A DNA stretch of 64,000 nucleotides from Coriobacteriia bacterium. Lineage in GTDB: Bacteria > Actinomycetota > Coriobacteriia > Coriobacteriales > UMGS124. Numbering within the stretch: the first letter of the stretch is position 1; each line of letters starts with the position of its first letter. Of the stretch, positions 1-64,000 are shown in pieces. Under the pieces are notes generated by a model. That model saw only the letters and a program-made list of their open reading frames with translations, was not told the origin of the DNA and searched no databases. The translations under genes and the position numbers were made by a program. The stretch is from contig CAWVLT010000044.1 of the NCBI GenBank assembly GCA_963930185.1, positions 45,403 through 109,402 of the forward strand, in the 5' to 3' direction.

Positions 1-116
1 ACTATCCAGATCTGCACATCATGATTACCCGCCACGTGACCTTTCCGAGTACAATACCCTGCCAGAAAGCAGACGCCGCGCCGTGGCGTGCCGCGCATGA
101 GGTGCCTTTACGCACG

Positions 117-180
117 GAGTGCATCATTTCGGACATTTCTCGGCCAAAAACGCCGTCATTTTGTCCGAAATGATGCACTC
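117..180. repeat. perfect 19-bp inverted repeat with 26-nt spacer, about 85 nt upstream of the phosphohexomutase start
   Basis: Arms 117-135 (GAGTGCATCATTTCGGACA) and 162-180 (TGTCCGAAATGATGCACTC) are exact reverse complements. No T-tract follows. Confidence 0.85.
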
Positions 181-266
181 TGCAGCCTTGAGGCCCGGCG
201 GCACGCACCTCCGGCGTAGCGTCTGCTGCCTGCCCCGCTCCTATCACCTATCGAAAGGGTGTGCTC

Positions 267-2036
267 ATGGACCAAGCAATTGCCCAGCGTGTTGACGAGT
301 GGCGTTCCGGCTGCGCCGACCCCACGCTTGCCGCCGAGCTGGCCGAACTCGAGGCCAAGGCTACCTTCGGTGACGAGTCGGGCCTTGTCGACGCGTTCTT
401 CCAGGACCTTGCCTTTGGCACCGCCGGCCTGCGCGGCGTGCTGGGCGTGGGCTCCAACCGCATGAATGTCTACACGGTGGCACAGGCCACGCAGGGCCTG
501 GCCGACTACCTCAACGCCCACTACGAACACCCAACCGTTGCCATCGCCCGCGACAGCCGCAATAACGGCGAGCTGTTCGTGAAGGTGGCGGCGGGGGTCC
601 TTGCCGCCAACGGCATCACCTCGATGCTCTACCAGCGCATAGAGCCCGTTCCCGCGCTGAGCTTTGCCGTGCGCTACCTGGGCTGCTCCGCCGGCATCTG
701 CATGACGGCGAGCCACAACCCGGCCGAGTACAACGGCTACAAGGTGTATGGCGCCGACGGCTGCCAGATCGCCTCGCAGGCGGCGGCCGATATCCAGGCT
801 GCCATCAACAACACGCCTGTTTTTGGCGGCGCCAGGCAGATGGGCTTCGAGGAGGCCGAGTCGGCCGGCCTGGCCTGCTGGATCGACGACGAGGTGCTCG
901 ACGCCTTCGTCGACGCCGTGCTCGCACAGTCGATTCCAGGCGCCATCGACCCCGACGGTGACTTCAAGGTGGTGTACACCCCCCTCAACGGCACGGGGAT
1001 CGAGCTGATGCGCCGCGTGCTCGACCGCATTGGCGTACGCAACGTCTCGGTGCCCCCCGAGCAGGCCGAGCCCAACGGCGACTTCCCCACCTGCCCCTAT
1101 CCCAACCCCGAGAATCGCGCCGCCCTGGTCAAGGGCCTGGAGATGTGCGAGCGGGTGCGTCCCGACCTGCTTCTGGCAACCGATCCCGACGCCGACCGCG
1201 TGGGCATTGCCGTGCCGCACGAAGGCGAGTACGTGCTGCTGACCGGCAACGAGGTGGGCACGCTTCTGCTCGACTGGCTGTGCCGCACCAAGGCCGAGGC
1301 GGGCGAGGACCTCATGAGCAAGGTCGCCGTGAGCACCATCGTCTCGAGCACCATGCCCGACGAGCTGGCGCGTCACTACGGTTTCGAGATGCGCCGCGTG
1401 CTCACCGGCTTCAAGTACATCGGCGACCAGATCGACCTCATCGAGAAGACCGGGCGGCCCGAGGACTTCCTCTTTGGCTTCGAGGAGAGCTATGGGTATC
1501 TTGCCGGCACGCACGTGCGCGACAAGGACGGTATCGTGGCGGGCATGCTCATCTGCGAGATGGCCGCCTGGTATGCCGCGCGCGGCAAGGATCTGTACCA
1601 GGCCATGGACGAGCTATACCAGCAGCATGGCTACCATCTCAACGGCGTCATCAACGTCCAGTTCCCCGGCGCAGAGGGCTCAGCTAAGATGAAGCAGATC
1701 ATGGCCGACCTGCGCGCCGAGCATCCCGTGCAGGTCGCTGGCCTGGCGGTTGAGGGGGTGACCGACTACGCCCAGGGCGTGCAGATGCCCGTGGTCTACG
1801 GCGCGTGTGCGGTGTGCGGCAGCTGCGACGGCGGCAACAACGGCGCCGAACCCCAGACCCTGCCGAGCGCCAACGTGATCGAGTTTCGTCTGGCCGGCGG
1901 TAACAAGCTTATGGTGCGCCCCAGCGGCACCGAGCCCAAGATCAAGGCGTACCTGTTCTCCAGCGCCCCGACCCGTGCGGAGGCGGAGGAGTTACGCGAC
2001 AAGCTTGCGCAGGCGGCTAAGGAGCTGCTACAATAA
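267..2036 (+). CDS. alpha-D-phosphohexomutase (phosphoglucomutase/phosphomannomutase family)
   Basis: Phosphoserine loop TASHNPAEYNGYKVY, Mg site ATDPDADR, sugar loop GFEESYG, phosphate loop RPSGTEPKIK. ATG 267 preferred over the in-frame GTG 261 of the ORF track. Confidence 0.9.
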   Translation: MDQAIAQRVDEWRSGCADPTLAAELAELEAKATFGDESGLVDAFFQDLAFGTAGLRGVLGVGSNRMNVYTVAQATQGLADYLNAHYEHPTVAIARDSRNNGELFVKVAAGVLAANGITSMLYQRIEPVPALSFAVRYLGCSAGICMTASHNPAEYNGYKVYGADGCQIASQAAADIQAAINNTPVFGGARQMGFEEAESAGLACWIDDEVLDAFVDAVLAQSIPGAIDPDGDFKVVYTPLNGTGIELMRRVLDRIGVRNVSVPPEQAEPNGDFPTCPYPNPENRAALVKGLEMCERVRPDLLLATDPDADRVGIAVPHEGEYVLLTGNEVGTLLLDWLCRTKAEAGEDLMSKVAVSTIVSSTMPDELARHYGFEMRRVLTGFKYIGDQIDLIEKTGRPEDFLFGFEESYGYLAGTHVRDKDGIVAGMLICEMAAWYAARGKDLYQAMDELYQQHGYHLNGVINVQFPGAEGSAKMKQIMADLRAEHPVQVAGLAVEGVTDYAQGVQMPVVYGACAVCGSCDGGNNGAEPQTLPSANVIEFRLAGGNKLMVRPSGTEPKIKAYLFSSAPTRAEAEELRDKLAQAAKELLQ

Positions 2037-2095
2037 ATAGGTTCTTTCACCGGTTTGCCGTTGCTGATAAGAGTAACGTGCAGAACGCGAGAACT

Positions 2096-2171
2096 GCCCT
2101 CGTAGCTCAGGGGATAGAGCACAGGTTTCCTAAACCTGGTGCCGTAGGTTCGAATCCTACCGGGGGCACCA
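2096..2171 (+). tRNA. tRNA-Arg (anticodon CCT), encoded CCA end
   Basis: The 76-nt sequence folds by hand into a cloverleaf: acceptor GCCCTCG/CGGGGGC (one G-U pair), D stem GCTC/GAGC, anticodon stem CAGGT/ACCTG. Anticodon loop is TTCCTAA, T stem GTAGG/CCTAC, T loop TTCGAAT, 3' end ACCA. Confidence 0.95.
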
Positions 2172-2183
2172 CGCAAAAGTGCA

Positions 2184-2215
2184 GGCCAGGGGTCGAAAAG
2201 CCCCTGGCCTTTTTC
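2184..2215 (+). terminator. intrinsic terminator after tRNA-Arg
   Basis: GGCCAGGGG / CCCCTGGCC 9-bp stem with 8-nt loop, followed by TTTTT. Confidence 0.7.
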
Positions 2216-2249
2216 TTAAAGACTTTAGTCTGGCGCGCGCGTAGCCGCG

Positions 2250-2965
2250 CCGAGAAAACCACCCGCTACGCGGGTGGACGACGACCTGCTTTGAAAGCCC
2301 GCCCTCCCCCTAGAATGGCAGTTGCTCAGGCCGCCATAACCCCAGGGGAGGGTGGCTGCCAGACTATGGCACGGAAGGCGCATGGCCTGTCGCACACGAA
2401 GTGGATGTGCGAATACCACATCGTGTCCACCCCGAAGCGCGGGCAGAAGGTCATCCACAGCCAGGCCGGGAGGGATGTCGGGGAGATGCCGCGCAAGCCG
2501 TGCGAGCGCGAGGGGGTCGAGACAATGGAGGGGCGCCCGATGCCCGACCACGTCCACATGCTGGTGGCGACGCCCCCCAAGACCGGCGTGCCGGGCTTTA
2601 TGGGGTACCTGAAGGGCAAGGGCGCGCTCATGCTGTTCGACAGGCACGCGAACATGAGGTACAAGTTCGGCAACAGGAAGTTCTGGGCGGAGGGCCACTG
2701 CGTCTCCACGGCCGGGCCCGACGAGGCGGCCGTCGCCAAGTGCATACGCGAGCGGGAGGCGGCCGACATAGCCCTCGACAGGCCGGGCGTCAAGGAGTAC
2801 GAGGACCCGTTCGGGAGGTAGCCCGCCGCGGCCGCTTTGTGCGGCCCGCCACGGGTCAAGGGCGGTGCGGCCTGAGCTGGGCGAGGGCCGGCGTCTTTAG
2901 GCGCCGGCCGGCACCCCAAGGGTTACACCCTGAGAGCAAGCCACCCCTTAGAGGGGTGGTTCTGA
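2250..2965 (+). mobile_element. IS200/IS605-family (IS200-like, tnpA-only) element, probably immobile
   Basis: About 0.7 kb unit carrying a Y1-transposase ORF. It is bracketed by similar subterminal hairpins: CCACCCGC-TAC-GCGGGTGG (2259-2277) and CCACCCCT-TAG-AGGGGTGG (2941-2959). A further hairpin lies at 2886-2909. Exact ends not determined. Confidence 0.65.
2366..2821 (+). CDS. tnpA: IS200-type Y1 (HUH) transposase TnpA homolog with catalytic Tyr replaced by Cys
   Basis: LSHTKWMCEYHIV..., HUH motif PDHVHMLV, FMGYLKGKGALMLF, KFGNRKFWAEG, C-terminal DIALD..VKEYEDPF all match the IS200 TnpA pattern. The position of the nucleophilic Tyr (K-Y-I-x-E-Q in IS200-type TnpA) reads AKCIRERE. Start ATG 2366; the ORF-track start 2078 runs through the tRNA. 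Confidence 0.8.
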   Translation: MARKAHGLSHTKWMCEYHIVSTPKRGQKVIHSQAGRDVGEMPRKPCEREGVETMEGRPMPDHVHMLVATPPKTGVPGFMGYLKGKGALMLFDRHANMRYKFGNRKFWAEGHCVSTAGPDEAAVAKCIREREAADIALDRPGVKEYEDPFGR

Positions 2966-2979
2966 TTTGAGATCCATGT

Positions 2980-3885
2980 CTATTCGTTGGATCGTGTGTC
3001 TGGGGAGAATGTAGGTTGCATACACTCAAGAACGTAGTCTGCAAAGCGTCTAATTTCCTCGCCAGCTGCAGAATGAAGCACAAGATATGGATTCAGATCC
3101 ATTTGGAGTGGGATATTACAAACTGGGAGTACGCAAGAATGTTCGTCCACGTAACGGTGGAGAAGTGAGGGGATGGTCATGACGCATCCCTGGTCGTGCT
3201 TAATGAGAAGCTTTATGAGACCGCGGTCTTCGCCGACCATTTTGCGGCGGATGCCGAAACTATCTAGCAGTTTCTGGTACGGCGCAAGTCTCCCCTCTGT
3301 TTCAAGCAGCGTAATGCCATGCAAGTCATTGGAAAAATCAACTATTCCCTTTTGGGCGAGTGGATTATCGCGGTTAACAACGAGTTGCTGCTGGATTTTA
3401 CCGATCAGTATTTTTTCCAAGTAGTCTAATGAAGGGGGACAGGCTGTTATGGCAAGGTCAATTGTTCTTTGTTCAATTGCTTTCAAGAAATCTGGATAGT
3501 CTCTATTGACGACTTCCACGGGTAGGCCTTCTGGCTCTTGTCCATAACAATATATGTGGTCGAGGGTGTCTGGATCGATGGTGCCTCCCGTGATACCCAG
3601 TCGAATTGCAGTTCGACGAGTACGATATTTCGTTGCTTCGATGTCCTTGATGCAGGAGTCGTAAAGGGTGCCAAAGGCTTTGGAAAATCTATATAGGACT
3701 TCGCCTGCAGTTGTTGGGATGACCCCGGATTTGCTTCGAACCAAGAGCTCGGTGCCGAATTCCTTTTCGAGTTCGCGAATGCTTGTTGACAGACTTGGCC
3801 TCGATATAAACAGTTTGGCTGCGGCTTTGCTTATGTTCTGCTCTTCGCAGACGACCCTGAAATAGACCAGCTGGTTTAGATTCAC
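2980..3885 (-). CDS. LysR-family transcriptional regulator
   Basis: N-terminal HTH NLNQLVYFRVVCEEQNISKAAAKLFISRPSLSTSIRELEKEFGTELLVRS and LysR length. GTG 3885 preceded by GGAGGA is preferred over ATG 3903. Divergent from the SdhA-like gene. Confidence 0.85.
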   Translation of the reverse strand: MNLNQLVYFRVVCEEQNISKAAAKLFISRPSLSTSIRELEKEFGTELLVRSKSGVIPTTAGEVLYRFSKAFGTLYDSCIKDIEATKYRTRRTAIRLGITGGTIDPDTLDHIYCYGQEPEGLPVEVVNRDYPDFLKAIEQRTIDLAITACPPSLDYLEKILIGKIQQQLVVNRDNPLAQKGIVDFSNDLHGITLLETEGRLAPYQKLLDSFGIRRKMVGEDRGLIKLLIKHDQGCVMTIPSLLHRYVDEHSCVLPVCNIPLQMDLNPYLVLHSAAGEEIRRFADYVLECMQPTFSPDTRSNE

Positions 3886-3903
3886 GTGTCCTCCTCTGGG
3901 CAT

Positions 3904-3924
3904 CTGTTAGGAATCACCTAACAG
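3904..3924. promoter_or_regulatory. candidate LysR box (T-N11-A inside an 8-bp inverted repeat)
   Basis: CTGTTAGG-AATCA-CCTAACAG in the divergent LysR / SdhA-like intergenic region. A TATAAT hexamer follows at 3930-3935. Confidence 0.5.
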
Positions 3925-4031
3925 TATAGTATAATTTGGATACTTTTCTGAAAATGATCCAATGTTTAATATGATGAATGGAGAGTTGCAACTCCCGACC
4001 TTAACTGGCAACTGGATGGGGGAGGTTGGGA

Positions 4032-5831
4032 ATGAGTAAGTCACTGCCGCGTAGAGAGTTTTTGCAGGGAACGACGATGGGCCTTGTGGGCACATCTCTG
4101 CTGGGAGGCACTGCTCGTGCTGTAGCAGATGAGGCTGCGAGTGCGACTCCTGACCAGGTTGATGCTGCTCCGGACTACGAGATCTATAATACGGAGCTCT
4201 TGATTATCGGAACGGGCAGTGGGGCAACATGGGCCGCACAGCGCGCGCTCGAACGCGGCAAGCAGGTCCTCATGGTGGAAAAGGGCCCATTCCGTCATGC
4301 TGGCGCATCGGGTATGAGCTGGGATGCTTGGATGCTCTGGTGGGATTATGCGGGGATACGCAACGATGGCTGGATGCTGATTGATGAGCAAATTCCCCTT
4401 GCAGCATGGACGTACCTCGGGGGTAATGACTTCAACCCATGGGTTTCCTCGATAAATCATGGTCAAACGCTGCCGTGGCGAGATGAGAATGGCTTTCCCA
4501 AGCCAGAGTCCGATGCTCTTCCTTGGAGTGTCTGCTCGGCATTCTATCGCCGTGAGATGGACGCGCTGCTAGCCATGGGCCATGCCGAAGTCATGGACCA
4601 GACCATGATCACTGATCTGCTTATCAACGACGGACGCTGCCTGGGGGCCGTTGGCATATATCTGCCAACCGGCAAGATGCGTGTCATACGCGCCGACGCA
4701 ACAATAATGGCCGCGGGCGGCGGAACTCAATTTCATGGTTGGCTCACGATCGGGTACCGTGGCATCAATTCAACCGATAACACTGGCGATCTCGATATGG
4801 CGGCATTCCGTAAGGGATTTACCATAGGCGAGGCAGAATTTGCTCAATATGACTTTAATTCGATAGTCTACGAGGATATTGCACATACGTTTGGCTGTGG
4901 AATTGGAGCCGACGCTGGCGAGCTCGAGATTCTCTATGACGCGAACTACGAGCGCATCTTTGCCGATGACGAAGAGGTAAACGGTAACCTTGGCATGAGT
5001 CAGAGAATTGGACGTCTGGTGTTTGAGGAAGGCAAGGGAACGCCGCACGATGGCGTTTATGTCCACTACAACGAGGATTCGTTCAATAGCGTGCGCTATC
5101 CTATTATGCGCAACGTCGCGTTTTTCCAGGAACATGGGTATGACCCGATAGGTAAGTATACTGAAGTGGCTGCCGAAATGTACGAGCATGGTGGCTCGCC
5201 TGTTGTTGATGTTAACATGATGACGGAGTGCGAGGGATTATTCAACGAGCGTGGAGCGGGTGCCTGCGGAGAAAACGGAGGCCCACACTGCATGCACAAT
5301 CGCTTGTATGGGAGCTATACGGGTGAATGTGCTTCGAACTACCTAGACACGGCGGCTCCTGTCTCACTCGAGGATATTGACTGGGCAAGCGTGCTCGCAG
5401 AGTACAACCGCCTGCATGAAATTCGTACGCGTGTTGTTGAGAATGGACTGCGACCCCATGAAATCCGCCGCAAGATACAGGCGGCAGGGTATCGTGGCTT
5501 TACCATTTATCGTTCGACCGAAATGATGGAAGAAGCTATTGCTGAGCTCGAGCGCATTCGCAAGGAGGATATGCCGCGGCAGGTTCTTGCGGATAGTTCC
5601 ACAACGTTCAATGTCGAGTGGAAGACGGCAATCGAGAACTATAACCTTCTTGATTGCGCGGAGGTGAGCATCAAGGCCTCCCTATTGCGTGAGGAGACTC
5701 GCGGGGCTTATCTGAGGCCGGAATTCCCTGAGCGCGACGACGAAAACTGGAATTGCATGCTTGCCTGTCATCTCGAGGGTGACGAGATGGTCTTCGAAAA
5801 ACGCCCGTATCCGCCGTTGGTGACACAGTAG
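4032..5831 (+). CDS. Tat-signal SdhA/FrdA-like FAD flavoprotein subunit
   Basis: Leader MSKSLPRREFLQGTTMGLVGTSLLGGTARAVA; FAD fold LLIIGTGSGATWAAQRALERG; His in KGPFRHAGASGMSW aligning with the covalent-FAD His region. C-terminal EETRGAYLRPEFPERDDENW is typical of the SdhA/FrdA/NadB family. ATG 4032 has a GGGGGAGG RBS. Confidence 0.85.
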   Translation: MSKSLPRREFLQGTTMGLVGTSLLGGTARAVADEAASATPDQVDAAPDYEIYNTELLIIGTGSGATWAAQRALERGKQVLMVEKGPFRHAGASGMSWDAWMLWWDYAGIRNDGWMLIDEQIPLAAWTYLGGNDFNPWVSSINHGQTLPWRDENGFPKPESDALPWSVCSAFYRREMDALLAMGHAEVMDQTMITDLLINDGRCLGAVGIYLPTGKMRVIRADATIMAAGGGTQFHGWLTIGYRGINSTDNTGDLDMAAFRKGFTIGEAEFAQYDFNSIVYEDIAHTFGCGIGADAGELEILYDANYERIFADDEEVNGNLGMSQRIGRLVFEEGKGTPHDGVYVHYNEDSFNSVRYPIMRNVAFFQEHGYDPIGKYTEVAAEMYEHGGSPVVDVNMMTECEGLFNERGAGACGENGGPHCMHNRLYGSYTGECASNYLDTAAPVSLEDIDWASVLAEYNRLHEIRTRVVENGLRPHEIRRKIQAAGYRGFTIYRSTEMMEEAIAELERIRKEDMPRQVLADSSTTFNVEWKTAIENYNLLDCAEVSIKASLLREETRGAYLRPEFPERDDENWNCMLACHLEGDEMVFEKRPYPPLVTQ

Positions 5832-5881
5832 GCTGGCATTTTGGCTACAAGACAGGTGTGTTGTGGGAGACAGGAGTGAAA

Positions 5882-6592
5882 ATGCTTCTAACCGTATATA
5901 AGTTTGATCCCGCTGTTGATGTCGAGCCCTATTATGTGCAAGGCGAAGTTCCTTTCCAGGAACATATGACCGGTCTCCATGCGTTGATGTATTTTGATGA
6001 GAATGTCGAGCACGTAAACTATGATCATAGTTGTCGCGCTCGTGCGTGTGGTCGTTGCGCCATGATGCTCAACGGGGAGCCAACTCTCATGTGCACGCAC
6101 TTTCTTGAAGACAAGGACTATACCATCGAACCGTTGAGGGGTTTTCGAGTCATTCGAGACCTCATTGTTGACAAGAGCCCGCTTGATGCACAGCTTACGG
6201 GAGTTTACAATCGTGTTCGCGTCGAACCATTCGATGCTCAGACTATTGCCGTCGATATGTCGGATTATGACAACGACACCATGATGTTGCTCTATGGCTT
6301 GGAGTATTGCTGCCGCTGCGGAGTGTGCGATGCGGCCTGCCCGGTACTTGCGGAGATGCCCGAAGAATATGCTGGCCCTGCAACAATGCTCGCTTTGGCG
6401 TATCGTCACCTTGATCCTCTTGATTCGGGCGATCGGGTTATGGAGGCAGTAGGCAAGGGGCTCTATCATTGTATTCAGTGTGGAAAATGCGATGAAGTTT
6501 GCGCCAGTAGTGACATCAGGCATCTTGATGCTTGGAAGATCCTACGAGCTGCGGCGGAGGAACGCGGCTTGAGGCCGAGCTATGCGGAGTGA
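5882..6592 (+). CDS. SdhB/FrdB-like iron-sulfur subunit (no signal peptide)
   Basis: 2Fe-2S-type motif CRARACGRCAMMLNGEPTLMC plus two CxxCxxCxxxC motifs (CCRCGVCDAACP, CIQCGKCDEVCA). ATG 5882 has a GGAG RBS, 50 nt after the flavoprotein gene. Confidence 0.85.
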   Translation: MLLTVYKFDPAVDVEPYYVQGEVPFQEHMTGLHALMYFDENVEHVNYDHSCRARACGRCAMMLNGEPTLMCTHFLEDKDYTIEPLRGFRVIRDLIVDKSPLDAQLTGVYNRVRVEPFDAQTIAVDMSDYDNDTMMLLYGLEYCCRCGVCDAACPVLAEMPEEYAGPATMLALAYRHLDPLDSGDRVMEAVGKGLYHCIQCGKCDEVCASSDIRHLDAWKILRAAAEERGLRPSYAE

Positions 6593-6627
6593 CGTTTCGA
6601 CTTAGCCGGAAAACGGGGAGGGGCCGC

Positions 6628-6662
6628 GGAAGGGGTCGCAGGAGTCTGCTCTCGACCCTTCC
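6628..6662 (+). terminator. probable terminator hairpin after the SdhB-like gene
   Basis: GGAAGGGGTCG ... CGACCCTTCC stem (one bulge), followed by a T-rich stretch. Confidence 0.45.
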
Positions 6663-7483
6663 CCCTGGTAATTTTGGTTTGGTGCGTGTAAGCATCGAGA
6701 GGCCGTTGGTTTGTCAGATGGATGTGTCATCTGGTCTTACGGCTTGTTCTCCATCCAGAATGCCAGTTGTCTGGTCTGCCGCATCGGGAGAAGAGCGCCT
6801 TACAAATTGCGTCACGAAAGACACCTGGCCCATCACATACGGTGGGACGTACAGATGCCACATCGCATACGTCCCAAAGTAGGGTCACTAGGCAAAGCGG
6901 AATCGCTGGGTCATCTACAGCCTGATCAGTTGACATGTGGTAGCGCGGCCGCTCGGTTGCGGCCCAGAAGATAGGCAGCGGGAGCGGTGCTTGTCGCGTT
7001 GGTTACCTCGTGGAGAGCGCCCGCTGCCCGGGTGTACAGACTTATATCGGTGTCAACACTGATGTCAAGGTTGAGGGCTTTGTGGCCGACGGCGGCGGTG
7101 TTGTGTGCGGTATCACAGGCCTGCACATCTCCAATATTGAGCCCATCAGCGCTGCCATCAAGCTGATGGTCACGACAATCGGCGGGTATGCCTCCTGCAA
7201 TTGGGTTCGCCATGCAAGGCGCCGCGGCTACCCAGGAGTAGACCGACAGAGAGGCATGGCTCACCGCAAACTTCGTTGACATCACCGAGGACCATCTCGA
7301 TGAAATCGCCAATTTTGAGCGCGTTGCTCTTGAGCGCGAGATGGGGCCTGTTCAAAAGGGGACTACAGCACTATCCTTACTCTGGCCAGAAAGGCCAACC
7401 CGGCCTGCCGTGATATCGTACGTGTCGCGCGGTGCCAGGCGCGTTTGGATATCGACGTTTTGCTTACCAGAAGAAGGGGAGCC

Positions 7484-8551
7484 ATGAAAACCATCGCATC
7501 TCGTCCCATCGCCGCTTTCGTCGCCTCGGTTGCGCTTGCCGGAACCTGTCTGGCCGCACCTGGCCTGGCCCTGGCCGACGAGCCTGCCGCGGCGCCGCTG
7601 CCGTCCGCCTCGGCTTCTGCCGACCAAACCGCAGGTGTCACTTGCACTTGCGCTGGTGTCCAGATCACCGTCCCCGAGGACTTCGACGTCGTCGAGCTCG
7701 GCAGCATGCTGCTTGCTAGTAACGCTGACGGGACCATCGTCGCGACCATAGTCCCCTCGGGCGCCGAGGATGCCGTGCCGGCCGCGCCGGAGGAGTGGGG
7801 TGCGTACTTCCTCCCCATTGTCGAGTCTACCGCCGAGGACATGGGTGGCGAGTATGCGGACGGCGGCGTGTACACGCTGGCCGACGGAACCAAGTCGTAT
7901 GTCTACTCGATTGCCTACGAACAGGACGGCATCCAGGCCATTCTTGTCCAGTGCTTCATCCCCATGGCCGATGGTTCGTTCGTCATGGTTCAGATTGCCT
8001 GCGATTCTAGCGATGCCGCCCTCGTGGAGCTTGCCGATGACATTTCTGAGACCATCGTCCTGGCGAGCGACGATACCGTCCCGTCAAGCGACGACACCTC
8101 GACGGCCGCCTCTGCTGCTGGTGACATCCAGGTGGTGCAGGCTGGCGGCATCGAGTTCGACCTGCCCGCGGGCTATGTTCCCGACGCCAGCTCGACCGAG
8201 GCGGAGCCTGCCTGGACGAGCGCTGATGGGACGGTCTACGTGAGCCTGATGCCCGGCCTGCTTGACGAGTATTCGACCGTGGGCGACGAGGCTTTGGATC
8301 TGCTCGCGACGATGGTTGTCAGCGGGCTCGGCGGCTCTGCCGAGAGCTCGACCGTGCTTTCTGGTGACGTCGACGTCCACGCGTACGTGTTCACCTTCTC
8401 GATGGAGGGCGAGGCGGTCGCCGGCATCCTGGGCATGGTGGTTCTCCCCGACGACACGGTGACGGGTGTGCTGGCCTTGACCCCCATGGAGAACGCTCCC
8501 GAAAATGACGCCGAGGTGACCGCTCTGTTCGAGAGCATCCGCCTGGCGTAG
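7484..8551 (+). CDS. secreted acidic protein of unknown function
   Basis: Sec-type leader MKTIASRPIAAFVASVALAGTCLAAPGLALA followed by DEP. The Asp/Glu/Ala-rich body appears to consist of two similar halves. RBS GAAGGGGA before ATG 7484. Confidence 0.6.
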   Translation: MKTIASRPIAAFVASVALAGTCLAAPGLALADEPAAAPLPSASASADQTAGVTCTCAGVQITVPEDFDVVELGSMLLASNADGTIVATIVPSGAEDAVPAAPEEWGAYFLPIVESTAEDMGGEYADGGVYTLADGTKSYVYSIAYEQDGIQAILVQCFIPMADGSFVMVQIACDSSDAALVELADDISETIVLASDDTVPSSDDTSTAASAAGDIQVVQAGGIEFDLPAGYVPDASSTEAEPAWTSADGTVYVSLMPGLLDEYSTVGDEALDLLATMVVSGLGGSAESSTVLSGDVDVHAYVFTFSMEGEAVAGILGMVVLPDDTVTGVLALTPMENAPENDAEVTALFESIRLA

Positions 8552-8858
8552 CCGATCAAGAGCCCAACTCGCTCGCGGGACGTCCTTGATGGGGGCGTCT
8601 AGGCCGGACACTGCGTTGGACTGACGTGCGATTGGCGACGAGAGCACGGCTGTAAGCTTACGGAGCACGGGGCCGTTCGGGATTATCCGGGCGGTCCCTT
8701 CTCATTGCAGGGTGAGCCTACGCATCCTGATCGGGTGGCACGCGGGACGTTGGGCCCTTTGGCCGGAAGACCCTGGTTGAGCGCCGCGCCTGGCGCTATT
8801 CTTATGCTGGTCTTATAAAAAGAATCGGATGGGGCCGAGGCAACACGGGGGCTGACGC

Positions 8859-9143
8859 ATGAAGGCAACGCGGGCGCTGCGCATGATGGTAAAGAACAGT
8901 GGGCTGACCGCCATCGAGATCTCTCGCAGGATCGGTCGCACGGACAACTACCTGTCTTCTCTGCTGAACAGGGGCAGCGTTCCCTCGGTGGAGACGTTTG
9001 CCAGCATAGCCGAGGCATGCGGCTGCAGGCTCTGCCTTGTCATGCCCGAGCAGACGGTTCAGTTGGACGGCTGGGAGGTCGAGCTTACGACCGATGTCAT
9101 GATTGACGGGGAGAAGCCGGGGCGCCAGATGGGCCGAGGGTAG
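8859..9143 (+). CDS. XRE/Cro-CI-type helix-turn-helix protein
   Basis: SGLTAIEISRRIGRTDNYLSSLLNRGSVPSVETFASIAEACGCRL matches the HTH_3 pattern. Confidence 0.65.
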   Translation: MKATRALRMMVKNSGLTAIEISRRIGRTDNYLSSLLNRGSVPSVETFASIAEACGCRLCLVMPEQTVQLDGWEVELTTDVMIDGEKPGRQMGRG

Positions 9144-9237
9144 CGGCCGACTGCTTCTCCAATGCGCCTACTATGGCGATGGGGCCACCGGCGAGGGGGC
9201 TTGATGACGCCTCTCATATATTGTTGATGTCAGACTC

Positions 9238-9266
9238 TTGACAGGCATTCTAAAGAGGAATATAAA
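9238..9266 (+). promoter_or_regulatory. sigma-70-like promoter upstream of the RNA ligase gene
   Basis: TTGACA (9238-9243), 17-nt spacer, TATAAA (9261-9266). Confidence 0.5.
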
Positions 9267-9384
9267 CTCATCAATACATGAGTCTTAGCAATATCCAACA
9301 AGCGGCATGGCTCTCAGGCTTGGGCTCTGTCTGCCTTGTTGGGCGAGGTGAAGTCTGCGTTGTTCTGGCTGGCGGGCACTCGAC

Positions 9385-10437
9385 ATGAAAGGATGGGCGG
9401 TCGTGGGGAGGAAACTGGCGTCGGTTCAATACGTGCACGATGTGTGGCCAATCGAGGGTGCGGACTCCATTGAAGCCATAGGCGTCCTAGGCTGGACGTG
9501 CGTTGCAAAGAAAGGCGAGTTTGCGGTGGGGGACAGCTGCGTCTATTTCGAGATAGACTCGTTTCTCCCAATTGACGATCATTTCGAGTTCCTCCGCGCA
9601 AGCAGCTATAAGAATAGCGAGCTGTTGGGCGAGGGTTTTCGCCTCAAGACCCAGAAGTTCCGCGGGCAGATCTCCCAAGGGCTGGCGCTGCCCTTGAGTA
9701 TTCTCCCAGAGGGGAATTATGTGCTTGGCCAGGACGTGACCGAGCTTTTGGGCGTTCGCAAGTGGGAGATAGCTGAGTTCGCGAGCAGCAACGGAACGAT
9801 CATCGGGGGCCTTCCGGTGGGCCTGCCAAAGACGGAGGAATCGCGTGTGCAGGCAGAGCCCGGTTTGATCGACGAGTTTGTCGGCGTGCCCTATTACATC
9901 ACAACCAAAATGGATGGCACAAGCGTCAGCATGTTTCTAATTGACGGACGCTTTGGGGTGTGCGGTCATAATTACGAGTACGCCGATGACGGCAGGTGCT
10001 CATTTTGGGATTATGCGCGAAAGCATGACATAGAGAGCAAGATGCGCGATCTTGGCATTGGCGATGTCGTTGTGCAGGGCGAGTTCTGTGCCGCCGGCAT
10101 TCAAAAGAACCCGCTGAAGCTTACCAGGCCCGAATGGTATATATTCACCGTCTATGACCCACTTACTCGCAAGCATTTCTCCCTGGACAGAATGACAAGA
10201 CTTTGCGACAGACTTTGCCTGCAGGTTGTTCCCGTTGAAGAGCGGGGTGACGACCTGCCCTACAAGGACATAACGGCGCTGCTCGAGAGGGCTCGTGGTA
10301 ACTACCCAAGCGGAACGACGAAGGAGGGGATCGTGATCAGGCCGCTTGTTCCTGTGTACTCAAAGACGCTGGGCGGGCCTTTGTCTATGAAAGTGATCAA
10401 TAACGACTATCTGCTCAAGAAGGCAAAGCGCGAATAG
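9385..10437 (+). CDS. ATP-dependent RNA ligase, Rnl5 / DraRnl (DRB0094) family
   Basis: N-terminal OB-like module RKLASVQYVHDVWPIEGADSIEAIGVLGWTCVAKKGEFAVGDSCVYFEIDSFLP. Nucleotidyltransferase motifs: I TKMDGTS, III VVVQGEF, IV KEGIVIRP, V LSMKVINNDYLLK. The start could instead be GTG 9403. Confidence 0.75.
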   Translation: MKGWAVVGRKLASVQYVHDVWPIEGADSIEAIGVLGWTCVAKKGEFAVGDSCVYFEIDSFLPIDDHFEFLRASSYKNSELLGEGFRLKTQKFRGQISQGLALPLSILPEGNYVLGQDVTELLGVRKWEIAEFASSNGTIIGGLPVGLPKTEESRVQAEPGLIDEFVGVPYYITTKMDGTSVSMFLIDGRFGVCGHNYEYADDGRCSFWDYARKHDIESKMRDLGIGDVVVQGEFCAAGIQKNPLKLTRPEWYIFTVYDPLTRKHFSLDRMTRLCDRLCLQVVPVEERGDDLPYKDITALLERARGNYPSGTTKEGIVIRPLVPVYSKTLGGPLSMKVINNDYLLKKAKRE

Positions 10438-10757
10438 GTACGTCCAGGTCGAGAAGGCTGCGCATAAGCTCGGCAAACTCGGCTCGAGTTTATGCGCAGC
10501 TCAATTGGCGTGCGGTTGTCGTACATTAGATGGCCGAGATGCGGCATCAAAGGGCCAGTGGCAGTTGGCCCAGGATTGCCGCGCCTATGTTGATGCGGGC
10601 TTTGACGCCCATCATACTTTGCTTGTGTGGCTGTCCCTGTGTCCTCGGTCCTCTGCTCATATACATAAGGTGCTGAGCTTTGTATTAGCAGCATAGAGCA
10701 AAATGCTAATACATAGCTTAGTAGTAATGTATGGCGGCAGGAAATACTGTGAGTGGC

Positions 10758-11027
10758 ATGAAGACTGACGTGCCACATGACTACTCGCGCTTTCTCAGCC
10801 AGCTGGGACTGAGGATCCAGCAGCTGCGCAAATCAAGAAAGATATCCCAAGAGCAGCTTGGCGAGCTCATAGGCGTGAGCCGCGTCTATGTCGGCTACAT
10901 CGAGCAGTCAAGGGAGATCCCGAACCTTGAGCTGCTCTATAACATCGCAGCGGTGCTTGGTGTCGGACTGGATGAGTTGTTCGTCGGCATCGAGATTGGT
11001 GCTCCAACGAGAAGCAGAAACGCATGA
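10758..11027 (+). CDS. XRE-family HTH regulator (tandem paralog 1)
   Basis: ISQEQLGELIGVSRVYVGYIEQSREIPNLELLYNIAAVLGV. Start 10758 chosen because it aligns with the paralog start at 11133. Confidence 0.75.
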   Translation: MKTDVPHDYSRFLSQLGLRIQQLRKSRKISQEQLGELIGVSRVYVGYIEQSREIPNLELLYNIAAVLGVGLDELFVGIEIGAPTRSRNA

Positions 11028-11081
11028 CCACCGTGGTTTTTGAAGGCCGACATCTGACGTGCCTCGGCAGCGTGATAAATG

Positions 11082-11096
11082 CTAACTGACAGTTAG
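11082..11096. promoter_or_regulatory. 15-bp perfect palindrome, candidate XRE operator
   Basis: CTAACTG-A-CAGTTAG lies 37 nt upstream of ATG 11133. A degenerate copy (CTAATACATAGCTTAG, 10706-10721) occupies the same position upstream of the first paralog. Confidence 0.5.
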
Positions 11097-11132
11097 TAGT
11101 AAGTTCGCCTATGGGAACATAGGGTGTCCGGC

Positions 11133-11369
11133 ATGGAAACTAGGACGCCCGATGACTACATGCGCTTTGTTGAGGACCTTGGCGCAAATATCAGTCGCCT
11201 TCGCAGGGAGAAGGGCTTATCCCAAGAGGAGCTTTGCGAGCTCATTGGCATAAGCAGGGTTCACATGGGCTATATCGAGCAGGCGAGAAGGACGCCGAGC
11301 CTCGAGATTCTCTACGACATCGCTCGAGCGCTTGGCGTAGGCGTGGGAGAGCTCTTTCCTGCACGCTAA
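11133..11369 (+). CDS. XRE-family HTH regulator (tandem paralog 2)
   Basis: LSQEELCELIGISRVHMGYIEQARRTPSLEILYDIARALGV. Colinear similarity with 10758-11027, including the upstream DNA. Confidence 0.75.
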   Translation: METRTPDDYMRFVEDLGANISRLRREKGLSQEELCELIGISRVHMGYIEQARRTPSLEILYDIARALGVGVGELFPAR

Positions 11370-11406
11370 TCGACCTGATTTGTGTTTGCGACCTAGTGAC
11401 GTGCTT

Positions 11407-11655
11407 ATGCGGGGTGCCTGTCAACCTCGGATACTCGCGGTCGAGGTCGAGGAGGTTGCGCGTAAGCTTGGACCGGGCCGCTCGGAGTTCATGCGGGGCG
11501 CTATTGACGATCGGCTTGCCGCAGGTAGGGTAAATCCGGTAACGGTGCATGCTCATTTTGCTGTCAATCTGGACAAATCTCGACACACGGCAAAGCGATG
11601 TCGAGATTTGTCCAGATTAAACGCTATTGGAATTGGCGCAGGCGAGCCACTCTGA
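11407..11655 (+). CDS. possible small ribbon-helix-helix (CopG-like) protein
   Basis: Only the segment RILAVEVEEVARKLGPGRSEFMRGAIDDRL resembles an RHH. The 3' part of the ORF runs through a hairpin repeat. Weak call. Confidence 0.25.
   Translation: MRGACQPRILAVEVEEVARKLGPGRSEFMRGAIDDRLAAGRVNPVTVHAHFAVNLDKSRHTAKRCRDLSRLNAIGIGAGEPL
11566..11627 (+). repeat. hairpin repeat, copy A (20-bp perfect arms)
   Basis: AATCTGGACAAATCTCGACA - 13 nt - TGTCGAGATTTGTCCAGATT - AAACGCTAT. A second copy lies at 24541-24604 in the same orientation. Confidence 0.85.
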
Positions 11656-11785
11656 CGTGAGTGTAAGATCATCGGTTCGCCTGCGCCTTTGGTGTCTGAT
11701 CGCTGCAAGGTCAATTCAAGAGTTCGTTAGCAAGTGGGTGGGATTGATCCCCCAAGCTGGCTTTCTTTATACAGACGATCGACTT

Positions 11786-13519
11786 CTAGTCCGCCGCGAT
11801 TCCGTCGGCGCCCATGTCTCCGGTTTCGTCAGCTGTCTGGATGGTAGTCGCCTCAGGCATAACAGACTCGATAACGATACCTTCGTTTTCGATATAGGTG
11901 GCTGCATTATTGGCCGCTGCACGTCCGCTCCAGAAGGCGAAGGCGCTTGCCCAACCGGAATCAAGATGGTTGTAATCGCAGCCATAGCATCCGCCTGCGT
12001 CGTTGCCGATGACGTAAAGTCCAGGAATAGTCATCATTTCGGCGTTAACGGCCTCTAGCTTTTCGGTGACCTTGACACCACCGGTGGTATTGAGAATGCC
12101 GCAGATCATCTTGCACATATAAAACGGAGGCGTCTGCACCTTATGCATGTTGTTGACATCCTTATGGAACCACCAGTCGACGCCTTCGTCCACAGCGGCG
12201 TTGTACTCTTTAACCGTTGCGACCAGTTTTGCAGCATCAATTCCTGCGGCCTCCGCCAAGCCTTCGATGGTGTCAGCACGAATGATATTGCCTGATTCCA
12301 CGGCAGCATCGAGAGCGGCCGAAAGACCCTCAATAGGATCGTTATGGGAGGGCGTATAGACGGTTGTCTTGATGGTGGGGTTGTTTTCCATCATCTCAAC
12401 CATGTCGGAGTCGAAGAGTGAATAGTACATACCATCAGGCTGGTAGATGATCTTGTAATTCGATTCATTGGAGAACCGATCGGCGAGCTTGTTGACATAG
12501 AGATAGGGTTCACGTGCTGCACGATGTACAGGGCTGTCAATGACCTCTCCCTCTACCTGTTCGATAGTGCAGTCGTAGAAACGGATACCTTCCTCTGCGG
12601 CCCCTGCAGCCCAGGCCATACGGATACCTTCGCCATAATGGCCACCCATGCCGCCAGCAACCTTGTGACCTTGGGTTCCGCAGGCGAGCGCTTCATTGTG
12701 CCCGCAGTATTTCTCGAGCATCTCGGGACTGTTGGCAAATCCGCCAGTTGCAATGATGACAGCTCCGGCGCTTACTTTGACTACATTACCGTCCTTATCT
12801 GTGCATGCAACGCCGATGACGCGTCCGGAGTCATCTTGAATGAGATTGTTTGCATGCGTTTCGAGCAAGAACCGAGCGTTGTCAAATTCCTCGGCTTTGG
12901 CAACGAGCTTGTTGGCGAGGTGAATTCCACCCTTAGCATAGTTGCCATTGGCATCTTGATTCAGGAACATGATGCCTGCCGAGCCGCCGGGACCGCGAAG
13001 GCCCCACATGACACCGCCATCCGCGATGGTGCATCCTACATCATCGACAAGCCAGTCGATTGATGTGGCGCATTCTTCGGTGAACATGCGAACGAGCCTC
13101 GCATTGGCGCGCCAGCGGTTGAAGTCCATGTGATACGTGTAGGCATCAAGCGGGCTCTGAATCTCGTCACTCATCCCTGCTTCCTGCGTTGCCTTGCAGT
13201 CAAGCGTGTAGTGCGCCTCGACTCCGTAAAGGCCACCGCCGAGATAGCCAAAGTTTTCGACACCAATTACGTTAAGGCCATTTTCTGCCGCCTGCACGAT
13301 CGCGCACATACCGGCACCTCCGGTGCCGATTACAACAACGTCACATGCATATTCGGTTGCATTTTCTGTATCAAGGGGAATGATCTCCAAGCTCTCACCA
13401 GCTGTTTCTTCGGCAAAGGCGGGAGAGACGGCGAGCGACGCGCCCTTCAGTGTGCCAGCAGCTATGGCTGTTGATGCTGCCCCTACGACGAAACCTCTTC
13501 TCGAGACAAGCTCACCCAT
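11786..13519 (-). CDS. Tat-signal FAD-dependent reductase (FAD_binding_2; fumarate/urocanate-reductase-like)
   Basis: Leader MGELVSRRGFVVGAASTAIAAGTLKGASLAVSPAFA; DVVVIGTGGAGMCA dinucleotide fold; C-terminal IPGLYVIGNDAGG. RBS AAAGGAG. Confidence 0.85.
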   Translation of the reverse strand: MGELVSRRGFVVGAASTAIAAGTLKGASLAVSPAFAEETAGESLEIIPLDTENATEYACDVVVIGTGGAGMCAIVQAAENGLNVIGVENFGYLGGGLYGVEAHYTLDCKATQEAGMSDEIQSPLDAYTYHMDFNRWRANARLVRMFTEECATSIDWLVDDVGCTIADGGVMWGLRGPGGSAGIMFLNQDANGNYAKGGIHLANKLVAKAEEFDNARFLLETHANNLIQDDSGRVIGVACTDKDGNVVKVSAGAVIIATGGFANSPEMLEKYCGHNEALACGTQGHKVAGGMGGHYGEGIRMAWAAGAAEEGIRFYDCTIEQVEGEVIDSPVHRAAREPYLYVNKLADRFSNESNYKIIYQPDGMYYSLFDSDMVEMMENNPTIKTTVYTPSHNDPIEGLSAALDAAVESGNIIRADTIEGLAEAAGIDAAKLVATVKEYNAAVDEGVDWWFHKDVNNMHKVQTPPFYMCKMICGILNTTGGVKVTEKLEAVNAEMMTIPGLYVIGNDAGGCYGCDYNHLDSGWASAFAFWSGRAAANNAATYIENEGIVIESVMPEATTIQTADETGDMGADGIAAD

Positions 13520-13658
13520 GATGCAACTCCTTTCATGGCTAACTAGCGGCGGGACATCGCCGTATGCAGTCGGAGGCGATATCCCGCCACGACATTCGCT
13601 GGGTCAAGCTAAAAACATGCGCAGGATCGCGTTTGGTCCGGGGCAAAATGCCGTCGGC

Positions 13659-15896
13659 CTATAGCGCGCGTCCTACATCGTTGCCGCCGCGGATAGCAAG
13701 CGCGATGTTGAACGGCTCGTTACAGTCTCCGATGGCATACTTCTCTGCGATGTCGATCTCATCCAAGAGCCCTGCGTTGGGCAGCGGATCGGCAGCATTG
13801 ATAATGCTATCGCAGGCGATCTGCGCATCCACGCCATAGCCAGAACGAATAGTGATGCCACCTTCTTCAATAGAGATGATCTCAGAGCTCGGCCATACCT
13901 TGAGGCCAAGCGAGTAGAGGGAAGTAAGCATGAAGCGCCGGGCATGCTGGGACTGTTGGAGATCAAGATCTTCGTTGGCACTCGGGGTTACCATGATGAC
14001 CTTCTTGCCGTGCACCATGAGCCACAGAGTTGCGTCAAAGGCCTGGGCGTTCGAACCGTATACCACCACCGTGTTTCCGGTGTCATCACCCATGAACGCC
14101 TCGTATGGCAGGATCGGAACGCCTTCTCCTTGGATCTCGAGCACTGCCGGTTGAGATCCAACTGCCAGAACAACGGCATCGGGTGCGGCGCTAGCGATGG
14201 TATCCGCAGTGACCTCGGTGTCGAGAATGACCTCAACTCCGTTGATCTCAAGCTGCCGAGAAAGATAGGCAACCAGGTCATCCAGATTCTCGTGTGGGCC
14301 CTTGACCGCGTTTGCGGTCGGCAGCTTGCCGCCGAGCATGCCTGTCTTTTCGTATAGGGTAACTTTGTGACCGCGTGCGGCGGCGATACGTGCTGCCTCC
14401 ATGCCTGCAGGGCCACCGCCAATGACCATGACATTCTTTGGATCACTGGACAGAGGAGGAAGCTCGTAGGTCGCAGGGCCATTTTCGGTCATGACGCGCT
14501 GGGTCAGGGCGTTGACGCGACAGTAACCCATCTCGCGGTTTGCCTCGTTGCTGCCAATATGACAGTGCAGGCAACGACAGCATGGGGCGATTTCATCAAG
14601 GCGGCCCTCGCGTAGCTTGTTGACATATTCAGTGTCAACGGTAAGCGGACGGGTCATGGTGTAGTAGTCGACTTTGCCCTCTTCGAGTGCGTTCTCGAAG
14701 AAGTCGGGGGCATGGGCGGGATCCATGTACGTGACCGTGCCGATGGGGATACTGACGACCTCCTTGAACTTTTTGGTCACATCGAGCAGCATACCGGCGC
14801 CCTGGTGGGCTCCATCGAGCAGGCCTTGGAAGTGACGGTCGAAGTTGTACTGATAGCCCCAAGGGTTCATCCCCTCGAGACCTTTGAGGATGAAGTAGAG
14901 ATCGCTGCCAAATTGGGTGGGGTGATAGTCCTTGATTCCCAAGCGGATGCACAGGGCATCCATTCCGGCGGCCTCAAAGGCCTGGGCGAATGCCAGTTCT
15001 TCCTCAAAGGTCGTTTGCTGGTTATAGGGAAGGTTGACCTCAATGTCGAGCGCACTGAATGCCTCGCCTATGTTGTTGGTCAGGTTGTCGTTGTCGACGA
15101 TGCCCTCCATCAGCGCTTCGATAATGAAGTCGTCGCCGCAGGCTTCCTTAATTTTCTGAACGGTTTCCACAACTATGCGGGCACGATTCTCGATGCTCTG
15201 CGGGCCGTAATCGTCAGTGCGGTGGTTATAGTAGCGTGACAAGAACTGAGTGCAGAGGGTGTTGCCGGTCATATGGAAGCCGATCCCTTTGAATCCCATC
15301 TCTTTGAACCACTGGCAGTATTCCACGGCCCCCTGCTGGAAAACCTCAATGTCTTCGACGGTCATTTCATCACAGGGCTTCACGGGCAGCGGTACAAATT
15401 GCACACCATAGTAGGTTCCATACTGGGCACTCTCTTCGGCGAGGGCCTTTCCCCATGCCATGACTTCATCGCCGGTTACCCCATTGGGTCGTTCGGCGGT
15501 TGGCGACGGGCTGAGCCAGTCAATATATTCCATCATGATGAACTCAACTCCGCCCTTAGCGAAGTTGAGGTAGTACTGATACATCTCATCAGTCGGGCCA
15601 TTGAGGTAGGTTGCCGATCCAGCTGCCGATTTCATAATGCGGTTGCTCAACTCAAGAGGGCCGAACTTCAGAGACGAGAAGAGGGTGGTGAGCTCCTTGG
15701 TATTGGAGCGCCAGTCGGATTCATCTTGTGGGTTTACATATGCCTGTGGAATAAGCCCTTCGACGAGCGTTGCGGAAACACCATCGGTCGCCACGGGAGC
15801 CTCCTCGGCATATGCTGGCAGTGTTGCAGCAAAAGCAACCCCTGCTCCGGTGGCGCCCGCTACTTTAATTGCGTCTCTGCGGGTAATGCTTTCCAT
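13659..15896 (-). CDS. Tat-signal Old-Yellow-Enzyme / enoate-reductase (2,4-dienoyl-CoA-reductase-like) flavo-iron-sulfur protein
   Basis: Leader MESITRRDAIKVAGATGAGVAFAATLPAYA; OYE barrel start LELSNRIMKSAAGS; Cys cluster CCRCLHCHIGSNEANREMGYC; VIGGGPAGMEAARIAAARGHKVTLYEK FAD fold. RBS GGAGAGGAG. Confidence 0.85.
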   Translation of the reverse strand: MESITRRDAIKVAGATGAGVAFAATLPAYAEEAPVATDGVSATLVEGLIPQAYVNPQDESDWRSNTKELTTLFSSLKFGPLELSNRIMKSAAGSATYLNGPTDEMYQYYLNFAKGGVEFIMMEYIDWLSPSPTAERPNGVTGDEVMAWGKALAEESAQYGTYYGVQFVPLPVKPCDEMTVEDIEVFQQGAVEYCQWFKEMGFKGIGFHMTGNTLCTQFLSRYYNHRTDDYGPQSIENRARIVVETVQKIKEACGDDFIIEALMEGIVDNDNLTNNIGEAFSALDIEVNLPYNQQTTFEEELAFAQAFEAAGMDALCIRLGIKDYHPTQFGSDLYFILKGLEGMNPWGYQYNFDRHFQGLLDGAHQGAGMLLDVTKKFKEVVSIPIGTVTYMDPAHAPDFFENALEEGKVDYYTMTRPLTVDTEYVNKLREGRLDEIAPCCRCLHCHIGSNEANREMGYCRVNALTQRVMTENGPATYELPPLSSDPKNVMVIGGGPAGMEAARIAAARGHKVTLYEKTGMLGGKLPTANAVKGPHENLDDLVAYLSRQLEINGVEVILDTEVTADTIASAAPDAVVLAVGSQPAVLEIQGEGVPILPYEAFMGDDTGNTVVVYGSNAQAFDATLWLMVHGKKVIMVTPSANEDLDLQQSQHARRFMLTSLYSLGLKVWPSSEIISIEEGGITIRSGYGVDAQIACDSIINAADPLPNAGLLDEIDIAEKYAIGDCNEPFNIALAIRGGNDVGRAL

Positions 15897-16069
15897 GGCT
15901 TCTCCTCTCCCAGGCGCCGTCTACTGAATGCGGCGCTTTGAGGTCAGAGTAGCCAAGGTTTTCAAGAATATGCGCCTTGATGGTTGTTCGATATCGCGAA
16001 GGGTATAGGTTGAGAATACGCCTAATCCATTCGCGGATTGGAGGGTTGACAGCCCGGGGCGGCTTATCC

Positions 16070-17452
16070 TCACTGCTTGCTATTGTTCGAGCTCGTGGGA
16101 AGGAGCTTTTCCATTAACTCCTGGCGCGAGTGGACGTTTGCCTTGCGGTAAATATTCTTGATGTGTCCTCTTACCGTGCTGCAGGACAGGAATAGCTTGT
16201 CGGCAATTTGTTGTGGAGTCTCCCGGAGAAGCAGATGGCTTGCTATTTCAGTTTCTCGTGCTGTGAACCCGAAGGAATGCATGGCAACAGCAGAGTCGCC
16301 TTGTCTTGGCATGCCGCTGGGATTTCTATCCATGACAGATTGGATTTCTGCCTTTCTTGTACGCTGCGCGACAAAAGCCAAGATGCCGGAAACGAGCAGC
16401 AGAAAAAGGGATATCACCTCGATTGTCGCAAACGGGGAAGGCCCTATGCTGCTCAGTGATTCGCACACGGTCCCAATAAGAGCGCCCAAGAGTGTTGATG
16501 CTGACAGGGAGCAAAAGATTGCCGATGGAAGGAGGCAGTCAGGGAGGTTGTACTCCTTTGTCGCTTCGGCAGAGGCATGAGCTAATGACAAGAACAAAAC
16601 TTCCTGGATGACCAGTGTGACCGCTTTAATCGGCCCGAGATACCACAGGCCAAGTAGCGGCGCGGGAAGTAGCACTAGGGCGGTGATGAGAAATGCGGGG
16701 ATAACAAGTTGTGTTTTGTAGAGCCGCAAGCGAACAAGGAAGGTTCCAATCACAACTCCTACAAGGGGTGCGATGAGATGAATGAGCGTTTGGATATCGG
16801 GGCTTAGGGCCCCCATCGACATGAACAGGTAGCTTGTCGCAACAGATATCATCGTAATTGCGGTGAATCCGAGAAGCGGCATGCTTGTGGTGCGAATTTC
16901 TTTCATCGGGCATGTACCCGAACCACCTGCGCCATTGACAGATGGATCTGGGATCATGCGATTAGGCATGTCGTTGAGGAGCATGGCAGATATGAACGGG
17001 AATGTAGCGAAGAGGTAAAGGAGAAGTGGCGGGGGAATTGGGAGAGAAAAACAGCAGCTAAAAAGGTCGCCAACGAGGACTGCGATGCAGATGTCGAGCG
17101 GATCAGATGCTGTTCCCATAAAGCTTCTCAGGCTTATGATCTCCAGCATAATGAGTCCTGTTGCTGAGAGAAACGACCCGAAAAACCACCACATGGACTC
17201 AGGCAATGTCATGAGTATAACTAAGCCGAGCGAGGTTGATACGGCTAGGGGACACAGGATGGCGGGGGCTGTCGGATTGACTCGGCGCAGCGCGATGGGA
17301 CCCAAGATGGCAACGATTGTCGAAACTAGTAGGTAGAATGCAAAGGTTGCAGAAAGCCCGGCCCCGTCTCCAGGATAGGTAAAGGCGTTTTGGTTAACAC
17401 AACCTTTTCCAACTGCCCAGAGAAGTGCAAATCCGATGACCGATGACGACAT
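16070..17452 (-). CDS. polytopic membrane protein with C-terminal LuxR/GerE HTH (membrane LuxR-type regulator)
   Basis: Long run of hydrophobic segments followed by FGFTARETEIASHLLLRETPQQIADKLFLSCSTVRGHIKNIYRKANVHSRQEL. ATG 17452 has a GGGGAGGGGGG RBS; the ORF-track extension to 17668 is rejected. Confidence 0.85.
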   Translation of the reverse strand: MSSSVIGFALLWAVGKGCVNQNAFTYPGDGAGLSATFAFYLLVSTIVAILGPIALRRVNPTAPAILCPLAVSTSLGLVILMTLPESMWWFFGSFLSATGLIMLEIISLRSFMGTASDPLDICIAVLVGDLFSCCFSLPIPPPLLLYLFATFPFISAMLLNDMPNRMIPDPSVNGAGGSGTCPMKEIRTTSMPLLGFTAITMISVATSYLFMSMGALSPDIQTLIHLIAPLVGVVIGTFLVRLRLYKTQLVIPAFLITALVLLPAPLLGLWYLGPIKAVTLVIQEVLFLSLAHASAEATKEYNLPDCLLPSAIFCSLSASTLLGALIGTVCESLSSIGPSPFATIEVISLFLLLVSGILAFVAQRTRKAEIQSVMDRNPSGMPRQGDSAVAMHSFGFTARETEIASHLLLRETPQQIADKLFLSCSTVRGHIKNIYRKANVHSRQELMEKLLPTSSNNSKQ

Positions 17453-17730
17453 ATCCCCCCTCCCCTCGAGATCGCTTTCATTATAAGTAATGATTAGAGG
17501 GAGAAGGTTTTGGTGAACGCTTTTGTCCGGGCACTTCACTCGGACGCAGGGGAGGGGAGTGCGATAGAGTGGGGCCTGCGACGGCCCCCGTCGGGGGCTG
17601 GCGACAACCGCCGCCGGCCGCCGCGCGACTCCGCCGCTGCAGTAGAGGACCCCTGCGGGGCCCATCATAAAGCCCCTGGCTATGCCGGGGGATTATTACT
17701 CCGGCTGAGATGGGGCTGATTATGCTCTAC

Positions 17731-19179
17731 CTACGCGGAGATCTCTTCTATTTTGGAGAGCAATTCCTGTCTCGAATGAACCTCAGCCTTGAGATATAGC
17801 CTAACCACATGGCTATGGATTGTCGAGCGCGAAAGTCCCATGCTCTCGGCTATGAACGGCTCGCTTCTGCCTTTCATGAGAAGTAATGCAACTTCGCATT
17901 CGCGGGGCGTGAGACCATAGGCTTGTGTGAGGGCATTTTCTACCCTGGTCTCATCGCTCAGACGCATATCGAGCGATTCTTTCCTGATTCCCCAAAGAAT
18001 GGCAACATTATGATCATTAAAGAAAGTAAGTATAATAATAAGCATAGAAACGATAGTTATTTGGGATAGAGACATATAGAAATTATTGTTATTGATAAAT
18101 AATGCTGTTATTGTTCCAATAGCAGTACCTATCTGCATGAGACCACGACCAACTCCATATGGCCTCTCAAGCGGCAATCTAGTTTCAGAGGCTAGCTCAT
18201 AGATTATCATCCACATCAGGAGTTCAAAGCAGGTATAGCCCGCAGAGGCTGTTGCGTTAAGGAGCATATTTAGCCAATTGCTAGATGAACCATAGGCCAA
18301 AAGAAATGAGATAGCAAAAAAGGACGAACCAAGCATGCTGACAGTCCAGAATCTATTGCTGCACTTTACTGCAACTAAAAAAGAAGCTAATCCGATCAAC
18401 ATTCTACATAATTCATGAATTAGATAGTAATAATTAAAGAATTGCTCGCCACTGGGAGACAGGCCACGCATTAAGCCAAACGCAATGCCAAAGACTGAGA
18501 ATCCAGTCATTACTTTCCAGGGAAGGGTACTTTTGCTATGCCTGTCATCGATGCTGGATCTGGGGGACGTGTTTCTGGAGGTCGAAGACGACTGTTCCTC
18601 ATTAGATTCCCCACATAGAAAGAAAATTGAAATAGGGAGTAAAATCGTACATATAATAGATAAATATTTAGGTATAATATAAATAAATATATAAATAAAA
18701 CTCGATATAATCAGTGCAAGTGAAAAGATAGATAAGACAATTTGGTCACCGAGATCTGGATTAATGGATTTGCAGAGCTGGTAGAGCGCAAAGGCTTCGC
18801 CGAGACCTGCGAGGATGGACACGAAGATGAGCGCTTCGTTCGAGAACAGGCTACATACGGGAATGAGGGCCGTTCCTGCTGTTGCCAGTATCAAAGCTTT
18901 GGAGACAGAAATAAAGGATAGAATGCGCTGCGCATGCCTGTCGATGATCGGGATCAAGATAGTTATTACTGAGCAGGCAACCAGGGCAACAAGGTGGACT
19001 ATCTCGCTGCTGAGCAGCGGATTGCCAGAGTAAGATACGCAGGCTGTACCGAAGAATACCGATGATGCCCAGGCCCAGTATAGGCCAAGGCAGACGATGA
19101 TCCTGAAGTGGTTTCTGAGCTCGGCTAGGATTTTTTGGCCAGCTACTTTTTGATCAACATTAGCTGCATCAGGACCCAA
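17731..19179 (-). CDS. polytopic membrane LuxR-type regulator (AT-rich)
   Basis: Multiple hydrophobic segments followed by YGLTPRECEVALLLMKGRSEPFIAESMGLSRSTIHSHVVRLYLKAEVHSRQEL. TTG 19179 is preceded by AAGGAGG. Confidence 0.85.
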   Translation of the reverse strand: MGPDAANVDQKVAGQKILAELRNHFRIIVCLGLYWAWASSVFFGTACVSYSGNPLLSSEIVHLVALVACSVITILIPIIDRHAQRILSFISVSKALILATAGTALIPVCSLFSNEALIFVSILAGLGEAFALYQLCKSINPDLGDQIVLSIFSLALIISSFIYIFIYIIPKYLSIICTILLPISIFFLCGESNEEQSSSTSRNTSPRSSIDDRHSKSTLPWKVMTGFSVFGIAFGLMRGLSPSGEQFFNYYYLIHELCRMLIGLASFLVAVKCSNRFWTVSMLGSSFFAISFLLAYGSSSNWLNMLLNATASAGYTCFELLMWMIIYELASETRLPLERPYGVGRGLMQIGTAIGTITALFINNNNFYMSLSQITIVSMLIIILTFFNDHNVAILWGIRKESLDMRLSDETRVENALTQAYGLTPRECEVALLLMKGRSEPFIAESMGLSRSTIHSHVVRLYLKAEVHSRQELLSKIEEISA

Positions 19180-19409
19180 CTCTTAGCCTCCTTAAGCTCA
19201 AGTCTGATTGGTAAAGGATAGTATTGCTTGTAGGGATACGCTTCAACTACTTTAGTGGATGCCCTGATAAGAGTGTGACTAATTTAGATCTATGAATTTC
19301 TTCCATACGACGCAAAGATGCTGATTAGTCGCTGTGTCTGCTAGTGCTTTTAGGGATGCAAGACAAGGCGATGTTTAATGACTGGTGGCATACGAGAAGG
19401 GAATGAATC

Positions 19410-20936
19410 ATGGAAAAGACCATCGATCGCCATAGTTTCATTTCATATGCAGTGGCAGCAGGTACGGTTGCGGGGTCTTCTCTGCTGGCTTCGCCCGCCG
19501 TGGCGGAAGAGGTGGCTTCTAATTCTGGTACGGATGGCGACGCTGTCTCTGAGGTGCTCTAGGCGGACGTCGTTGTTGTGGGTGCGGGCATTTCTGGCCT
19601 TGCCGCAACGGTACAGGCTGCGGAGTTGGGATTGAAGGTCATCACTCTTGAGGTCAATGACTTCCTTGGTGGTAACGGCTTGGGCACCGAGGGCATATTC
19701 GCGATCGGCTCAAAGGGACAGCAGGAACAGGGAATAGAACTGACGTTGGCCGATATAGTGGCGAATGAGCAGGACTTCTTTAAGTATAAGGTCGATGCTC
19801 TTTTCTGGAAAGATATGGTCGAGCAGTCTGCTGACACGATAGTTTGGCTTGAGGATAACGGAGTTGAATTCTCTGGCCTGATCGATGACTACCCGCCTCT
19901 CGGTTCTGTCAAAACAATGCACTGGTGGAAGGACGGCCTTGGTTCTTCCTATGTTGATCCAATGGGGACCAAGGCAGAAGAACTTGGCGTACAAATTCTC
20001 ATGCAGACGCGCGGACAAGAGCTGGTTCTTGATAATGGTAAGATTGCTGGCATATTGGCAACCGACGCTTCTGGCAATTCGCTTCAGATTGATGCTCCTG
20101 TTGTTATTTTGGCAACTGGTGGTTTTGCCGATAATAGTGAGAAGCTGCAAGAGGCTGCTGGTGTTGATCCGAGCAAGGTGTTTGTGCGCAGCTTTGGTGG
20201 CCATATGGGTGATGGGCTCGATATGGCTATTCAGGCTGGTGCTCGAGATTACTCGCTTACCTCTTCATACCTGAGAGAGACCACAATCAAGGATGTCGAC
20301 TTCGCAACGCCGTTCTCGATGTATTTCTTCACAACCGGTGCCAACCTCTGGGTCAACGAGAATGGTGAACGGTTCGCTGATGAGAACTGCTTGTCAATTA
20401 CATCTGGCTGCCAATCAAATGCAAACACGAACCAGAAGCAAACGTATGCGTTGTTCTCTCAGGAGATTCTCGATGCAAACCCCGATGCTGCTGCCGCTTG
20501 CGCTGAGCTGCTTAGTTCGGGAACCGAAGAAGTTGCCATGGGAGAAACGGTAGAGGAGCTCGCCGAAAAATTCGGGGTTCCCTCCGATGTGCTTGCGGAA
20601 ACAGTTAGTCGCTACAATGGGTTCTGCGACGCAGGCCTAGACGAGGATTTCGCGAAGGATCCTTCGCAGCTCATACATCTCGAGCCGCCTTTCTACATGG
20701 CCAGAATGAGCTACTGCTACATGTCTTCGATTGGGGGAATAAAGACGAGTAGGCACGCGGAGGTTCTCGATTCGTCGGGCTCTCCCATCCCCGGCTTGTA
20801 TGCAGTCGGTAGCGATGGCTGCCAACTATACGCCGGTACTTATACGATATCGGTATGTAGCTCATACAACGGAAACAATGTCTACTCCGGGCGAAATGCC
20901 GCACGCAATGCGCAGGAGTATATAGCCGATCTGTAG
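19410..20936 (+). pseudogene. FAD_binding_2 reductase interrupted by an in-frame TAG, with a degenerate Tat motif
   Basis: ATG 19410 reads MEKTIDRHSFISYAVAAGTVAGSSLLASPAVAEE...SEVL, then TAG (19560-19562), then ADVVVVGAGISGLAAT in the same frame through to 20936. RH replaces the twin-arginine. Restarting at GTG 19578 would delete beta-1 of the FAD fold. Confidence 0.7.
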
Positions 20937-21048
20937 GTGTTGTCTGTTCGAAGGTGTTTATGAGTAGCGGATTAGACATCAGACCGATACTTAACTCATG
21001 GACATTTGTCTAAAGGTCGATTAAGAGAAGCGTGTCGGTTGTTGCAAC

Positions 21049-21084
21049 AAGGGGCGCGGGGGCCATTTGGCCTCTGCGCCCCTT
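21049..21084. terminator. hairpin between convergent genes
   Basis: AAGGGGCGC - 18 nt - GCGCCCCTT, lying between the 19410-20936 (+) and 21138-22838 (-) genes. Confidence 0.5.
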
Positions 21085-21137
21085 GGTCATATTGCTTTAG
21101 ACACCCCGCTGCAGTTCCTGTTCCTCCGAAAGAGGGG

Positions 21138-22838
21138 TTACTCGTTCTCTGCGATGTACTTGCCGGTAAGATAGGGGAATGTGATGCAGTTGATTCCGTA
21201 GTTGGCGCCCTGCATCATGAACGTGTACTTACCTGCAAACATGTCACCAACACCGGTGCCGACGTTATAGAGACCAGGAATTGCCTCATCGTTTTCGTCG
21301 CATACCTGCATGTGGACATTGGTGCGCAGGCCACCAAGGATGGTGTAGAAGCGAACGGGATAGTGGTCAACAATCTGGCAATAGAACGGCGGGGTCTGAA
21401 TGGGGATCAGGAAATCGGGGTCCTTGTAGAAATCGGTATCACTGCCGTTTGCACAGAGCTCGTTATAGTGATTGACCGTCTCAACGGCAGAGGCAGGAAG
21501 ACCAGAAAGCTCAAGAAGCTCCTCGATCGTTTCGGCCTTGATGTAGTTTCCTGCCTCAACCTCCGCTTCCCAGGTGGCAATAACATCCTCAGGGGAGCGC
21601 TTCGACTCTTCGCGGTACTGATATGCATACGCCGTGTCGTACCAATCGAAGCGATTGGCCCAATCACTGTCCCAGATGGCCCAAGTACGACCATTCTTTT
21701 GCATGGCTTGGGTCATTGGGCCAAGGGAACGGGATGCGTATTCGTTCATGAAGCGTTCGCCGTCTGCATCAAGCAGCAAGCCAAAGAAGTTCTGGTAGCG
21801 GTTGACGGTTGCTCCTCCTGAGAAAGTACCAACCATCGGGCAGTTCGGAAGGGTCTTTTGCCAAGCGGCACCAATCCACAGCGCAGCCTTGTGCATATCG
21901 CCCTTATAAAGGCCTCCGACGGCCATCTGGAGATCATAGTTTTGTTCGGAATCGTAGATATCATCGCTAATCATGCTTGCATACTCAGGTGCATACTTGA
22001 GCATCATTTCGCGATCAGCCGAGAAGTCACCGGCTGCAATTACGATCGCCTTGTTGCCGACGTACTTGTTGTATCCGCCATTTTCTAGATCGCGAGCGAT
22101 GACTGCCGTGACGCGGCCGGATTCTTCGTCGCGCACGAGCTGATAGCCGGCGTTGCGCCAAACGACGGTGCCGCCTTCTTCCTGGAACCTACCAACAAGC
22201 TCGTTAACCAGCGCTTCCTGGTTTTGGCTAGCTTTGTCCGAGCTGATATCAGGCAACCAGCTATGCGAAGCGGGATACGAGAAGTAGATGCTGTCTTCTT
22301 TCAGGTAATTGCTCTGCTCAAGGGCGGTAAAATAGCCACGCTCTTCCATGATGTCGCTGACCCAGTCAAAGGCTTCTTCGCACGTGTTGTACCAGAGGTA
22401 CCATTTCTTCTGGTCAACGGCATTGTAGTTGGCGAGGATCTCTTTCTGGACCTCAAAAACGGGCATGCGCTCAAGTCCGGCATCCTTCATTGCCCGGCTA
22501 TACGCGCAGCAGTTTGAGCCTCCGCGGCTGCACGGAACAGAGGATGCGGAGAAGAGAATAGTGTTCAGGCCGTTGTCGATGCAGGAGTTGGCGCAGATGA
22601 TGCCGGCGGTGCCAGCGCCAACTACGACAACATCAGCCTCATAGGTTTGCGCAATCTCGTCATCAGAAACAGGATCAGGGGCTACCTCAAACCCCCATTT
22701 ACGCTGGGCAATTTCAGGAGTCATGAGATCGTCGGCCGAAGCCTCGTCCGCACCGGCAATTGAGGTGGCCCCGATTGTTGCTGCGCACCCAATTGAAGCG
22801 GCGGCGCCCTTCAGGAAGTTCCTTCTTGTGGTACTCAT
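21138..22838 (-). CDS. Tat-signal FAD-dependent reductase (FAD_binding_2)
   Basis: Leader MSTTRRNFLKGAAASIGCAATIGATSIAGA; DVVVVGAGTAGIICA; C-terminal IPGLYNVGTGVGD. RBS AGGAGGAGGG. Confidence 0.85.
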   Translation of the reverse strand: MSTTRRNFLKGAAASIGCAATIGATSIAGADEASADDLMTPEIAQRKWGFEVAPDPVSDDEIAQTYEADVVVVGAGTAGIICANSCIDNGLNTILFSASSVPCSRGGSNCCAYSRAMKDAGLERMPVFEVQKEILANYNAVDQKKWYLWYNTCEEAFDWVSDIMEERGYFTALEQSNYLKEDSIYFSYPASHSWLPDISSDKASQNQEALVNELVGRFQEEGGTVVWRNAGYQLVRDEESGRVTAVIARDLENGGYNKYVGNKAIVIAAGDFSADREMMLKYAPEYASMISDDIYDSEQNYDLQMAVGGLYKGDMHKAALWIGAAWQKTLPNCPMVGTFSGGATVNRYQNFFGLLLDADGERFMNEYASRSLGPMTQAMQKNGRTWAIWDSDWANRFDWYDTAYAYQYREESKRSPEDVIATWEAEVEAGNYIKAETIEELLELSGLPASAVETVNHYNELCANGSDTDFYKDPDFLIPIQTPPFYCQIVDHYPVRFYTILGGLRTNVHMQVCDENDEAIPGLYNVGTGVGDMFAGKYTFMMQGANYGINCITFPYLTGKYIAENE

Positions 22839-22961
22839 GCTTGCCCTCCTCCTGAAACGGTTGCTAAACGAACCCTGTACGGGTACTCGCTGACAATCTT
22901 TGCTAAAAGGAGGCGGGCTGAAACCACATAAATAAGGGTAAAAGGCCGTGCGTTGAAATTC

Positions 22962-24398
22962 TCACATGGAATGGGTGAGATGCGTTGGATCCTTTGGGCT
23001 TTCAAAGGCGTCAATAAGCTCCTGTTTGCTATGCAGGCCAAGCTTACGATATATGCTCTTGGTATGAGATCGCACCGTGTTTTCTGAGACACCGAGTTGT
23101 CTTGCAATGATGGGAACGCTTCTTCCTTTCAGCAACAGTAATAGGACATCATATTCGCGTTTGGTCAAACCCATTTCTTTCGGGTCGGCAACGGGGAATT
23201 TAGATACCGGGGCAGAAGGGGATAGCGACAGCAGCTGCCCCTGTTTACCTGTTATTTTGCTCTCGCATAGAAGAATGATTATGTATATGAGTAGCAGGGC
23301 GAACGCTAGTATCCTAGACATGTTTACCATGTGGTCGAGAGCCATGGGGCGCACGAGGGCGGCTCCGATGTTGCTCGAAGAATAGATGATGCAGAAGGAT
23401 ATGCAATAAATAACAACAGGGTGAACCTTATAATCATAAGATACTTTATTACAATAATATAATGTGATAATTGAAGAGAAGGAAAAGAAACAATATGCGA
23501 CTGAAGACAGTGCAATATAAAAGCCTGAGGTATATGATGGAAGGATAGCGAATGCGGCAATCAGGCAGGGATAGATTACCCGGTAAGGCATCGCAGGGGA
23601 CATGGTATCAAAGATCCTTATCAGGGGGAGTATTGCTAGCCCCGACAAGAGCCTCCCCAGAGAGAAAAGTTCTCCAAGCAGCTCCGTGGGTGAATCGACA
23701 CGCGAGGAGGCAGAGCTAAAGATGCCCCAGACAACTCCAAATGCGGAGATGCAAACTATCGCAAGAGCAAGTTCCTTAACCGCAGGTCTGATGCTGGCGC
23801 CCTGGCTTACGTCGGCAACAATGCCAAAGTGTTTTTTGAGGCGCCTTTCTGTTTCAAACAACGAATAGGTCGACAGAGACAACAATGCGAGATATGGAAT
23901 CGTGCGGAACATGGCAAGATCTAGCGGTAGCCAGATGAAGAGGAAGTAGAGGAAAGCACCGATGCAGGTGCCTGTTGCGAGGACAAAGAGAGGGTCTTTG
24001 CTTCCGAGGCGAAACATCATCTGCTGCCAAAGAATATATCCCAATATGGTCCCGATCCCCGTAAAAGAGGCCGCACAGCAATCGAGGGTGTAGGCAATTG
24101 AGACCGAGAAGGAAGCGACTGAAGTCACTGTCTGAATAGCGCAGGCAACAGCAAGTATGCTGGTATACAAGACAGTTACTTTAACTATATTGAACTTTAA
24201 CTTTTTATTTTTAATATATAAAATGATAACAAATAGCATAGTTGCCGTGCTAAATATATCACTTACGCTATAATTTTGAAAAAGTACGTTGTTATTAAGC
24301 GGGGATTGCACTGGCCATCCGATAAACGAGACCAGGCCAAGATGGGCACCGAAGCCAACGGCAGAGAAAATGCTTGGAGTTTTCAGCCTGATGCTCAC
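22962..24398 (-). CDS. polytopic membrane LuxR-type regulator
   Basis: Hydrophobic N-terminal ~400 aa followed by MGLTKREYDVLLLLLKGRSVPIIARQLGVSENTVRSHTKSIYRKLGLHSKQEL. GTG 24398 follows AAGGGGG. Confidence 0.85.
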   Translation of the reverse strand: MSIRLKTPSIFSAVGFGAHLGLVSFIGWPVQSPLNNNVLFQNYSVSDIFSTATMLFVIILYIKNKKLKFNIVKVTVLYTSILAVACAIQTVTSVASFSVSIAYTLDCCAASFTGIGTILGYILWQQMMFRLGSKDPLFVLATGTCIGAFLYFLFIWLPLDLAMFRTIPYLALLSLSTYSLFETERRLKKHFGIVADVSQGASIRPAVKELALAIVCISAFGVVWGIFSSASSRVDSPTELLGELFSLGRLLSGLAILPLIRIFDTMSPAMPYRVIYPCLIAAFAILPSYTSGFYIALSSVAYCFFSFSSIITLYYCNKVSYDYKVHPVVIYCISFCIIYSSSNIGAALVRPMALDHMVNMSRILAFALLLIYIIILLCESKITGKQGQLLSLSPSAPVSKFPVADPKEMGLTKREYDVLLLLLKGRSVPIIARQLGVSENTVRSHTKSIYRKLGLHSKQELIDAFESPKDPTHLTHSM

Positions 24399-24540
24399 GG
24401 TGCCCCCTTGCCGAGCGTGAAGATAGGGAGATTATATACGCGATCGTCAGGTCTGGCATACAGTCCGGTGGGGTCCTATGCCAAGCGGATTCGTATCGAG
24501 CGCGTGGAACATGTCCCGGGAAGAAGCCCTCCGTGATAAT

Positions 24541-24604
24541 AATCTAGACAAATCTCGACATGGATGGCGAAACGTGTCAAGATTATGTCTAGATTGAACG
24601 CTAT
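24541..24604 (+). repeat. hairpin repeat, copy B
   Basis: AATCTAGACAAATCTCGACA - 14 nt - TGTCAAGATTATGTCTAGATT - GAACGCTAT. The left arm differs from copy A at one base (G to A), matched by a compensating C to T change in the right arm. Confidence 0.85.
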
Positions 24605-24637
24605 CGCATTCCAGCAGTTGTCCGGATTGGAGGCCCC

Positions 24638-26152
24638 ATGCTACTAGGTGAGCTCGAAAAAGTGCTGCATTCGGGAGAGTCGTCCAATGTCGAATTTAAG
24701 CGCTGCGGTGACCTGCCAGGAAACGATGTGTTCGAGAGTATTTGTTCGTTTGCCAACCGTTATGGCGGAGATATCTACCTAGGCGTATGTGATGACGGGA
24801 CAGTCGTCGGGATTGACGCACTTCGCGAGAACGAGATAAAGCGCAATCTCGTAAACGTGCTCAATAACCCGAAGCTGTTCGACGTTGCCCCCACTGTTGA
24901 GATCGAGAGTATAGGAACTCCGCAGGGAACTGTTATCCGCCTATGGGTTCCGATGAGCCCGCATGTCCTCCGATACAAGGGCGTTGTGTACGACCGAGTT
25001 GCCGACGTTGACGTAAAAATCAGCGGGGTGGCCCAAATATCCGCAATGTACATTCGCAAGCAGTCCTATTACAGCGAGCGTAAGATATTTCGCTATCTCA
25101 GGCTATCCGATCTACGTGGCGATCTAATCGAGCGCGCACGAAAAATGGCTGTGCTCCGAAGCCCCGGGCATCCCTGGAAAGAGATGGATGACGCTCAGCT
25201 ACTACGTAGCGCGCGGCTGTATGACACGGACTACGACACGGGGGTGGAGGGCTACACGCTTGCGGCGGCCTTGCTGTTTGGCCCCGATGATGTGATCGCC
25301 AGCGTGTGTCCGCCATACCTGACGGACATCATCGTTCGTCGCGAGGATCTTGACCGCTATGATGACCGCCTTATCGTGAGGACCAACCTGCTTGATGCCT
25401 ATGACCAGATCATCGACTTCATTTGCCGGCAGCTTCCTGACAGGTTCTATCTTGATGGAACGCGCAGCGTAAGCCCGCGTGACATCATCGTTCGCGAGCT
25501 TGTTGCCAACTCCCTTATGCATCGGGAGTTCAGCAGCGCCATTCCGGCGCGCTTTGTCATCGAGAACGATGGCATCCATGCAAGCAATGCGTCCCGCTCG
25601 ATGTTAGAGGGGGCAATCACCCTCGGTGACTTCAGCCCTATTTCGAAAAATCCCCTCATTGCCGGCGTTTTCCAGCAGATCGGCTTTGCCGAGCAGGTTG
25701 GCAGTGGCATGCACAACCTATACCGGTACTCGCGGATATATTCCGGCAAGGATCCGGTGTTTGTGGAAGGTGACGTGTTCAGGGCCTTCGTTCCGGTGAA
25801 CTACGTGGGTGGCCCGGCCACTGGTCACAAAGATGCGTTTGCCCTCCAAGCGGGGCCGTTGAACGAGAACCGACCGGAGGAGAATCGGGGAGATCGTGCG
25901 CGAGAGGGTAGGGGATTCGCGGACATGCTGCCGGTTCCTAACACGGCTTCTGCCGCCGCCTCGCCGCGCGATGTTCCTGGCGCCATCGAACGGGACATCG
26001 AGCGCAATGGTTTTGCCACTGCCTCCTCGACGGCGTCCATAGCCGGTGTCTCCAACCGAACGGCGAGTCGCTACCTCAATGCCGCCGTAAGTTCCGGTGA
26101 CCTCCGCATGGAGGGAAGCACGCGCAACCGCCGGTACTTCTCGATGAGGTAA
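24638..26152 (+). CDS. AlbA_2 (Schlafen-like divergent AAA) domain protein with C-terminal HATPase_c_4-like region and wHTH; putative regulator
   Basis: N-terminus LHSGESSNVEFKRCGDLPGNDVFESICSFANRYGGDIYLGVCDDGTVVGI is the AlbA_2 signature. The C-terminal end ASIAGVSNRTASRYLNAAVSSGDLRMEGSTRNRRYF is wHTH-like. Confidence 0.7.
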   Translation: MLLGELEKVLHSGESSNVEFKRCGDLPGNDVFESICSFANRYGGDIYLGVCDDGTVVGIDALRENEIKRNLVNVLNNPKLFDVAPTVEIESIGTPQGTVIRLWVPMSPHVLRYKGVVYDRVADVDVKISGVAQISAMYIRKQSYYSERKIFRYLRLSDLRGDLIERARKMAVLRSPGHPWKEMDDAQLLRSARLYDTDYDTGVEGYTLAAALLFGPDDVIASVCPPYLTDIIVRREDLDRYDDRLIVRTNLLDAYDQIIDFICRQLPDRFYLDGTRSVSPRDIIVRELVANSLMHREFSSAIPARFVIENDGIHASNASRSMLEGAITLGDFSPISKNPLIAGVFQQIGFAEQVGSGMHNLYRYSRIYSGKDPVFVEGDVFRAFVPVNYVGGPATGHKDAFALQAGPLNENRPEENRGDRAREGRGFADMLPVPNTASAAASPRDVPGAIERDIERNGFATASSTASIAGVSNRTASRYLNAAVSSGDLRMEGSTRNRRYFSMR

Positions 26153-26297
26153 GTGGGCTTCTTGCACCACGGGCGATCCTGCTTCTTGGTACGCGGCGTG
26201 CCATAATGGTGCTATCAGCGCCGAGGCGGCATGGCCCGCGTGGCCAGTTCGTCATGGTGCCCCCTTGCACGCCGCTCGCCCAGAGAAAGGATGCGCC

Positions 26298-27227
26298 ATG
26301 CTTCACGAAGTCCACTTTCCCTCGTCCAACAACCGTGACCAGGTGACCGGATGGATCTATGTTCCGGCATGCGAGCCCGAAGGTGTGATCCAGCTGGTCC
26401 ACGGCTTTGGCGAGCATTCTCGCCGCTACTTCCACATGATCGTGGCCTTCATGGACGCCGGCTACATCGTCGCCGCCGATGACCATGTGGGCCACGGTGC
26501 GACTGCCATCGCCAACAACACGTGGGGCGACTGGGGCGACGCCGGTCCCCACACCATGATGGAGGACGAGAAGCGCCTCAAGGACCTGGTGTGCGAGAAG
26601 TATCCCAACCTGCCGTACTTCATGTTCGGACACTCCATGGGTTCCATGATCGCGCGCGACTTCTCGGCCGCATACGGCAGCGAGCTCGCCGGCGTCATCT
26701 ACTGCGGCACCACCGGCATCTTCAAGAACACCCATGAGGTTCGCGCCAAGCTTGACGAGGCCATCGCTGCGGGCAAGGCGCACGAGTCCGATCCCGCCTT
26801 CGTCAGCGGGCTCATGGGCTGGATGTTCGCCCGCTGCGAGGAGGGGGCGGCGCTGGGCAACGAGTGGATCTGCCACGACCCCTACGTGCAGCGCGATCAT
26901 GCCGAGGACCCCTTTGACGCGTTCACCCACCCTACGCACAACATCAGCCTGCGCGACTTCATCGATATGATGCTGTGCATCGAGGGCCCCGAGTGGGCCC
27001 AGAGGGTGCCGGCCGACCTCCCCGTGCTGCTCATCGCGGGTGACCAGGATCCCGTGGGCAACTACGGGCAGGGTGTGTACCAAGTTGCCAACTGGCTGTC
27101 CGACACCGGCCACGTCGATGTGACCACGACGCTCTACCCCGGCTATCGCCACGAGATCCATAACTACGACGACATCAAGGACGACGTGGAGCAGACCGTC
27201 ATCGACTGGGTGGACATGCATGCGTAG
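26298..27227 (+). CDS. alpha/beta hydrolase (lysophospholipase / monoacylglycerol-lipase-like)
   Basis: HGFGEHSRRY oxyanion region and nucleophile elbow GHSMGS, with Asp and His further downstream (GDQDP, YRHEI). Confidence 0.85.
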   Translation: MLHEVHFPSSNNRDQVTGWIYVPACEPEGVIQLVHGFGEHSRRYFHMIVAFMDAGYIVAADDHVGHGATAIANNTWGDWGDAGPHTMMEDEKRLKDLVCEKYPNLPYFMFGHSMGSMIARDFSAAYGSELAGVIYCGTTGIFKNTHEVRAKLDEAIAAGKAHESDPAFVSGLMGWMFARCEEGAALGNEWICHDPYVQRDHAEDPFDAFTHPTHNISLRDFIDMMLCIEGPEWAQRVPADLPVLLIAGDQDPVGNYGQGVYQVANWLSDTGHVDVTTTLYPGYRHEIHNYDDIKDDVEQTVIDWVDMHA

Positions 27228-27361
27228 GCACAAGCTGCCCGCATCGTGCAAGCGTGGCTTATGCTAGCGCGTAATGCGTTGCGCGTGCGCTAATGTGTCG
27301 CTTGCCTGATGCGATCCAACTGGGGTGACATGCCTCGGTATTCCAAAGATCGGCATTCCAA

Positions 27362-27397
27362 AGGGCGCGGATCGGACAAGCATCCGATCCGCGCCCT
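27362..27397. terminator. 15-bp perfect-stem hairpin between convergent genes
   Basis: AGGGCGCGGATCGGA - CAAGCA - TCCGATCCGCGCCCT. Confidence 0.65.
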
Positions 27398-27440
27398 GTT
27401 GTTGCTGCAATGATGAGCGAGTGCCCTTTTTGGCTAACGA

Positions 27441-29264
27441 CTACGCCTCGGCAGCGGCGGAGTCGGCTGCGCTGACCTCACCGTCGGCCGCGGGCCATGC
27501 GCCTGCGGCGGCCTTGCCACAGAGGTAGCCAAAGGTCAGTGCGGTGGCGTGCGACACGCCGCCGATGGTGACCGGGTAGTCCTGCAGGATGCGGCCGCCC
27601 ATGTTGTTGCCGGCGGCGTACAGGCCCTCGATGGGCTGGTAGTTGTTGTCGATGACCTGCAGCGTCTCGGGGTCGACCATAAGGCCGCCCAGGCAGACCA
27701 GCATGGCGCCGGCGCCGATCTGGGTGGCGTAGAACGGCGGGGTCTCTATGGGGAACATGCGGCTGGGGGTCTTGCCGAAGTCCTCGTCGACGCCCTTGGC
27801 GCACAGCTCGTTGTAGCGGGCGATGGAGTCGAGCATGTTCTGGCGCGCCTCGTCGGTGAGGTCGAGCTGGGCGACGAGATCCTCGAGCGTGTCTGCGATG
27901 GCGATGCAGTTGCCCTCGACCTCCTCACGGCTGCTGATGGAGGTACGGCCGATCGTCATGCCGTAGCCCTCCAGGTGCGGATTCTCGCTCTCGTCGACGA
28001 TGTGGTTCACGCTACCGTGGGCGCAGCCCATCAGGCCCACCTGGTCGGGATAGTTGTCGTCGAAGATCTGGATGGCGATGTCACCCGGCTGGCGATAGAT
28101 CTGGGTCGACAGCTGCTGGCCGGCGACGTCCTCGTTGCAGAAGCGCTTGCCGTCGGTGTTGGCCAGGAAGAAGGCGTCGCAGCCCAGGGCGCCGCCCAGG
28201 GTGTGGGTCATGGGGGCGTGGGGGCCGTCCTCCATCTTGGCGCCGATCCACATGCCCATCTGCTGACCCTCGCCGATGTTGGTGGGGTTGCCGGCGGCGT
28301 CCATGTTCATCCACATGGCGCTGTAGGTGCGGCCGCCGCAGTAGTACTTCACCATGTCGGCGTTGCTGCCGTAGTCACCGGCCGCCATGATGACGCCCAT
28401 GGCTGCGTTGACCTTGATGTAGTTGCCGTCGACGTCCTGGCAGATGACGCCCTGCACGCGGCCCTCGTTGTTGGGGCGTACGAGCTGACGGGCCCAGGTG
28501 CTGAAGCGGAACTCGACGCCGGCCTCGAGGGCGGCCTGGTAGTTGACCTCCATGATGCCGCCCTGGTCGGGGATGAACGAGAGCGTGGCCTCGGGGTAGG
28601 TGGGCGAGTACTCCTTGGTCACGTCGTAAGCCTCGGGCGCGGGGAAGTGCGTGGGCTGCAGGGTGATGCGCGAGGTGTCGTAGGTCAGCGCGTCCATGGG
28701 GATGAAGTCGTAGTCGCCGTTCGTGGGCGCGAGGAACCAGTCGAACGCCTCGCCACTGTACTGGGCGTACAGGTTCCAGACGCGCTGGTCGGGGCGATAG
28801 CCCATCTCCTTCATGAGGTCGTTGATGGCGGCCTTCACGTCAAAGGTGATGCCGTTCTCCTGCTGGACGGTGCTGTTGTAGATGCCGTACTGGCCCGAGC
28901 GGTACTGGTAGCTCGTGGCCTTCTCGATGCAGATGGTCTTGACGCCCTGCTCGGCGGCGGCGCGGGCGGCGGTCAGGCCGGCGACGCCGCAGCCCACGAC
29001 CACGACGTCGGCGTCGACGGTCTCGGAGATCTGGTCGTCGGAGATGGGGTCGGGCGCGGTCAGCCAGCTCGTGTCGATGGGGGTGTTGCGCATGGCGTCG
29101 CTGCCCTCGGCGGTAAAGCCGCCCGCCGAACCGGGGTCGACGGCCTCGCCGTGCTCGGAGGCCTCCTCGGCTAGGGCGCCGGTTGCCACACCGGCCATGG
29201 CGGCAGCGCCGGCCATGGTGGCAGCACCGGTGACGAAGTTGCGACGCGAGATATCGTGGGACAT
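27441..29264 (-). CDS. Tat-signal FAD-dependent reductase (FAD_binding_2), GC-rich paralog A
   Basis: Leader MSHDISRRNFVTGAATMAGAAAMAGVATGALA; DVVVVGCGVAGLTAARAAAEQG; C-terminal IEGLYAAGNNMGGR. ATG 29264 has a GAAAGGAA RBS. Confidence 0.85.
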   Translation of the reverse strand: MSHDISRRNFVTGAATMAGAAAMAGVATGALAEEASEHGEAVDPGSAGGFTAEGSDAMRNTPIDTSWLTAPDPISDDQISETVDADVVVVGCGVAGLTAARAAAEQGVKTICIEKATSYQYRSGQYGIYNSTVQQENGITFDVKAAINDLMKEMGYRPDQRVWNLYAQYSGEAFDWFLAPTNGDYDFIPMDALTYDTSRITLQPTHFPAPEAYDVTKEYSPTYPEATLSFIPDQGGIMEVNYQAALEAGVEFRFSTWARQLVRPNNEGRVQGVICQDVDGNYIKVNAAMGVIMAAGDYGSNADMVKYYCGGRTYSAMWMNMDAAGNPTNIGEGQQMGMWIGAKMEDGPHAPMTHTLGGALGCDAFFLANTDGKRFCNEDVAGQQLSTQIYRQPGDIAIQIFDDNYPDQVGLMGCAHGSVNHIVDESENPHLEGYGMTIGRTSISSREEVEGNCIAIADTLEDLVAQLDLTDEARQNMLDSIARYNELCAKGVDEDFGKTPSRMFPIETPPFYATQIGAGAMLVCLGGLMVDPETLQVIDNNYQPIEGLYAAGNNMGGRILQDYPVTIGGVSHATALTFGYLCGKAAAGAWPAADGEVSAADSAAAEA

Positions 29265-29600
29265 TGCTGCGTTCCTTTCTCGAACTTTCGGTGCGGCGGA
29301 CTGGGGCTCGCCCACCTTGTCCATGGCACGTGCCGGGCGCGAGCGCAACCCACGCGGTTTCGGGCGTCGGCACGGTGCCACTTGTCGATGACTACGCTAT
29401 CCGACCAGGCCGCGATGCGCTATCGACCGAAATTATCCGAGTGCCCGTCACGGGAAAACGGGGTCGACAATTATGGTCGATGGGGTGCCCTGACGAGCGG
29501 AAAAGCGCTAAGCTATGGTCATGCGTCGTCACGATTTGAACGAAAGCTGCCGCGGCGACGAGCACGAGGGGTTGTGGCTGGCGAGGCAGGGAGGACGGCT

Positions 29601-31166
29601 TTGTCTGGTGCTGATGCGCGCTCATGCGCTTCCGGGCGTCGGTTTGATCCACGCTACCTCGCGCTTGCGCTTTACTGGGTCTTTGTCGGCATGATGTTCA
29701 ACTCGTCTTTGGGGTCGGACGTCGCCCTGCTGCCCGGGGTCAATGTCGCGCTGTACGTGCATCTCCTGTCGATACTCGGTGGTTGTCTTGGGTACGCGGC
29801 CATCATGCTCGCTGCTCGCTTCGGGCATCTGAGCGTGCTTCCACGTCGGGCGACGGTAGGCGCTTGCGTGCTCGTACAGTCTGCCTCGTCTGCGCTGTGC
29901 CACATCTTCGGGTATAGCCTCGCTCTCACGGGTGCGCTCTCCGCTATCGGCGGCGTGGCGGCGGCGTTTCCGCTCGTGGCCTGGGCAGAGCTCTATGCGG
30001 GGCTCGGAAAGCGTGAGCTCGTTGGCTACTCGGCCGCGTCGTTTCTCCTTTCGGCCGTGATTTGCGGGGCGTGTTCTGCGCTCGGTGCTTCCGTTGAGTT
30101 TGCCGCCTTGGTAGCCAGCCCCATCGGGATGTTTCTGATGCTTCCACGCGACAGGGCCGATGCGCGGGCAGCGGCCGAACCCGCGATACGACTCGATGCA
30201 AGCGGGGGCGAGGGCTCCAGCCAACGACAACTTGACCGGCAAGGGCCGCAGGGCCAGCGCGGGCGACTCTGGAAGGCGTTGGTGACGCTGGGGGCGTTCA
30301 TGCTCGTGATCGGGGCCATGCGCGTCGGCTCCGGAGATTTTTTCGCGGCGCTTTCCGGCGCGGATGAAGCGGCTGGGCTGGCCGCTAGCGCGGGTGGGGC
30401 CGCATCCGTCTTGCCCGCTCGCACGGGCAGCCTCGCCCCCGACGTTGCCCAGCTCGGGTTTCAGGTTGTCACCATGGGCGTGCTGGTTTGGTATGCATGG
30501 GGATCGTCACGGCCGAGCATCCGCCTCGGGTGGTTCTACAAGTCGGCGATCCTGCTGGTCGTCATCGTTGTTACGCTGATCCTCGGCCTTGCGGAAAATG
30601 TGGGGCTTACCTGGCTAAACGTCGCGGCGGAATGCTGCGCAAGCGTGGTGGAGGTGTGTGGCTGGGTGCTGCTGATAGACGTCGCGCGCTCCTCGCTGAG
30701 GCGCGTGGCCGAGATCGTGTCATTGGGCCGGCTGGTTGTCCATGTCGCGCTCGGCGGCGGCACGCTTGCCGCCCTGTGGCTGGGACAGGGGGAGCTGCTC
30801 TCGCTACTCGGTGCCTTTGTCGTTGTGCTCGTGGCGGCCGGGCTATTCCTACTCGATGCCGGTTCGTCCCCCGTGCTCTTCGACATCGACGTGGCACCGG
30901 AGAGCTTCGTCGAGAGCAACCCACATGCCCTGCCTCATCAGGTGCACATGAGGGCCGAGGAGTTCGCGCAGGCGTATCGGTTCACGGCACGCGAGCGCGA
31001 GGTCTTTGCGCTGTGGATAACCAGCCATGGGCTCAAGCAGATCCAGGAGGATCTGGGGATGTCGGAATCCACTCTCAAGACGCACATCCGGCACATCTAT
31101 GGCAAGTGCGAGGTGCATAGCCGCAGCGAGCTCGTCGATATGCTCGAGGAGTTCGCCGGCCACTAG
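29601..31166 (+). CDS. polytopic membrane LuxR-type regulator (GC-rich)
   Basis: Hydrophobic body followed by YRFTAREREVFALWITSHGLKQIQEDLGMSESTLKTHIRHIYGKCEVHSRSEL. The start is uncertain: TTG 29601 follows GGGAGG and gives a family-typical length, and ATG 29388 is the alternative. The ORF-track start 29256 overlaps the divergent gene. Confidence 0.8.
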   Translation: MSGADARSCASGRRFDPRYLALALYWVFVGMMFNSSLGSDVALLPGVNVALYVHLLSILGGCLGYAAIMLAARFGHLSVLPRRATVGACVLVQSASSALCHIFGYSLALTGALSAIGGVAAAFPLVAWAELYAGLGKRELVGYSAASFLLSAVICGACSALGASVEFAALVASPIGMFLMLPRDRADARAAAEPAIRLDASGGEGSSQRQLDRQGPQGQRGRLWKALVTLGAFMLVIGAMRVGSGDFFAALSGADEAAGLAASAGGAASVLPARTGSLAPDVAQLGFQVVTMGVLVWYAWGSSRPSIRLGWFYKSAILLVVIVVTLILGLAENVGLTWLNVAAECCASVVEVCGWVLLIDVARSSLRRVAEIVSLGRLVVHVALGGGTLAALWLGQGELLSLLGAFVVVLVAAGLFLLDAGSSPVLFDIDVAPESFVESNPHALPHQVHMRAEEFAQAYRFTAREREVFALWITSHGLKQIQEDLGMSESTLKTHIRHIYGKCEVHSRSELVDMLEEFAGH

Positions 31167-31260
31167 AGAGGGCACGCGGGCTGATTCTCCCGTGTCGAAG
31201 CTGTCGGAGGGCTCCTGGCTGGATCCTGCATGTAGGGAACGCATCGCGGAGAACGAGTCG

Positions 31261-31446
31261 CGCGCGAAAAAACGCTTTCGATGGACAAACTTTTCGGTTG
31301 GGAGGGACTTTTGAAGGGCCACTTATCTACAGACGGGCGAAATTGACGTGATATCTCATCAATCAATGAGACAAATGGCCAAACCGGAGTACCAAAGTCC
31401 CTCCCAACCGTGATACTTGTCCATCGCGGACGATTTTTCGTGCGCG
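31261..31446. repeat. about 186-bp imperfect palindrome (MITE-like, or long structured RNA/terminator)
   Basis: The left arm CGCGCGAAAAAACGCTTTCGATGGACAAACTTTTCGGTTGGGAGGGACTTT (from 31261) pairs with AAAGTCCCTCCCAACCGTGATACTTGTCCATCGCGGACGATTTTTCGTGCGCG (to 31446), around an AT-richer centre of about 80 nt. Confidence 0.7.
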
Positions 31447-31501
31447 AGGCAATCGCGTGCCGGGCAGCGGCCTCCGCCGACCGGCCCCCGTCGGTTGTTT
31501 C

Positions 31502-31530
31502 TTGACATCTGCTCAGCAAACCGTTATACC
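31502..31530 (+). promoter_or_regulatory. sigma-70-like promoter upstream of the Met-rich uORF and metQNI
   Basis: TTGACA (31502-31507), 17-nt spacer, TATACC (31525-31530). Confidence 0.45.
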
Positions 31531-31609
31531 TCACACAAGCGCAGGTGGCTTGAACGCCTGCGACCAAGTCGAGAAGTCGAGATCTTCGAGAGCCGGAGAG
31601 GAGGAAGAC

Positions 31610-31711
31610 GTGGAGACCACGGTTCAGACCATGCGAATGCGCCGAATGTGCACGATGTACATGCCCGGCTGCATGCGTCGTGCCGTCCTTTCTATGCGTG
31701 CACACGCATAG
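31610..31711 (+). CDS. putative Met-rich leader peptide (33 codons) of the metQNI operon
   Basis: GTG 31610 lies 5 nt after AGGAGG (31599-31604). The peptide is METTVQTMRMRRMCTMYMPGCMRRAVLSMRAHA: 7 internal ATG codons and 2 Cys codons. It sits about 315 nt upstream of metQ. Confidence 0.45.
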   Translation: METTVQTMRMRRMCTMYMPGCMRRAVLSMRAHA

Positions 31712-32026
31712 CGCTCCTCCGCGTCTTTCACGTGACCTTCCGGCTGTTTCACACAGCTACCGCACAGAGCTGCCGACCGTTGAAGCTACGTCGGCTGATT
31801 GGTGTCTTCTGACGGAGTCTGTCGGGTAAGCGACCTTGCTTTGGCTCGCTGCGGGATACGGATGATCGGAATAGCCGAAAGCTGCCTTGGGAAAGGCGCG
31901 GGAGCGAAGACGACACGCGGCGCTTGTGCGGCTGTCGCCCGCATTGCCTGGCGCGTCGGGTTTACGCATGGGCGTATCCGGCGTCGCTCGATCCTTCCGG
32001 TTCGTCCCCACAGAAAGGTGCACACC

Positions 32027-32995
32027 ATGTCCGCGTCCCACAATTATTCCCATGGCACTTCCCCCTGCGCTGTCACGACCCGTCGCACTTTCCTCGCCGG
32101 CCTTGGCGTCGCCGCCGCATCTCTCGCACTGACCGGCTGCAACGGCGAGAAGGAGGCGCAGGATGCGTCGTCATCGACCTCCTCCTCCGAAGGCGACGCG
32201 GCGGGCGAGGGTTCGTCGGCGCAGACGGCCGGCGAACCAGCGGCCGAGCCGACCATCGCCGACGACAAGAACATCAGCGTCGCCGCCTCGCCCACCCCGC
32301 ACGCCGTGATCCTCAACGGCCCGGTCCGAGAGCTGCTCGAGGCCCAGGGCTACACGCTTGACGTGCAGGAGTTCAGCGACTACGTGCTGCCCAACACCGC
32401 CACCGAGGAGGGCGAGGTGGACTCCAACTTCTTCCAGCACGGCCCCTATCTCGACAGCTTCAACGAGGAACGCGGCACGCACCTGGTGTCAGTCGTCGCC
32501 ACGCACTTCGAGCCGTTCGGGCTGTATGCGGGCCGCACTGCCAGCCTCGACGACCTGCAGGAGGGCGCTATCGTGGCGGTGCCCAACGACACCACCAACG
32601 AGGCGCGTGCGCTGCTCCTTCTGCAGCAGGAGGGCCTGCTTACCCTCGCCGAGGACGCCGGTATCACGGCAACGGTGCGCGACATCACCGACAACCCCCT
32701 GAACCTGGAGTTCGAGGAGCTCGAGGCGGCAACCATCCCCACGGTGCTCGCCGATGTCGACATCGCCTGCATCAATGGCAACTATGCCCTGAACGCCAAC
32801 CTGACCATGGCCGACGCTCTGGCCGTCGAGGCCGATGACTCACTCGCCGCCGAGACGTATGCCAACGTCTTGGTGGTGCGTGAGGGCAACGAGGGCCTCG
32901 ACAAGATCAAGGCCCTCGCTGAGGCCCTGACGTCGGAGGAATGCCGCGCGTTCATCGAGGAGACGTTCGAGGGCGCCGTCGTTCCGGTGTTCTAG
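32027..32995 (+). CDS. metQ: methionine ABC transporter substrate-binding lipoprotein (MetQ/NlpA family)
   Basis: Leader TTRRTFLAGLGVAAASLALTGC (RR motif plus lipobox). NlpA-family body (SPTPHAVILNG..., FFQHGPYLDSFN, AVPNDTTNEARALLLLQ, ACINGNYA). ATG 32027 has an AGAAAGG RBS. Confidence 0.9.
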   Translation: MSASHNYSHGTSPCAVTTRRTFLAGLGVAAASLALTGCNGEKEAQDASSSTSSSEGDAAGEGSSAQTAGEPAAEPTIADDKNISVAASPTPHAVILNGPVRELLEAQGYTLDVQEFSDYVLPNTATEEGEVDSNFFQHGPYLDSFNEERGTHLVSVVATHFEPFGLYAGRTASLDDLQEGAIVAVPNDTTNEARALLLLQQEGLLTLAEDAGITATVRDITDNPLNLEFEELEAATIPTVLADVDIACINGNYALNANLTMADALAVEADDSLAAETYANVLVVREGNEGLDKIKALAEALTSEECRAFIEETFEGAVVPVF

Positions 32996-33154
32996 CGAAT
33001 TGATGGCACGCCGCACCCCGGTGGGGAGCGGCGTGCTACGTTATGCGGCCCACGATAGCTCGTTGCGGCAAAGGATTAGCTGCGGCGAGGCGCTGGGCGG
33101 CCGCGGCCATGGGCCGAGGCCTGGTGAGACAAGGAAGCATGTGATAGAGGGCGT

Positions 33155-33985
33155 ATGATCCGCATAGAACATCTTGACAAGACGTACGGGGAGCACACCG
33201 ACAACCCGCATCCCGTGCTGCACGACATAAACCTGTCCATCGACCGCGGTGACGTCTTTGGCATCATCGGCGCTTCCGGGGCCGGCAAGTCGACGCTGGT
33301 GCGCTGCATCAACCTGCTCGAGCGCCCGACCGCTGGTCGTATCGTGATCGATGGGGTTGATGTCACCGACTACACGGGCAAGGACCTGCTGCGCCTGCGT
33401 TCGTCCATCGGCATGATCTTCCAGGACTTCAGCCTGTTCCAGCAGCGCAGCGTCCTGGACAACGTGGCGTTTCCGCTTGAGGTGCGCCACGTGAAGAGGG
33501 CCGAGCGCGAGGCCCGGGCCCGCGAGCTGCTCGACCTCGTTGGCCTTACCGACAAGGCAGACCACTATCCCAGCCAGTTGTCGGGCGGCCAGCAGCAGCG
33601 CGTCGCCATCGCCCGCGCCCTGGCGAACAGCCCGCGCATCATGCTGTGCGACGAGGCGACCAGCGCGCTAGACACCCGCACGACGACGAGCATCCTCAAG
33701 CTGCTCCAGGGCATCAACCGCGAGCTGGGCGTCACCATGGTGATGATCACGCACTCCCTTGCCGTGGCGCATCGGGCGTGCAATCGTATCGCGGTCATCG
33801 ACGAGGGGCGGATCGTGGAGGAGGGGCCCACCGCCGAGGTGTTCGGCAACCCGCAGAGCCCCGTGACGCGCGAGCTGCTGTATGACGACGACCTGTCGGT
33901 GATCGCGCCGACGACCGGCGCCAACGCGCGGGCCCGCGGGGCGCGCGCGGCGTGTGCTGACGACCCAGAAGGCGAGGCGAGGTAG
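33155..33985 (+). CDS. metN: methionine ABC transporter ATPase (no C-terminal NIL domain)
   Basis: Walker A GASGAGKST, signature LSGGQQQRVAIARAL, Walker B IMLCDEATSALD, H-loop ITHS. Only about 35 residues of low-complexity tail follow the ABC domain. Confidence 0.9.
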   Translation: MIRIEHLDKTYGEHTDNPHPVLHDINLSIDRGDVFGIIGASGAGKSTLVRCINLLERPTAGRIVIDGVDVTDYTGKDLLRLRSSIGMIFQDFSLFQQRSVLDNVAFPLEVRHVKRAEREARARELLDLVGLTDKADHYPSQLSGGQQQRVAIARALANSPRIMLCDEATSALDTRTTTSILKLLQGINRELGVTMVMITHSLAVAHRACNRIAVIDEGRIVEEGPTAEVFGNPQSPVTRELLYDDDLSVIAPTTGANARARGARAACADDPEGEAR

Positions 33986-33986
33986 C

Positions 33987-34676
33987 ATGGAGCAGGTCGT
34001 GACGTGGCTGCAGGAGTACTTTGCGGAGTATGGGACGCTCATGCTCGAGGGCACGTGGGAGTCTATCGTCATGACGGGAGTCGCCACTCTGTTCGCCTAT
34101 GTGCTGGGAATCCCGCTGGGCGTGCTGCTCGTGCTCACCTCGCCGGGTGGCCTGCATCCCCACAAGGCGCTCAACGCCGTGCTGGGGTGGATCGTGAACA
34201 TGGGGCGCTCGATCCCGTTCATCATCCTGCTGGTGGCCATCATCCCGTTCACGCGCTTCGTGGTGGGCACGTCGCTGGGTGTGCGCGGCGCCGTCGTGCC
34301 GCTGGTGGTCACGGCGGCGCCCTTCGTGGCGCGCATGGTGGAGCAGAGCCTGACCGGCGTGAGCGCGGGGCTCGTCGAGGCCGGTCAGAGCTTTGGCGCC
34401 AACACCTGGCAGATCGTCTACAAGGTCTACCTCAAGGAGAGCCTGCCGTCGCTGATCCGCGGCGCGTCGATCACGTTCATCACGCTGTTCGGCTTTGCCG
34501 CCATGGCGGGGTGCGTGGGCGCCGGCGGCTTGGGCGACATCGCCATCCGCTATGGCTACCAGCGCTGGATGCCCGAGGTCATGGTGGGCGCCATCATCCT
34601 GTGCATCGTGCTGGTGCAGGTCGTCCAGAGCGTCGGCGACGGCGTGGCCCGCGCGGTGGACAAGAAGAGGAGATAG
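33987..34676 (+). CDS. metI: methionine ABC transporter permease
   Basis: Multi-TM BPD_transp_1-type protein. ATG 33987 lies 2 nt after the metN stop. Confidence 0.9.
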   Translation: MEQVVTWLQEYFAEYGTLMLEGTWESIVMTGVATLFAYVLGIPLGVLLVLTSPGGLHPHKALNAVLGWIVNMGRSIPFIILLVAIIPFTRFVVGTSLGVRGAVVPLVVTAAPFVARMVEQSLTGVSAGLVEAGQSFGANTWQIVYKVYLKESLPSLIRGASITFITLFGFAAMAGCVGAGGLGDIAIRYGYQRWMPEVMVGAIILCIVLVQVVQSVGDGVARAVDKKRR

Positions 34677-34728
34677 GGCTGACGCGTCAGGGGGGGAGGA
34701 GATGGTTCAGCCCCCTTGACGCGGCCGT

Positions 34729-34983
34729 CTACATTTTTGCCACCACGGAAGCGAAGTTGATCTTGAAGCCGAGTAGCACGCGCGAGGGGACGTCAACGGC
34801 AAACGGGTAGATCTCCGGCGCCTGGTTGGCCTCGAGGTGGTACACGAGCGTCCGTTCCTTCTCCGGATCGCAGATCCAGTACTCGCGGACGCCTGCCTGT
34901 CGATACAGATTGAGCTTGGTGACGTAGTCCATCCCGGGGTTGCCGGGGGAGGCAACCCCGAAGTGGCTTTGGGGATTGGCATG
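34729..34983 (-). pseudogene. C-terminal remnant of a Uma2-family (DUF820) endonuclease
   Basis: ...FGVASPGNPGMDYVTKLNLYRQAGVREYWICDPEKERTLVYHL matches only the C-terminal third of Uma2 proteins (D..K...Y...GV.EYW..DP). An in-frame TAG lies immediately upstream and no N-terminal part is present. Confidence 0.55.
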
Positions 34984-35066
34984 CTACATCTCCTTTTGCT
35001 GTCAGCGCGTGTTACGGGTGATGGACGGGACGGCCTAGACGAATGTGCCGCCCGGCACGCCGACGC

Positions 35067-36023
35067 CTACTTCTCCTGCGCCTGTTCGAGTAGCTCTCGC
35101 ATCTCCTCCATGGTGAACGTGTACTTCTTGCTGCAGAAGTTGCAGGTAAGTTCGGCGGGCTTGCCCTCGTCGATGAGGCTCTGCAGCTCCTCGGCGCCCA
35201 TGGCGATGAGTACGCGGGCGGTGCGCTCGCGGCTGCAGTTGCAGTGGAACCCCACCGGGCGGCTCTCCATGGGCTGGAAGTCCATGCCGCGCAGCACGGT
35301 CTGCAGAATGTCGGTGGGGGTCATGCCCCGCTCGAGCATGGTGGTCACCGAGCCCAGGCCACTCAGGTTCTCCTCCAGCTGGGAGATGACCTCGTCGGGG
35401 CAGTCGGGCATGAGCTGGACGATGAAGCCGCCGGCTTGCTTGACGCTCAGGTCGGTGTCCACGAGCACGCCCACGCCCACCGACGTGGGAACCTGCTCGC
35501 TCTCGGCGAAGTAGGCGGCGATGTCGTCGCCGATCTCGCCGCTGAAGAGGTCGAGCTGGCTGGTGTAGGGCTCGCCCCAGGGCTGGTCCTGCACCACGGT
35601 GAGCGTGCCCTGGCCCACGGCCTTGCCCACGTCGAGCTTGCCTGCCTCGCTCAGGGGCAGCCACACGTCGGGGTTCGCGGCATAGCCCTTCACGTGGCCC
35701 TGCGCGTCGGCGGTGACGATGAGGCCGCCTACGGGGCCGTCGCAGCGGATGGTGAGCGTGAGCAGCTCGCCCTCGTCTTTGAGCATGGCGCCCATCATGG
35801 CGCCGGCGGTGAGCAGCCGGCCCAGCGCTGCCGTGACGACGGGGCTGGTGCCGTGGCACTCGTGCGCCTCCTGCACCGTGGCGCGGGTGTAGGCGGCAAA
35901 CCCGCGCACCATGCCGTGCGCCGCCGTGCCGCGAACGATGTGGTCGCCGGCCTGCGGGTTGTCGATCAGGCTTCCGTCCTTGCCGTGCTGCGCCTGGGTG
36001 TGCGAGGTGCCTTCGATTTCCAT
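35067..36023 (-). CDS. hslO: redox-regulated chaperone Hsp33
   Basis: Colinear Hsp33 similarity and the C-terminal zinc centre CNCSRER...CNFCSKKYTF. ATG 36023 has a GGAGG RBS. Confidence 0.9.
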   Translation of the reverse strand: MEIEGTSHTQAQHGKDGSLIDNPQAGDHIVRGTAAHGMVRGFAAYTRATVQEAHECHGTSPVVTAALGRLLTAGAMMGAMLKDEGELLTLTIRCDGPVGGLIVTADAQGHVKGYAANPDVWLPLSEAGKLDVGKAVGQGTLTVVQDQPWGEPYTSQLDLFSGEIGDDIAAYFAESEQVPTSVGVGVLVDTDLSVKQAGGFIVQLMPDCPDEVISQLEENLSGLGSVTTMLERGMTPTDILQTVLRGMDFQPMESRPVGFHCNCSRERTARVLIAMGAEELQSLIDEGKPAELTCNFCSKKYTFTMEEMRELLEQAQEK

Positions 36024-36223
36024 GTCCGCCTCCAAGTGCGGCGAAGTGCGGCACGTGGCCGCTCGCCTGCTATTGATGTCCGAATCCTGATGCTGGTAAG
36101 TATAGAGGCGACTACCCGGGATAGGCAGACTTCGTTGCTAACTGCTCGCAATCGACCCAATCAAGGCGCTATCATGATGAGTTGTGTGCCACATGGGCCA
36201 TGGCGGGCGAACGGGGGAGGGTC

Positions 36224-37141
36224 ATGGACACCGAGAAGGTGCGCGAGTTCATCACGTTTAGCCGATGCATGAGCTTTCGGGCTGCGGCGCGCGAGCTGAG
36301 CATGAGCCAACCCACACTGAGTCAGCACGTGCGCGATCTCGAGCGTGAGCTCGGAGCCACCCTCGTGCGTCGCGGCGTAGCGGGCGCGCCCAACGAGCTG
36401 ACGCCGGCCGGCGTGCGGTTCGTGGAGCTTGGCGGGCAGATCCTGGCATGCTATGAGCGCGCCCTGCGCGAATGCGCGGACATCGCGGGCATGCCCGCTC
36501 CGGCTCGCATCCAAGATCTGAACAGCGGCTATGGCATCAGTGGCCAGCTCAAGAGGGCATTCGAGGGACAGGGGTATTCAAGCGTAAGCGTCACGTACGT
36601 GAAGACGGACCTCCCCGTCATCGACGCCCTGGACACGGGGGTCGTGGACTTTGGCCTGCATTCCGAGGCGGCGCCGCGCATGGAGCACTTCGCCAGGCCG
36701 GGCCTTTGCGAGCGGTATGGCTGGCTGTCGCTCGAGCCCGAGCGGCTTGGCGTGCTCATGGGCGCGGCCAACCCGCTGGCAGATCGAGCATGCCTGCGCG
36801 TGGCAGATCTGGGGGAAGTCGAGGTCTTCTGCGCCTCATCTCCTTCGTATGCCAGCTGGTTCAGCGCGATCCCTCGCGCGTTTGCCGCAGAGGGGGTGGC
36901 GCTTCGGCTTTCCCCGAGCCCGGACTATGCGCGCGACGGCGGCGCGCTTCCCTTGGGTGACGACCGACTCTCCGTGGTGACGGAAAAGTATGCGGACTAC
37001 TATGCCCGCCTCGAGGTCGAGGACGTCCGCTTCCTGAGATTCTCCGATGCCGAGCTCTGCATCTACCCGTTTCTCGTGTACCGCAGGGACAACGACGCCC
37101 CCATGGTCCGGCGGGTGCTGGAGTGCATGGGGGCGTCGTAG
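36224..37141 (+). CDS. LysR-family transcriptional regulator
   Basis: HTH VREFITFSRCMSFRAAARELSMSQPTLSQHVRDLERELGATLVRR. RBS GGGGGAGGG. Confidence 0.85.
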   Translation: MDTEKVREFITFSRCMSFRAAARELSMSQPTLSQHVRDLERELGATLVRRGVAGAPNELTPAGVRFVELGGQILACYERALRECADIAGMPAPARIQDLNSGYGISGQLKRAFEGQGYSSVSVTYVKTDLPVIDALDTGVVDFGLHSEAAPRMEHFARPGLCERYGWLSLEPERLGVLMGAANPLADRACLRVADLGEVEVFCASSPSYASWFSAIPRAFAAEGVALRLSPSPDYARDGGALPLGDDRLSVVTEKYADYYARLEVEDVRFLRFSDAELCIYPFLVYRRDNDAPMVRRVLECMGAS

Positions 37142-37256
37142 CAGGGTGTTCGGCTTTCCAGGCTTACCCTTGGCGGTGCTTCTTACGCGCATGTTGCTGG
37201 GTGTTGGCGGTCGTTGCGCGGGGCGGTCAGCACCCAGCGGATCTCCCTCGTCCCTC

Positions 37257-38306
37257 TTACACCCAGGCCGAGGCGATGTCGTCCACGATCTCCTGGGCGG
37301 AGAGCACGCTCGTGATCATGTCGACGGCGCAGCTCATGCCAACGGCGTACTCGTCAAAGTTGCCGTCGCGCATGGAGTTCCACAGGGCGACAGCGATGCC
37401 AGCCTCCTCGAACAGCGTATCAGCGTCCACGCCCTGCTTGTACTCTTCCACGATGCGCTCGGAGAGCGGCGTGCGCGTCACGCGGATGCGCAGCGGGTCG
37501 ATGGGCATGACGATGAGGTCCTGTGCGCGTGCGTTGACGATGACGTCCTTGGCGCCCTCGGAGCAGGGGCTTTCCGTGCAGGCGAGGAAGCGCGTGCCCA
37601 CGAAGGCACCCTCGGCGCCGAGCAGGGCGGCGGCAGAGGCGGTCTGGGCATTCACGATGCCGCCGGCGGCGAGGATCGGGATGTCCAGCTTGCCCTGGAG
37701 GTTGGCCAGGTGCGTGGTGATGGGGATGTCAAGATTCGGGCCGCAGCCGCCGCAGCCATGCCCCACGATGACGACGGCGTCTGCGCCGGCGTCCTGCAGG
37801 GCGAGCGCGTTTTCCACCGTGGGGTTCAGGTCTTTCACGAACACGGTGAGGTCGTGGTTCTTGAGCGTGGTGACGGTCTCCAGCATGTCGTCGATGGAGT
37901 AGCCGTTCTCGTAGGTGGCGGCGCCGTACTGGGCGAGGTAGGCGATGCTCACACCGTGGCTTTTGATCATCTCGCAGGAGTCGTCGTCAAAGTTGTAGTT
38001 GGCGACGGCGAACGGCTTGTCGGTGAGCTCCGCAGTTGCGGCGATCTCCTCTTCCGTGGGCAGGGCGAGCACACCCAGACCGCCGGCGTTGCTCACGGCG
38101 GCGGCGAGTTCCGGTGAGGTCAGCGAGCACATCATGGCCTGCACCACGGGCTTCTCAATGCCGAACAGCTGGCAGATGCGGTTGGCGGACGCACCGTCTG
38201 CCTCCTCGTCTGCCCACGCCTTGCCGGCCATGCCAAGTCCCGCGACGCCTGCCGCGGCCAGCGCGGTGCTCTTTAGAAACGCGCCTCTCGTCAGTGTCTG
38301 CTGCAT
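37257..38306 (-). CDS. NMO / FabK-like FMN oxidoreductase with N-terminal signal peptide
   Basis: Leader MQQTLTRGAFLKSTALAAAGVAGLGMAGKAWA followed by DEE. NMO-family blocks SNAGGLGVLA, IPILAAGGI, ALLGAEGAFVGTRFLACTES. The usual EAGGH block reads GHGCGGCG. ATG 38306 has a GGGAGG RBS. Confidence 0.8.
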   Translation of the reverse strand: MQQTLTRGAFLKSTALAAAGVAGLGMAGKAWADEEADGASANRICQLFGIEKPVVQAMMCSLTSPELAAAVSNAGGLGVLALPTEEEIAATAELTDKPFAVANYNFDDDSCEMIKSHGVSIAYLAQYGAATYENGYSIDDMLETVTTLKNHDLTVFVKDLNPTVENALALQDAGADAVVIVGHGCGGCGPNLDIPITTHLANLQGKLDIPILAAGGIVNAQTASAAALLGAEGAFVGTRFLACTESPCSEGAKDVIVNARAQDLIVMPIDPLRIRVTRTPLSERIVEEYKQGVDADTLFEEAGIAVALWNSMRDGNFDEYAVGMSCAVDMITSVLSAQEIVDDIASAWV

Positions 38307-38576
38307 GGTAATGAGCCTCCCTTTGACGTTGCGCGGACCCTTTTGCCCGCTTTCGAGGCCTATTGTATGTGCGCGTTCTACCTGCAAGGATAGAGGGATT
38401 CGCGATGGTCGATAGCATGTGGCTATTGCTGATTGCGTTTTACTATCGCCTCTGCCAGTACGGGTGATTCGATGGTGAACCGGAGGAGCTGGTCAAAAGA
38501 AGGCCGGGCGCTGTCTGGGTGTCGGAGGGTTTGCCGACGGGCCCATCAGGCGAATCACCGACCGGTGTGACGGGTG

Positions 38577-39074
38577 CTAGCGCGTCTTGGATTTGAGGAG
38601 GGTAACCATGTCCGAGGGCGACAGGCATGCGATACTTGCATGTTTCCTCAGGGCGTCATCGCTCGTCACGAAGTAGTCTGCCCCGCTATGCTCTGCGGCG
38701 GCGAGAACGAGGTCATCCTCAAAGTCATCGTGAAGGGCGCGTAGGTCGCGTGCTCGAAGACATTCCGGCCTTCTGAGAGGGACGATCTCGGCGATATCTA
38801 GCGTCTGCTCGACACATGCCCAAGCGATTTTTGACGCTATCCGAGCATCTACCTGGATAAGTGCGCCTTTTTCTTTGCGGACAGATTGCTTGATGTGGGC
38901 AGATACGAGATAGAACAGATCCTTTAGGGAAACAGCGGCAATATATGGCGTTGTTCCAAGTTTCCAAAGCAGTCCGATGAGTTCGGTACAGGCTCCGCCT
39001 TGCGGTTGTCGCCCGAGATGGTAGTCGACGAGAACGTTGGTATCGAGGAAGACGTTGGGTGCGGTGTTAGGCAT
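38577..39074 (-). CDS. PIN-domain (VapC-like) toxin
   Basis: MPNTAPNVFLDTNVLVDYHLG... and C-terminal YFVTSDD. The start overlaps the upstream antitoxin stop by 8 nt (ATGCCTAA). Confidence 0.8.
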   Translation of the reverse strand: MPNTAPNVFLDTNVLVDYHLGRQPQGGACTELIGLLWKLGTTPYIAAVSLKDLFYLVSAHIKQSVRKEKGALIQVDARIASKIAWACVEQTLDIAEIVPLRRPECLRARDLRALHDDFEDDLVLAAAEHSGADYFVTSDDALRKHASIACLSPSDMVTLLKSKTR

Positions 39075-39423
39075 GGCGTTCCACCTCGTACTCGGATAGC
39101 TTGCATTCGTACATCTCCTCACGCATCTCTTTGTAGCTTGGCAATGTCGAGGGGCTGAGATCTATGCCTTCTTGCCGCGCCAAGGTTGCTGCCATACCCT
39201 CGCCGGCTTCGATTCGTGCGAGCTTGGCGCGAAGCGTCTCATCGGACTCTTGGGCTTCTGCGTCTGGGTTACGTATGAAGTCGGGTAAGCTTTGCTTTGC
39301 GACGAGATGACGCCACAGGGAACGAATTGCGCGGGATGGCGAAATCCCATAGCGAGAAAGCACGGCATCACCATCTGCCTTGAGCTGGGAATCGATGCGA
39401 AGATTCATCTGCGTTGCAGGCAT
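39067..39423 (-). CDS. RelB/DinJ-type antitoxin
   Basis: MPATQMNLRIDSQLKADGDAVLSRYGISPSRAIRSLWRHLV resembles the DinJ N-terminal RHH. Confidence 0.75.
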   Translation of the reverse strand: MPATQMNLRIDSQLKADGDAVLSRYGISPSRAIRSLWRHLVAKQSLPDFIRNPDAEAQESDETLRAKLARIEAGEGMAATLARQEGIDLSPSTLPSYKEMREEMYECKLSEYEVERHA

Positions 39424-39598
39424 TGGCTCTCACCCTTTCAGGCCTGAATACATGATTGCTACTAGACGTATAGAAAGTGTAGCACGGCGTTGTGCGTGGT
39501 AAAGGGCCGATGCGGAAGCCTATAAGCTGGATTCACTCCCCTTCTTTTGTCTGCGCATCCGGAGAGCCTCTCATTTGCCTTGCCCCTTCGTCCCTGTC

Positions 39599-41062
39599 TC
39601 ATCTCCCGATGTGCTGAGTCTCATCTCCCGTGATGCCCACCAGGTCCTCGAGCAACTCGTCGCGCGAATGGACGCCGGTCTTGGCATAGAGGTGCTTGAG
39701 GTGCGTGCGCACGGTGCTCGGCGAGACGCCCAGACGCCGGGCGGCCATGTCGACGGTCCAGCCGTGCGCGATGAGGGTGAGCGTCTGCGCCTCCCGGGAG
39801 GTGAGCCTCGAAGCATCGGCGATCTCTTTGCAGCGCAGGGCGATGGGCGAGTTCTCCACGTCCACTATCGGGGAGGACGCCTCGCTGCTTTCGGCTTCGC
39901 CCGCCTCTTTCGTGCGTGCGTCGCGTTCGATCGGGGCGGCCACGTGCTGGAAGAGCACGAGGAACAGTAGGAGGAAGTAGGTGGCGATGAAGCAGACGAT
40001 AACGTTGGACATGCCAATTGATGACCTTGTCACCCACATGCCAATGCCAGTACTCAACACCGTCGATAGCAAAACGACGATCTGGATCCCCCAGAATCTA
40101 TGAGGCCTCTCGCCGGGGCTGCCGGCATGTCGGGCAAAGACGCAGAGCAGAGAGCAGATTGCAACTAGTTGGAACGTGAGAGAAATTGCTGACGAGATCA
40201 CGATTGTCAGTCGGTTTGGGATGGAGAGCAGCAGGAGCCCCGTCGATGCGACGATGGACGAGATGGAAGCAAGGAGCAGGATGGAAATCCTGCCTCTGAT
40301 CGACGGCAGAAGAAGGATTATGAGAGCGGCGATAATAAAGATCGCCACTGTCAGAGTGTCTTGAAAATTGCCGAGCACTGTCGTGGCGACTAGCCCTTCG
40401 TTCCGATCGTTGAAAACTGCTATGGGTAGGGTTCCGCTTGAAAATCCGATTGCTGCGGTGCACAGGTATAGCAAGGCCAGGGGGTGTCCGGCGAGCTCGG
40501 GCGGAAGGTTCCTTGATGGAAGCGCCGTGACACGCTGTAGGCACGCCTTGCATGAAAAGAACCATGCGATTGCGAGTATCCCGCAGATGACGCACGCCGA
40601 GCCGGGTAGCGTATAGGAGATCAGACAGTTGAGCATTGCCGCTATGACCGAGCCCCCGAGGGCCGCCGGCACAAAGTTGCTTGGCGACGATAGGCGGCAG
40701 TAGTCAAACATGTGGTATGCGTTGATGGAATTACCGGCAGCGAAGAGGAGTCCGGCTGGGATGACGCGCACATACGTGAAGATGCCGTTTGCGCTCGCCG
40801 GCCCCAGTATTGTCAGTGACCAAACGACGCCGAGCAGAAAGACGGCACAGGTTATCAATGGGGAAACATGGTCAAACAGGGGGAAGCGGCGCGTGGCCGC
40901 CCAGAGGACGATACAAAGTAGAATCTGCGTGCCAACGAGGGAGAGCAGAACGAGCGTGCTCGATGCTCGGGCGATCAGGAAGGTTTCGCTTACCAGAACC
41001 AAGGTCAGGCTGAGGGCCCAGTAGGTGACTTCGACCCATCGTTTAGCCCAGTAATCAGCCAC
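39599..41062 (-). CDS. polytopic membrane LuxR-type regulator
   Basis: Hydrophobic body followed by LTSREAQTLTLIAHGWTVDMAARRLGVSPSTVRTHLKHLYAKTGVHSRDEL. GTG 41062 follows a run of G (AGGGGGGGG). The longer ORF-track start was rejected. Confidence 0.8.
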   Translation of the reverse strand: MADYWAKRWVEVTYWALSLTLVLVSETFLIARASSTLVLLSLVGTQILLCIVLWAATRRFPLFDHVSPLITCAVFLLGVVWSLTILGPASANGIFTYVRVIPAGLLFAAGNSINAYHMFDYCRLSSPSNFVPAALGGSVIAAMLNCLISYTLPGSACVICGILAIAWFFSCKACLQRVTALPSRNLPPELAGHPLALLYLCTAAIGFSSGTLPIAVFNDRNEGLVATTVLGNFQDTLTVAIFIIAALIILLLPSIRGRISILLLASISSIVASTGLLLLSIPNRLTIVISSAISLTFQLVAICSLLCVFARHAGSPGERPHRFWGIQIVVLLSTVLSTGIGMWVTRSSIGMSNVIVCFIATYFLLLFLVLFQHVAAPIERDARTKEAGEAESSEASSPIVDVENSPIALRCKEIADASRLTSREAQTLTLIAHGWTVDMAARRLGVSPSTVRTHLKHLYAKTGVHSRDELLEDLVGITGDETQHIGR

Positions 41063-41243
41063 GTTTTGCCCCCCCCTGAGTATCGAGCGTATATGCGCGT
41101 TACATTTTAGCAGGCCAAACGGGGGTGTTCGCCTTTTTGCGCATAAAGGCTGACCCGCTATTCTATGAGCGGGCCAGCCTTTGGTGTCACGAAAAGACGT
41201 TTGATCGGGTGCGCTCAGTGTCCCGGGCAATCATTGGGATGCC

Positions 41244-43007
41244 CTATGCGCCAAGCACCTCGGCTGCGGCGTTCTCGCCGGCGAGCTTGCCGAAGGTGAT
41301 GGCGGTTCCCAGGGAGATGCCAGCCACAGTGACGGGATACTCAACCAGGAAGCGGCCGCCCATCGTGTTGCCTGCGACGAACAGGCCGGGCACGATCTGG
41401 TCATCGGGGGTCAGCGCATGCATGTCAAGGTCGCACTTGATACCACCGCAGCAAACGAGAATCGAGGTCTGGTCGAACTTGGTGGCGTAATACGGAGGCG
41501 TGTCCAGGCGGAACATGCGCCTGGGGTCTTTGCCAAAGTCTTCGTCCTCCCCCTTGTCGCATAGTTCGTTGTAGCGCTCGATTTGAGCGACAACGGTGTC
41601 GACCGGGAGTTCCATCTTCTCGGCGAGCTCCTCAATGGTGTCAGCCTGGCAGGTGATGCCGGTCTTGAAGAGGGCGGGGTCGCCGTTGAGGAACACCTCG
41701 TCGGTCACATAGCCAAGGAAGACGGAGTTCATGATCCACGGCTTCTCGGCTGCCTCTTCGGCGCTCATCCAGTGGTTTACGTAGCCGTGACCGGTGGGCT
41801 GGGCTTCCAGCTCATCGCGCCACTTGTCGTCGAGGATCTGCCAGGAGAACCCGCCGGGCTGGCGAGACAGCTGGTCCTGGATATTCTGACCGGGAATGTC
41901 CTCGTTCATGAAGCGCTCGCCTTGGCTGTTAAGCTGCAGGAAGGAGTCGACACCCAGGGGACCACCCATGTGGTGAGTCATGGGAGCGTACGGGCCGAGC
42001 TCCATGCCGGCGCCCGCCCAGATTGCCATGCGATGCCCGTCGCCAGTGTTGGACTTGTTGCCCTGCGAGTCAACGCGCATGTAAGAGCTGGCGAACTGGG
42101 TGGCGTGAGGAACAAGGTCCTTCATCATTTCCGGATTGCTCGAGAAATCTCCGCAGGAAAGGATGACAGCCTTAGCGTTGAACTTGGTGTAGTTGCCGTC
42201 GACATCATGGGCATAGGCACCGATGACAGCGCCAGACTCATCGGTAATGAGCTGTTCGGCGTACATGCCGTAAATGAAGGTGGCACCAGCAGCCTGGGCC
42301 TTGTCGACGCAGTTCTGCATGACCCATTGCGAGCTCGGCAGCGTCATAAGCGTACCGTGGAAGTAGGGATAGTACTCCTCTTTCCAATCATAGCCTTCGA
42401 GGGCGGGGAACATCTTGGGACGGACGTAGAGCTCCTTGGTGGGTTCGGCTATCGAGCTTTCGAGCAGCTGGTAATCAACACCCTCGATACACCAGTCGAA
42501 CGCCTCGCCGGAGTGCTCGTACCAGTAGTTGAGCAGCCTTGGGTTCGGACGGTAGCACATGTCCTTCATGAGCTGCATGACTACGGTGTTCTTTGACTCC
42601 CACTCAATACCAAGCTCTTCCTGAAGCTTGGAGCCGATCACGCCAAAATCCTGTGATGCAGGCACAAAGCCCAAGTCGGCGCCCTTGTCGATGGCGATGA
42701 CCTTGGCGCCCGCCTCGGCAGCTGCGCGGGCGGCAGGGTTGCCGGCGGTGCCGGCGCCGATGACGAGTACGTCACAGTCCTGCTCGTCGACGATCTTATC
42801 GGCGGAAGGGATCTCGGGTGGCACCATGTAGCTGGGGGTGGCGGTCATGACGTCATAGGTCTGTGCTGCGGCCTCGCCCTCGGTTGCAGCCTCGCCCTCG
42901 GTCGCCTCTTCGGCGATTGCTGCGGCGGCCGGTGCCGCGACGCCCAGGGCGGCCGCGCCCAGGGCGGCCGACTTCACGAACCCACGCCTGTCGAGCATCT
43001 CACTCAT
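41244..43007 (-). CDS. Tat-signal FAD-dependent reductase (FAD_binding_2), GC-rich paralog B
   Basis: Leader MSEMLDRRGFVKSAALGAAALGVAAPAAAAIA; DVLVIGAGTAGNPAARAAAEAG; VPGLFVAGNTMGGR. Long colinear similarity to 27441-29264. RBS AAAGGAGG. Confidence 0.85.
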   Translation of the reverse strand: MSEMLDRRGFVKSAALGAAALGVAAPAAAAIAEEATEGEAATEGEAAAQTYDVMTATPSYMVPPEIPSADKIVDEQDCDVLVIGAGTAGNPAARAAAEAGAKVIAIDKGADLGFVPASQDFGVIGSKLQEELGIEWESKNTVVMQLMKDMCYRPNPRLLNYWYEHSGEAFDWCIEGVDYQLLESSIAEPTKELYVRPKMFPALEGYDWKEEYYPYFHGTLMTLPSSQWVMQNCVDKAQAAGATFIYGMYAEQLITDESGAVIGAYAHDVDGNYTKFNAKAVILSCGDFSSNPEMMKDLVPHATQFASSYMRVDSQGNKSNTGDGHRMAIWAGAGMELGPYAPMTHHMGGPLGVDSFLQLNSQGERFMNEDIPGQNIQDQLSRQPGGFSWQILDDKWRDELEAQPTGHGYVNHWMSAEEAAEKPWIMNSVFLGYVTDEVFLNGDPALFKTGITCQADTIEELAEKMELPVDTVVAQIERYNELCDKGEDEDFGKDPRRMFRLDTPPYYATKFDQTSILVCCGGIKCDLDMHALTPDDQIVPGLFVAGNTMGGRFLVEYPVTVAGISLGTAITFGKLAGENAAAEVLGA

Positions 43008-43353
43008 GGCAATCCTCCTTTGTGTGCGTATGGGTGCGCACGTTGGGTGCATGCATGGCCGTGTGCCTGCACGCTGGTTATCAAGGTAGTGCTGCCTCGC
43101 TTTGCTGGCTTCTCGCAAGTTGGGGTGGTTGACGGAAAACGGCTACCCCAGATTGGGGCAGTCGTGCAAAATCGCAGGTCAAAGACATCAAGTTGCCTGC
43201 CGCGCCTGTGATTTGATCTGTGTCTGCGTGCGTATAAGACGAGGTAGGATACAGCACGCTGGTTTTCTTGTCGGCATTGCTCACACCCGCAATTCGCTGC
43301 TCGCGCGCGGGGAGAAGCCAAGAAGGCACGTTCGCTCATAGGAGGAGGTTCCC

Positions 43354-44952
43354 ATGGACAACGATAGCTTGGCAAACAGGCAGATGACACGCAGGGGCTT
43401 TGCCGGAGCGGCGCTCGGTGGTCTGGTGGCGCTGGGTGCGTCGGTGGCGAGCTCGCGCGCTGCGCTCGCTGACGAGGCGGGGTCGAGCGCTTCTATGGAT
43501 GCCCTGTCCTCTGGTGCAGACGCTCTGGCTGGCTCGGACGCGTCTGGTGAGGGCGGCGCTGCGGGTCAGGGGGCGTCCGGCTCGGGCGTCGTCGGCGGTA
43601 CCGACGCCGTGACCGCGCTCAACGAGGTGGCCTATCCCCAGCCGGTTGCCTCTGGAGATTACTACGATTACATCCAGGCGCTCGACGTTGATTCGTGGGG
43701 TGAGGAGCTCTTCTCGGCGATTGCCGCGTTCGCTGACAACCTTACGTGTTATGGCATCGGCCAGGGGATCGGTTCCCAGGACGACGCCGCCGGAGCGACC
43801 GGCCTCGCCAGCCCCGTGAACCAGTGCCTCTCGCCGGTGAGCGCCTATCTCGCGCTCGCCCTGCTCGCACAGGGGGCACGTGGCGAGACGCAGGCGCAGC
43901 TCTTCGACGTGCTTGGCGTGGGCGCATCCGACGCGGATGGTGCAGCCAGCGCGAGCTCCGCCACTGACGCCGCCGAAGGGCCGGCCCTGTCCGCCGCGAA
44001 CTTCGCAGGGACGTGCTCGCGGCTCATCCAGCTGCTTTGGGCTCAGAACACTCCCGAGGACGACTCGTGCCCGGGCATCCTGCAGGTCGCGAACTCCGTG
44101 TGGGCACGCGTCGACGTACCGATCGAGCAGACTTTCCTGGACGTGGCGACCAGGGACTTCACGGCCGAGTGCTATCGGGTCGACGAGGTGGGCCCCGCGG
44201 CCGGCTCGGCCATGGGCGAGTGGATTGGCGAGCACACGGGCGGCAACCTCTCGCCTCAGATCCAGCTCGACGCGCAGTGGATCATGAGCATCATCAACAC
44301 GGTGTGGTTCAAAGCCGGCTGGAGCGACGCGTTTGACGAGGCGAACACCGCGCCCGACGTTTTCCATGCGGCGTCTGGCGATGTGGAGTGCGACTTCATG
44401 TCGCGCATCCGCACGTGCTCGGTGGTGCGGGGTACGGGGTACCAACTTGCGTCGCTTCCCCTAGCCACGGGCGCGAGCCTTCTGCTGATGCTTCCCGACG
44501 AGGGCATCGACCCCCGCGCGTTCCTTGGGCGCGCCGGCGGTATCTCGCGGCTCTGGGGGCAGATCGGCACATCATCGGAGCTTGTGGAGGCCACGTTCTA
44601 CGTGCCCAAGGTCTCGTTTTCCCGCACAACTCAGCTGGCCGACGTGCTGAAGCAGATGGGCGTCACTCTGGCGTTTGGAGAGGCCGGGACCGATGGCACC
44701 GGTGCAGACCTCTCGGGCATCTCCGAGGCAGCCGGCCACGTGAGCGCGGTCGAGCAGGGCACGCGCTTCTCGATGAACGAACATGGCGTGGAGGCGAGCG
44801 CGTATACCATGGTGGCCATAGCCATGGCGGCCCTGCCGCAGGATCTCGAGCAGGTTGAGCTGCGCTTCGATCACCCGTTTGCCTTCCGCCTGGTCGACCG
44901 CAACGGCATCGTGCTGTTCGACGGCGTGGTGGACGACCCGACGGCCGAGTAG
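43354..44952 (+). CDS. serpin-family protease inhibitor with Tat-type leader
   Basis: Leader NRQMTRRGFAGAALGGLVALGASVASSRAALA, then a Ser/Gly/Ala-rich linker and a serpin body. Hinge/RCL region NEHGVEASAYTMVAIAMAALPQ and C-terminal FDHPFAFRLVDRNGIVLFDGVVDDP. RBS AGGAGGAGG. Confidence 0.85.
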   Translation: MDNDSLANRQMTRRGFAGAALGGLVALGASVASSRAALADEAGSSASMDALSSGADALAGSDASGEGGAAGQGASGSGVVGGTDAVTALNEVAYPQPVASGDYYDYIQALDVDSWGEELFSAIAAFADNLTCYGIGQGIGSQDDAAGATGLASPVNQCLSPVSAYLALALLAQGARGETQAQLFDVLGVGASDADGAASASSATDAAEGPALSAANFAGTCSRLIQLLWAQNTPEDDSCPGILQVANSVWARVDVPIEQTFLDVATRDFTAECYRVDEVGPAAGSAMGEWIGEHTGGNLSPQIQLDAQWIMSIINTVWFKAGWSDAFDEANTAPDVFHAASGDVECDFMSRIRTCSVVRGTGYQLASLPLATGASLLLMLPDEGIDPRAFLGRAGGISRLWGQIGTSSELVEATFYVPKVSFSRTTQLADVLKQMGVTLAFGEAGTDGTGADLSGISEAAGHVSAVEQGTRFSMNEHGVEASAYTMVAIAMAALPQDLEQVELRFDHPFAFRLVDRNGIVLFDGVVDDPTAE

Positions 44953-45113
44953 GCGAGGCGGGCCGCCCGCGTGCCCATGTGGCCGCGGGTGGCCCGCTTT
45001 GAAAGGCGCGTAGATGATATGACATGGACGTTCGCCTTCGGTGGGATAGGCGCTATGGGCTGTTGCTGGCGACATTTCCGACGAGGCAAAATACGCTATT
45101 AGGGAACGGGGTC

Positions 45114-46385
45114 ATGGGGCGAATGGGCAGGACCGGGACGAGCGTGTCATTGACAGGGTCGATAGCTGATCGGCGTCGTGGTACGGCCATGGTTCTCTGC
45201 GTGGCTTTGGTTTTTGTGCTCTGCCTGCCAGTTTTAGGGTGCGGCGGAGCGGGCGGTGCATCGCAGGCGTCGGCGCAGGCGGGGGAGCAGACACAGGGTG
45301 CCTCGCCCGCCTGGTATGCCTCGATACCGCAGGACGTGCCCGTCGTCGACTTTCGCTCTGACCCCGAGAGCCCCGGCTCCACCGAGAACTTCCGAGCGGC
45401 ACAGGAGCAGCTCGAGGAGCTGGTTCGCGCCTTCACGCCCAGGGTCTACGTCATCGGCCTCGATTTCTCCTGGGACTATCTGGATACCTCGCTGTTCTGG
45501 GTGAAGTCGTGGTCTGATGACATCACCTATGACTACGATCCCGACGATGCCTACAACTCGACCTACCATGGCATGGTTGAGTTCGAGTACAATTGCGCGT
45601 CCGAGGACGTGCCCGGCATGCAGGCCCAGATAGACGCCGTCGCCGGCGAGATTCTCTCGCTGATCCCCGAAGGGGCCGACGACTGGACCCGGGCGCTCTA
45701 CATCCACGACGAGCTGGTGCGTCGCGTGACCTATGACCCCCAGGTCAAGGCCGATGAGGCGGCACCGGGCAGTTTGCACTGTCGCGATATCTACGGCGCC
45801 CTGGTTGAGGGCAACGCCGTGTGCGTGGGGTACGCCTACGCGTTTGACTACCTCTGCCGGCAGGCGGGCGTCCTTGTCGACCTGATGCTTACTGATGACA
45901 TGGTGCACATCTACACGGCGTTTGCCGTCGAGCAGCAGGATGCCTGGTCGTGGTGCTACGTCGACCCCACGTGGTCTGACTTCGACGAGGCGGACGTGTA
46001 TGGCAACGCCTACGTTGACCACAGCTACTTTGGCATATCGGAGGAGGAGATCGAGAGCTACGGCTCCCATGACATTGCCATGAGCGGCCATGGCGGCTTC
46101 GACCCCTCCCTCAACTGGTACGTTCGCACGAACAACTACCTGTACGATGCCAGCTACGAGTCGATTCTCGCGGCGTTTGGCCGGCAGTACGCAAACGGCG
46201 GCAACTACCTCGAGATCCGCCTGGACACCGACGAGCTTCACCAGCAGGCCCGCGACTTCCTGTTTGGCAACGACTACGCAGGCCTCAACTCGATCCTGAC
46301 CGACCTGGGGTACTTTGGGCAGTATATCTATCGGTACAACGACACGGCGAACACCATCGGCGTGGGGATCAACGCGCCGGTGTAG
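45114..46385 (+). CDS. transglutaminase-like (Cys-His-Asp) lipoprotein / putative cysteine peptidase
   Basis: Lipobox LPVLGC. Transglutaminase core GNAVCVGYAYAFDYLCRQAGV (Cys), MVHIYTAF (His), CYVDPTW (Asp). Confidence 0.75.
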   Translation: MGRMGRTGTSVSLTGSIADRRRGTAMVLCVALVFVLCLPVLGCGGAGGASQASAQAGEQTQGASPAWYASIPQDVPVVDFRSDPESPGSTENFRAAQEQLEELVRAFTPRVYVIGLDFSWDYLDTSLFWVKSWSDDITYDYDPDDAYNSTYHGMVEFEYNCASEDVPGMQAQIDAVAGEILSLIPEGADDWTRALYIHDELVRRVTYDPQVKADEAAPGSLHCRDIYGALVEGNAVCVGYAYAFDYLCRQAGVLVDLMLTDDMVHIYTAFAVEQQDAWSWCYVDPTWSDFDEADVYGNAYVDHSYFGISEEEIESYGSHDIAMSGHGGFDPSLNWYVRTNNYLYDASYESILAAFGRQYANGGNYLEIRLDTDELHQQARDFLFGNDYAGLNSILTDLGYFGQYIYRYNDTANTIGVGINAPV

Positions 46386-46500
46386 CGGTGATGTCGGCCA
46401 TGATTTGGTGTGTGTCGATGGGGCGTTAGGACGACATCAGCGGATATGCTTTTGAGGGGGAGTGGCTGGCTTGCTTCGAGGAGGAGAGGCGAGAGGGAAG

Positions 46501-47283
46501 ATGCCTCACATGTCGACGAATCTCAAGAAGGCCTTCGCCTCCGATTTTGACGGCACGCTGCACTTCGCGCGGCGCACGCCGTCGATTGACCCCGCCGCCG
46601 TTACGGCGATCCGGCAGTTCCAGGACTCGGGAGGCCTGTTTGGCCTGTGCACCGGAAGGCCCTACCGGGCGCTGCTTCCTCTCATCGACGGTCTCATCCA
46701 CCCGGACTTCTACATCACCAGCAGCGGCGCGTGCGTGCTCGACGCCGCGGGGGCGATCCTGACGGAGCAGTGCATCTCCTTTGAGGTGGCTGCCCAGGTC
46801 TTTGAGTTTGGCGAGTCAGCGGGGCTGCCGCACATGCTCCACGTGGACGGTACCTACTACATGCTCGCCAGCGATCCCGAGCTGGGGATTCCCGTCTCGC
46901 TTGTCCGCGACTTTTCCGAGCTGGCCCGCCTGCCCATTCACGACATCAGCTTCATGACGCGTAACGAGGTCGAAGCCGAGCACATGACCGCCGAGATCAA
47001 CGGGCGGTTTGGCCACGGCGTGGCGGCGTTTCGCAACAAGAGAGCCATCGACGTGGTTCCCGCGGGCTGTAGCAAGGGGGTCGGCTGCGGCGTGATCCGG
47101 CGGCACTTTGGCGCGGACACGCTGTTTGGCATGGGGGATTCCGCCAACGACCTGCCTCTGGTTGAGGCGGCTGACTACTCGTACACGTTTGCAGGGGCGC
47201 CCGAGGCGCTGCGCGCGGCGGCGAACAGGATCGTGTCCACGATTTGCGATGCGCTTGAGGACGCGACGGAGAGGGATGCGTGA
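46501..47283 (+). CDS. HAD-IIB (Cof-type) phosphatase
   Basis: Motif I FASDFDGTL and motif IV GMGDSANDLPLVEAAD. The alternative start is ATG 46510. Confidence 0.85.
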   Translation: MPHMSTNLKKAFASDFDGTLHFARRTPSIDPAAVTAIRQFQDSGGLFGLCTGRPYRALLPLIDGLIHPDFYITSSGACVLDAAGAILTEQCISFEVAAQVFEFGESAGLPHMLHVDGTYYMLASDPELGIPVSLVRDFSELARLPIHDISFMTRNEVEAEHMTAEINGRFGHGVAAFRNKRAIDVVPAGCSKGVGCGVIRRHFGADTLFGMGDSANDLPLVEAADYSYTFAGAPEALRAAANRIVSTICDALEDATERDA

Positions 47284-47284
47284 G

Positions 47285-47833
47285 ATGGCCCAGCATGTTG
47301 TCGTGGTCGACCATTCCCCGGCATGGGAGACGATGTTCGAGGCGGAGGCTCGGGCCATTCGCGACATCCTGGGGGAGAACTGCGTGGCGGTGCACCACAT
47401 CGGCAGCACCTCGGTGCCAGGCCTTGCAGCAAAGCCCATCATCGACATCATGCCGGTGGTGAGGGACATCGCCCTGGTTGATGCCAAGCGGGCGGAGTTC
47501 GAGCGCCTCGGGTACGAGTATCTCGGCGAGTTCGGCATTCCCGGCAGGCGCTACCTGCGCAAGGGAGGGGACGAGCGCACGCATCAGATGCATGTGTTCG
47601 CGCAGTCGAGCACCCGTGACATCGAACGTCACCTTGCGGTGCGCGATTACCTGCGCGGCCATCCGCAGATCGCCCGCCAATACGGTGAGCTCAAGAAGGT
47701 GCTAGCGCAGGCGCATCCATACGACATCGAGGCCTACTGCGACGGCAAGGATGCCTTCGTGAAGGCCATGGAGGCGGATGCGCTTGCGTGGGCAGCGGGG
47801 CGCCGGGCGGGCCGGCTCCACGATCTTCCGTAG
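47285..47833 (+). CDS. GrpB-family protein (nucleotidyltransferase-like)
   Basis: HIGSTSVPGLAAKPIIDIMPVV, LGYEYLGEFGIPGRRYLRKG, HMHVF and DYLRGHP are the GrpB hallmarks. The start lies 2 nt after the HAD stop. Confidence 0.85.
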   Translation: MAQHVVVVDHSPAWETMFEAEARAIRDILGENCVAVHHIGSTSVPGLAAKPIIDIMPVVRDIALVDAKRAEFERLGYEYLGEFGIPGRRYLRKGGDERTHQMHVFAQSSTRDIERHLAVRDYLRGHPQIARQYGELKKVLAQAHPYDIEAYCDGKDAFVKAMEADALAWAAGRRAGRLHDLP

Positions 47834-47857
47834 CGCGAGGTCGCGCAGGCCGGCGGC

Positions 47858-48079
47858 CTACGCCTTCAGGCAGGGCGGGGTCTTCTCCTCGGGCATGTTG
47901 CCAAAGAGGAACTCGTCTTCATCCTCTGGGGTCATACGGCAGATGTCACGGTTGATCTCGACGCCCTCGACCGTGTCGAGATGCTCCATGAAGCGGCACT
48001 TGTCGCAGCCATCATCATAGGCAAACGGCCAGTAGTGCTTGCCGATCTTTACGCCGTCCTTGTCCATTTTGACCGTCAT
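47858..48079 (-). CDS. small Cys-containing hypothetical protein (73 aa)
   Basis: ATG 48079 is preceded by GGAGAGGGA. No recognisable family. Confidence 0.35.
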   Translation of the reverse strand: MTVKMDKDGVKIGKHYWPFAYDDGCDKCRFMEHLDTVEGVEINRDICRMTPEDEDEFLFGNMPEEKTPPCLKA

Positions 48080-48512
48080 GGCCTGTCCCTCTCCGGTAAG
48101 CGAGCGCTCTATTTGGGGTGTATCGTAACATGGGGGAGACACATTCATGTGCGGGAAGGCCTTTGCATGTTGTCTTATGTATTGGCGAAACTTTCATATG
48201 TATTAGCGCAAGGGAGAAAACGAATGTCATATTCATGTGAGACCGCCCGTAAAGTACTGGCGATTGGAGGGCGGATAACGAGGGAATAGTGTTGAGCTTG
48301 CTATTGCGGGGGACGATGTGACTGAGGATGCTTACTATTTGATTGTCTCGCCATCGATACATTGGCGTGTGGGTTGAAATGTGGATTCTCACTATGAACG
48401 GCTGAAGGCAGCGCATTCCATCTGGATATGCATGGATCCCCCAAAGAAGTACCGTGGCACCATGTTGTGATGGCCGGCAAGCGGAGGGGTCGTATGTGAT
48501 GAGAAAGGGCAT

Positions 48513-48896
48513 GTGTTCGGCAGGTCGCTTATGCACATCGCGATGGTGTGCGTCGATCTGCCGGGTGCGCCTGGATTGCCCGGCTTTCTCGGGACGCTCT
48601 TTGCTCCCGATCTTTCGCCCGATGACAAAATCGATTTGCTTGCTAGTGCGTACAATGTAAGGAACCAGGATAACCGTGAATCCCTAGCGGAAAGGACGGA
48701 GGCCATGGGTGCATTCGGCGAGGTTCTCGAGCGTCGCAGCGAGGCAAAGGGTAAGCTGGAGGGGCTCTGCCTCTCTGCGCGCCGCCTGATGGACAACCTG
48801 GGTTACACGCTCGACCAAGCTCTGGACTTTCTCGGGGTTACGGGCGAGGAACGCAAGGGCTGCGAGGAGCTTGTCCGTCAGGCGGAAAAGGGGTAG
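48513..48896 (+). pseudogene. C-terminal fragment of an Rpn-family (YhgA-like, PD-(D/E)xK) recombination-promoting nuclease / putative transposase
   Basis: LFAPDLSPDDKIDLL...AMGAFGEVLERRSEAKGKLEGL...LGYTLDQALDFLGVTGEE resembles the conserved tail of Rpn proteins. Upstream (about 48330-48512) only broken-frame traces are visible. Recalled similarity, not searched. Confidence 0.4.
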
Positions 48897-48977
48897 GGGT
48901 GCCTGGGGTGGATTGGCCGACGCTGTTGCGGTGGACGCTCTCCTGACAGGCCTTCTGCATCCCCCTTTCTTCCAAGA

Positions 48978-50063
48978 CTACAAGAACGACTCAGCAACAT
49001 AGAGCATCTGAGCTCCCTCGTCCCATAACATGACAAGCTCGCTGCCGTCGGCCTGCGTATCTCGGTGGTAAGCGCACCCACCATAGTCGGGGCGGACTTG
49101 GGCAGGCACTCCGATCTCGTCCAGCCACGTCTCGACGTCTTTGGCCACATCCGATGCCTTGCCTTGCTCGCCGGTCTTTTCGGCCGCCTTGTCCGCATGC
49201 ACCCAGAGGAGCATCGTGCGTATGGGGTCTGCATCGGCGTAGGAGTATACGTGGTAGCGTATGCCGTCCCCGTGGAAGCTCGCCCCCGAGTCCTGCTCGT
49301 GCTCCTCGGTGAGGAGCGCCTCTGCCGGCAGAGCGACTCCCCAATTTGCTTGGAGGACACGCGAGTAGGCGGGTGCCTGGGCCTGCTCGAGAGAGGCACT
49401 CCAGCGCTCGAGCGTATCGGAGACGGGCGCATACGAGATGGCTAGACAGGCGATGGCGCCCATACACGCCAGCCCGGTCCAGGTGGCATACCGAGGCTGG
49501 TGACGCAGAGCGAGCCGTACGACGCTGCCGATCCCGATGCCGGCGAGGGAGACCGCCGTCCCGATCAAGATCGCCCCAATATCGGGGACGTTGAGCTTGT
49601 CGAACGTCAGCATGTTGGCGAGGCTGAACGTGCTATATCCGGCCAGCATGTAGGTGGCGCCGAGGACGGGCGCGACGGCCCACTTCCACCTGCCCCAGTA
49701 GTCTCGCTTGCCGATGACGAGCGAGACCACGAACGTCGTGACGGGCAGGAGCAGCCCGAGGAACATGATGCTGTAGCCCATGGCGTCCGAGGCTGCCCCG
49801 AACGCCCAGAAGGCGACGAGCGCGATGGCCCAGACGAGCGAGTAGGCAACGATCAGGATGGACCTGACCAAGCGATCGCGGCTTCTCACGGCGTCCGTGC
49901 TCTCTGCAAGGCATGCGAGGTACGGGGAAAGGTCCGGGGAGGAGCTCGAGGCGGTCAACTCGGTCTTGGTTGTGTTGGCCTGCCCGTGTCCCGTCGTTCC
50001 CTCGTGCGCCTGTTCGTCGCGGCAAGGTTCGCCCGTGTCTCTGATCTTGGTGCCGATGTCCAT
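48978..50063 (-). CDS. membrane protein of unknown function (several TM segments plus a soluble C-terminal domain)
   Basis: Long ORF with hydrophobic segments (LVRSILIVAYSLVWAIALVAFWAF, MFLGLLLPVTTFVVSLVI and others). No family recognised. Confidence 0.55.
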   Translation of the reverse strand: MDIGTKIRDTGEPCRDEQAHEGTTGHGQANTTKTELTASSSSPDLSPYLACLAESTDAVRSRDRLVRSILIVAYSLVWAIALVAFWAFGAASDAMGYSIMFLGLLLPVTTFVVSLVIGKRDYWGRWKWAVAPVLGATYMLAGYSTFSLANMLTFDKLNVPDIGAILIGTAVSLAGIGIGSVVRLALRHQPRYATWTGLACMGAIACLAISYAPVSDTLERWSASLEQAQAPAYSRVLQANWGVALPAEALLTEEHEQDSGASFHGDGIRYHVYSYADADPIRTMLLWVHADKAAEKTGEQGKASDVAKDVETWLDEIGVPAQVRPDYGGCAYHRDTQADGSELVMLWDEGAQMLYVAESFL

Positions 50064-50245
50064 GGCCTTGCCCCCTTGGCTGCCTTGCAGGGCTGGAATG
50101 GCTCAATCATAGCCGGTTGCGGCCCGGCTGTCTGTCAAATGGGTTGTACCCCTCGGGCACCCTGCCCAACATGGGTTGCAGGTAAATACCGACACTGACA
50201 AGAACGGCTGTCCCCTACGTTTTGTAGGGCCCCTTTTCCTGAGAG

Positions 50246-50274
50246 CGTGGGGTCTTGCAAAACCCCACGTTTTT
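50246..50274 (+). terminator. orphan intrinsic terminator-like hairpin in the leader of the reductase gene
   Basis: CGTGGGGT - CTTGCAAA - ACCCCACG followed by TTTTT. There is no plus-strand gene upstream, and it lies about 150 nt before ATG 50427. Confidence 0.5.
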
Positions 50275-50426
50275 GATCTGAAACCTTATGCCAACGATGC
50301 GTATCGTCAAAGACGTCGTGCCGCACGTGCCGAGCACGGTGCTGCGAGGTTTGCCGGTAATCAGGTACCTCGTGGTGGAGATCGATGGACTCTAACGTTA
50401 CGAACCGTCAGTAGAAGGGAAGCGCC

Positions 50427-52088
50427 ATGAGCCACAACGCATACTCCAATCCCATAACCGACCTCCAGTCCCGTCGCTCGTTCATCAAGAACGCTGGGTT
50501 TGCGGGCGCAGCGTCTGTCGGAGCGCTTGCCACTGTTGGATCCGCCCTGGCGGACGAGCCTGCCGCCGGCTCGTCTTCTTCTGGTGGCGCTTCCAGCGAT
50601 ATTGCGTGGGACGAGGAGTTTGACTTCGTTATCATCGGCGCTGGCATCGCCGGTGCTTCCGCTGCGGTGACCGTGGCGACCGAGGGCGACGGCGCCACCT
50701 GCCTGCTTGCCGAGAAGATGGAGACCCCCATGGGCAACACCCCCTACAGCGACGGCAGCGTGCTGTTTGGATACGATGCCGACGCGTTCTACGCGTACAT
50801 GAAGGAGATGGCGGGCGAGCACGCCACTACGCCCGATGACGTGCTGCGCGTTTACTCCGATGCGGCCTGCCAACTCAAGGAATGGATCTTCGACGATCTC
50901 GGCGCCGACTGGGAGACTTCTGGTACCTCCGAGCCCACCACGGCTGAGGACTTCGCCGACAATGCTTCTACCGAGTATCCAGAGTACGAGCACAGCTACT
51001 CGGTGGGCAAGATCCGCATCGGCAAGGGCGAGGGTGCTCCCGAGGATGGCCCCAAGCATATAATCCAGTTCCTCAACGGCCTTATCGAGCAGCACGCTGA
51101 CGTCATTGACTTCCGTTGCGACTTCCCCATGACCGAGCTCATCCGCAACTGGGAGACCGGTCGCGTGGAGGGCGCGGTCATCGGCGGTAAGAACATCAAG
51201 GCCAACAAGGGCGTCATCATGTGCTGCGGCGGATTTGAGACAGATCCTGTCATGATGGAGAACTACCTAGGCGCGGGCTCGGCCATCCCGGGCGCCGGCG
51301 TTGGCAACACCGGAGATGGTCACAGGGCGTGCATGAAGATCGGTGCCGACTTCTGGCACATGGAGCATGTGGCTGGCTTCTGGATGGTTGGCCGCGATCT
51401 GGAGAACACCAAGTCCGCCAACCTGCCTACCGGCAAGTCGGGCAAGAAGTACGGCATCACCGTGGGCGTCAGCGGCAGGCGCTACTACATGGACGTTGAC
51501 TCGTTCCGCGAGGCACTGAACACCGAATATCTTGGCGATATCCGTCTGAGCGTGGGTTCGCGTCACGGCCATGCCAATCTCGGCGGAGACTGGCCGCATG
51601 CCCAGCAGCCGCGCAAGGCGTGGTTTATCTTTGACCAAGCAGGGTTGGAGGCTGGGGCCATCTCGCCCGACTATTCCACCGACCCTGTTGCCGATGGTCT
51701 GGCCTACAGCGCCGATACCATCGAGGCGCTGGCCGAGATGATCGACGTCCCGACTGACGAGCTTGTCTCCACCGTGGAGGTGTGGAACGGCTTCTGCGCC
51801 GATGGCCACGACGCGGCGTTCTTCCGTCCGGCTGACACACTTACGCCCATCTCCACCCCGCCGTTCTACGCGCAGCTGTGCGCGCCGGCGTTCCTCAACA
51901 CCGACGGCGGTCCCGTGCGCAACGCAAAGGGCGAGATCCTCGACCCCGACGGCAACCCCATTCCCGGCCTGTACTCCGCAGGCGAATTTGGCTCCATCTG
52001 GTGCGGCGGCTACAATGGTGGCGGCAACCTGACCGAGGGCCTGGTCTTTGGTCGTATCGCCGTCCAGAGCGCCCTGGCCCAGGCATAA
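50427..52088 (+). CDS. Tat-signal FAD-dependent reductase (FAD_binding_2)
   Basis: Leader ...DLQSRRSFIKNAGFAGAASVGALATVGSALA; FDFVIIGAGIAGASAA; C-terminal IPGLYSAGEFGS. Confidence 0.85.
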   Translation: MSHNAYSNPITDLQSRRSFIKNAGFAGAASVGALATVGSALADEPAAGSSSSGGASSDIAWDEEFDFVIIGAGIAGASAAVTVATEGDGATCLLAEKMETPMGNTPYSDGSVLFGYDADAFYAYMKEMAGEHATTPDDVLRVYSDAACQLKEWIFDDLGADWETSGTSEPTTAEDFADNASTEYPEYEHSYSVGKIRIGKGEGAPEDGPKHIIQFLNGLIEQHADVIDFRCDFPMTELIRNWETGRVEGAVIGGKNIKANKGVIMCCGGFETDPVMMENYLGAGSAIPGAGVGNTGDGHRACMKIGADFWHMEHVAGFWMVGRDLENTKSANLPTGKSGKKYGITVGVSGRRYYMDVDSFREALNTEYLGDIRLSVGSRHGHANLGGDWPHAQQPRKAWFIFDQAGLEAGAISPDYSTDPVADGLAYSADTIEALAEMIDVPTDELVSTVEVWNGFCADGHDAAFFRPADTLTPISTPPFYAQLCAPAFLNTDGGPVRNAKGEILDPDGNPIPGLYSAGEFGSIWCGGYNGGGNLTEGLVFGRIAVQSALAQA

Positions 52089-52206
52089 GAGACGCCTACC
52101 TGCGCGGTTGAGGCCGCGCGGCGACGATGCCGACGTGGGCACAGGTGGTGCATGCGAGCACATGGCACAGTGACCTAGCCGCAGTCGTTTACGGTAGCTA
52201 TCGGGA

Positions 52207-52245
52207 CGCCTCGCGCCGGCTTTCGGGCTGGTGCGAGGCGCTTTT
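52207..52245 (+). terminator. intrinsic terminator after the reductase gene
   Basis: CGCCTCGC ... GCGAGGCG stem followed by CTTTTG. Confidence 0.6.
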
Positions 52246-52281
52246 GTGAATGGGTGATGTGCGACGCCGCCGCTCGATCGG

Positions 52282-53871
52282 CTAGCGAGGAGGCTCCCTC
52301 ATCAGGTCGATGAGTTCCTGCTTGGAGTGAATGTCCATCTTGGCGTAGAGAGCCCGCATGTATCCGCGCACGGTGTTTTGCGAGAGCGAGAACTCGCGGG
52401 CGATGTACGCTGCCGTGCGCCCCTCGGCGAGCAGCAGGGCAACCTCGGCCTCGCGGGCCGTGAGACCAAAGGCGTCTCGTAGGTGATGTAGGCGGGCGTC
52501 CTGGTGGGATGCCGTCTCTCGCGGGAAAATGCCGTCGGGCGATGTCGGGTCTTTCTCATCGTTGACGTCGGCGCTTGACGAGGCGCCGGGCCCAGATGCG
52601 TCGGGCGTGCTGGTTCCTGACCGCATCGGGCAGCCCTGCGCCGCCTGCCGTGGCATCGTGGGGAGCACGTTGATGCCGGCGAACAGGGGCCTGAGCCTAG
52701 GTATGTCGCTCGATAGCACAAGCGCCGTGCTGCCGATGAGCATGAAGAGCAGAAGCGCGATGAGCACGGTGCTGCCCGTGGTCTCTCCCTGGGCGAACCG
52801 CAGTACGAGCAGTCTGCCAAACGAGCGAAATGACAAGTGCAAAAACCACACGGCCGCCAAGGCGAAGAAGACCGACCCTTTGCGGTGCCGGCCGAAATCG
52901 ATCACCGACACCCACATGAACGCGACGCGATAGAGGTTGACGACGGCGATGATGGTGGCGCCGATCAGAGTTGCGGCTTCGTTGAATGTGGCAAGTAGAA
53001 GGATGCTGAGCGCAAGCGCGACGAGTATGGCCCACCAGATCGTTGACATGCGGTATCGCTTGCCTCGGGCTAGCACGAGCCATATGGTGAGGACCGACAG
53101 CGCGATGAGCGTGACGAACTGGGTTGCCTGCAGCCCGGCTCCGATGTGGATGGACGTGCCGAACGGAAACCCGCGCGACACTCCGATGACGAAGCTCGAT
53201 AGCGCCACGCCCACGAGCAGGCGCACGAGCGAAGAGCGGGGCTCGTCGCGATAGGCATCATCCTCTGGCTCGGGGATTGCCTGGGAGGGGACGGGTACGC
53301 CTGTCCGGGATTCGAGGATCTTCGCGGAGCGGAGGAGCATCATGAACGCGACGACGGGCAGGAACATGCTTGCGAGCAGGGCGATGTTGCTGGGAACGAG
53401 CCCCATGGGGACGCCGAGGATTGCCGAGAGCGCAAGCGAGACAAAGCCATAGAAGAACGCCTCGCGCGCGGCCATGCGCATGTAGACGTGCATCCACATG
53501 CCGCCAACCCATGCTAGCCCCGTGCCCGAGCAGATGGCCGCCGCAAGCATGAGGCCCAGGTCGGGGTAGCTTTCCTGTAGGAAGAAGAGAAACGTCCCCA
53601 GCGTCATGACGCCGACCGAGACCCACCCGAGCGCCCTTTGGAACTTGAGGGTGAACAGGCCTGCCAGAACGATCCCCACGAGAACGATGATGTAGGCGCT
53701 GCGCGACAGGTCGATCATGACGGTGGACATGCCTGCGTCCACCCACACGTAGCGCGCATAGGATACGCACTGCAGCCACAGCAGCAATATGCCGGTGCCC
53801 AGAAAGGACATGGCAAAGCGGCCAGGACATATTTTCTCGAGCGTCTTTCGCGCGCACTGCATGGGCATCAT
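52282..53871 (-). CDS. polytopic membrane LuxR-type regulator
   Basis: Hydrophobic body followed by FGLTAREAEVALLLAEGRTAAYIAREFSLSQNTVRGYMRALYAKMDIHSKQEL. The start is ambiguous (ATG 53871, 53868, 53862 or TTG 53886). Confidence 0.8.
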   Translation of the reverse strand: MMPMQCARKTLEKICPGRFAMSFLGTGILLLWLQCVSYARYVWVDAGMSTVMIDLSRSAYIIVLVGIVLAGLFTLKFQRALGWVSVGVMTLGTFLFFLQESYPDLGLMLAAAICSGTGLAWVGGMWMHVYMRMAAREAFFYGFVSLALSAILGVPMGLVPSNIALLASMFLPVVAFMMLLRSAKILESRTGVPVPSQAIPEPEDDAYRDEPRSSLVRLLVGVALSSFVIGVSRGFPFGTSIHIGAGLQATQFVTLIALSVLTIWLVLARGKRYRMSTIWWAILVALALSILLLATFNEAATLIGATIIAVVNLYRVAFMWVSVIDFGRHRKGSVFFALAAVWFLHLSFRSFGRLLVLRFAQGETTGSTVLIALLLFMLIGSTALVLSSDIPRLRPLFAGINVLPTMPRQAAQGCPMRSGTSTPDASGPGASSSADVNDEKDPTSPDGIFPRETASHQDARLHHLRDAFGLTAREAEVALLLAEGRTAAYIAREFSLSQNTVRGYMRALYAKMDIHSKQELIDLMREPPR

Positions 53872-54242
53872 CGTCTCTGCTCGCAACCGCCTCGATGCTT
53901 AACAGTAACCATCATATACCTGATTGGTTGGGCTGCAAAAGCGATGGTACACCTAGGTTGTTGAGGCTGGCGCGGTTTGCCCGGGCTTTGCCTCTGGGGT
54001 TTGGCGCATACGCATTTGGCGGGGTCAGGCGATTCGGGGGTGCTGGCCTTCTTGCAAATTCAATGGGCCGGGCGGGGCGGTATCTTCGTTTGCTTATAAC
54101 AGCAAGCGGGGAGTATCTGGCAAACAGCCCTATGAGCTGTAGGTAGCTAATGGGGCGCTCGGAAGACCAAATTGATCTTGCCGAGCGCCTCATGGTAGCG
54201 TCCCTTAATTAGCAAAAGCACCACTGATGATGCATAGATCAC

Positions 54243-55841
54243 CTATGCGTTGGCGGCTATATCCTCAGCGGCGGTTTGGCCTGCAACCCAGCTAGTTGCC
54301 ATGCACATGGCATTGCAGGATCCTCCAACGTTGTAGTACGGTGCGGCAAAGACGCTGCCGTTATCAGAGGAGCCGATGTAAAGGCCGGGGATTGGCTTGA
54401 GCTCGGCGTTTACAGCACGGCACGAGTTGTCGGTTCGTACTCCGCCCATAGTGTTGAGGCCACCGACCTGGTACTGAATGGCATAGTAGGGGCCCTCGTC
54501 AAGGGCGATAAGAAATTCCTTCGGCAGATTGAGGTCGCTGTCATAGCCGTCGGCACAGAAGCCGTTGTATCGCTCGATGGTGGAGGCAAGGTTCGGCAGT
54601 CCGGCGATTTCTGCGAGCTCCTCTGGAGTCTCGGCCTTCCATGCCCAGCCCTGCTCGATTGCCGCGTCGATGTCCTCTTGCATCCTTGGGCAGGGGTTGT
54701 CGAGTGTAAGGGGACCGGGAATCCAATATTCAGGACGGCCAACGCGGTCGAAAGCGGAGTGCTCGAGAAGGGTGTTGACCATCTTCTGGTCGGCAATTGC
54801 GTAGTAATAGCCGAGACGCATCTCGGCTGCCCCGGCTATGGTAAGAGGTGACTTGGCCATGTCGTATTCGTTAATGAACCTGTCGCCGTTTTGGTCGACG
54901 TGTAGAGTCCCGTAGACATCGAAGGCGAGGGCCTGCGAACGTTTGTCACTCTGCATATAGTTCTCGAAGACTCCCTCGCACTTTTCATTAAACCCGGCGT
55001 TGTTGGCAAGGGTGCTCATGCAGAAATTGGTTTCCATGATGCCGCCTGCCGCAAGTGTCATCTTGATGCCCGCGCCGTCATTCACGGCATAACTGTAACG
55101 GCCAAGCTTGATTTGGTCACCAAATGCGCTTCGCATCATCTCGTCGTTGTCCATGAAGCCGCCGCAGGCAAGAATTACGGCCTTGGCACGGTACTCGACT
55201 TGACCGTCGGGGCCGTCAGCGTAGAGGCCGACGACTCGGCCGTTCTCAACTATGAGTTCCTTTGCTTCGGTGTTGTAGTCAAACTGCACGCCCTTATCGA
55301 TGAGGGCAGATTCAACGAGACCCAGCTTGTTTTCTGTGCTGTAGGTGTGAACAGAAAGAAAGCCAATTCCGTACAGGTCTGAGGATGCAACTGAAATCTC
55401 ACAACCAAGGTCAGCCCATGTGTTTATCACGTCGGTGGAGGCTGCGAGGCACTTGCGTACGAGCACGGAGTTGACCGTTCCCTTTGCGAAGTCCATCATT
55501 GCGGCGTAGACGGTGTCGAGAGGGCAATCAATTCCCAATTCCTTCTGGACGTTGGTGTCCGCTGCTGTTGTTCCGCGCATCCAGTTGGTGTTTGAATTAA
55601 GACAGCTAGCCGACTTCTCGACGACTACGACATTTAACCCAGCTTCGGCGGCTGTATATGCGCCCCAAAGGCCAGATCCCGCACCTACGACAATAACGTC
55701 CGCCTCGGTTGTTTTGATGGGTTCCCAGATCGTTTCCTCTTCTGCTGCTTGGGCTTGGTTGAAGGCTGCCAGTCCCATGGCTGTCAGGCCCGTTATTGCA
55801 AGACCACTTGCGATCATGCTGCGCCTCGTAATCGAACTCAT
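54243..55841 (-). CDS. Tat-signal FAD-dependent reductase (FAD_binding_2)
   Basis: Leader MSSITRRSMIASGLAITGLTAMGLAAFNQAQA; DVIVVGAGSGLWGAYTAAEAG; IPGLYIGSSDNGS. RBS AAAGGAG. Confidence 0.85.
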   Translation of the reverse strand: MSSITRRSMIASGLAITGLTAMGLAAFNQAQAAEEETIWEPIKTTEADVIVVGAGSGLWGAYTAAEAGLNVVVVEKSASCLNSNTNWMRGTTAADTNVQKELGIDCPLDTVYAAMMDFAKGTVNSVLVRKCLAASTDVINTWADLGCEISVASSDLYGIGFLSVHTYSTENKLGLVESALIDKGVQFDYNTEAKELIVENGRVVGLYADGPDGQVEYRAKAVILACGGFMDNDEMMRSAFGDQIKLGRYSYAVNDGAGIKMTLAAGGIMETNFCMSTLANNAGFNEKCEGVFENYMQSDKRSQALAFDVYGTLHVDQNGDRFINEYDMAKSPLTIAGAAEMRLGYYYAIADQKMVNTLLEHSAFDRVGRPEYWIPGPLTLDNPCPRMQEDIDAAIEQGWAWKAETPEELAEIAGLPNLASTIERYNGFCADGYDSDLNLPKEFLIALDEGPYYAIQYQVGGLNTMGGVRTDNSCRAVNAELKPIPGLYIGSSDNGSVFAAPYYNVGGSCNAMCMATSWVAGQTAAEDIAANA

Positions 55842-55968
55842 CGTTAGCTCCTTTCCTTGGTAAGGCCAGTGTCAATCGTGATGCATGTCCCAAGGCTATG
55901 GGGAACCGTCCGATTTGCGATAGCCCTACAGAGGGGAAGGAAGTCGATACGCATATCCCCAATATAGG

Positions 55969-57459
55969 TTAACCAACATCTGAGCTGGATTTATTCCCAG
56001 GGGTTTCACTATCAGATGGTTCGTATACATGCTCGACCAAGCTGATTAGCTCTTGTTGGGAATGTACGCCAAGCGCAACATAGAGTGATTTCTTGTATGT
56101 TCGTATGGTATTTTCTGCCAGAGACAGCTCCTTGGCGATGTAGGGAACATCCCTTCCCGTAGCGAGCAAGCAGAGGATCTCAGATTGTCGAGGCGAAAGT
56201 TTACGTCGTTCTGCCAATAAGAAGCAGCCCATTTGGATTGTGTCGGCCGATGCCATTTCGCGTTCCCGCTTTGTTTGGAGCTCCTGACGAATAATGATGA
56301 AAAGGGGTATGGTGAGGAGGTAAACAAGCAGGAGGGCCACAGAGATCGCCCTTACCCCCTCGGGGATTGAACTAAGGAAATCATTGCTGAGCAGCGGAAT
56401 AAATAACGGTCTTGTGAGATAGGCGATCCCCGCGAAAATGCCGTAGAGGATCTGGGGGTTAATCTGGTATTTTCTGCTTTGTTCAACAGTAAGGACAATC
56501 ATCATGATAGACATTACTGCTCCGCATGTTTCCCCCATGAGCACAAATACCCAGCTGCTTGCAGTTTCGTGAATAAACGAGGCGAATACGAATATCGTTG
56601 CGAGAACTGGCCATGAGAAAACGTATAGCCGGGGGATCGTGATATCTCGATCAAGGCCAAACCAAATGAATGCAACGATTGCGGTGCCTGCTATTCTGGC
56701 GACTTGCGACAAGACGATGCGAAACGATTCGGTGAGTATGTTCGCGTCCCAGTTTAGATCGATTGTCGAATCGACAAAGAAGAACACGATCACGCATAGA
56801 AAAGGCACTACAAGGCCTTTGCCTGCAGCCATGCAGCTAGAGTATGCAGACTCTCTTCCACCCGTGGTGCTTGGGCTCCTCTTCAGGTTAACGTGCGTCA
56901 AGACTATTACAAGCGGTACTAGGAGAAAGGCAATGAGAGGCAATAGACTGCGAGACGGCAGGAATGCGAGACAACAGATGGTCATACCGGCAAGAACGTT
57001 GGCGATAAGCAGGAGCTTTTTCATGTCATGTATTGACTGCTTTGCGATAACTTCCATCCAAAGGATGAACAGCATGCCTTCGCCGAGTCCTATGCATGCG
57101 ACCGCGAAGTAGTAGGCAATTTCGGCATGAATCCCATATTTGGAGACAAGAGACATGATGAGTCCAGCAATAAGTGACACAAAACAAAGAGACGCCTGAT
57201 TGGGTAGATTTCTCGTGCACACAAAGGATAGAAATCCCGCGCCAATCATCGTGATAGAGCAGGTAAATTGCTCGATCATCCTACAGGACGATCTCAGATC
57301 GTCTCCGAGTTCTAGGCAGTTTAATGCGAAGGGGCCCCATGTGAGCAAGGATCCTATTGCCATAAAGAGGGCGGCACCAATGACATATAGGATGTCATTG
57401 ACCAGCTTCTGTTTTGGATCAACACCGGCTTGATTGGCTTTTACGGTATTATCATTCAT
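55969..57459 (-). CDS. polytopic membrane LuxR-type regulator
   Basis: Hydrophobic body followed by RKLSPRQSEILCLLATGRDVPYIAKELSLAENTIRTYKKSLYVALGVHSQQEL. Confidence 0.85.
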   Translation of the reverse strand: MNDNTVKANQAGVDPKQKLVNDILYVIGAALFMAIGSLLTWGPFALNCLELGDDLRSSCRMIEQFTCSITMIGAGFLSFVCTRNLPNQASLCFVSLIAGLIMSLVSKYGIHAEIAYYFAVACIGLGEGMLFILWMEVIAKQSIHDMKKLLLIANVLAGMTICCLAFLPSRSLLPLIAFLLVPLVIVLTHVNLKRSPSTTGGRESAYSSCMAAGKGLVVPFLCVIVFFFVDSTIDLNWDANILTESFRIVLSQVARIAGTAIVAFIWFGLDRDITIPRLYVFSWPVLATIFVFASFIHETASSWVFVLMGETCGAVMSIMMIVLTVEQSRKYQINPQILYGIFAGIAYLTRPLFIPLLSNDFLSSIPEGVRAISVALLLVYLLTIPLFIIIRQELQTKREREMASADTIQMGCFLLAERRKLSPRQSEILCLLATGRDVPYIAKELSLAENTIRTYKKSLYVALGVHSQQELISLVEHVYEPSDSETPGNKSSSDVG

Positions 57460-57922
57460 AGGAGATCCCCGTCTAAATGCTTAGCCTGCCTAGAACTGTA
57501 GACTCTATTAATGATATATCGATTAGGTAGCTTGGGCTTCAAGAGATAGCGTGATATCCGCGGGTAGTTGGTTATTGGAAAGAAGAGGATAGTGGTTGAT
57601 GCGCTAGCACGCCATGCGGGCATCGATTGCGCGGACGAGCTTGTCATGGTCTGACGTGCTGACGCGCTTGCAGGGACGTAGGTCCATGTCTTTGTGAGGG
57701 CTCGCCTGACTGAACATGATGCATGTCAGTACGGCATGCGAGCGAGTTGCATTTTCTATCATTGTCCCTGCATTTAATTTCCTGTGCCGGGCAAAAGACT
57801 TTTGGTATTTACCACATCATAACGACATTATGGATACAGCCCTGATGGCATTTATAGTTACGAGTAAGGAAATGGGTTCCTACCGGGGATCCAAGGCATA
57901 CCGAATGGGGAGGGAGAGGGAT

Positions 57923-59782
57923 ATGGCGAATGCCACAAGTGTTCCGAGGCGTACGTTTATCCAGGGGGCAGGCATGACTGGAACCGCTGTTGCTCTTGGG
58001 ATGGCCATGGCCGGTGCGTCGGCTGGCCTTGCGGATGAACTCGGCGAACAGCCCGTTGGTCAGCCTGACGAGTATGATATCCAAGTACATGAGGCCGATG
58101 TCGTGATTGTGGGTGGCGGCATCGCCGGAACCACGGCAGCGCGCCGCATTATGGCACAGGGGCTAAGCGTCGCGATTGTTGACAAGGGACCGTGGGCCCA
58201 CTCGGGCACGTCAGGTATCAACTGGGGCCACAATGCTGAGAGCAACGAGTGGGCGGAGGGTGATGGCTCCAACACCTTTGGTGCTTGGATTTACATGCTT
58301 GAAGGCATGCTCAACCAGCCCAATGGCCTTGCTATGTGCCAGGCGGTTCATGCCGGTCGTCCGTGTGCAACTTTTGAGCAAATGGGCTGCATCCTCGAGC
58401 GTGGCAAGGACGGCCATACGGCGGCGGGCAATGCGCCGGCCGATCTTGTTGTGGATAATGGCACGTTCAACCGCTACTTCTGCTTGGATCTCGAGCGCAG
58501 GGGTGCCGATATCTATGATCGCACGATGGTTCTCGATCTGCTCCAGGATGCTGAGGGGCGTGCAGCTGGTGTGGTTGCGGTGAGCCTGGTCGATGGTAGC
58601 GCACATGTGTTCAGGGGTAAGGCGATTGTCTTCGCTACGGGCAGCTACTGCTGGGTTACCGGATACAACGGCATGAAGCCGCATACCATCGCCGGCCCCG
58701 AGAACACTGGTGATGGCCTTGCCATTCTCATGCGCAAGGGACTTGCGATGCGTGACATGGAAGAGCTGCCCATCGACTTTGTGCAGTGGAACCCTCTCGG
58801 CATCCGTCAGGGTATGGGTGCGCAGGGTGCTTCGACAATCAACTGGAAGTTCATGTACGACAAAGATCTCAATCCGCTGGTGCCCGAGGGTGTCGAGAGT
58901 GTGTCGAACGGACAGCTTGCCCGCTACTACTACCGTGCTCAGCTCGAAGGCCGAGGAACAGAGAACGGTGGCGTGTACGTAGCTACCCATGACCCGGACT
59001 CCGATGACCGCTACTACCGTCGTTGCAAGGAGAACGAGCGGATTTACTTGGGTTACGAGCTACCCGATTATACTGAGGTCGTTGCTGAGCAGTGGGAGGT
59101 CGCCGGCCATCCGTTTGACTACTCGCCTACGGCGGAGACTGCCATCCCCAGCCTGTTCTACGCTGCGTCTGGCCAGGGTGTTTGGGCGGGCTGCGGATTT
59201 TTCGGTGCGTTTGGCTCTGGGTTTATGGCGGGCGAGGGGGCTGCTGCCCGTGCTCTCGAGACTGAGGATGCCCCCGCAATCGACTGGGCTGCCGCGAATG
59301 CTGCCCTTGCTGAGGCGTATGCCCTGCTCGAGTCTGAGCCGGACGATCCACTTCGTTCCACCGTGGTGTTCCGCGACATCCAGAATGCTTACTGGTCCGG
59401 GCTAAGCCCTCTGCGCAACGCCGATGGCATCAAGGGGTCGATTGCCGAGCTTGACCGCATCGAAAAAGAAGAGCTTCCCAGGATGTACGTCCCCCAGAAG
59501 TCGCGCCAGTATAACACCGACTGGCATCGTGCGCTCGAGGCTCGCAACATGCTTATGTGTGCCCGCGCCACCGGTGAGGCTGCCCTGCTGCGCGAGGAGT
59601 GCCGAGGTGCACACGTGCGTGAGGACTTCCCCATTGAGGATAACGAGAACTTCCTCAAGAGCACCAAAGTTTCGTATTCCAACGGGGAGTGGAGCGCAAG
59701 TCTCGAAGAGCTGGACGGCACGATCATGTCTGTCGAGGACATGAAGCCGATCATGCCCAAGCTCGATCTGTTTGAGCAGTAA
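57923..59782 (+). CDS. Tat-signal SdhA/FrdA-like FAD flavoprotein subunit (second copy)
   Basis: Leader MANATSVPRRTFIQGAGMTGTAVALGMAMAGASAGLA; DVVIVGGGIAGTTAARR; DKGPWAHSGTSGINW; C-terminal EECRGAHVREDFPIEDNENF. ATG 57923 has a GGGGAGGGAGAGGG RBS. Confidence 0.85.
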   Translation: MANATSVPRRTFIQGAGMTGTAVALGMAMAGASAGLADELGEQPVGQPDEYDIQVHEADVVIVGGGIAGTTAARRIMAQGLSVAIVDKGPWAHSGTSGINWGHNAESNEWAEGDGSNTFGAWIYMLEGMLNQPNGLAMCQAVHAGRPCATFEQMGCILERGKDGHTAAGNAPADLVVDNGTFNRYFCLDLERRGADIYDRTMVLDLLQDAEGRAAGVVAVSLVDGSAHVFRGKAIVFATGSYCWVTGYNGMKPHTIAGPENTGDGLAILMRKGLAMRDMEELPIDFVQWNPLGIRQGMGAQGASTINWKFMYDKDLNPLVPEGVESVSNGQLARYYYRAQLEGRGTENGGVYVATHDPDSDDRYYRRCKENERIYLGYELPDYTEVVAEQWEVAGHPFDYSPTAETAIPSLFYAASGQGVWAGCGFFGAFGSGFMAGEGAAARALETEDAPAIDWAAANAALAEAYALLESEPDDPLRSTVVFRDIQNAYWSGLSPLRNADGIKGSIAELDRIEKEELPRMYVPQKSRQYNTDWHRALEARNMLMCARATGEAALLREECRGAHVREDFPIEDNENFLKSTKVSYSNGEWSASLEELDGTIMSVEDMKPIMPKLDLFEQ

Positions 59783-59830
59783 GGGCGCGGTAGAAGGTTT
59801 GACCGATCGAGCAGGAAGCGAGGGATTTCA

Positions 59831-60565
59831 ATGGCGACTATCACCGCCAAAATATTTAGGTATGATCCAAGCGTGGACGAGGAACCGCACTACTCCACAC
59901 ATGAGGTCGAGTGGATTGACGATGGCACGGGCATCATGACCGCGTTGCAGGTTCTTCACGCCATCAACTATGACGAAGAAGCTTTTGGCTATGATCACAA
60001 CTGCTCGTCGGGTTTGTGCGGGCGCTGCAGCATGCTGATCGACGGCAAGCCTGGTCTTGCCTGCTGGACTCCGCTTGAGCCTGGCGAGCACACGTTCGAG
60101 CCGTTGCCGGGCTTCCCGGTCATTAAAGACCTCGTAGTTGATCGCAGCAAGGCACGCCAGCAGTTCGTGAACGTTGATACGACCATCCACACCGTCGATC
60201 CCATTGTTACGCTGCCCGATATTGACTACGAGCTGTATTGGGAGACGCTTGAGCGCCTGAACATGTGTCGCGAGTGCATGCAGTGCTATGCTGTGTGCCC
60301 CGTGCTCAAGGATGGAAATAACACGCGATTCGTTGGCCCGGGTGCCATGGGGCAGATTGCCCAGCGCTACTTCGACACCGAGGATCAGAGCGATCGACTC
60401 GGACAGGCTGTCTTTTCCGGCTTGTGGGATTGCACGCTATGCGGCGAGTGCACGGCCGTATGCCCGTCCGGCATCAAGCATGTCGAACTATTCCAGAAGA
60501 TGCAAGAAGATGCGCGCGAGCGCGGGCTTGTGCCTTCCGAAGACGTGGAGAAAGATTTCGCATAG
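59831..60565 (+). CDS. SdhB/FrdB-like iron-sulfur subunit (second copy)
   Basis: CSSGLCGRCSMLIDGKPGLAC, CRECMQCYAVCP, CTLCGECTAVCP. Colinear with 5882-6592. Confidence 0.85.
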   Translation: MATITAKIFRYDPSVDEEPHYSTHEVEWIDDGTGIMTALQVLHAINYDEEAFGYDHNCSSGLCGRCSMLIDGKPGLACWTPLEPGEHTFEPLPGFPVIKDLVVDRSKARQQFVNVDTTIHTVDPIVTLPDIDYELYWETLERLNMCRECMQCYAVCPVLKDGNNTRFVGPGAMGQIAQRYFDTEDQSDRLGQAVFSGLWDCTLCGECTAVCPSGIKHVELFQKMQEDARERGLVPSEDVEKDFA

Positions 60566-60765
60566 TATCTGTCGCGAATTCAGACCTATTTCGCGATGTT
60601 GCTAAATGGTCGGGGCTTATAAATGCGGGAGAGGCGTGCTTGCGTCTCTTCCGCATATGTTTAACACGGGTGACAGGGTGTCTCGCCGTTCTTCATATTG
60701 CGATTGACGTGATCGTGCTTACAGCAATAGCATGTACCCCAAAGGGATTTGGGGAGGGGATTGTC

Positions 60766-61686
60766 GTGCGTGTCGAGGTGTTGCGTGAGTTCATAGAATT
60801 TGCCAAGTATCAAAATATCAGCGCGGCTGCAAAGAAGCTCTTTATTACACAACCGGCATTGAGCAACCACATTGCAAGTATCGAAAAAGAACTGGGACTA
60901 GAGCTCGTCCGTCATGGAAAGACGATGGAGCTCACGGCTGCTGGACGGGCGTTTTTCGAGGGCTGCTGCGAGGTCGTGGGGGCATACGACTCTATGATTG
61001 AAAGGGTTCGCGTGCTTGCAGACCAAGGTAATCCCGGAACGCTCGTTATTAAAGCAGACACGAGCGGAACAAGCGGCTCTTGTCGGCTCTTGGATCTAAT
61101 AAGCCAGTTCAAACGGCTGCATCCTTCGATAACGGTGACCTTTAACAACTCTAGTAAGAACAGTGTCGCGGCTGACCTTGCGTCAGGTGAACTCGATTGT
61201 GCTCAGGTCTACAACTACATTGATGGGCGTGCTGGAGCAGAGCTAATAGGGGGAGAGTGTGACCAGCTTGATTCGATCGTTATCGACCAGGCCCCCATTA
61301 CCGTTGTGGCAAATAAGGATCATCCCTTGATGTCAAAGAAGAGCATTTCTTTTGGAGACATCCTCCGCTTTCCATATGCCATGCCGGCGGGGGCCGCTTT
61401 CATAGAGTGCGAGGCTTCTATTAGGCAACTGTATCACAAGCATGGGACGGAGTTAAAAAATATCCACTACAAGGTCGTTGATTCGATAGCCGACCTCGTT
61501 GCAATGGAAACGCATGGGGATGAGCTGCTCATAATGGGGGCGTCACCTGCTCTTCCGAGTGCGATGGCATGTCGTTCGTTTGATCCCCAGGAGTATCAGG
61601 ACTTCTGCCTGATTTACCGTAAGGACAGTGACAACACCGTGCTGAAGGAGTTCATCGAGTTTGTTCGGTCGGACGGGCGCCCCTGA
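60766..61686 (+). CDS. LysR-family transcriptional regulator
   Basis: GTG 60766 after GGGGAGGGGA. HTH VLREFIEFAKYQNISAAAKKLFITQPALSNHIASIEKELGLELVRH. The ORF-track start 60424 overlaps the Fe-S gene. Confidence 0.85.
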   Translation: MRVEVLREFIEFAKYQNISAAAKKLFITQPALSNHIASIEKELGLELVRHGKTMELTAAGRAFFEGCCEVVGAYDSMIERVRVLADQGNPGTLVIKADTSGTSGSCRLLDLISQFKRLHPSITVTFNNSSKNSVAADLASGELDCAQVYNYIDGRAGAELIGGECDQLDSIVIDQAPITVVANKDHPLMSKKSISFGDILRFPYAMPAGAAFIECEASIRQLYHKHGTELKNIHYKVVDSIADLVAMETHGDELLIMGASPALPSAMACRSFDPQEYQDFCLIYRKDSDNTVLKEFIEFVRSDGRP

Positions 61687-61804
61687 GCGGCCGAAGGGCT
61701 GGTGAGCTTCAGCACTTGTGGCTACAAAATTCCAACAGGCTCTATTTGTGTCTATGTAGGGTATGGCGAGGTACTGCAAGCGTGCGTGGGCCTTCTCTGA
61801 TGCG

Positions 61805-63355
61805 TCAGCGGTGGCGGTTGGGTCTTTTCGGATTCAGCGGAGCATCTGTTCTTGGAGAACTTCCGTCCTTCTTCTCGATAAGCTGGATCAGCTCGCTTTT
61901 GCTATGAATGCCAAGCTTAGTGTAGATGCTCTTTGTGTGTGAGCGGACAGTGTTCAATGAAACTGTGAGTCTTTCGCCGATCTGCGGCAGAGTATATCCT
62001 CGACAGAGCAGCTTAACTACTTCGGTTTCGCGTCCAGACAATCCGAATGAGGCCGCCAACCAAGCAAAGTCGTCCGTATCGTGCTTTTCGGATTGAGTCA
62101 CGAATTCGTCTTTGTGAGCTGTACTTTTCTGCGGTCTTTGTAATACAAGAAAGAACGTATAGCCGATTAGAAGTATTGCCATGCAGAACGAGAGTGCTGC
62201 AGCAAACGTTCTGCTGGCACCGTGGCTCATGACAGGGAATAGTAGGTGGAGTATACCTGACGGTATATTTGTCTGCATGAAGAGGACGGCTCCAATTCCA
62301 AATGTCATTGTTTTCGGTAGGGATTCGCGATAGGCGAGTCCGGAAACAAAAGTCCAGGCGAATATCATGAGGCAGTCCTGTGTGGCGTTCATAAAGCTGA
62401 CGGAAGTGGGCAGATCGATGAAGCAGAATGACGAGTAGCCCAGCAGGCCGCAGAAAATCAGGCACGAATAGAGGCCCCAAAGCTGGTCGGGGTTATCGTG
62501 ACTAAGGGGAATCGCCCATAAAAAGTTAACCACGAACACGAGAAGAAACACGGGCAATCTCAGCGCGTTGGACGTGAAGAGCCGAGAGGCCTCCTGTGAA
62601 GGGGCAACGACCACTTCTGTTGCTGCGCACGCGATGCTGCATAACAGAAGTAAACAAAGAACACCCCATGGAGGACTTGTTAGGTGTTTGGCCGTTATGC
62701 GTTTCCAGTTGCCATCGTAGATCGTGCACTCTGTTGGAAGTAGCAGTAGTCCGCCGCAAATTATCGGCGAAGCTACGGCTATGCCTCCCATTACAACAGG
62801 AGACGCTCCTTCAAGAACGGTGATTAGTATCCCGTATAGCGCAAATGCTCCTGTTATGGAAAGGGAGGATAGGCTTGGGCTGATGGATGAGGTCCGTGTT
62901 CCCCATCCAAGCAACAGCATTGCTGCCCCAAATCCATGAACTACCCGTCCTAATACGAAGAGCGGGTCAGCGGGGTCATCAATGCCCATGATGCTGATGC
63001 AACCGGCAAGCATGGAAACCATGGCAACGATAACGGCGTACCGCATGATTTTGGACGACAGGGGTTTTAGGGCGACGAGGATAATCACGAGGATTATGGT
63101 GGCAAGCTGGGCTAGACGTGAGCATGTGAATGCATCTGCGGCGCTACTTGCAAATGAGTTACCAAAGATGCTCCAGGCGCTTAGCCTGAACGCGAGAATA
63201 CCGAGAGAGGTTATGCAGCAGAGAAGCAGGCGATTGCTTTTCTGCGAACTGATGCCTGTGCTTGCGGGTAAATGCCTGTGCACAATTCCCACTCCCCCAT
63301 GACTGGCAAGCGCCTGCAGACAGAACTGTTCGGATTTTAGCACCACATCATCCAT
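61805..63355 (-). CDS. polytopic membrane LuxR-type regulator
   Basis: Hydrophobic body followed by FGLSGRETEVVKLLCRGYTLPQIGERLTVSLNTVRSHTKSIYTKLGIHSKSEL. The start codon is not well supported by an RBS. Confidence 0.8.
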   Translation of the reverse strand: MDDVVLKSEQFCLQALASHGGVGIVHRHLPASTGISSQKSNRLLLCCITSLGILAFRLSAWSIFGNSFASSAADAFTCSRLAQLATIILVIILVALKPLSSKIMRYAVIVAMVSMLAGCISIMGIDDPADPLFVLGRVVHGFGAAMLLLGWGTRTSSISPSLSSLSITGAFALYGILITVLEGASPVVMGGIAVASPIICGGLLLLPTECTIYDGNWKRITAKHLTSPPWGVLCLLLLCSIACAATEVVVAPSQEASRLFTSNALRLPVFLLVFVVNFLWAIPLSHDNPDQLWGLYSCLIFCGLLGYSSFCFIDLPTSVSFMNATQDCLMIFAWTFVSGLAYRESLPKTMTFGIGAVLFMQTNIPSGILHLLFPVMSHGASRTFAAALSFCMAILLIGYTFFLVLQRPQKSTAHKDEFVTQSEKHDTDDFAWLAASFGLSGRETEVVKLLCRGYTLPQIGERLTVSLNTVRSHTKSIYTKLGIHSKSELIQLIEKKDGSSPRTDAPLNPKRPNRHR

Positions 63356-63501
63356 GTGGTTTTGTTTCTGGTCGGCGTTGGCATGCAGAGCACATCATCA
63401 ATGTGATGCAGGGCGAAATGGGTGATCTTAGTGTTAATCCCATAAGCGAGCAAAGCCAGAAGAGGGCTTTGAACTCGAGGCTATGGGAAGGGAGATGCGA
63501 T

Positions 63502-64000
63502 ATGTCAGCAACCAATGGGAACGTAACGCGCCGAGCTTTTGTTGTGGGGAGCGCCTGTGCTGCAGCAGCCAGCACGATCGTTTCAGCCGCCGGCGGGATT
63601 GTCAATGCAGAGGAAGCGCCGTCTGAGCCTCAGGGGGCATCGGGGGATCAGGGGCTAATTCCTTCTGCGACGCTAAACCCACAGGACTATGATTATCGTC
63701 AGAACTCCGGAGACCTTTCCGCTGTTTTTTCTGAATGGAAGCTGGGCCCCCTGACGCTTTCGCATCGCATCGTTAAGTCTGCGGCGGGGTCAGACACCTG
63801 GAACAACGGCCTGGGCGAAGAGATGATCGAGTATTACATGAACTTCGCAAGAGGCGGCGTCGAGATGATTTGGGTGGAGAACTTTGCCAACCTTTTAACT
63901 AAGTATCCCGTTCCTTCAAAGACCGATCTGGACGAGTACGATACCAAGCAGCTCGTCGATCCGATTCATGAGGCGGGGGCGTATATTGGTTATCAGTTTG
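63502..64000 (+). CDS. Tat-signal OYE / enoate-reductase-type flavoprotein (5' part, runs off the window)
   Basis: Not in the ORF track because it is open-ended. ATG 63502 follows GGGAAGGGAG. Hand translation gives MSATNGNVTRRAFVVGSACAAAASTIVSAAGGIVNAEE...LTLSHRIVKSAAGSDTW...NFARGGVEMIWVE, colinear with the N-terminus of 13659-15896. Confidence 0.8.
   Translation, partial: MSATNGNVTRRAFVVGSACAAAASTIVSAAGGIVNAEEAPSEPQGASGDQGLIPSATLNPQDYDYRQNSGDLSAVFSEWKLGPLTLSHRIVKSAAGSDTWNNGLGEEMIEYYMNFARGGVEMIWVENFANLLTKYPVPSKTDLDEYDTKQLVDPIHEAGAYIGYQF

Follow-up and report, generated by a model that had tools for sequence, protein, structure and literature searches.

The gene described here, within a window of 64 kb (the whole stretch of DNA that was analysed, 64,000 nucleotides), encodes a 745-aa protein that is, judged by homology, a flavin/Fe-S reductase of the 2,4-dienoyl-CoA-reductase type and a member of a large, unnamed, multi-phylum family (Table 1). 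The protein has a twin-arginine leader, three cofactor fingerprints, the overall fold of E. coli FadH and, in domain III, a variant second dinucleotide motif that is invariant among its homologs. We propose, with a probability of roughly two in three, that it is a Tat-exported FMN/[4Fe-4S]/FAD reductase fed by the respiratory chain via a protein or bound-flavin donor, with domain III acting as the docking surface.

Table 1. Features of the reductase gene, its product and its surroundings in the 64-kb window.
Feature	Position	Strand	Remarks
Reductase ORF	13659..15896	(-)	complete, 745 aa: Tat leader, OYE-type FMN barrel, [4Fe-4S] linker, FAD domain, domain III (former NAD(P)H domain)
Shine-Dalgarno-like GGGAGAGGAGAA	15900..15911	(-)	4 nt before reductase ATG; read from sequence
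Twin-arginine signal peptide MESITRRDAIKVAGATGAGVAFAATLPAYA	15807..15896	(-)	predicted AYA|EE signal-peptidase-I site; without lipobox
N-terminal extension (conserved NPQD motif) and OYE/TIM-barrel FMN domain	14607..15752	(-)	aa 49-430; Pfam, FadH alignment, Foldseek
[4Fe-4S] ligand motif C439-C-R-C442-L-H-C445-(x13)-C459	14520..14582	(-)	invariant cysteines
FAD (first) dinucleotide fingerprint VMVIGGGPAGMEAARIAAARGHKVTLYEK..LGG	14328..14435	(-)	intact
Domain III (aa 601-700), counterpart of FadH NADPH-binding domain	13797..14096	(-)	fold kept, strongly conserved; DSSP of AF2 model
Variant second motif VVVYG614-S-N616-A-Q-A619-F-D-A-T	14028..14069	(-)	beta1-alphaA turn of domain III
C-terminal YAIGDC, 'GD' FAD-binding motif (presumed)	13722..13739	(-)	G723 and D724 invariant
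Exported FAD_binding_2 (PF00890) reductase, 577 aa, Tat leader	11786..13519	(-)	downstream, 140 bp after reductase stop
Upstream LuxR/GerE-family regulator	16070..17668	(-)	Pfam GerE aa 468-519; long hydrophobic N-terminal part
Second upstream LuxR/GerE-family regulator	17731..19179	(-)	Pfam GerE aa 423-474; long hydrophobic N-terminal part
Second exported family member, N-terminal 166 aa	63502..64000	(+)	cut by window end
LuxR regulator divergent from the 63502 gene	61805..63355

An unnamed family of reductases

At least 120 homologs were identified (E <= 1e-261, 55-82% identity), and the gene is therefore real. The named members among them come from five phyla, and homologs labelled Eggerthellaceae, Chloroflexi, Firmicutes and Acidobacteriota share ~58% identity. 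In the source records they are annotated just as 'oxidoreductase'. No curated NCBIfam cut-off is reached by the 745-aa protein, the best match being mycofactocin OYE_2 (TIGR03997; 260 bits against a cut-off of 793); the long form of bilirubin reductase scores 230 (cut-off 750) and BaiCD 190 (cut-off 825), and the other exported representatives fall below the cut-offs too. The sole match to FAD_binding_2 (PF00890) covers 37 residues of the Rossmann N-terminus (aa 489-525, 21 bits), and by its domain content the protein is outside that catalytic class. A literature search on exported OYE or enoate reductases found nothing relevant. The text of the E. lenta resveratrol reductase paper gives FAD as the sole cofactor and mentions neither an OYE/Fe-S enzyme nor a signal peptide, and OYE-type partners are unmentioned in two flavinylation surveys.

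Export

In the leader of the 745-aa protein, T-R-R-D-A-I-K is followed by a 16-residue uncharged stretch and then by AYA|EE. R6 and R7 are invariant in an alignment of 99 homologs. Paired arginines occur in 117 of 120 homologs, the remaining three being N-terminally truncated, and at least 92 of the 120 carry a lipobox. At one locus, that of the Dehalobacter ortholog, two tatA genes adjoin the reductase gene. These features support the Tat-type export proposed in the initial annotation, and the protein is almost certainly exported. Thus, free NAD(P)H should not be usable, in agreement with the earlier claim that NAD(P)H is absent where the enzyme works. The paralog at the window's end, which shares 42-46% identity over 166 aa with family members, had been credited with the same leader type, and it does start with MSATNGNVTRRAFVVGSACAAAAS...VNA|EE.

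Cofactor domains

An AF2 model built from the 99-sequence alignment reached a pLDDT of 87.9 (a single-sequence run, with a pLDDT of 37, was unusable). Its top Foldseek matches, at TM ~0.7, are 2-naphthoyl-CoA reductase (NCR, 6qkg), FadH (1ps9), histamine dehydrogenase and trimethylamine dehydrogenase. The FMN barrel matches Pfam Oxidored_FMN (PF00724) in two partial stretches at 86 bits (cut-off 27), and Foldseek relates it to XenA, YqjM and TsER. Pairwise alignment with FadH reveals two family-specific insertions in the barrel, at ~aa 268-295 and ~aa 327-358.

The Fe-S and FAD modules, which the initial annotation described as kept, are confirmed as such. C439, C442, C445 and C459 are invariant in the 99 homologs and align with the four cluster cysteines of FadH, and nearly all representatives have CCCC at the cluster positions. 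The first dinucleotide motif, VMVIGGGPAGMEAA...VTLYEK..LGG, is intact (GGGPAG); the homolog alignments show no substitution at G493, G495, G498 or E500, and E516 is almost fully conserved. The C-terminal YAIGDC is presumably the 'GD' motif that binds FAD, following general knowledge of flavoproteins with two dinucleotide-binding domains. The position of the proton-donor tyrosine of FadH is occupied by T213 in the alignment, so the catalytic chemistry is only putative. There are three variants of the active site (HMTGNTLCTQ, IHMTGGGLANS and NAAGFNLGEH), for which different substrates would be predicted.

A selected variant of the second dinucleotide motif

Two independent alignments (HMMER against PDB sequences, and MAFFT with FadH) place VVVYGSNAQAFDAT, aa 610-623, opposite VAIIGCGGIGFDTA of FadH and VVFIGGNEISIQTA of NCR. 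GSNAQA thereby occupies the position of FadH GCGGIG, the register being anchored by a common F-D. In the AF2 model the GSNAQA loop lies between a strand (609-613) and a helix (617-628), and a further strand (632-636) comes next; the model thus preserves the beta-alpha-beta unit of a Rossmann fold. The canonical GxGxxG/A of NAD(P)H-dependent members is not present in domain III, which has G-S-N-A-Q-A instead, and the residues at the end of beta2, T637-P638, are neither acidic (as for NADH) nor basic (as for NADPH). The agreement between the alignments and the modelled turn bears out the earlier claim of a non-canonical motif at the expected place. We rejected an intact second glycine motif elsewhere in the protein: the sole other GxGxx[GA], GYGVDA at 686, lies in a beta-hairpin and not at the Rossmann turn.

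The annotation's explanation, that the NAD(P)H site had decayed, is ruled out by conservation. G-S-N-A-Q-A-F-D does not vary among 120 homologs, which come from several phyla, and G614, N616, A617, A619 and D621 are among its fixed residues. Mean conservation in domain III is 0.79, equal to that of the OYE barrel (0.79) and close to that of the FAD domain (0.80), and within the domain it is highest at aa 607-652, the beta-alpha-beta unit of the former nucleotide site. Since the motif is invariant across phyla and the domain is conserved like the catalytic domains, the variant has been selected rather than eroded.

It had also been envisaged that the degenerate motif would be conserved among Tat-leader members only, which is not what we found. 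Among representatives clustered at 50% identity (21 exported, 103 leaderless), GxGxx[GA] is missing in 16 of the 21 exported proteins and also in 40 of the 103 leaderless ones, and five exported proteins keep it. NCR, the solved structure nearest to our protein, is one of the leaderless cases. Motif state is thus just loosely tied to export; a first pass, with two false-positive leaders included, gave a weak association between degenerate motif and Tat leader (Fisher p ~0.01). An acidic residue at the end of beta2 occurs in 49/63 canonical leaderless representatives, in 5/21 exported ones and in none of the five exported ones with GxGxx[GA]. GVGVQA is still present in an exported protein whose FMN_bind domain is of the flavinylation type, and another exported relative (P0128) keeps the FadH-like fingerprint GGGAIG...QR. 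Because the variant occurs in leaderless and the canonical form in some exported members, the second motif is a poor indicator of whether NAD(P)H is used. A neighbour-joining tree, computed from BLOSUM distances without support values and therefore a rough guide, suggests that the variant state may be older than export. Elsewhere in the family, NCR, trimethylamine dehydrogenase and histamine dehydrogenase have given up NAD(P)H dependence.

Electron donors and gene neighbourhood

The initial annotation held that electrons enter by another route, and the exported relatives favour this, as they carry candidate entry modules of other kinds. Four of them bear, at one end of the chain, an FMN_bind or FMN_bind-like domain that has a flavinylation-type motif: P0135 (N-terminal DGVTGAT; it stands for a cluster of 103 sequences), P0136 (DVISGAS), P0134 (DAIAGAS, a variant motif) and P0139 (C-terminal DAVSGAT). 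At two of 35 dereplicated loci, a gene encoding a five-haem NapC/NirT cytochrome is divergently adjacent. The pattern suggests that the donor differs between lineages of the exported clade, being a fused FMN_bind domain, a neighbouring NapC/NirT cytochrome, or neither.

Neither FMN_bind (PF04205) nor the motif D-x-x-[ST]-G-A-[ST] was found in the 745-aa protein or within the 64-kb window, which also yielded no c-type cytochrome, and no donor gene lies beside the reductase gene. Across the 35 loci, ORF calling, counts of CxxCH and Fe-S motifs and all-against-all clustering gave no common partner gene; just two kinds of neighbour recur, FAD_binding_2 reductases at 9 loci and LytTR response regulators at 4. 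Lacking both the fusion and the cytochrome neighbour, the window organism, a member of the Eggerthellaceae, presumably uses a shared donor encoded elsewhere.

Directly downstream is the gene for an exported FAD_binding_2 reductase that is a true member of its family (PF00890, 130 bits). It is preceded by a ribosome-binding site, GAAAGGAG, and the intergenic gap holds no terminator-like site; the two genes are probably co-transcribed. Exported FAD_binding_2 reductases are numerous in the window, every one of them encoded close to a LuxR regulator, a setting that agrees with the reductase arsenals of Eggerthellaceae (bioRxiv 10.1101/2022.12.26.521950). The survey that described these arsenals considered exported PF00384 (molybdopterin) and PF00890 (FAD_binding_2) enzymes alone (bioRxiv 10.1101/2022.12.26.521950).

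Proposed mechanism

The reductase would fold and load its cofactors in the cytoplasm and then be exported. At the outer surface of the membrane, signal peptidase I would cut the protein of the window free; the majority of its homologs would be lipid-anchored instead. With NAD(P)H absent outside, the electrons should come from the respiratory chain, via a protein or bound-flavin donor, and this probably applies to the exported family as a whole. By analogy with NCR, which favours FAD over Fe-S as the point of entry, electrons would enter at the surface-exposed FAD and pass through the [4Fe-4S] cluster to FMN. From there they would pass as a hydride to a substrate outside the cell, other than a CoA ester, that has an activated C=C bond or a comparable group. 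Domain III would have lost its dissociable NAD(P)H site and, as proposed for NCR, would most plausibly have been selected as a donor-docking surface beside the FAD. Expression is probably induced by the substrate through the adjacent LuxR-type regulators, possibly jointly with the downstream FAD_binding_2 reductase.

More tentatively, and with the odds against it, the exported OYE/[4Fe-4S]/FAD enzymes could constitute a third, unrecognised superfamily of extracytoplasmic respiratory reductases beside the molybdopterin and FAD_binding_2 enzymes. Domain III with its invariant GSNAQAFD loop would then be a dedicated entry port for respiratory electrons, which either docks a membrane donor or admits menaquinol that reacts at the FAD, and in anaerobes of multiple phyla the stand-alone protein would couple the quinone pool to the reduction of a common unsaturated compound outside the cell.

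Alternative explanations

The reductase might instead work as a pair with the exported FAD_binding_2 reductase encoded downstream, one feeding electrons to the other or both reducing a single substrate in succession. The 140-bp gap with its ribosome-binding site and no terminator-like site fits such a pair, as does the recurrence of a FAD_binding_2 Tat protein in nine of the 35 loci, close by and on the same strand at loci with widely differing proteins (L025, L028, L014). However, 26 of the 35 loci have no such neighbour, the genes of Bacillus tuaregi, Dehalobacter and Bellilinea (L006) stand alone, and reductase genes cluster in Eggerthellaceae genomes anyway. We consider a partnership of this kind unlikely.

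An enzyme working in the oxidative direction would oxidise an extracellular substrate at FMN and send the electrons out via Fe-S or FAD to an acceptor in the respiratory chain, as do trimethylamine dehydrogenase, histamine dehydrogenase and 6-HPON amine oxidase. These three are full-length structural relatives (TM ~0.67-0.69), and they too belong to the family without depending on NAD(P)H. They contain 6-S-cysteinyl FMN and hold ADP where FAD would sit; the corresponding N-terminal stretch reads KSAAGSA here, without a cysteine, and the FAD fingerprint is intact. The nearest relatives by sequence, NCR and FadH, are moreover reductases, and the gene sits among exported reductase paralogs in an anaerobe, which makes oxidation quite improbable.

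Similarly poor odds attach to the idea that domain III binds a permanent, non-exchanging nucleotide (ADP or a nicotinamide dinucleotide) loaded before export, in which case the invariant segments GSNAQAFD and VTPNPNEDLD would make up a site for that ligand rather than for donor docking. A precedent is glucose-fructose oxidoreductase, which Tat exports with NADP bound, aa 607-652 form the most conserved stretch of the domain, and some exported relatives keep GxGxx[GA]. Against this, Asn stands in place of the glycine that in a Rossmann fold usually leaves room for the pyrophosphate at the N-terminus of the helix, T637-P638 offers no charged residue at the end of beta2, and no nucleotide has been reported at the same G-x-N in NCR.

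Finally, although the leader scores 16.9 bits with Pfam TAT_signal, under the cut-off of 22.7, and TRRDAIK deviates from S/T-R-R-x-F-L-K, there is next to no chance that it does not work and that the protein is just a cytoplasmic enoate reductase of the usual kind, dependent on NAD(P)H, given the invariant RR, hydrophobic stretch and AxA site or lipobox in every full-length homolog of all phyla, the adjacent tatA genes in one genome, the FMN_bind fusions and NapC/NirT neighbour among relatives, and the incomplete NAD(P)H fingerprint.

Significance

The exported clade, built on the OYE/Fe-S/FAD scaffold, is separate from the PF00384 and PF00890 enzymes, the only ones counted in surveys of reductase arsenals from the gut and the environment. 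If it is respiratory, the range of electron acceptors open to such anaerobes would be wider, in the gut possibly including dietary or host enoates. The clade would also provide a natural experiment in which a flavoprotein with two dinucleotide-binding domains has been rewired from NAD(P)H to extracytoplasmic donors, apparently with three solutions to electron input inside the clade: a flavinylated domain in the same polypeptide, a cytochrome encoded next door, or neither of these. In ene-reductase biocatalysis, the clade could supply NAD(P)H-independent scaffolds that might be driven by mediators.

Comparison with known systems

By both sequence (E 1.7e-49) and fold, the best match is NCR (PDB 6qkg), a type III aryl-CoA reductase, although identity is just ~24%. 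The two share the FMN barrel, the [4Fe-4S] cluster, FAD, a third alpha/beta domain and a second motif of the form G-x-N (GGNEIS in NCR, GSNAQA here), N616 aligning with N540 of NCR. In NCR, NAD(P)H is no donor and a one-electron donor feeds the FAD; N540 and I542, in the motif aligned to G614-A619, line the proposed donor-docking hollow. Unlike the 745-aa protein, NCR has no signal peptide and acts at very low potential on a CoA thioester, a class of substrate that we would not expect outside the cytoplasm. W459, which blocks the NADPH site of NCR, is matched here by L538, not a bulky tryptophan. In the rough neighbour-joining tree NCR appears as an independent loss of the motif and not as the sister of the exported clade.

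FadH (2,4-dienoyl-CoA reductase) resembles our protein in its three domains, its four cluster cysteines and its FAD fingerprint. In contrast, it is cytoplasmic, depends on NADPH (GCGGIG, with ...QRK after beta2), acts on CoA esters and lacks the two barrel insertions and the N-terminal NPQD extension.

The trimethylamine and histamine dehydrogenases (PDB 2tmd, 3k30, 6de6) have the same fold. They have given up NAD(P)H, and their Fe-S cluster exchanges electrons with a protein partner (ETF). They run in the oxidative direction with covalent FMN and have ADP in place of FAD, a difference from the intact FAD fingerprint here, and none is known to be exported.

In the mycofactocin-associated FadH/OYE oxidoreductases (TIGR03997), another branch has lost the second motif, which reads DGHWQC or DGYING. 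These proteins are leaderless, measure ~650 aa and, besides having a different motif, lack the barrel insertions; going by the family name, they presumably use a different redox partner.

A further parallel is with the extracytosolic respiratory reductases of PF00890, which include urocanate, fumarate and cinnamate reductases and the Eggerthellaceae arsenals. These are likewise exported by signal peptides and, in Eggerthellaceae, encoded at LuxR-linked loci. Their modular electron entry, through flavinylated FMN_bind domains or cytochromes, is seen again among the exported relatives of our protein; the flavinylation survey of extracytosolic reductases covered FMN_bind partners of PF00890. The catalytic superfamily differs, being FAD_binding_2 in those enzymes and an OYE barrel with Fe-S and FAD here.

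Fold, cofactors and the second dinucleotide motif

A strong Shine-Dalgarno-like sequence precedes the ORF of the enoate-reductase-type flavoprotein under study (the target) by 4 nt, and the N-terminus of the protein (MESITRRDAIKVAGATGAGVAFAATLPAYA followed by EE) comprises a twin-arginine n-region, an uncharged h-region of 16 residues and an AxA site. Pfam places an OYE-type FMN domain (PF00724, 86 bits) before a two-Rossmann module of the pyridine-nucleotide-disulphide-oxidoreductase type. The closest solved structures by sequence include 2-naphthoyl-CoA reductase (NCR; 6qkg, E 1.7e-49), E. coli 2,4-dienoyl-CoA reductase (FadH; 1ps9, E 4.5e-35), histamine dehydrogenase and trimethylamine dehydrogenase. 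An AlphaFold2 model, with a 99-sequence alignment as input, is confident (pLDDT 87.9, pTM 0.87; residues 1-45 are the sole low-confidence segment of at least three residues), and with it Foldseek again retrieved these enzymes over the full length (TM about 0.7). C439, C442, C445 and C459 match the FadH cluster ligands in the alignment and are invariant among homologs. The FAD fingerprint (GGGPAG, E516, LGG, C-terminal G723-D724) is invariant or nearly so, in agreement with the initial annotation, which described this first motif as intact. By sequence and predicted structure, the target shares its fold and its cofactors with the FadH/NCR/enoate-reductase class.

That annotation also reported a degenerate second motif; the site lies in domain III (aa 601-700, the counterpart of the FadH NADPH-binding domain). 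HMMER and MAFFT concordantly pair VVVYGSNAQAFDAT of the target with VAIIGCGGIGFDTA of FadH and VVFIGGNEISIQTA of NCR; the F-D common to the three settles the register, and Asn616 occupies the second-glycine position of GxGxxG. In the model this segment is the turn that links strand 609-613 to helix 617-628, and strand 632-636 comes next, an order indicating that the Rossmann unit of domain III is intact. An intact second motif elsewhere can be dismissed, as the sole other GxGxx[GA], at residue 686, lies in a beta-hairpin. Thus, the variant motif is confirmed where it had been reported.

Features of the window (strand is given where recorded)
Feature	Position	Strand	Remarks
Target ORF	13659-15896	-	745 aa
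Variant second motif	14028-14069	-	aa 610-623; alignment with FadH and NCR
Active-site strand	15249-15284		aa 205-216
LuxR/GerE regulator	16070-17668	-	long hydrophobic N-terminal part; upstream of target, same strand
LuxR/GerE regulator	17731-19179	-	long hydrophobic N-terminal part; upstream of target, same strand
FAD_binding_2 paralog, exported	11786-13519	-	RR leader; 140 bp downstream of target
FAD_binding_2 paralog	19578-20936		starts at profile position 5, without leader
FAD_binding_2 paralog	21138-22838		RR leader
FAD_binding_2 paralog	27441-29381
FAD_binding_2 paralog	41244-43118		RR leader
FAD_binding_2 paralog	50427-52088		RR leader
FAD_binding_2 paralog	54243-55841
FrdA/FrdB-like pair	4026-6592	+	flavoprotein with Tat leader (LPRREFLQG), Fe-S partner without leader
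FrdA/FrdB-like pair	57716-60565	+
Serpin	43354-44952	+	532 aa; PF00079, 177 bits
RNA-ligase-family, HTH and Schlafen genes	9385-11369 and 24638-26152

The variant had been read as a decayed NAD(P)H site. Searched against 5.8 billion protein clusters, the target had 120 listed homologs (55-82% identity), whose named sources include Gordonibacter, Bacillus tuaregi, Dehalobacter, Tissierellia, Clostridia, Anaerolineae/Bellilinea and Acidobacteriota. Their consensus is V-[VI]-V-[YF]-G-S-N-A-Q-A-F-D-[CA]-A-L-W-L-T-V-H-K-K, and G614, N616, A617, A619 and D621 are invariant in all 120. Mean column conservation is 0.79 in domain III versus 0.79 in the OYE barrel and 0.80 in the FAD domain, and the former nucleotide-binding unit (607-652) is the most conserved stretch of domain III. 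This invariance and conservation rule out an eroding relic. Judged by the alignment, the GSNAQA loop is under purifying selection, and so has a function.

Export and its relation to the motif

The proposed work outside the cytoplasm is upheld as predicted export: an RR leader is present in 117/120 homologs (the other three are N-terminally truncated), the curated alignment shows no variation at R6 or R7, and the ortholog in Dehalobacter sp. DCM is directly followed by two tatA genes. At least 92 of the 120 have a lipobox cysteine behind the h-region; those without it, the window protein among them, have AxA-type sites. The ORF at 63502 has the Tat-type leader attributed to it; over 166 aa it is 42-46% identical to family members, which makes it a second, more distant one, and it has its own divergent LuxR regulator.

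HMMER, run exhaustively over 1.84 billion representatives from clustering at 50% identity, yielded a graded set, whose full-length members were aligned together with FadH; two false-positive "leaders" were removed from the exported group. GxGxx[GA] is missing from 16 exported representatives and retained in 5, while 40 leaderless representatives lack it and 63 have it, so the degenerate motif is not confined to Tat-leader members. The acidic residue ending beta2 normally binds the adenosine ribose. It occurs in 49/63 canonical leaderless and 5/21 exported proteins, and in none of the five exported proteins that retain the glycines, a pattern resembling that of the glycine motif. One exported relative, P0128, is still FadH-like (GGGAIG ... 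QR).

In a crude neighbour-joining tree of C-terminal halves, exported proteins (about 750-900 aa) group together in a single clade, whose leaderless sister (about 695 aa) is likewise mostly motif-variant; canonical GGGxxG predominates in the clade that includes FadH, made up of leaderless proteins of about 640-650 aa. NCR and a mycofactocin-like DGxxxx group represent separate losses. Thus, the nucleotide fingerprint was lost several times in this superfamily, and the tree hints that in the exported lineage motif loss may predate export.

NAD(P)H-independent members of this class are already well documented. We could not find its exported branch described in the full-text literature or in curated NCBIfam models: searches for exported OYE/enoate reductases returned nothing relevant (many subscription papers lay outside the search, and an earlier description is possible), and no NCBIfam model reaches its cut-off on exported members, which are named only 'oxidoreductase' or 'FAD-dependent oxidoreductase'. 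A survey of the gut reductase arsenal took in only PF00890 and PF00384 (bioRxiv 10.1101/2022.12.26.521950).

Substrate range

CoA esters would not be expected as substrates outside the cell. The proton-donor tyrosine of FadH aligns with T213 of the target, and two family-specific barrel insertions bear invariant residues. Comparison with homologs P0011, P0012, P0021 and the majority clade gives three versions of the OYE strand with substrate-polarising residues: GFHMTGNTLCTQ (HMTGNTLCTQ) in the window's subclade, EIHMTGGGLANS (IHMTGGGLANS), and EINAAGFNLGE[HQ] in the majority of the family. Such discrete versions suggest different substrates, implying that the exported family would span at least three substrate classes.

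Genomic context

No terminator-like site was seen in the gap between the target and the downstream reductase, which has its own RBS. The 64 kb hold at least seven further FAD_binding_2 (PF00890) paralogs, with LuxR/GerE regulators near most; the leaderless copy may be truncated or its start miscalled. Many are exported reductases with LuxR partners, a pattern described for Eggerthellaceae (bioRxiv 10.1101/2022.12.26.521950). Two pairs encode a FrdA-like flavoprotein (FAD_binding_2 and Succ_DH_flav_C) and a FrdB-like Fe-S subunit (Fer2_3 and Fer4_8), with no membrane-anchor gene seen nearby in the window; the leader pattern of the first pair would be consistent with its two subunits being exported together as a complex. 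An exported bacterial serpin, whose ORF starts with a twin-arginine-type leader (MTRRGFAGAALGGLVALGASVASSRAALADE), is located among the reductase genes.

GC content is 0.45-0.60 in the reductase-rich left part (1-26000; minimum 0.454 at 18-20 kb) and 0.58-0.67 mid-window (26000-54000). This shift may mark horizontally acquired reductase islands, which fits the roughly 58% identity of the target to homologs labelled Chloroflexi and Firmicutes. The window further encodes a Schlafen AlbA_2 / HATPase_c_4 protein and an RNA-ligase-family protein (PF09414/PF21189) that adjoins several small HTH_3/HTH_31 proteins. These genes flanking the reductase operon may be left over from mobile elements or defence systems. 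Between locus L001 and loci L002/L003 (other assemblies, identical protein), flanking regulators and reductases differ in length (476 vs 566, 352 vs 425/478 and 426 vs 460 aa), which points to frameshifts or strain-level pseudogenisation around an identical 745-aa gene.

Across the window we found no c-type cytochrome, FMN_bind domain or flavinylation motif, and the 35 dereplicated loci share no universal neighbour; the donor is thus presumably encoded elsewhere. The Bacillus tuaregi gene appears monocistronic.

Electron entry

NCR does not use NAD(P)H; its surface-exposed FAD accepts electrons from a ferredoxin-like one-electron donor (PMC6502838). According to the same paper, trimethylamine and histamine dehydrogenases, which bind ADP, use the cluster for electron exchange with ETF. 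N540 and I542, which line the donor-docking hollow proposed for NCR, are positions 3 and 5 of GGNEIS and align with N616 and Q618 of the target (counted on the HMMER alignment).

Among exported relatives, FMN_bind domains are found at the N-terminus of P0135 (833 aa, cluster of 103 sequences; motif DGVTGAT) and at the C-terminus of P0139 (907 aa; motif DAVSGAT). The N-terminal extensions of P0136 and P0134 are homologous and contain DVISGAS and DAIAGAS, respectively. In 2/35 dereplicated loci the family gene has a divergent immediate neighbour that encodes a NapC/NirT cytochrome of 197 aa with five haems. At the sequence level, the fusions and this neighbour are direct signs of extracytoplasmic input modules within the exported clade. 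P0134 retains GVGVQA despite its FMN_bind-like extension and flavinylation-like motif (no FMN_bind domain detected by Pfam at E <= 0.001), so glycine retention tells little about NAD(P)H use. At the P0135 loci (L097/L098) a divergently oriented LysR-family regulator gene adjoins, and about 5 kb away lies a FAD_binding_2 gene that matches FMN_bind faintly, an architecture akin to a reductase arsenal and unlike the LuxR-linked Eggerthellaceae arrangement.

The best explanation, to which we give a probability of roughly two in three, is that the target would be an NAD(P)H-independent, Tat-exported FMN/[4Fe-4S]/FAD reductase with electrons supplied from the respiratory chain. Of the initial interpretation, export, the lack of a canonical NAD(P)H fingerprint and, by comparison with relatives, another electron route have stood; decay as the cause and restriction to Tat-leader proteins have not. 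Exported PF00890 reductases use flavinylated domains and cytochromes interchangeably (PMC8238504), and the exported clade of the target mirrors them, with a flavinylated domain or a cytochrome as the predicted input in some of its members.

Follow-up and report, generated by a model that had tools for sequence, protein, structure and literature searches.

Leader-peptide attenuation is a textbook mechanism for a handful of amino acids, namely Trp, His, Leu, Thr, Phe, Ile/Val and, recently, Cys. Its classical representatives (trpL, hisL, leuL, thrL, pheL and ilvL/ivbL) are short ORFs in the leader of an operon, led by a Shine–Dalgarno (SD) sequence and enriched in the operon's cognate codons. 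The regulatory codons are conserved and the peptide is not, and alternative RNA structures form according to the position of the ribosome. In tnaC-tnaA, mgtL-mgtA, the corA leader and toiL-topAI, the position of the ribosome on the leader ORF controls access to a C-rich segment near or after the stop codon. Such Rho-dependent attenuators terminate transcription within a leader that is long and lacks an intrinsic terminator.

Methionine control is ascribed to SAM riboswitches, T-boxes and protein repressors. Met T-boxes and SAM riboswitches (SAM-I/S-box, SAM-IV and SAM-VI) are located upstream of metNIQ in Firmicutes and Actinobacteria, and they act by direct RNA–tRNA or RNA–SAM binding without translation. 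An elongation-based methionine sensor has looked awkward because methionine is also needed for initiation.

In Actinobacteria, leader ORFs with Cys codons 'without obvious terminators' are known, and an RNA regulatory element upstream of methionine operons was explicitly not found (Seliverstov et al. 2005, PMC1262725). Attenuation by polyCys sORFs has been shown experimentally in mycobacteria (Canestrari et al. 2020, bioRxiv 10.1101/834739); these sORFs are leaderless and carry a consecutive terminal run of Cys codons that pairs with the SD of the nearby next gene. Our literature search yielded no description of a leader peptide with Met codons, which agrees with the original prediction for the present locus that no leader-peptide control is established for methionine.

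The locus described here is the leader of a metQNI importer operon in a 64-kb window (the whole stretch of DNA analysed). It contains a Met-rich upstream ORF (uORF) of 33 codons. Judging from its sequence and that of its relatives, we consider this uORF to be a methionine-sensing leader peptide of the operon, with a probability of roughly 0.65–0.7, and it probably senses cysteine in addition to methionine.

The metQNI operon and its leader

The features of the locus are listed in Table 1. The metQ product matches Pfam PF03180 (Lipoprotein_9) with E=1.7e-83, and its best NCBIfam matches are MetQ/NlpA. MetN aligns solely to positions 1–241 of the 343-position ABC_MetN model. The original prediction held that this ATPase lacks the NIL trans-inhibition domain, and profile searches agreed, since no NIL match was retrieved in MetN even at E<=10. 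For metI, the longest ORF begins at 33954; the start adopted here corresponds to the gene call in an identical locus (L201), which begins at the equivalent of 33987.

Table 1. Coordinates of the features of the metQNI locus in the window.
Feature	Position	Strand	Description or basis
GC-rich hairpin then TTGTTTCTT	31478..31497	+	Terminator scan; directly 5' of the -35 element
Sigma-70-like promoter	31502..31530	+	TTGACA 31502-31507, 17-nt spacer, TATACC 31525-31530
5'-terminal stem-loop CGCAGG...CCTGCG	31540..31562	+	MFE fold
P1 5' arm	31587..31616	+	Contains uORF SD 31599-31604, GTG 31610-31612 and codon 2; RNAduplex
Leader uORF	31610..31711	+	33 codons (GTG to TAG); internal codons include 7 Met and 2 Cys
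Met-codon cluster	31631..31696	+	ATG 31631, 31637, 31646, 31655, 31661, 31673; stop-proximal ATG 31694
Perfect palindromic hairpin TATGCGTGCACACGCATA	31693..31710	+	Sequence and MFE; spans last Met codon and stop codon
P1 3' arm	31716..31749	+	C/U-rich, anti-SD-like, CCTCCGCGTCTTTC...CCTTCCGGCT; begins 5 nt past uORF stop
Small hairpin GCTGT-TTCAC-ACAGC (P4)	31743..31757	+	Overlaps outer P1 3' arm; without U-tract
Spacer	31750..32011	+	Unconserved sequence; structure equal to shuffled controls (z = +0.28)
metQ Shine-Dalgarno AGAAAGG	32012..32018	+	Sequence; conserved block CAGAAAGGT
metQ	32027..32995	+	Tat-signal lipoprotein, methionine-binding protein, NlpA/MetQ family
metN	33155..33985	+	ABC ATPase, 276 aa, without C-terminal NIL (C2) domain
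metI	33987..34676	+	Permease; NCBIfam PRK10782 MetI, 231 bits vs cut-off 212

The promoter TTGACA-17-TATACC and the GTG start 5 nt after AGGAGG (SD at 31599-31604, start at 31610) were both present where the original prediction had placed them. Transcription is predicted to start at about 31537. The same layout recurs in all seven lineages compared below, where CTTGAC[A/G]-17-TATA[C/T][C/A] is found 72–121 nt 5' of the uORF start and the predicted 5' UTR of the uORF measures about 36–72 nt and includes an SD. The terminator-like hairpin that precedes the promoter may insulate it from upstream transcription.

The uORF encodes (V/fM)ETTVQTMRMRRMCTMYMPGCMRRAVLSMRAHA, and both of its internal Cys codons are TGC. 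Its length, its seven internal Met codons and its two Cys codons are as originally reported, as is its distance from metQ (315 nt between the stop codon, ending at 31711, and the metQ ATG at 32027). All seven ATG triplets lie in the reading frame, with none in either of the other two. We take the Met-codon cluster to be the regulatory codons. In the sequence of the window alone, the Met density is not overwhelming: stop-free stretches of 25 codons with seven ATG occur at two places in the 64 kb, the uORF and 62982 on the plus strand. The latter was rejected as a second element, as it lies antisense to a 516-aa gene and is regarded as a chance occurrence, and nhmmer detected no second copy of the leader element in the window. 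No Pfam match was obtained for the uORF peptide. Gene callers report an antisense ORF of 180 aa over the leader (31163-31705, minus strand), which we treated as spurious. It has no Pfam match, its extent varies among the lineages and it is missing in two of them (L216 and L219). Current gene callers place spurious antisense ORFs of this kind in such leaders.

No known RNA family was detected in the leader. Rfam 15 gave no match at the gathering score in the window or in the loci of 20 relatives, no match at E<=10 in positions 31400-32100 of the window, SAM riboswitches and T-box included, and no match at E<=1 in the loci of five further lineages. These permissive searches bear out the earlier reading that no S-box, SAM riboswitch or T-box is recognisable. 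The locus has its genes, its proposed signal (sufficiency of methionine or SAM) and the reading of that signal in a 5' leader in common with the Met T-boxes and SAM riboswitches of other metNIQ operons, none of which is detectable here.

Conservation of the Met-rich uORF

The uORF was compared across seven related gut Coriobacteriia lineages, the window included, whose MetQ proteins are 64–100% identical. The sequences all derive from MAGs of uncultured organisms or from metagenome contigs, with one locus examined per genome, and the seven lineages are akin to one another, so that their conserved features are not independent events. Their leaders have diverged to 44–68% identity. Each of them contains an orthologous open frame of 27–35 codons with 5–7 internal Met and 2–4 Cys codons. 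Across the seven lineages, 46 out of 46 internal ATG triplets are in frame. The alignment contains no in-frame stop, and its indels are solely multiples of three. The first internal Met is codon 8 or 9 in all lineages, and the codon alignment retains its columns of ATG. Start codons vary between GTG, TTG and ATG, and the SD is retained, with a spacing of 5–6 nt in five lineages and a long spacing of 11–13 nt before ATG in L216 and L219.

The original prediction had likened the uORF to amino-acid leader peptides and had proposed its conservation in relatives as a check. Promoter, SD and start codon, frame and in-frame Met codons are all kept in the seven lineages. Beyond them, MetQ relatives from 78 other species were examined over 1.1 kb of upstream sequence, and no comparable Met-rich frame was found. 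L218, L220 and L221 lack the element as well and have a divergent LysR gene in its place. A metagenome scan with the DNA pattern CGAATGNGNCGAATGN{3,9}ATGNNNATG, which is too permissive, returned chance matches, none of them leader-like among the matches listed. Conservation across the lineages raises the observation far above chance. The view that the uORF is a chance product of GC-rich sequence could appeal to the second ATG-dense stretch in the window, but it is effectively refuted by the retention of the uORF in seven lineages despite the divergence of the leader and by its absence from the 78 other species.

The remainder of the peptide is not conserved. Codon differences among the lineages comprise 71 synonymous and 276 non-synonymous changes, and nucleotide differences are distributed over the three codon positions as 186/172/193. 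The codon alignment therefore carries no third-position or dN/dS-type coding signal, and the evidence that the uORF is coding rests on its frame, the phase of its ATG triplets and its SD and start codon. Since the non-Met residues drift freely and the Met codons are kept, it is the codons that appear to matter and not the peptide.

This pattern bears on two explanations in which the peptide itself would be important. In the first, the uORF would be a small gene in its own right, for instance for a Met/Cys-rich metal-binding or redox peptide, merely co-transcribed with metQNI. Its Met/Cys-rich composition and its conserved position as first cistron would fit such a gene. However, residues other than Met drift, GTG and TTG are weak start codons, the peptide has no Pfam match, the initiation region is itself sequestered by the helix P1 described below, and a long untranslated spacer separates the uORF from metQ, all of which makes a small gene extremely improbable. 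In the second, the uORF would encode an arrest peptide of the TnaC/SpeFL kind that senses free methionine or SAM independently of tRNA charging. Short motifs do recur (MRMxRM, MCMP and CMRR), and Arg-rich nascent chains can slow ribosomes. Nevertheless, in known arrest peptides an exact C-terminal motif is maintained at a set distance from the site of stalling, whereas here conservation is poor apart from Met, both length and C-terminus vary, and the last eight residues are missing in L216 and L219. An importer would moreover need induction at low ligand, which is the opposite of TnaC-type logic. We regard an arrest peptide as quite improbable.

Part of the constraint acts on RNA and not on codons alone, as the CGA-ATG units are conserved at the nucleotide level and one hairpin pair inside the uORF covaries (CG in five rows of the alignment, UA in four). 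The uORF domain is also more stable than dinucleotide shuffles, with z = -3.75 in the window, -2.9 in L001 and -5.1 in L002. The palindromic hairpin over the last Met codon and the stop codon has counterparts of other sequence at the equivalent place in L001, L215, L205 and L002. One could thus suppose that the element is RNA only, an undescribed riboswitch or protein-binding site in which frame and ATG triplets are by-products of CAUG/GCAUGC palindromes, CAUG being self-complementary. The strong structure, the CGAATG repeats and the covarying pair would agree with this. Against it, an RNA motif would have no reason to respect a reading frame, yet all 46 ATG triplets share one frame, indels are in frame, in-frame stops are absent and the SD lies 5–6 nt before the start codon in five lineages; there is also no Rfam match. 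An RNA-only element is consequently highly improbable. Given that seven lineages retain it, the Met-rich uORF very probably serves as a ribosome-based sensor of methionine.

A predicted long-range helix and the path to metQ

In the folding models, a conserved long-range helix (P1) is shown to pair the SD and start codon of the uORF with a C/U-rich segment past its stop codon. P1 is present in the MFE folds of six out of seven lineages. In the window, the RNAduplex energy of its arms (31587-31616 and 31716-31749) is -38.3 kcal/mol, and of 109 sub-windows compared as partners for the uORF initiation region, the 3' arm ranks first. The post-stop segment is likewise the top-ranked partner in five of the seven lineages (101–115 sub-windows each). 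Duplex energies lie between -32 and -47 kcal/mol; z is -1.9 to -3.4 in five lineages, and in L216 and L219 P1 does no better than shuffled sequence. The arms vary yet stay complementary (GGAG:CUCC, GGAGAC:GUCUCU, GGAAAC:GUUUCC, GAAGC:GCUUC). Since the register of the helix differs among lineages, its conservation was judged by duplex energies, positional rank and visibly compensated arms.

The effect of ribosome position was modelled by masking a ribosome footprint on the leader. With the footprint on Met codons, P1 is predicted to remain closed in all seven lineages. When the mask lies on the initiation region, the unpaired fraction of the post-stop segment increases from 0.21–0.41 to 0.35–0.52, again in 7/7. 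In the window, the pair probability of the P4 hairpin is 0.07 both in free RNA and when a ribosome sits at the Met codons, and it rises to 0.61–0.75 when the ribosome covers either the initiation region or the stop codon. This switch is not reproduced in the other lineages, and the partner structure that would execute the decision of P1 is not conserved.

The uORF and metQ are 280–354 nt apart across lineages. No intrinsic terminator was detected in 31712-32026 of the window, where there is neither a hairpin followed by a T-run nor any T-run of four or more, and no conserved one lies between uORF and metQ among the lineages. A weak 5-bp hairpin followed by T4-6 is found only in L205, L206 and L002, and it is not predicted to form. 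We rejected a classical terminator/antiterminator pair, as the hairpin and U-tract of the L205/L002 clade are predicted in no ribosome state. A hidden structured RNA or riboswitch within the 230–300 nt of spacer was also rejected, as it has no conserved blocks and its folding energy equals that of dinucleotide shuffles (z about 0 in five of the seven lineages).

C exceeds G in the first 80 nt past the uORF stop in all seven lineages (30/18 in the window). Over the whole spacer this holds for six; the exception is the window (C 0.30, G 0.32), where C-richness is limited to the 80 nt past the stop and to the final 60 nt of the spacer. The C/G ratio at the segment that forms the 3' arm of P1 is 1.7–2.0, in the top ~5–8% of 60-nt sub-windows. 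This segment is a candidate for Rho loading or for promoting termination, and it may act as a rut site.

The following mechanism is proposed. A ribosome would load on the uORF during transcription of the leader, and the rate of its passage over the Met codons (codons 8–22 and 29) would report how much charged elongator Met-tRNA is available; the peptide would not be the product of interest. With ample methionine, ribosomes that initiate and terminate on the uORF again and again would keep P1 open and expose the post-stop segment. The exposed segment would then lead to premature termination in the unstructured spacer, most likely by Rho, to which the weak hairpin and U-tract may contribute in the L205/L002 clade. 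When methionine is scarce, the ribosome would stall at the first Met codons, 21–24 nt past the start, thereby blocking re-initiation and leaving the SD region free. P1 would close, the post-stop segment would be hidden, and transcription would read through into metQ. The output step, from P1 to termination, is tentative, and we rate it as possible though on the doubtful side. The sensing part of the model is well supported.

Limitation of methionine also lowers the level of initiator fMet-tRNA, which complicates a purely elongation-based sensor.

The same sensor could instead have a purely translational output, in which the uORF pairs with the metQ ribosome-binding site (RBS), and the site becomes free once a ribosome stalls at Met codons. 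This was the form given to it in the original prediction, on the basis of CCTTTCT in the uORF (31687-31693) and its complement AGAAAGG at the metQ SD (32012-32018). The two sequences are located as described, and in the window a stretch inside the uORF (TGCATGCGTCGTGCCGTCCTTTCTA, -18.8 kcal/mol) indeed pairs more strongly with the metQ SD region than any other part of the leader. Moreover, a different group of Actinobacteria has been proven to use this mechanism for Cys (bioRxiv 10.1101/834739). The block CAGAAAGGT at the metQ SD is kept in all lineages. However, the pairing is confined to the window and not conserved: each lineage has its best partner at another position, the uORF of L002 contains no CCTTTCT, and in L001 the motif is weakened. 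Partition-function folding in which a 30-nt mask stood for the ribosome at each Met codon likewise gave no consistent unmasking. The predicted accessibility of the metQ SD is 0.61 unmasked and 0.60 masked in the window, it is unchanged by Met-codon masks in L215, L216 and L219, and the SD is about 60% unpaired in five of seven lineages with the Met codons masked or not. The gap to metQ also far exceeds that of the mycobacterial cases. Translational output is therefore unlikely.

Comparison with described systems and significance

Like the classical attenuators, the metQ leader has an SD-led short ORF 3' of a promoter, enriched in cognate codons that are conserved in an otherwise variable peptide. 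Folding predicts that P1 responds to the position of the ribosome, with no conserved partner structure to carry out the decision. The leader differs from the classical attenuators in its amino acid, methionine, for which no leader peptide was found described, and in the arrangement of its regulatory codons, which are dispersed (5–7 in ~30 codons) and not in a tandem run. Further differences are that the operon encodes an importer and not a biosynthetic pathway, that an unconserved spacer of ~300 nt follows the uORF, that no intrinsic terminator with a competing antiterminator is conserved, and that a conserved helix is predicted to sequester the SD and start codon of the leader ORF itself.

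With the mycobacterial polyCys sORFs and the actinobacterial Cys leaders, the locus shares the phylum, a sulfur amino acid and the lack of a terminator hairpin. The proposed sensor, ribosome pausing at cognate codons, is also the same, and the uORF keeps some Cys codons. In contrast to the polyCys sORFs, the uORF is SD-led and not leaderless, its codons are those of Met, its distance from the next gene is larger, and pairing of the codon tract with the downstream SD is not conserved. In its proposed output, the metQ leader would resemble attenuators of the tnaC/mgtL type, with a putative rut site and a putative role of Rho. The proposed signal here would be the supply of Met-tRNA, whereas free Trp, Pro/Mg2+ or antibiotics act in those systems. 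With odds slightly better than even, we consider this leader to be the first Met-specific, possibly Met/Cys, leader-peptide attenuator, in which stalling at AUG codons together with P1 would decide between read-through and premature termination.

If this is correct, ribosome-based sensing would work for methionine also. It would account for the control of a MetNIQ importer without the NIL trans-inhibition domain in this group of gut Coriobacteriia. It would also provide an annotation rule, namely to seek uORFs biased towards an amino acid in long, riboswitch-free leaders of high-GC genomes. The self-sequestering design of P1 may perhaps be a general route to a one-shot, co-transcriptional leader-ORF sensor.

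The metQNI leader and its upstream ORF

metQ (PF03180 match, E=1.7e-83) is followed by metN and metI, and the encoded MetI exceeds the curated NCBI MetI cut-off. MetN has 276 aa, covers the ABC_MetN model (343 positions) at 1-241 only and gave no NIL domain match even at E<=10. The original prediction was therefore correct that this MetN lacks the trans-inhibition (NIL) domain, and all the features it described in the leader were located where it placed them. Among the internal codons of the Met-rich upstream ORF (uORF), seven are ATG and two TGC, and 315 nt separate the uORF stop from metQ.

Features of the window (L-numbers are loci of relatives with MetQ homologues)
Feature	Position	Strand	Detail
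tRNA gene	2096-2168	+	67.3 bits
Tat-signal FAD-dependent flavoprotein reductase	27441-29381	-	
Multi-pass membrane LuxR-family regulator	29256-31166	+	
Antisense ORF over leader	31163-31705; L201 637-1179; L208 702-1277; L211 532-1320; L212 640-1320	- (window)	gene callers
GC hairpin, then TTGTTTCTT	31478-31497		terminator-like
Promoter -35	31502-31507	+	TTGACA; sequence
Promoter -10	31525-31530	+	TATACC after 17-nt spacer; sequence
P1 helix	31587-31616 : 31716-31749	+	predicted duplex, -38.3 kcal/mol
uORF Shine-Dalgarno (SD)	31599-31604	+	AGGAGG, 5 nt to GTG at 31610; sequence
uORF	31610-31711	+	encodes (fM)ETTVQTMRMRRMCTMYMPGCMRRAVLSMRAHA
Arg codons before Met	31634-31648		CGA-ATG twice
CCTTTCT motif	31687-31693		
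Small hairpin	31743-31757		
Open metQ frame upstream of ATG	31799-32026		76 codons
metQ ATG	32027		
Second LuxR-family regulator, multi-pass membrane	61805-63355	-	516 aa
Second 7-ATG stretch	62982-63057	+	MPMMLMQPASMETMATITAYRM...

The window is high-GC (58%), and its nearest relatives are Coriobacteriia MAGs. Its neighbouring genes encode Tat-signal flavoprotein reductases and LuxR-type membrane regulators; the adjoining reductase and regulator at 27441-31166 form a pairing typical of Eggerthellaceae-like genomes. The terminator-like hairpin abutting the -35 box is probably an insulator between the upstream LuxR-family gene and the metQ leader. The open metQ frame reaches well beyond the 5' side of the annotated ATG, in L001 across the entire spacer (2587-2919); in L002 it does not. 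Most likely GC-rich sequence produced this extension by accident, because the Tat signal begins directly behind the annotated ATG and it is this ATG that has the conserved SD. Gene callers placed an ORF of 180-262 aa, without Pfam match, antisense to the leader and uORF; the uORF Met codons, read in complement, give its His-rich start. Since this ORF varies in extent from lineage to lineage and is missing in L216 and L219, it is probably a spurious call masking the real uORF.

Rfam 15 at gathering thresholds gave no match in the leader, the tRNA gene being the sole match in the whole window, and at E<=10 the region 31400-32100 yielded only a 13.7-bit noise match. No riboswitch or T-box was detected upstream of metQ in 20 relatives' loci, nor in five further lineages at E<=1. 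A canonical SAM riboswitch or T-box, which would have counted against the original prediction, was not detected.

Among the ~71,000 stop-free 25-codon windows in six frames of the 64 kb, eight hold seven ATG codons, at two places: the uORF and a stretch at 62982. The latter lies in a lower-GC patch, antisense to the 516-aa LuxR-type regulator gene, and is therefore accidental. As this chance twin shows, Met density by itself is weak evidence, and the Met content of the window uORF, viewed alone, is only moderately beyond chance. All seven ATG triplets within the uORF are in its frame and none in the two other frames; the remaining 315 nt of leader contain only two.

Conservation of the uORF in relatives

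The comparison, like the rest of the work computational, took in 80 loci carrying MetQ relatives, each from a different GTDB species, and then contigs encoding MetQ homologues 62-100% identical, with one locus inspected per genome. A Met-rich uORF occurs at the same place in seven lineages, which are mutually related and represented by MAGs or metagenome contigs. The original prediction hinged on relatives with this leader keeping the uORF, and these lineages do. Within the 80 species, the only carriers were L001 and L002; the 78 others, including Senegalimassilia, Eggerthella, Slackia, Bifidobacterium and Lachnospiraceae, had no frame with at least 6 Met in 18 residues in the 1.1 kb upstream of the MetQ match.

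uORF peptides of the seven lineages
Loci	MetQ identity	Peptide
Window / L201-204	100%	(fM)ETTVQTMRMRRMCTMYMPGCMRRAVLSMRAHA
L001 / L207-214	74-80%	LETAARTMRMRRMSMYMPCAMRRAVSM[P/L]VCA
L205 / L206	78%	LETLAQNMQRMCRMHAMCMPGCMRRRAGR[S/P]MRA
L002	76%	...MCMLGRMRRRASRSMRP
L215	77%	LETLAQIMQRMCMPMCMPKAGCMRLRTGRSMRVCA
L216 / L217	67%	MAHTAQQTMRMCRMHAMCMPSSMRRSA
L219	64%	MAHAARHNMVMRMCRMRTMGIARCAALPR

Leaders are only 44-68% identical between lineages, and no conserved blocks were found in the seven beyond the uORF domain and the metQ SD. The promoter, CTTGAC[A/G]-17-TATA[C/T][C/A], is kept in all seven, 72-121 nt upstream of the uORF. An SD is followed by GTG in the window, by TTG in four lineages and, three codons further on, by ATG in L216 and L219, where the spacing is long (11-13 nt). 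Every lineage has an open frame of 27-35 codons, with length differences all multiples of three, 5-7 internal Met codons, 2-4 Cys codons and the first internal Met at codon 8 or 9; all 46 ATG triplets are in frame. Non-Met residues are not conserved: codon differences are synonymous in 71 cases and non-synonymous in 276, spread evenly over codon positions (186/172/193). Conserved regulatory codons in a drifting peptide are the pattern of amino-acid-sensing leader peptides and speak against both a small protein with a function of its own and an arrest peptide dependent on its sequence.

Arg codons directly before Met are CGA in nearly all lineages, at the window positions and their orthologues, which is unusual where GC content is high; the cause could be a constraint on the nucleotides themselves, through RNA pairing, or a slow codon placed deliberately beside the sensing codons. 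Together with one covarying pair internal to the uORF, the CGA-ATG units show that part of the constraint acts on RNA structure.

In L218, L220 and L221 (MetQ 62-64%) the leader is short and a LysR-type gene, transcribed divergently, takes the place of the uORF, which looks like a regulatory-system swap on orthologous importers. In the outgroup L218 (MetQ 64%), five tandem 10-nt units, CATGCGCCGN, lie at ~730-790, 70-130 nt upstream of metQ at 857. Their ATGs fall in mixed frames, so they do not make up a coding uORF; a protein-binding repeat and a decayed remnant are possible readings. Eight contigs with MetQ 67-73% identical to the Coriobacteriia protein (L004, L006, L010, L015, L016, L020, L021 and L027), assigned to Prevotella, Bacteroidaceae, Butyrivibrio, Methanomethylophilaceae, Eubacterium or Anaerovoracaceae MAGs, are probably mis-binned.

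Predicted RNA structure of the leader

In minimum-free-energy folds of six of the seven lineages, the uORF SD/start region pairs with the segment directly after the stop (P1), at -32 to -47 kcal/mol outside the window. Against shuffled 3' arms, z ranged from -1.9 to -3.4 in the five GTG/TTG lineages and was not significant in L216 and L219, where P1 is weak. More telling is its positional rank: when 45-nt windows were slid over the whole leader plus 200 nt of metQ (101-115 per lineage), the post-stop window was the rank-1 partner of the initiation region in five lineages, and ranked 6 and 10 in the others. The arms vary yet stay complementary (GGAG:CUCC in the window, GGAGAC:GUCUCU in L001, GGAAAC:GUUUCC in L205, L002 and L215, GAAGC:GCUUC in L216). 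The domain of P1 plus uORF folds more stably than its dinucleotide shuffles, with z of -3.75 in the window, -2.9 in L001, -5.1 in L002, -1.8 in L205 and -1.7 in L215.

The remaining 230-304-nt spacer is no more stable than dinucleotide shuffles (z -1.8 to +0.6, near zero in five lineages) and therefore hides no riboswitch-like fold. C exceeds G in six of the seven spacers; in the window, C-richness is confined to the first 80 nt after the stop (30 C, 18 G) and the final 60 nt. The lineages share no conserved intrinsic terminator between uORF and metQ. The window has none, nor even a four-T run, and a weak 5-bp hairpin followed by T4-6 occurs only in L205, L206 and L002. A small hairpin without U-tract overlaps the outer P1 arm; in the window its pair probability moves from 0.07 to 0.61-0.75 with ribosome position, a switch not reproduced in other lineages.

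The original prediction suggested that a ribosome stalled in the uORF could unmask the metQ SD by disrupting its pairing with CCTTTCT. This motif does lie within the best partner of the SD region in the window leader (-18.8 kcal/mol). The L002 uORF lacks it, L001 has a degraded version, and the best partner falls at a different place in each lineage. Partition-function folding gave a metQ SD accessibility in the window of 0.61 without and 0.60 with 30 nt masked at each Met codon; the mask made no difference in L215, L216 and L219, and accessibility rose only in L002. We regard the pairing as a coincidence of the window lineage. Conservation upholds the proposed methionine leader peptide; its SD-unmasking output is not supported.

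Proposed mechanism and precedents

The metQNI leader thus carries what sequence comparison shows as a conserved SD-led, Met-codon-rich ORF, and folding predicts a conserved helix sequestering its initiation region via the C/U-rich sequence after the stop. We put the probability that the uORF is a methionine sensor at roughly 0.65-0.7. Loading would occur mainly during leader transcription, because the P1 3' arm is made ~100 nt after the start codon. With ample Met-tRNA, ribosomes would cycle through the uORF, and an initiating (SD/start) or terminating (stop) ribosome would hold P1 open. Opening by the initiating ribosome agrees with constrained folding in all seven lineages, in which a mask on the initiation region left more of the 45 nt after the stop unpaired (a fraction of 0.35-0.52, against 0.21-0.41 unmasked); under Met-codon masks P1 did not open and the uORF SD remained sequestered. 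With codon 8-9 in its A-site, a stalled ribosome would extend back nearly to the start codon, thereby blocking re-initiation and leaving the SD free to pair, which the conserved 21-24-nt distance fits. Methionine's role in initiation complicates this simple stalling logic. With P1 open, the exposed C/U-rich segment would lead to premature termination in the long unstructured spacer, with Rho as the obvious candidate, and under Met limitation P1 would close, hide this segment and allow read-through into metQ. This output is tentative and rather doubtful, the main alternative being a translational one.

Functionally, the element is probably an amino-acid leader peptide. It is not classed as a strict member of the classical trp/his-type family, because it lacks one of that family's defining features, the intrinsic terminator. 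The nearest precedents are actinobacterial: the Cys leader peptides of Seliverstov et al. 2005 (PMC1262725), and the polyCys leaderless sORFs, for which experiments demonstrated translational attenuation, with the Cys tract pairing to the SD of the following gene (Canestrari et al. 2020, bioRxiv 10.1101/834739). Unlike both, the present element is SD-led, has Met and few Cys codons, lies ~300 nt from the regulated gene and includes a self-sequestering helix. A full-text literature search returned nothing relevant on a bacterial methionine leader peptide or Met-rich uORF; most subscription journals lay outside its coverage, and absence is not proof. The methionine leader-peptide reading is well supported by conservation, and the element is of real interest for research on attenuation and sulfur amino acid regulation, and directly testable.

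Follow-up and report, generated by a model that had tools for sequence, protein, structure and literature searches.

The window, by which we mean the whole 64,000-nucleotide stretch of DNA analysed here from a Coriobacteriia bacterium, contains two gene pairs that each join a leader-bearing SdhA-like flavoprotein to an SdhB-like iron-sulfur subunit (A1-B1 and A2-B2; Table 1), and B1 and B2 are the only SdhB-like genes in the 3.1-Mb assembly (88.6% complete). The ATG start of A2 is preceded by the ribosome-binding site GGGAGGGAGAGGG, and its two Pfam domains, FAD_binding_2 and Succ_DH_flav_C, are recovered with E-values of 1e-22 and 2.5e-25. The second pair is flanked on one side by a polytopic LuxR-type gene, whose product combines 10 hydrophobic segments with a GerE domain, and on the other by the LysR gene LysR2 (HTH_1, E-value 1.7e-15; LysR_substrate, 1.2e-14), which starts with a GTG after the site GGGGAGGGG, 200 nt beyond the end of B2. 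A sequence-only reading of the same DNA had described this double flank and had taken the two pairs to be colinear paralogues, and both points are upheld: A2 is 28% identical to A1 (E-value 4e-51) and B2 is 37% identical to B1 (8e-49). The ORFs are all present as it had listed them, and so are the shared features, namely a twin-arginine leader on both A proteins (VPRRTFIQG at residues 7-15 of A2, LPRREFLQG in A1), 12 cysteines in each B protein (CX4CX2CX11-13C plus two full CxxCxxCxxxC motifs), and an A-B spacing of 48 nt in the second copy and 50 nt in the first, if the ATG at 5882, behind an AGGAG site, is taken as the start of B1. B2 itself lacks a leader, its Fer2_3 domain beginning directly at the N-terminus. 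The divergent LysR gene ascribed to the first copy is also confirmed by Pfam (LysR1), and the orthologue of A1 in G010 (84% identical) has a divergent LysR that is 48% identical to LysR1.

Table 1. Coordinates of the two SdhAB-like pairs and of the associated features in the window.
Feature	Position	Strand	Description
LysR1	2980..3903	-	LysR-family gene, oriented divergently to A1; assigned to the first pair as its regulator
A1	4032..5831	+	First-copy Tat-leader SdhA-like flavoprotein; same domains as A2
B1	5882..6592	+	First-copy SdhB-like Fe-S subunit; same domains as B2
Single-subunit reductase	54243..55841	-	Exported FAD_binding_2 reductase (Pfam); 127 nt downstream of LuxR, co-directional
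LuxR	55969..57459	-	Membrane LuxR-type regulator; GerE domain, ~10 TM segments
LuxR-A2 intergenic region	57460..57922		463 bp between divergent genes
A2	57923..59782	+	619 aa; Tat-leader flavoprotein, SdhA/FrdA fold; Pfam FAD_binding_2 + Succ_DH_flav_C
B2	59831..60565	+	244 aa; SdhB-like Fe-S subunit; Pfam Fer2_3 + Fer4_8
Hairpin	60623..60656	+	15-bp stem, 3' of B2; weak T-tail
LysR2	60766..61686	+	LysR-type regulator; Pfam HTH_1 + LysR_substrate

Genomes of the same family yielded no close orthologue of either A2 or the LuxR, so synteny was taken from metagenome contigs, on which nine orthologous A2B2 modules with 46-79% identity in the A protein were compared. All nine have an adjacent LysR gene, which is co-directional and downstream of the pair in L075, L017/L018, L020 and L026, and divergent and upstream of it in L019, L021-L023 and both modules of L024. 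In six of the nine the LysR is related to LysR2 at 34-72% identity (L018, 57%; L020, 51%; L019, 50%; the two modules of L024, 41% and, over a partial gene, 34%; L075, 72% over only the 29 aa available), and across loci this identity roughly tracks that of the A proteins. LysR1 and LysR2 are 26% identical. The adjacent LysRs of L021 and L026 are only 26% and 28% identical to LysR2, and in the Raoultibacter locus L025 (A identity 44%) the neighbour is a two-component system; therefore, the association with such a LysR is not universal. From this synteny we infer that LysR2 is the cognate regulator of A2B2.

The regulons of LysR proteins often reach beyond neighbouring genes, and LysR2 might be an accidental neighbour of the pair, or a regulator of distant genes, with A2B2 being constitutive or controlled elsewhere. 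Its apparently separate transcription, behind a hairpin, would accord with this: folding of 60566-60700 gives the hairpin a z-score of -3.41, with 1 of 200 shuffles as good, and although it escaped the consensus terminator scan, it is probably the end of the A2B2 transcript. Nor was a LysR box found. A T-N11-A scan returned a single 5-of-6 dyad in 57460-57922, at 57783, where the chance rate is 0.9 per kb, and none in 60566-60765; the best 16-mer shared by the upstream regions of the studied window (W), L018, L019 and L020 scored 33, within the shuffle maxima of 32-36, and a perfect-palindrome scan of upstream regions yielded nothing shared. Despite these points an accidental association is unlikely, as it would have to survive changes both of orientation and of the surrounding genes with identities that co-vary across loci, and as the first pair, too, keeps its own LysR in the G010 orthologue.

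The LuxR shows a different pattern of conservation. Its homologues in L032, L034 and L035 (42, 36 and 35% identity) are each followed, after a gap of 130-160 nt, by a co-directional FAD_binding_2 reductase of ~540 aa, which in L032 and L034 is 66% and 55% identical to the single-subunit reductase of the window. In NCBIfam the latter comes nearest to the vinyl phenol reductase VprA, scoring 208.6 bits where the cut-off is 600. A divergent LuxR upstream of the A2 orthologues was found in none of the nine modules, so that the adjacency seen here is unconserved; in L019 the sole nearby GerE gene is divergent from a molybdopterin enzyme. These loci indicate that the LuxR is the partner of the single-subunit reductase and not of A2B2. 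Given that the orthologues keep LysR with A2B2 and LuxR with the reductase, we therefore see two separate one-regulator modules side by side, and the idea of a single enzyme under layered control by two regulators, which the sequence-only reading had put forward as one of two possibilities, is not borne out by an adjacent LysR in 9/9 modules and a divergent LuxR in 0/9. That reading had named as its own refutation a LuxR belonging to the downstream reductase together with a LysR belonging to an unrelated downstream operon; the first half is what the orthologous loci display, whereas the second fails, LysR2 being a conserved and co-varying partner of A2B2.

Such layered or dual control, with the membrane LuxR sensing outside and LysR2 inside the cell and both acting on the A2 promoter, is physically allowed by the divergent arrangement and the length of the intergenic region. 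It also has a precedent in the dadh locus of E. lenta, where genes for a LuxR (DadR) and a LysR (DadS) adjoin, but Dong et al. suggest that DadS regulates other genes and report other LuxR clusters to be without LysR genes (PMC9734109). With the LuxR beside A kept in none of the orthologous modules, and its homologues keeping a co-directional reductase instead, we regard such joint action as improbable. The A2 promoter must lie within 57460-57922. A scan with sigma-70 and terminator consensus sequences gave no more matches than shuffles, and for a riboswitch or leader RNA in the spacer no Rfam match was obtained and the folding z-score was -0.49. The idea that the spacer holds remnants of a former gene, such as a divergent LysR, was discarded, as tblastn of its 463 bp found none; its only match is a 110-nt stretch of 72% DNA identity to contig C7. 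No RNA runs holding the locus were found, and only animal-gut DNA metagenomes hold it.

Beyond the orthologous modules, the immediate neighbours of 36 SdhAB pairs were scored across the order. They are mostly cytoplasmic one-component regulators (TetR 12, MarR 4, LysR 2), a membrane GerE neighbour occurs at one of the 36 pairs, and two-component regulators also adjoin pairs in the order. A custom LysR HMM detected few LysR genes across the order, a scarcity that is real, as the Pfam scan shows the neighbours there to be mostly TetR or MarR. SdhAB pairs thus stand beside varied regulator families, so that regulators have indeed been swapped in the course of evolution; the proposal that regulators are exchanged between reductases holds on that scale only (TetR, MarR, LysR, two-component and, once, membrane LuxR). 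As a separate observation, a cytoplasmic LysR that senses the substrate of an exported enzyme requires uptake of the substrate or product, and no transporter gene lies beside the A2B2 module in the window.

With respect to the enzyme, the AF2 model of A2 (pLDDT 86.5) has its best PDB matches by Foldseek in SdhA/FrdA (TM about 0.75; range of the top hits 0.70-0.79). An A2:B2 complex is confidently predicted, with a score of 0.87 in 3/3 runs against 0.00 for the best control; of 80 solved complexes 55 attain this mark, as do 3 of 110 mismatched pairs. B2 exceeds the cut-off of the NCBIfam model TIGR00384 dhsB (143.6 bits against 88), and all its [2Fe-2S] and [4Fe-4S] Cys ligands align with those of FrdB and are kept in 50/50 family B proteins checked. 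In place of the three-Cys pattern of a [3Fe-4S] cluster, its motif CTLCGECTAVCP shows a fourth Cys at the position occupied by Val in FrdB and by Ile in SdhB, an addition that matches the type E pattern, as in Mfr (PMC2680327). From this pattern, the 12 Cys of B2 are read as ligands of one [2Fe-2S] and two putative [4Fe-4S] clusters. The leader on the flavoprotein and its absence from the iron-sulfur subunit likewise agree with type E, and TatC is encoded in the genome.

The active site of A2 departs from that of its structural relatives. The dicarboxylate-binding and catalytic residues of the family, which we take to be H242, R286, H354 and R399 in E. coli SdhA numbering, with T244 in the HPTG loop, correspond in A2 to N, N, Q and F, with L for T244, and the HPTG motif reads WNPLG. 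As mapped by profile and pairwise alignments to 1nek, 6lum, 7d6v, 3vr8 and 8b6g, which are sequence-level alignments at ~20% identity, all four residues are replaced. Moreover, the column of the canonical FAD-linking His (R-S-H-T motif) is an invariant Gly across the A2 family, with a nearly invariant His two residues before it, in G-H-S-G-T-S-G. A2 scores 157.5 bits with NCBIfam TIGR01812 (cut-off 567.3), all 33 listed NCBIfam flavoprotein models are far under cut-off for it, and with the MFR models (NF042982, NF042952) A2 reaches 94.3 against 1100 and B2 50.7 against 600. No SdhE-type anchor is encoded with A2B2, the next gene being LysR2, and a search of the assembled genome for a CCG-domain (PF02754) anchor protein found none, with positive controls matched. 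Nor was a NapC/NirT protein found in the genome; its one cytochrome c3-like gene lies away from the locus, on contig C69. A small lipoprotein is encoded downstream of B in relatives, and no homologue of it was found in G000.

It is thus very improbable that A2B2 is an ordinary fumarate reductase or succinate dehydrogenase, or an Mfr orthologue, with its anchor gene elsewhere, since the best sequence and fold matches to SdhA/FrdA and SdhB/FrdB and the Mfr-like Tat leader and extra Cys are countered by N, N, Q and F at the four key positions, by scores far under every flavoprotein cut-off (e.g. 94 against 1100 for MFR_Fp_SdhA) and by the lack of a CCG-domain protein in the 88.6% complete assembly. 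We found no paper on exported SdhAB-type pairs in Eggerthellaceae.

Taken together, we consider it probable that A2B2 is an exported reductase of a substrate other than fumarate under the control of LysR2, and that the LuxR drives a separate reductase module. A2 and B2 would constitute a two-subunit flavin/iron-sulfur reductase that comes together in the cytoplasm and leaves it already folded, by way of Tat, the leaderless B2 presumably hitch-hiking on the twin-arginine signal of A2. Outside the membrane, electrons would pass from the [2Fe-2S] and two [4Fe-4S] clusters of B2 to the FAD in A2, and the likely direction of catalysis is reduction of the non-fumarate substrate. Expression would be governed by the cytoplasmic LysR2, presumably acting on the A2B2 promoter, while LysR2 has a start, and probably a promoter, of its own. 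The membrane LuxR would be the sensor of the separate module, driving its co-directional reductase, and the two modules would be mere neighbours in a mosaic reductase island.

A broader reading, to which we give, with all its parts taken jointly, slightly less than an even chance, is that the A2B2 clade may represent a class, so far undescribed, of complex-II derivatives that are exported and lack an anchor. In such a class the dicarboxylate site would have been remodelled, now holding W, N, L, Q and F, and the substrate would be a non-dicarboxylate, probably a hydrophobic one. Most members would be tethered by a Tat-lipoprotein signal that replaces SdhC/D/E and would draw on an outward-facing donor, which in some relatives could be a small lipoprotein with a CX3-4CH motif. 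One-component regulators would switch on the members of the class from the cytoplasm, in place of the membrane LuxR sensors of the single-subunit reductases.

These assignments matter in that exported reductases, of which gut Coriobacteriia have dozens, convert dietary, host-derived and drug compounds. An inducer tends to correspond to the substrate of the enzyme (Dong et al. 2022, PMC9734109; Little et al., bioRxiv 10.1101/2022.12.26.521950), so that pairing each enzyme with its regulator is the practical route to substrates, and in packed reductase islands adjacency alone misassigns regulators where orthologue synteny resolves the assignment. The analysis also delimits a two-subunit, complex-II-derived subclass with a putative non-fumarate active site, no anchor found, and cytoplasmic rather than membrane sensors; such wiring implies that the inducer enters the cell, and hence narrows the search for substrates.

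Several known systems offer partial parallels. B2 and B1 have their best NCBIfam match in the N-terminal half of TfrB (149 bits), a subunit of the thiol:fumarate reductase of methanogens, and A1 in TfrA; however, the scores are far under the cut-off (149 against 385), the C-terminal CCG half of TfrB has no counterpart in B2, and A2B2 would be exported whereas TfrAB is cytoplasmic. With E. coli SdhAB/FrdAB (PDB 1nek, 1kf6) the pair shares the A fold (TM about 0.72-0.79), FAD_binding_2 and Succ_DH_flav_C, all [2Fe-2S]/[4Fe-4S] ligands and the predicted A:B interface. It differs from them in its likely export, in the lack of a detected membrane anchor, in the replacement of H242, R286, H354 and R399, in the Gly at the FAD-linking His position and in the four Cys of the third cluster of B2. 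A close parallel in organization is the methylmenaquinol:fumarate reductase MfrABE (SdhABE), known from Wolinella succinogenes and Campylobacter jejuni, a complex II of the "non-classical" type E (Juhnke et al. 2009, PMC2680327), in which the flavoprotein likewise begins with an extra ~40-50 residues that include a twin-arginine motif, the Fe-S subunit is leaderless, the hydrophilic subunits face outward (as those of A2B2 presumably do) and the B Cys pattern implies a second [4Fe-4S] in place of [3Fe-4S]. Unlike MfrABE, A2B2 is not accompanied by an SdhE (CCG-domain) anchor, either at the locus or elsewhere in the assembled genome, its fumarate-binding and catalytic residues are replaced, its host is a monoderm actinobacterium, and a neighbouring LysR probably controls it. 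Its setting, finally, is that of the exported "respiratory-like" flavin reductases with membrane-spanning LuxR regulators of Eggerthellaceae (PMC9734109; bioRxiv 10.1101/2022.12.26.521950): this genome has ~60 leader-bearing FAD_binding_2 genes, the window at least 8 membrane LuxR genes, and each reductase would have one regulator. In contrast to those enzymes, A2B2 is made of two subunits, one of them an SdhB-type Fe-S protein, and its likely regulator is a cytoplasmic LysR rather than a 10-12-TM LuxR.

The second exported SdhAB-like pair of the window (flavoprotein A2 and Fe-S subunit B2) is a colinear paralogue of the first (A1B1), as the sequence-only reading held; all the ORFs that it named are present (table), and the paralogy is confirmed by domains, leaders, spacers and pairwise identity. 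A2 combines FAD_binding_2 with Succ_DH_flav_C and B2 Fer2_3 with Fer4_8; the leaders are of the same type (VPRRTFIQG in A2, LPRREFLQG in A1), the A-B spacers measure 48 and 50 nt, and A2 is 28% identical to A1 (E 4e-51) and B2 37% to B1 (E 8e-49). A longer in-frame A2 ORF from 57716 is not needed. B1 and B2 are the only SdhB-like genes of the assembly (3.1 Mb, 96 contigs, 88.6% complete; the window is C44:45403-109402), and no SdhB-like partner is left anywhere in it for a third Succ_DH_flav_C protein on another contig, C48.

Features in the window and in related loci (window coordinates unless a contig is named)
Feature	Position	Strand	G+C	Remark
IS200-like (Y1_Tnp) transposase gene	2078-2821			adjoins LysR1 at border of first SdhAB module
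LysR1	2980-3903	-
Inverted repeat	3904-3924			CTGTTAGG-N5-CCTAACAG; perfect, 8 bp
A1	4032-5831	+
B1	5882-6592	+		ATG 5882
RNA-ligase (PHA02142 OB-fold) gene	9385-10437
Serpin gene	43354-44952
Reductase	50427		0.63
LuxR	52282		0.63
Reductase (FAD_binding_2)	54243-55841	-	0.55
LuxR, membrane, GerE domain	55969-57459	-	0.48
LuxR-A2 spacer	57460-57922
Spacer segment (110 nt)	57599-57708			72% identical to same-genome C7:6946-7055
A2	57923-59782	+	0.59	ATG 57923; strong purine-rich ribosome-binding site ahead
B2	59831-60565	+	0.57
Hairpin	60623-60656			15-bp stem, z -3.41
LysR2	60766-61686	+	0.51	GTG start, own ribosome-binding site
LuxR	61805-63355			convergent with LysR2
Three SdhAB-like pairs	L020:4-9032			11-kb metagenome contig; LysR and MarR-type regulators in between
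Cys_Met_Meta_PP gene (PLP-dependent, sulfur amino-acid)	L017/L018:10534-11815; L026:6500-7783			adjoins A-B-LysR
Lipoprotein, ~135 aa	L024:3520-3927, 8199-8600; L045:601-999; L041:6733-7146			directly behind B

That regulators of two families flank A2B2 is correctly observed; the layered control drawn from it is not supported. Outside its own 99%-identical cluster, a search of 5.8 billion proteins gave no more than three distant homologues of the LuxR protein encoded upstream (42%, 36% and 35% identity). Each is followed, 130-160 nt behind, by a co-directional FAD_binding_2 reductase of ~540 aa, a geometry matched in the window with a 127-nt gap; the reductase at 54243-55841 shares 66% and 55% identity with two of them, and an SdhAB pair is absent from all three loci. 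By synteny, the LuxR gene thus goes with its reductase and would not act as a second regulator for A2B2, nor does LysR2 belong to an operon further downstream. Of the two findings that the sequence-only reading named as refuting it, the comparison therefore bears out the first, on the LuxR gene, and not the second, on the LysR gene. Among curated models, the reductase at 54243-55841 scores highest with the vinyl phenol reductase VprA, and its 208.6 bits, where the cut-off is 600, make it a relative and not a member.

Same-family genomes hold no close A2 orthologue, and the other species of the genus has neither SdhAB pair; metagenome and NCBI contigs encoding A2 homologues were therefore used for synteny, and in most of these a LysR gene stays beside A2B2, in none the LuxR gene. 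The order A-B-LysR recurs in L075 (A 79% identical to A2; 132 nt, then a co-directional LysR whose first 29 codons, all that is available, are 72% identical to LysR2; the 874 bp upstream contain no trace of a LuxR gene), L017/L018 (74%, a choline-binding/NlpC protein gene upstream), L020 (67%, among three SdhAB pairs) and L026 (46%). LysR is divergent and upstream in L019 (69%; downstream a convergent GerE gene, itself divergent from a molybdopterin enzyme) and L021-L023 (61%, toxin-antitoxin genes downstream), and divergent in both modules of L024 (52% and 48%). L076 (70%, an AAA-ATPase-like gene upstream) stops within B, and L025, from Raoultibacter phocaeensis (44%), has a GAF histidine kinase and response regulator in place of LysR. 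Identity to LysR2 tracks that of A in most loci (L018 57%, L020 51%, L019 50%, and for the two L024 regulators 41% and, with only part of the gene present, 34%); the regulators of L026 and L021 stand at 28% and 26%, and LysR1 at 26%. Since the association outlasts inversion of the regulator and full turnover of the surrounding genes, its conservation is the signature of a predicted functional pair. The first pair is alike: its orthologue in genome G010 (84%/78% identical) has a divergent LysR, 48% identical to LysR1. The Cys_Met_Meta_PP genes lie in two unrelated contexts, in L017/L018 together with an SBP_bac_3 binding-protein gene, and may faintly hint at the substrate class.

Gene composition agrees with this module map (LuxR with reductase 54243; A2 and B2 with LysR2). 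Window 50427-63355 is a module-wise G+C mosaic, in which modules 54243-57459 and 57923-61686 lie at 0.48-0.59 in a genome of 0.65; the regulator falls below its enzyme in both and in the first SdhAB module. The hairpin after B2 and the separate translation start of LysR2 suggest that A2B2 and LysR2 would form two transcription units. Motif and palindrome scans of the LuxR-A2 spacer and orthologous upstream regions, and a T-N11-A scan of the LuxR-A2 and B2-LysR2 spacers, identified no operator for A2B2, nor did an Rfam search and folding of the spacer find an RNA element. The inverted repeat in the 128-bp LysR1-A1 spacer, with a T-N11-A core and abutting the LysR1 start codon, is a good candidate for the LysR1 operator.

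The AF2 model of A2 (pLDDT 86.5, disorder limited to the 48-residue leader) matches SdhA/FrdA chains at TM 0.70-0.79, and A2 falls far under the cut-off of every curated NCBIfam flavoprotein model. Its active site was read at the sequence level, from pairwise and 32-sequence-profile alignments with five solved SdhA chains at ~20% identity; residue numbers follow E. coli SdhA. H242 and T244 of the canonical HPTG are replaced by N and L (WNPLG), the proton donor R286 of (L)A-x-R-D by N, H354 of H-Y-x-M-G-G by Q (EQWEVAG) and R399 of G-A-N-R-L-G by F (G-C-G-F-F-G), and the replacements point the same way across the five templates. The column of the FAD-linking His is an invariant Gly in the A2 family, with a nearly invariant His two residues earlier, and A1 likewise departs from HPTG (YDFNS in the pairwise A2-A1 alignment). 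From these alignments we conclude that A2 would not act on fumarate or succinate; the pocket appears to be more hydrophobic.

B2 keeps every [2Fe-2S] and [4Fe-4S] ligand and exceeds only the cut-off of the broad dhsB subfamily model in NCBIfam. Its third motif (CTLCGECTAVCP) has a fourth Cys, at the FrdB Val/SdhB Ile position, as do 50/50 collected family B proteins. The motif is of type E, a pattern that has been considered for Mfr of Wolinella and Campylobacter and for Acidianus SQR (PMC2680327). The predicted A2(110-688):B2 complex scores 0.87 in 3/3 runs (best control 0.00), a value reached by 55/80 solved complexes and 3/110 mismatched pairs; in a family with known complexes, such a pass would indicate likeness and is not proof of binding. 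TatC is present in the genome. Since B2 has no leader, its export would depend on that of A2, in the way shown for Mfr (PMC2680327). Neither an SdhE-type CCG protein nor a NapC/NirT protein was found in the 88.6% complete assembly; a single cytochrome c3-like gene lies on a different contig. In 21/32 A2-family flavoproteins the leader ends in a lipobox Cys, with a visible RR motif as well in 20, so these are probably Tat lipoproteins tethered by lipid; in A2 and the family members nearest to it (P0009, P0012, P0016) the leader ends in an Ala-rich sequence of the cleavage type and has no Cys. The small lipoprotein behind B in several related loci, with an L-x-G-C lipobox signal peptide and a conserved C-x3/4-C-H motif, could be a lipid-anchored haem c carrier supplying the reductase in relatives; the source genome has no homologue.

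SdhB-like genes occur in 29/401 genomes sampled from the order. Adjoining regulators among the 36 A-B pairs examined include TetR (12), MarR (4) and LysR (2); a two-component kinase, a PucR-type protein and a membrane GerE protein occur once each. The great majority of the partners are one-component sensors of the cytoplasm. Since the families differ, regulators have been exchanged over the family's history, and it is in this form that the proposed module shuffling holds.

With ~60 leader-bearing FAD_binding_2 genes in the assembly and eight or more genes for membrane LuxR (GerE) proteins in the window, the source genome is of the reductase-rich gut Coriobacteriia type described for Eggerthellaceae (PMC9734109; bioRxiv 10.1101/2022.12.26.521950); the DNA runs containing the locus are animal-gut metagenomes. 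A literature search found no description of a two-subunit, complex-II-derived variant of such reductases. The closest known system is MfrABE, in which A also has a Tat leader and B an additional Cys, and which has the outward orientation predicted for A2B2; anchor, curated scores and substrate residues exclude A2B2 from membership. We place A2B2 within the "respiratory-like exported flavin reductase" expansions already known from gut Coriobacteriia, as a two-subunit, complex-II-derived variant with a different class of regulator.
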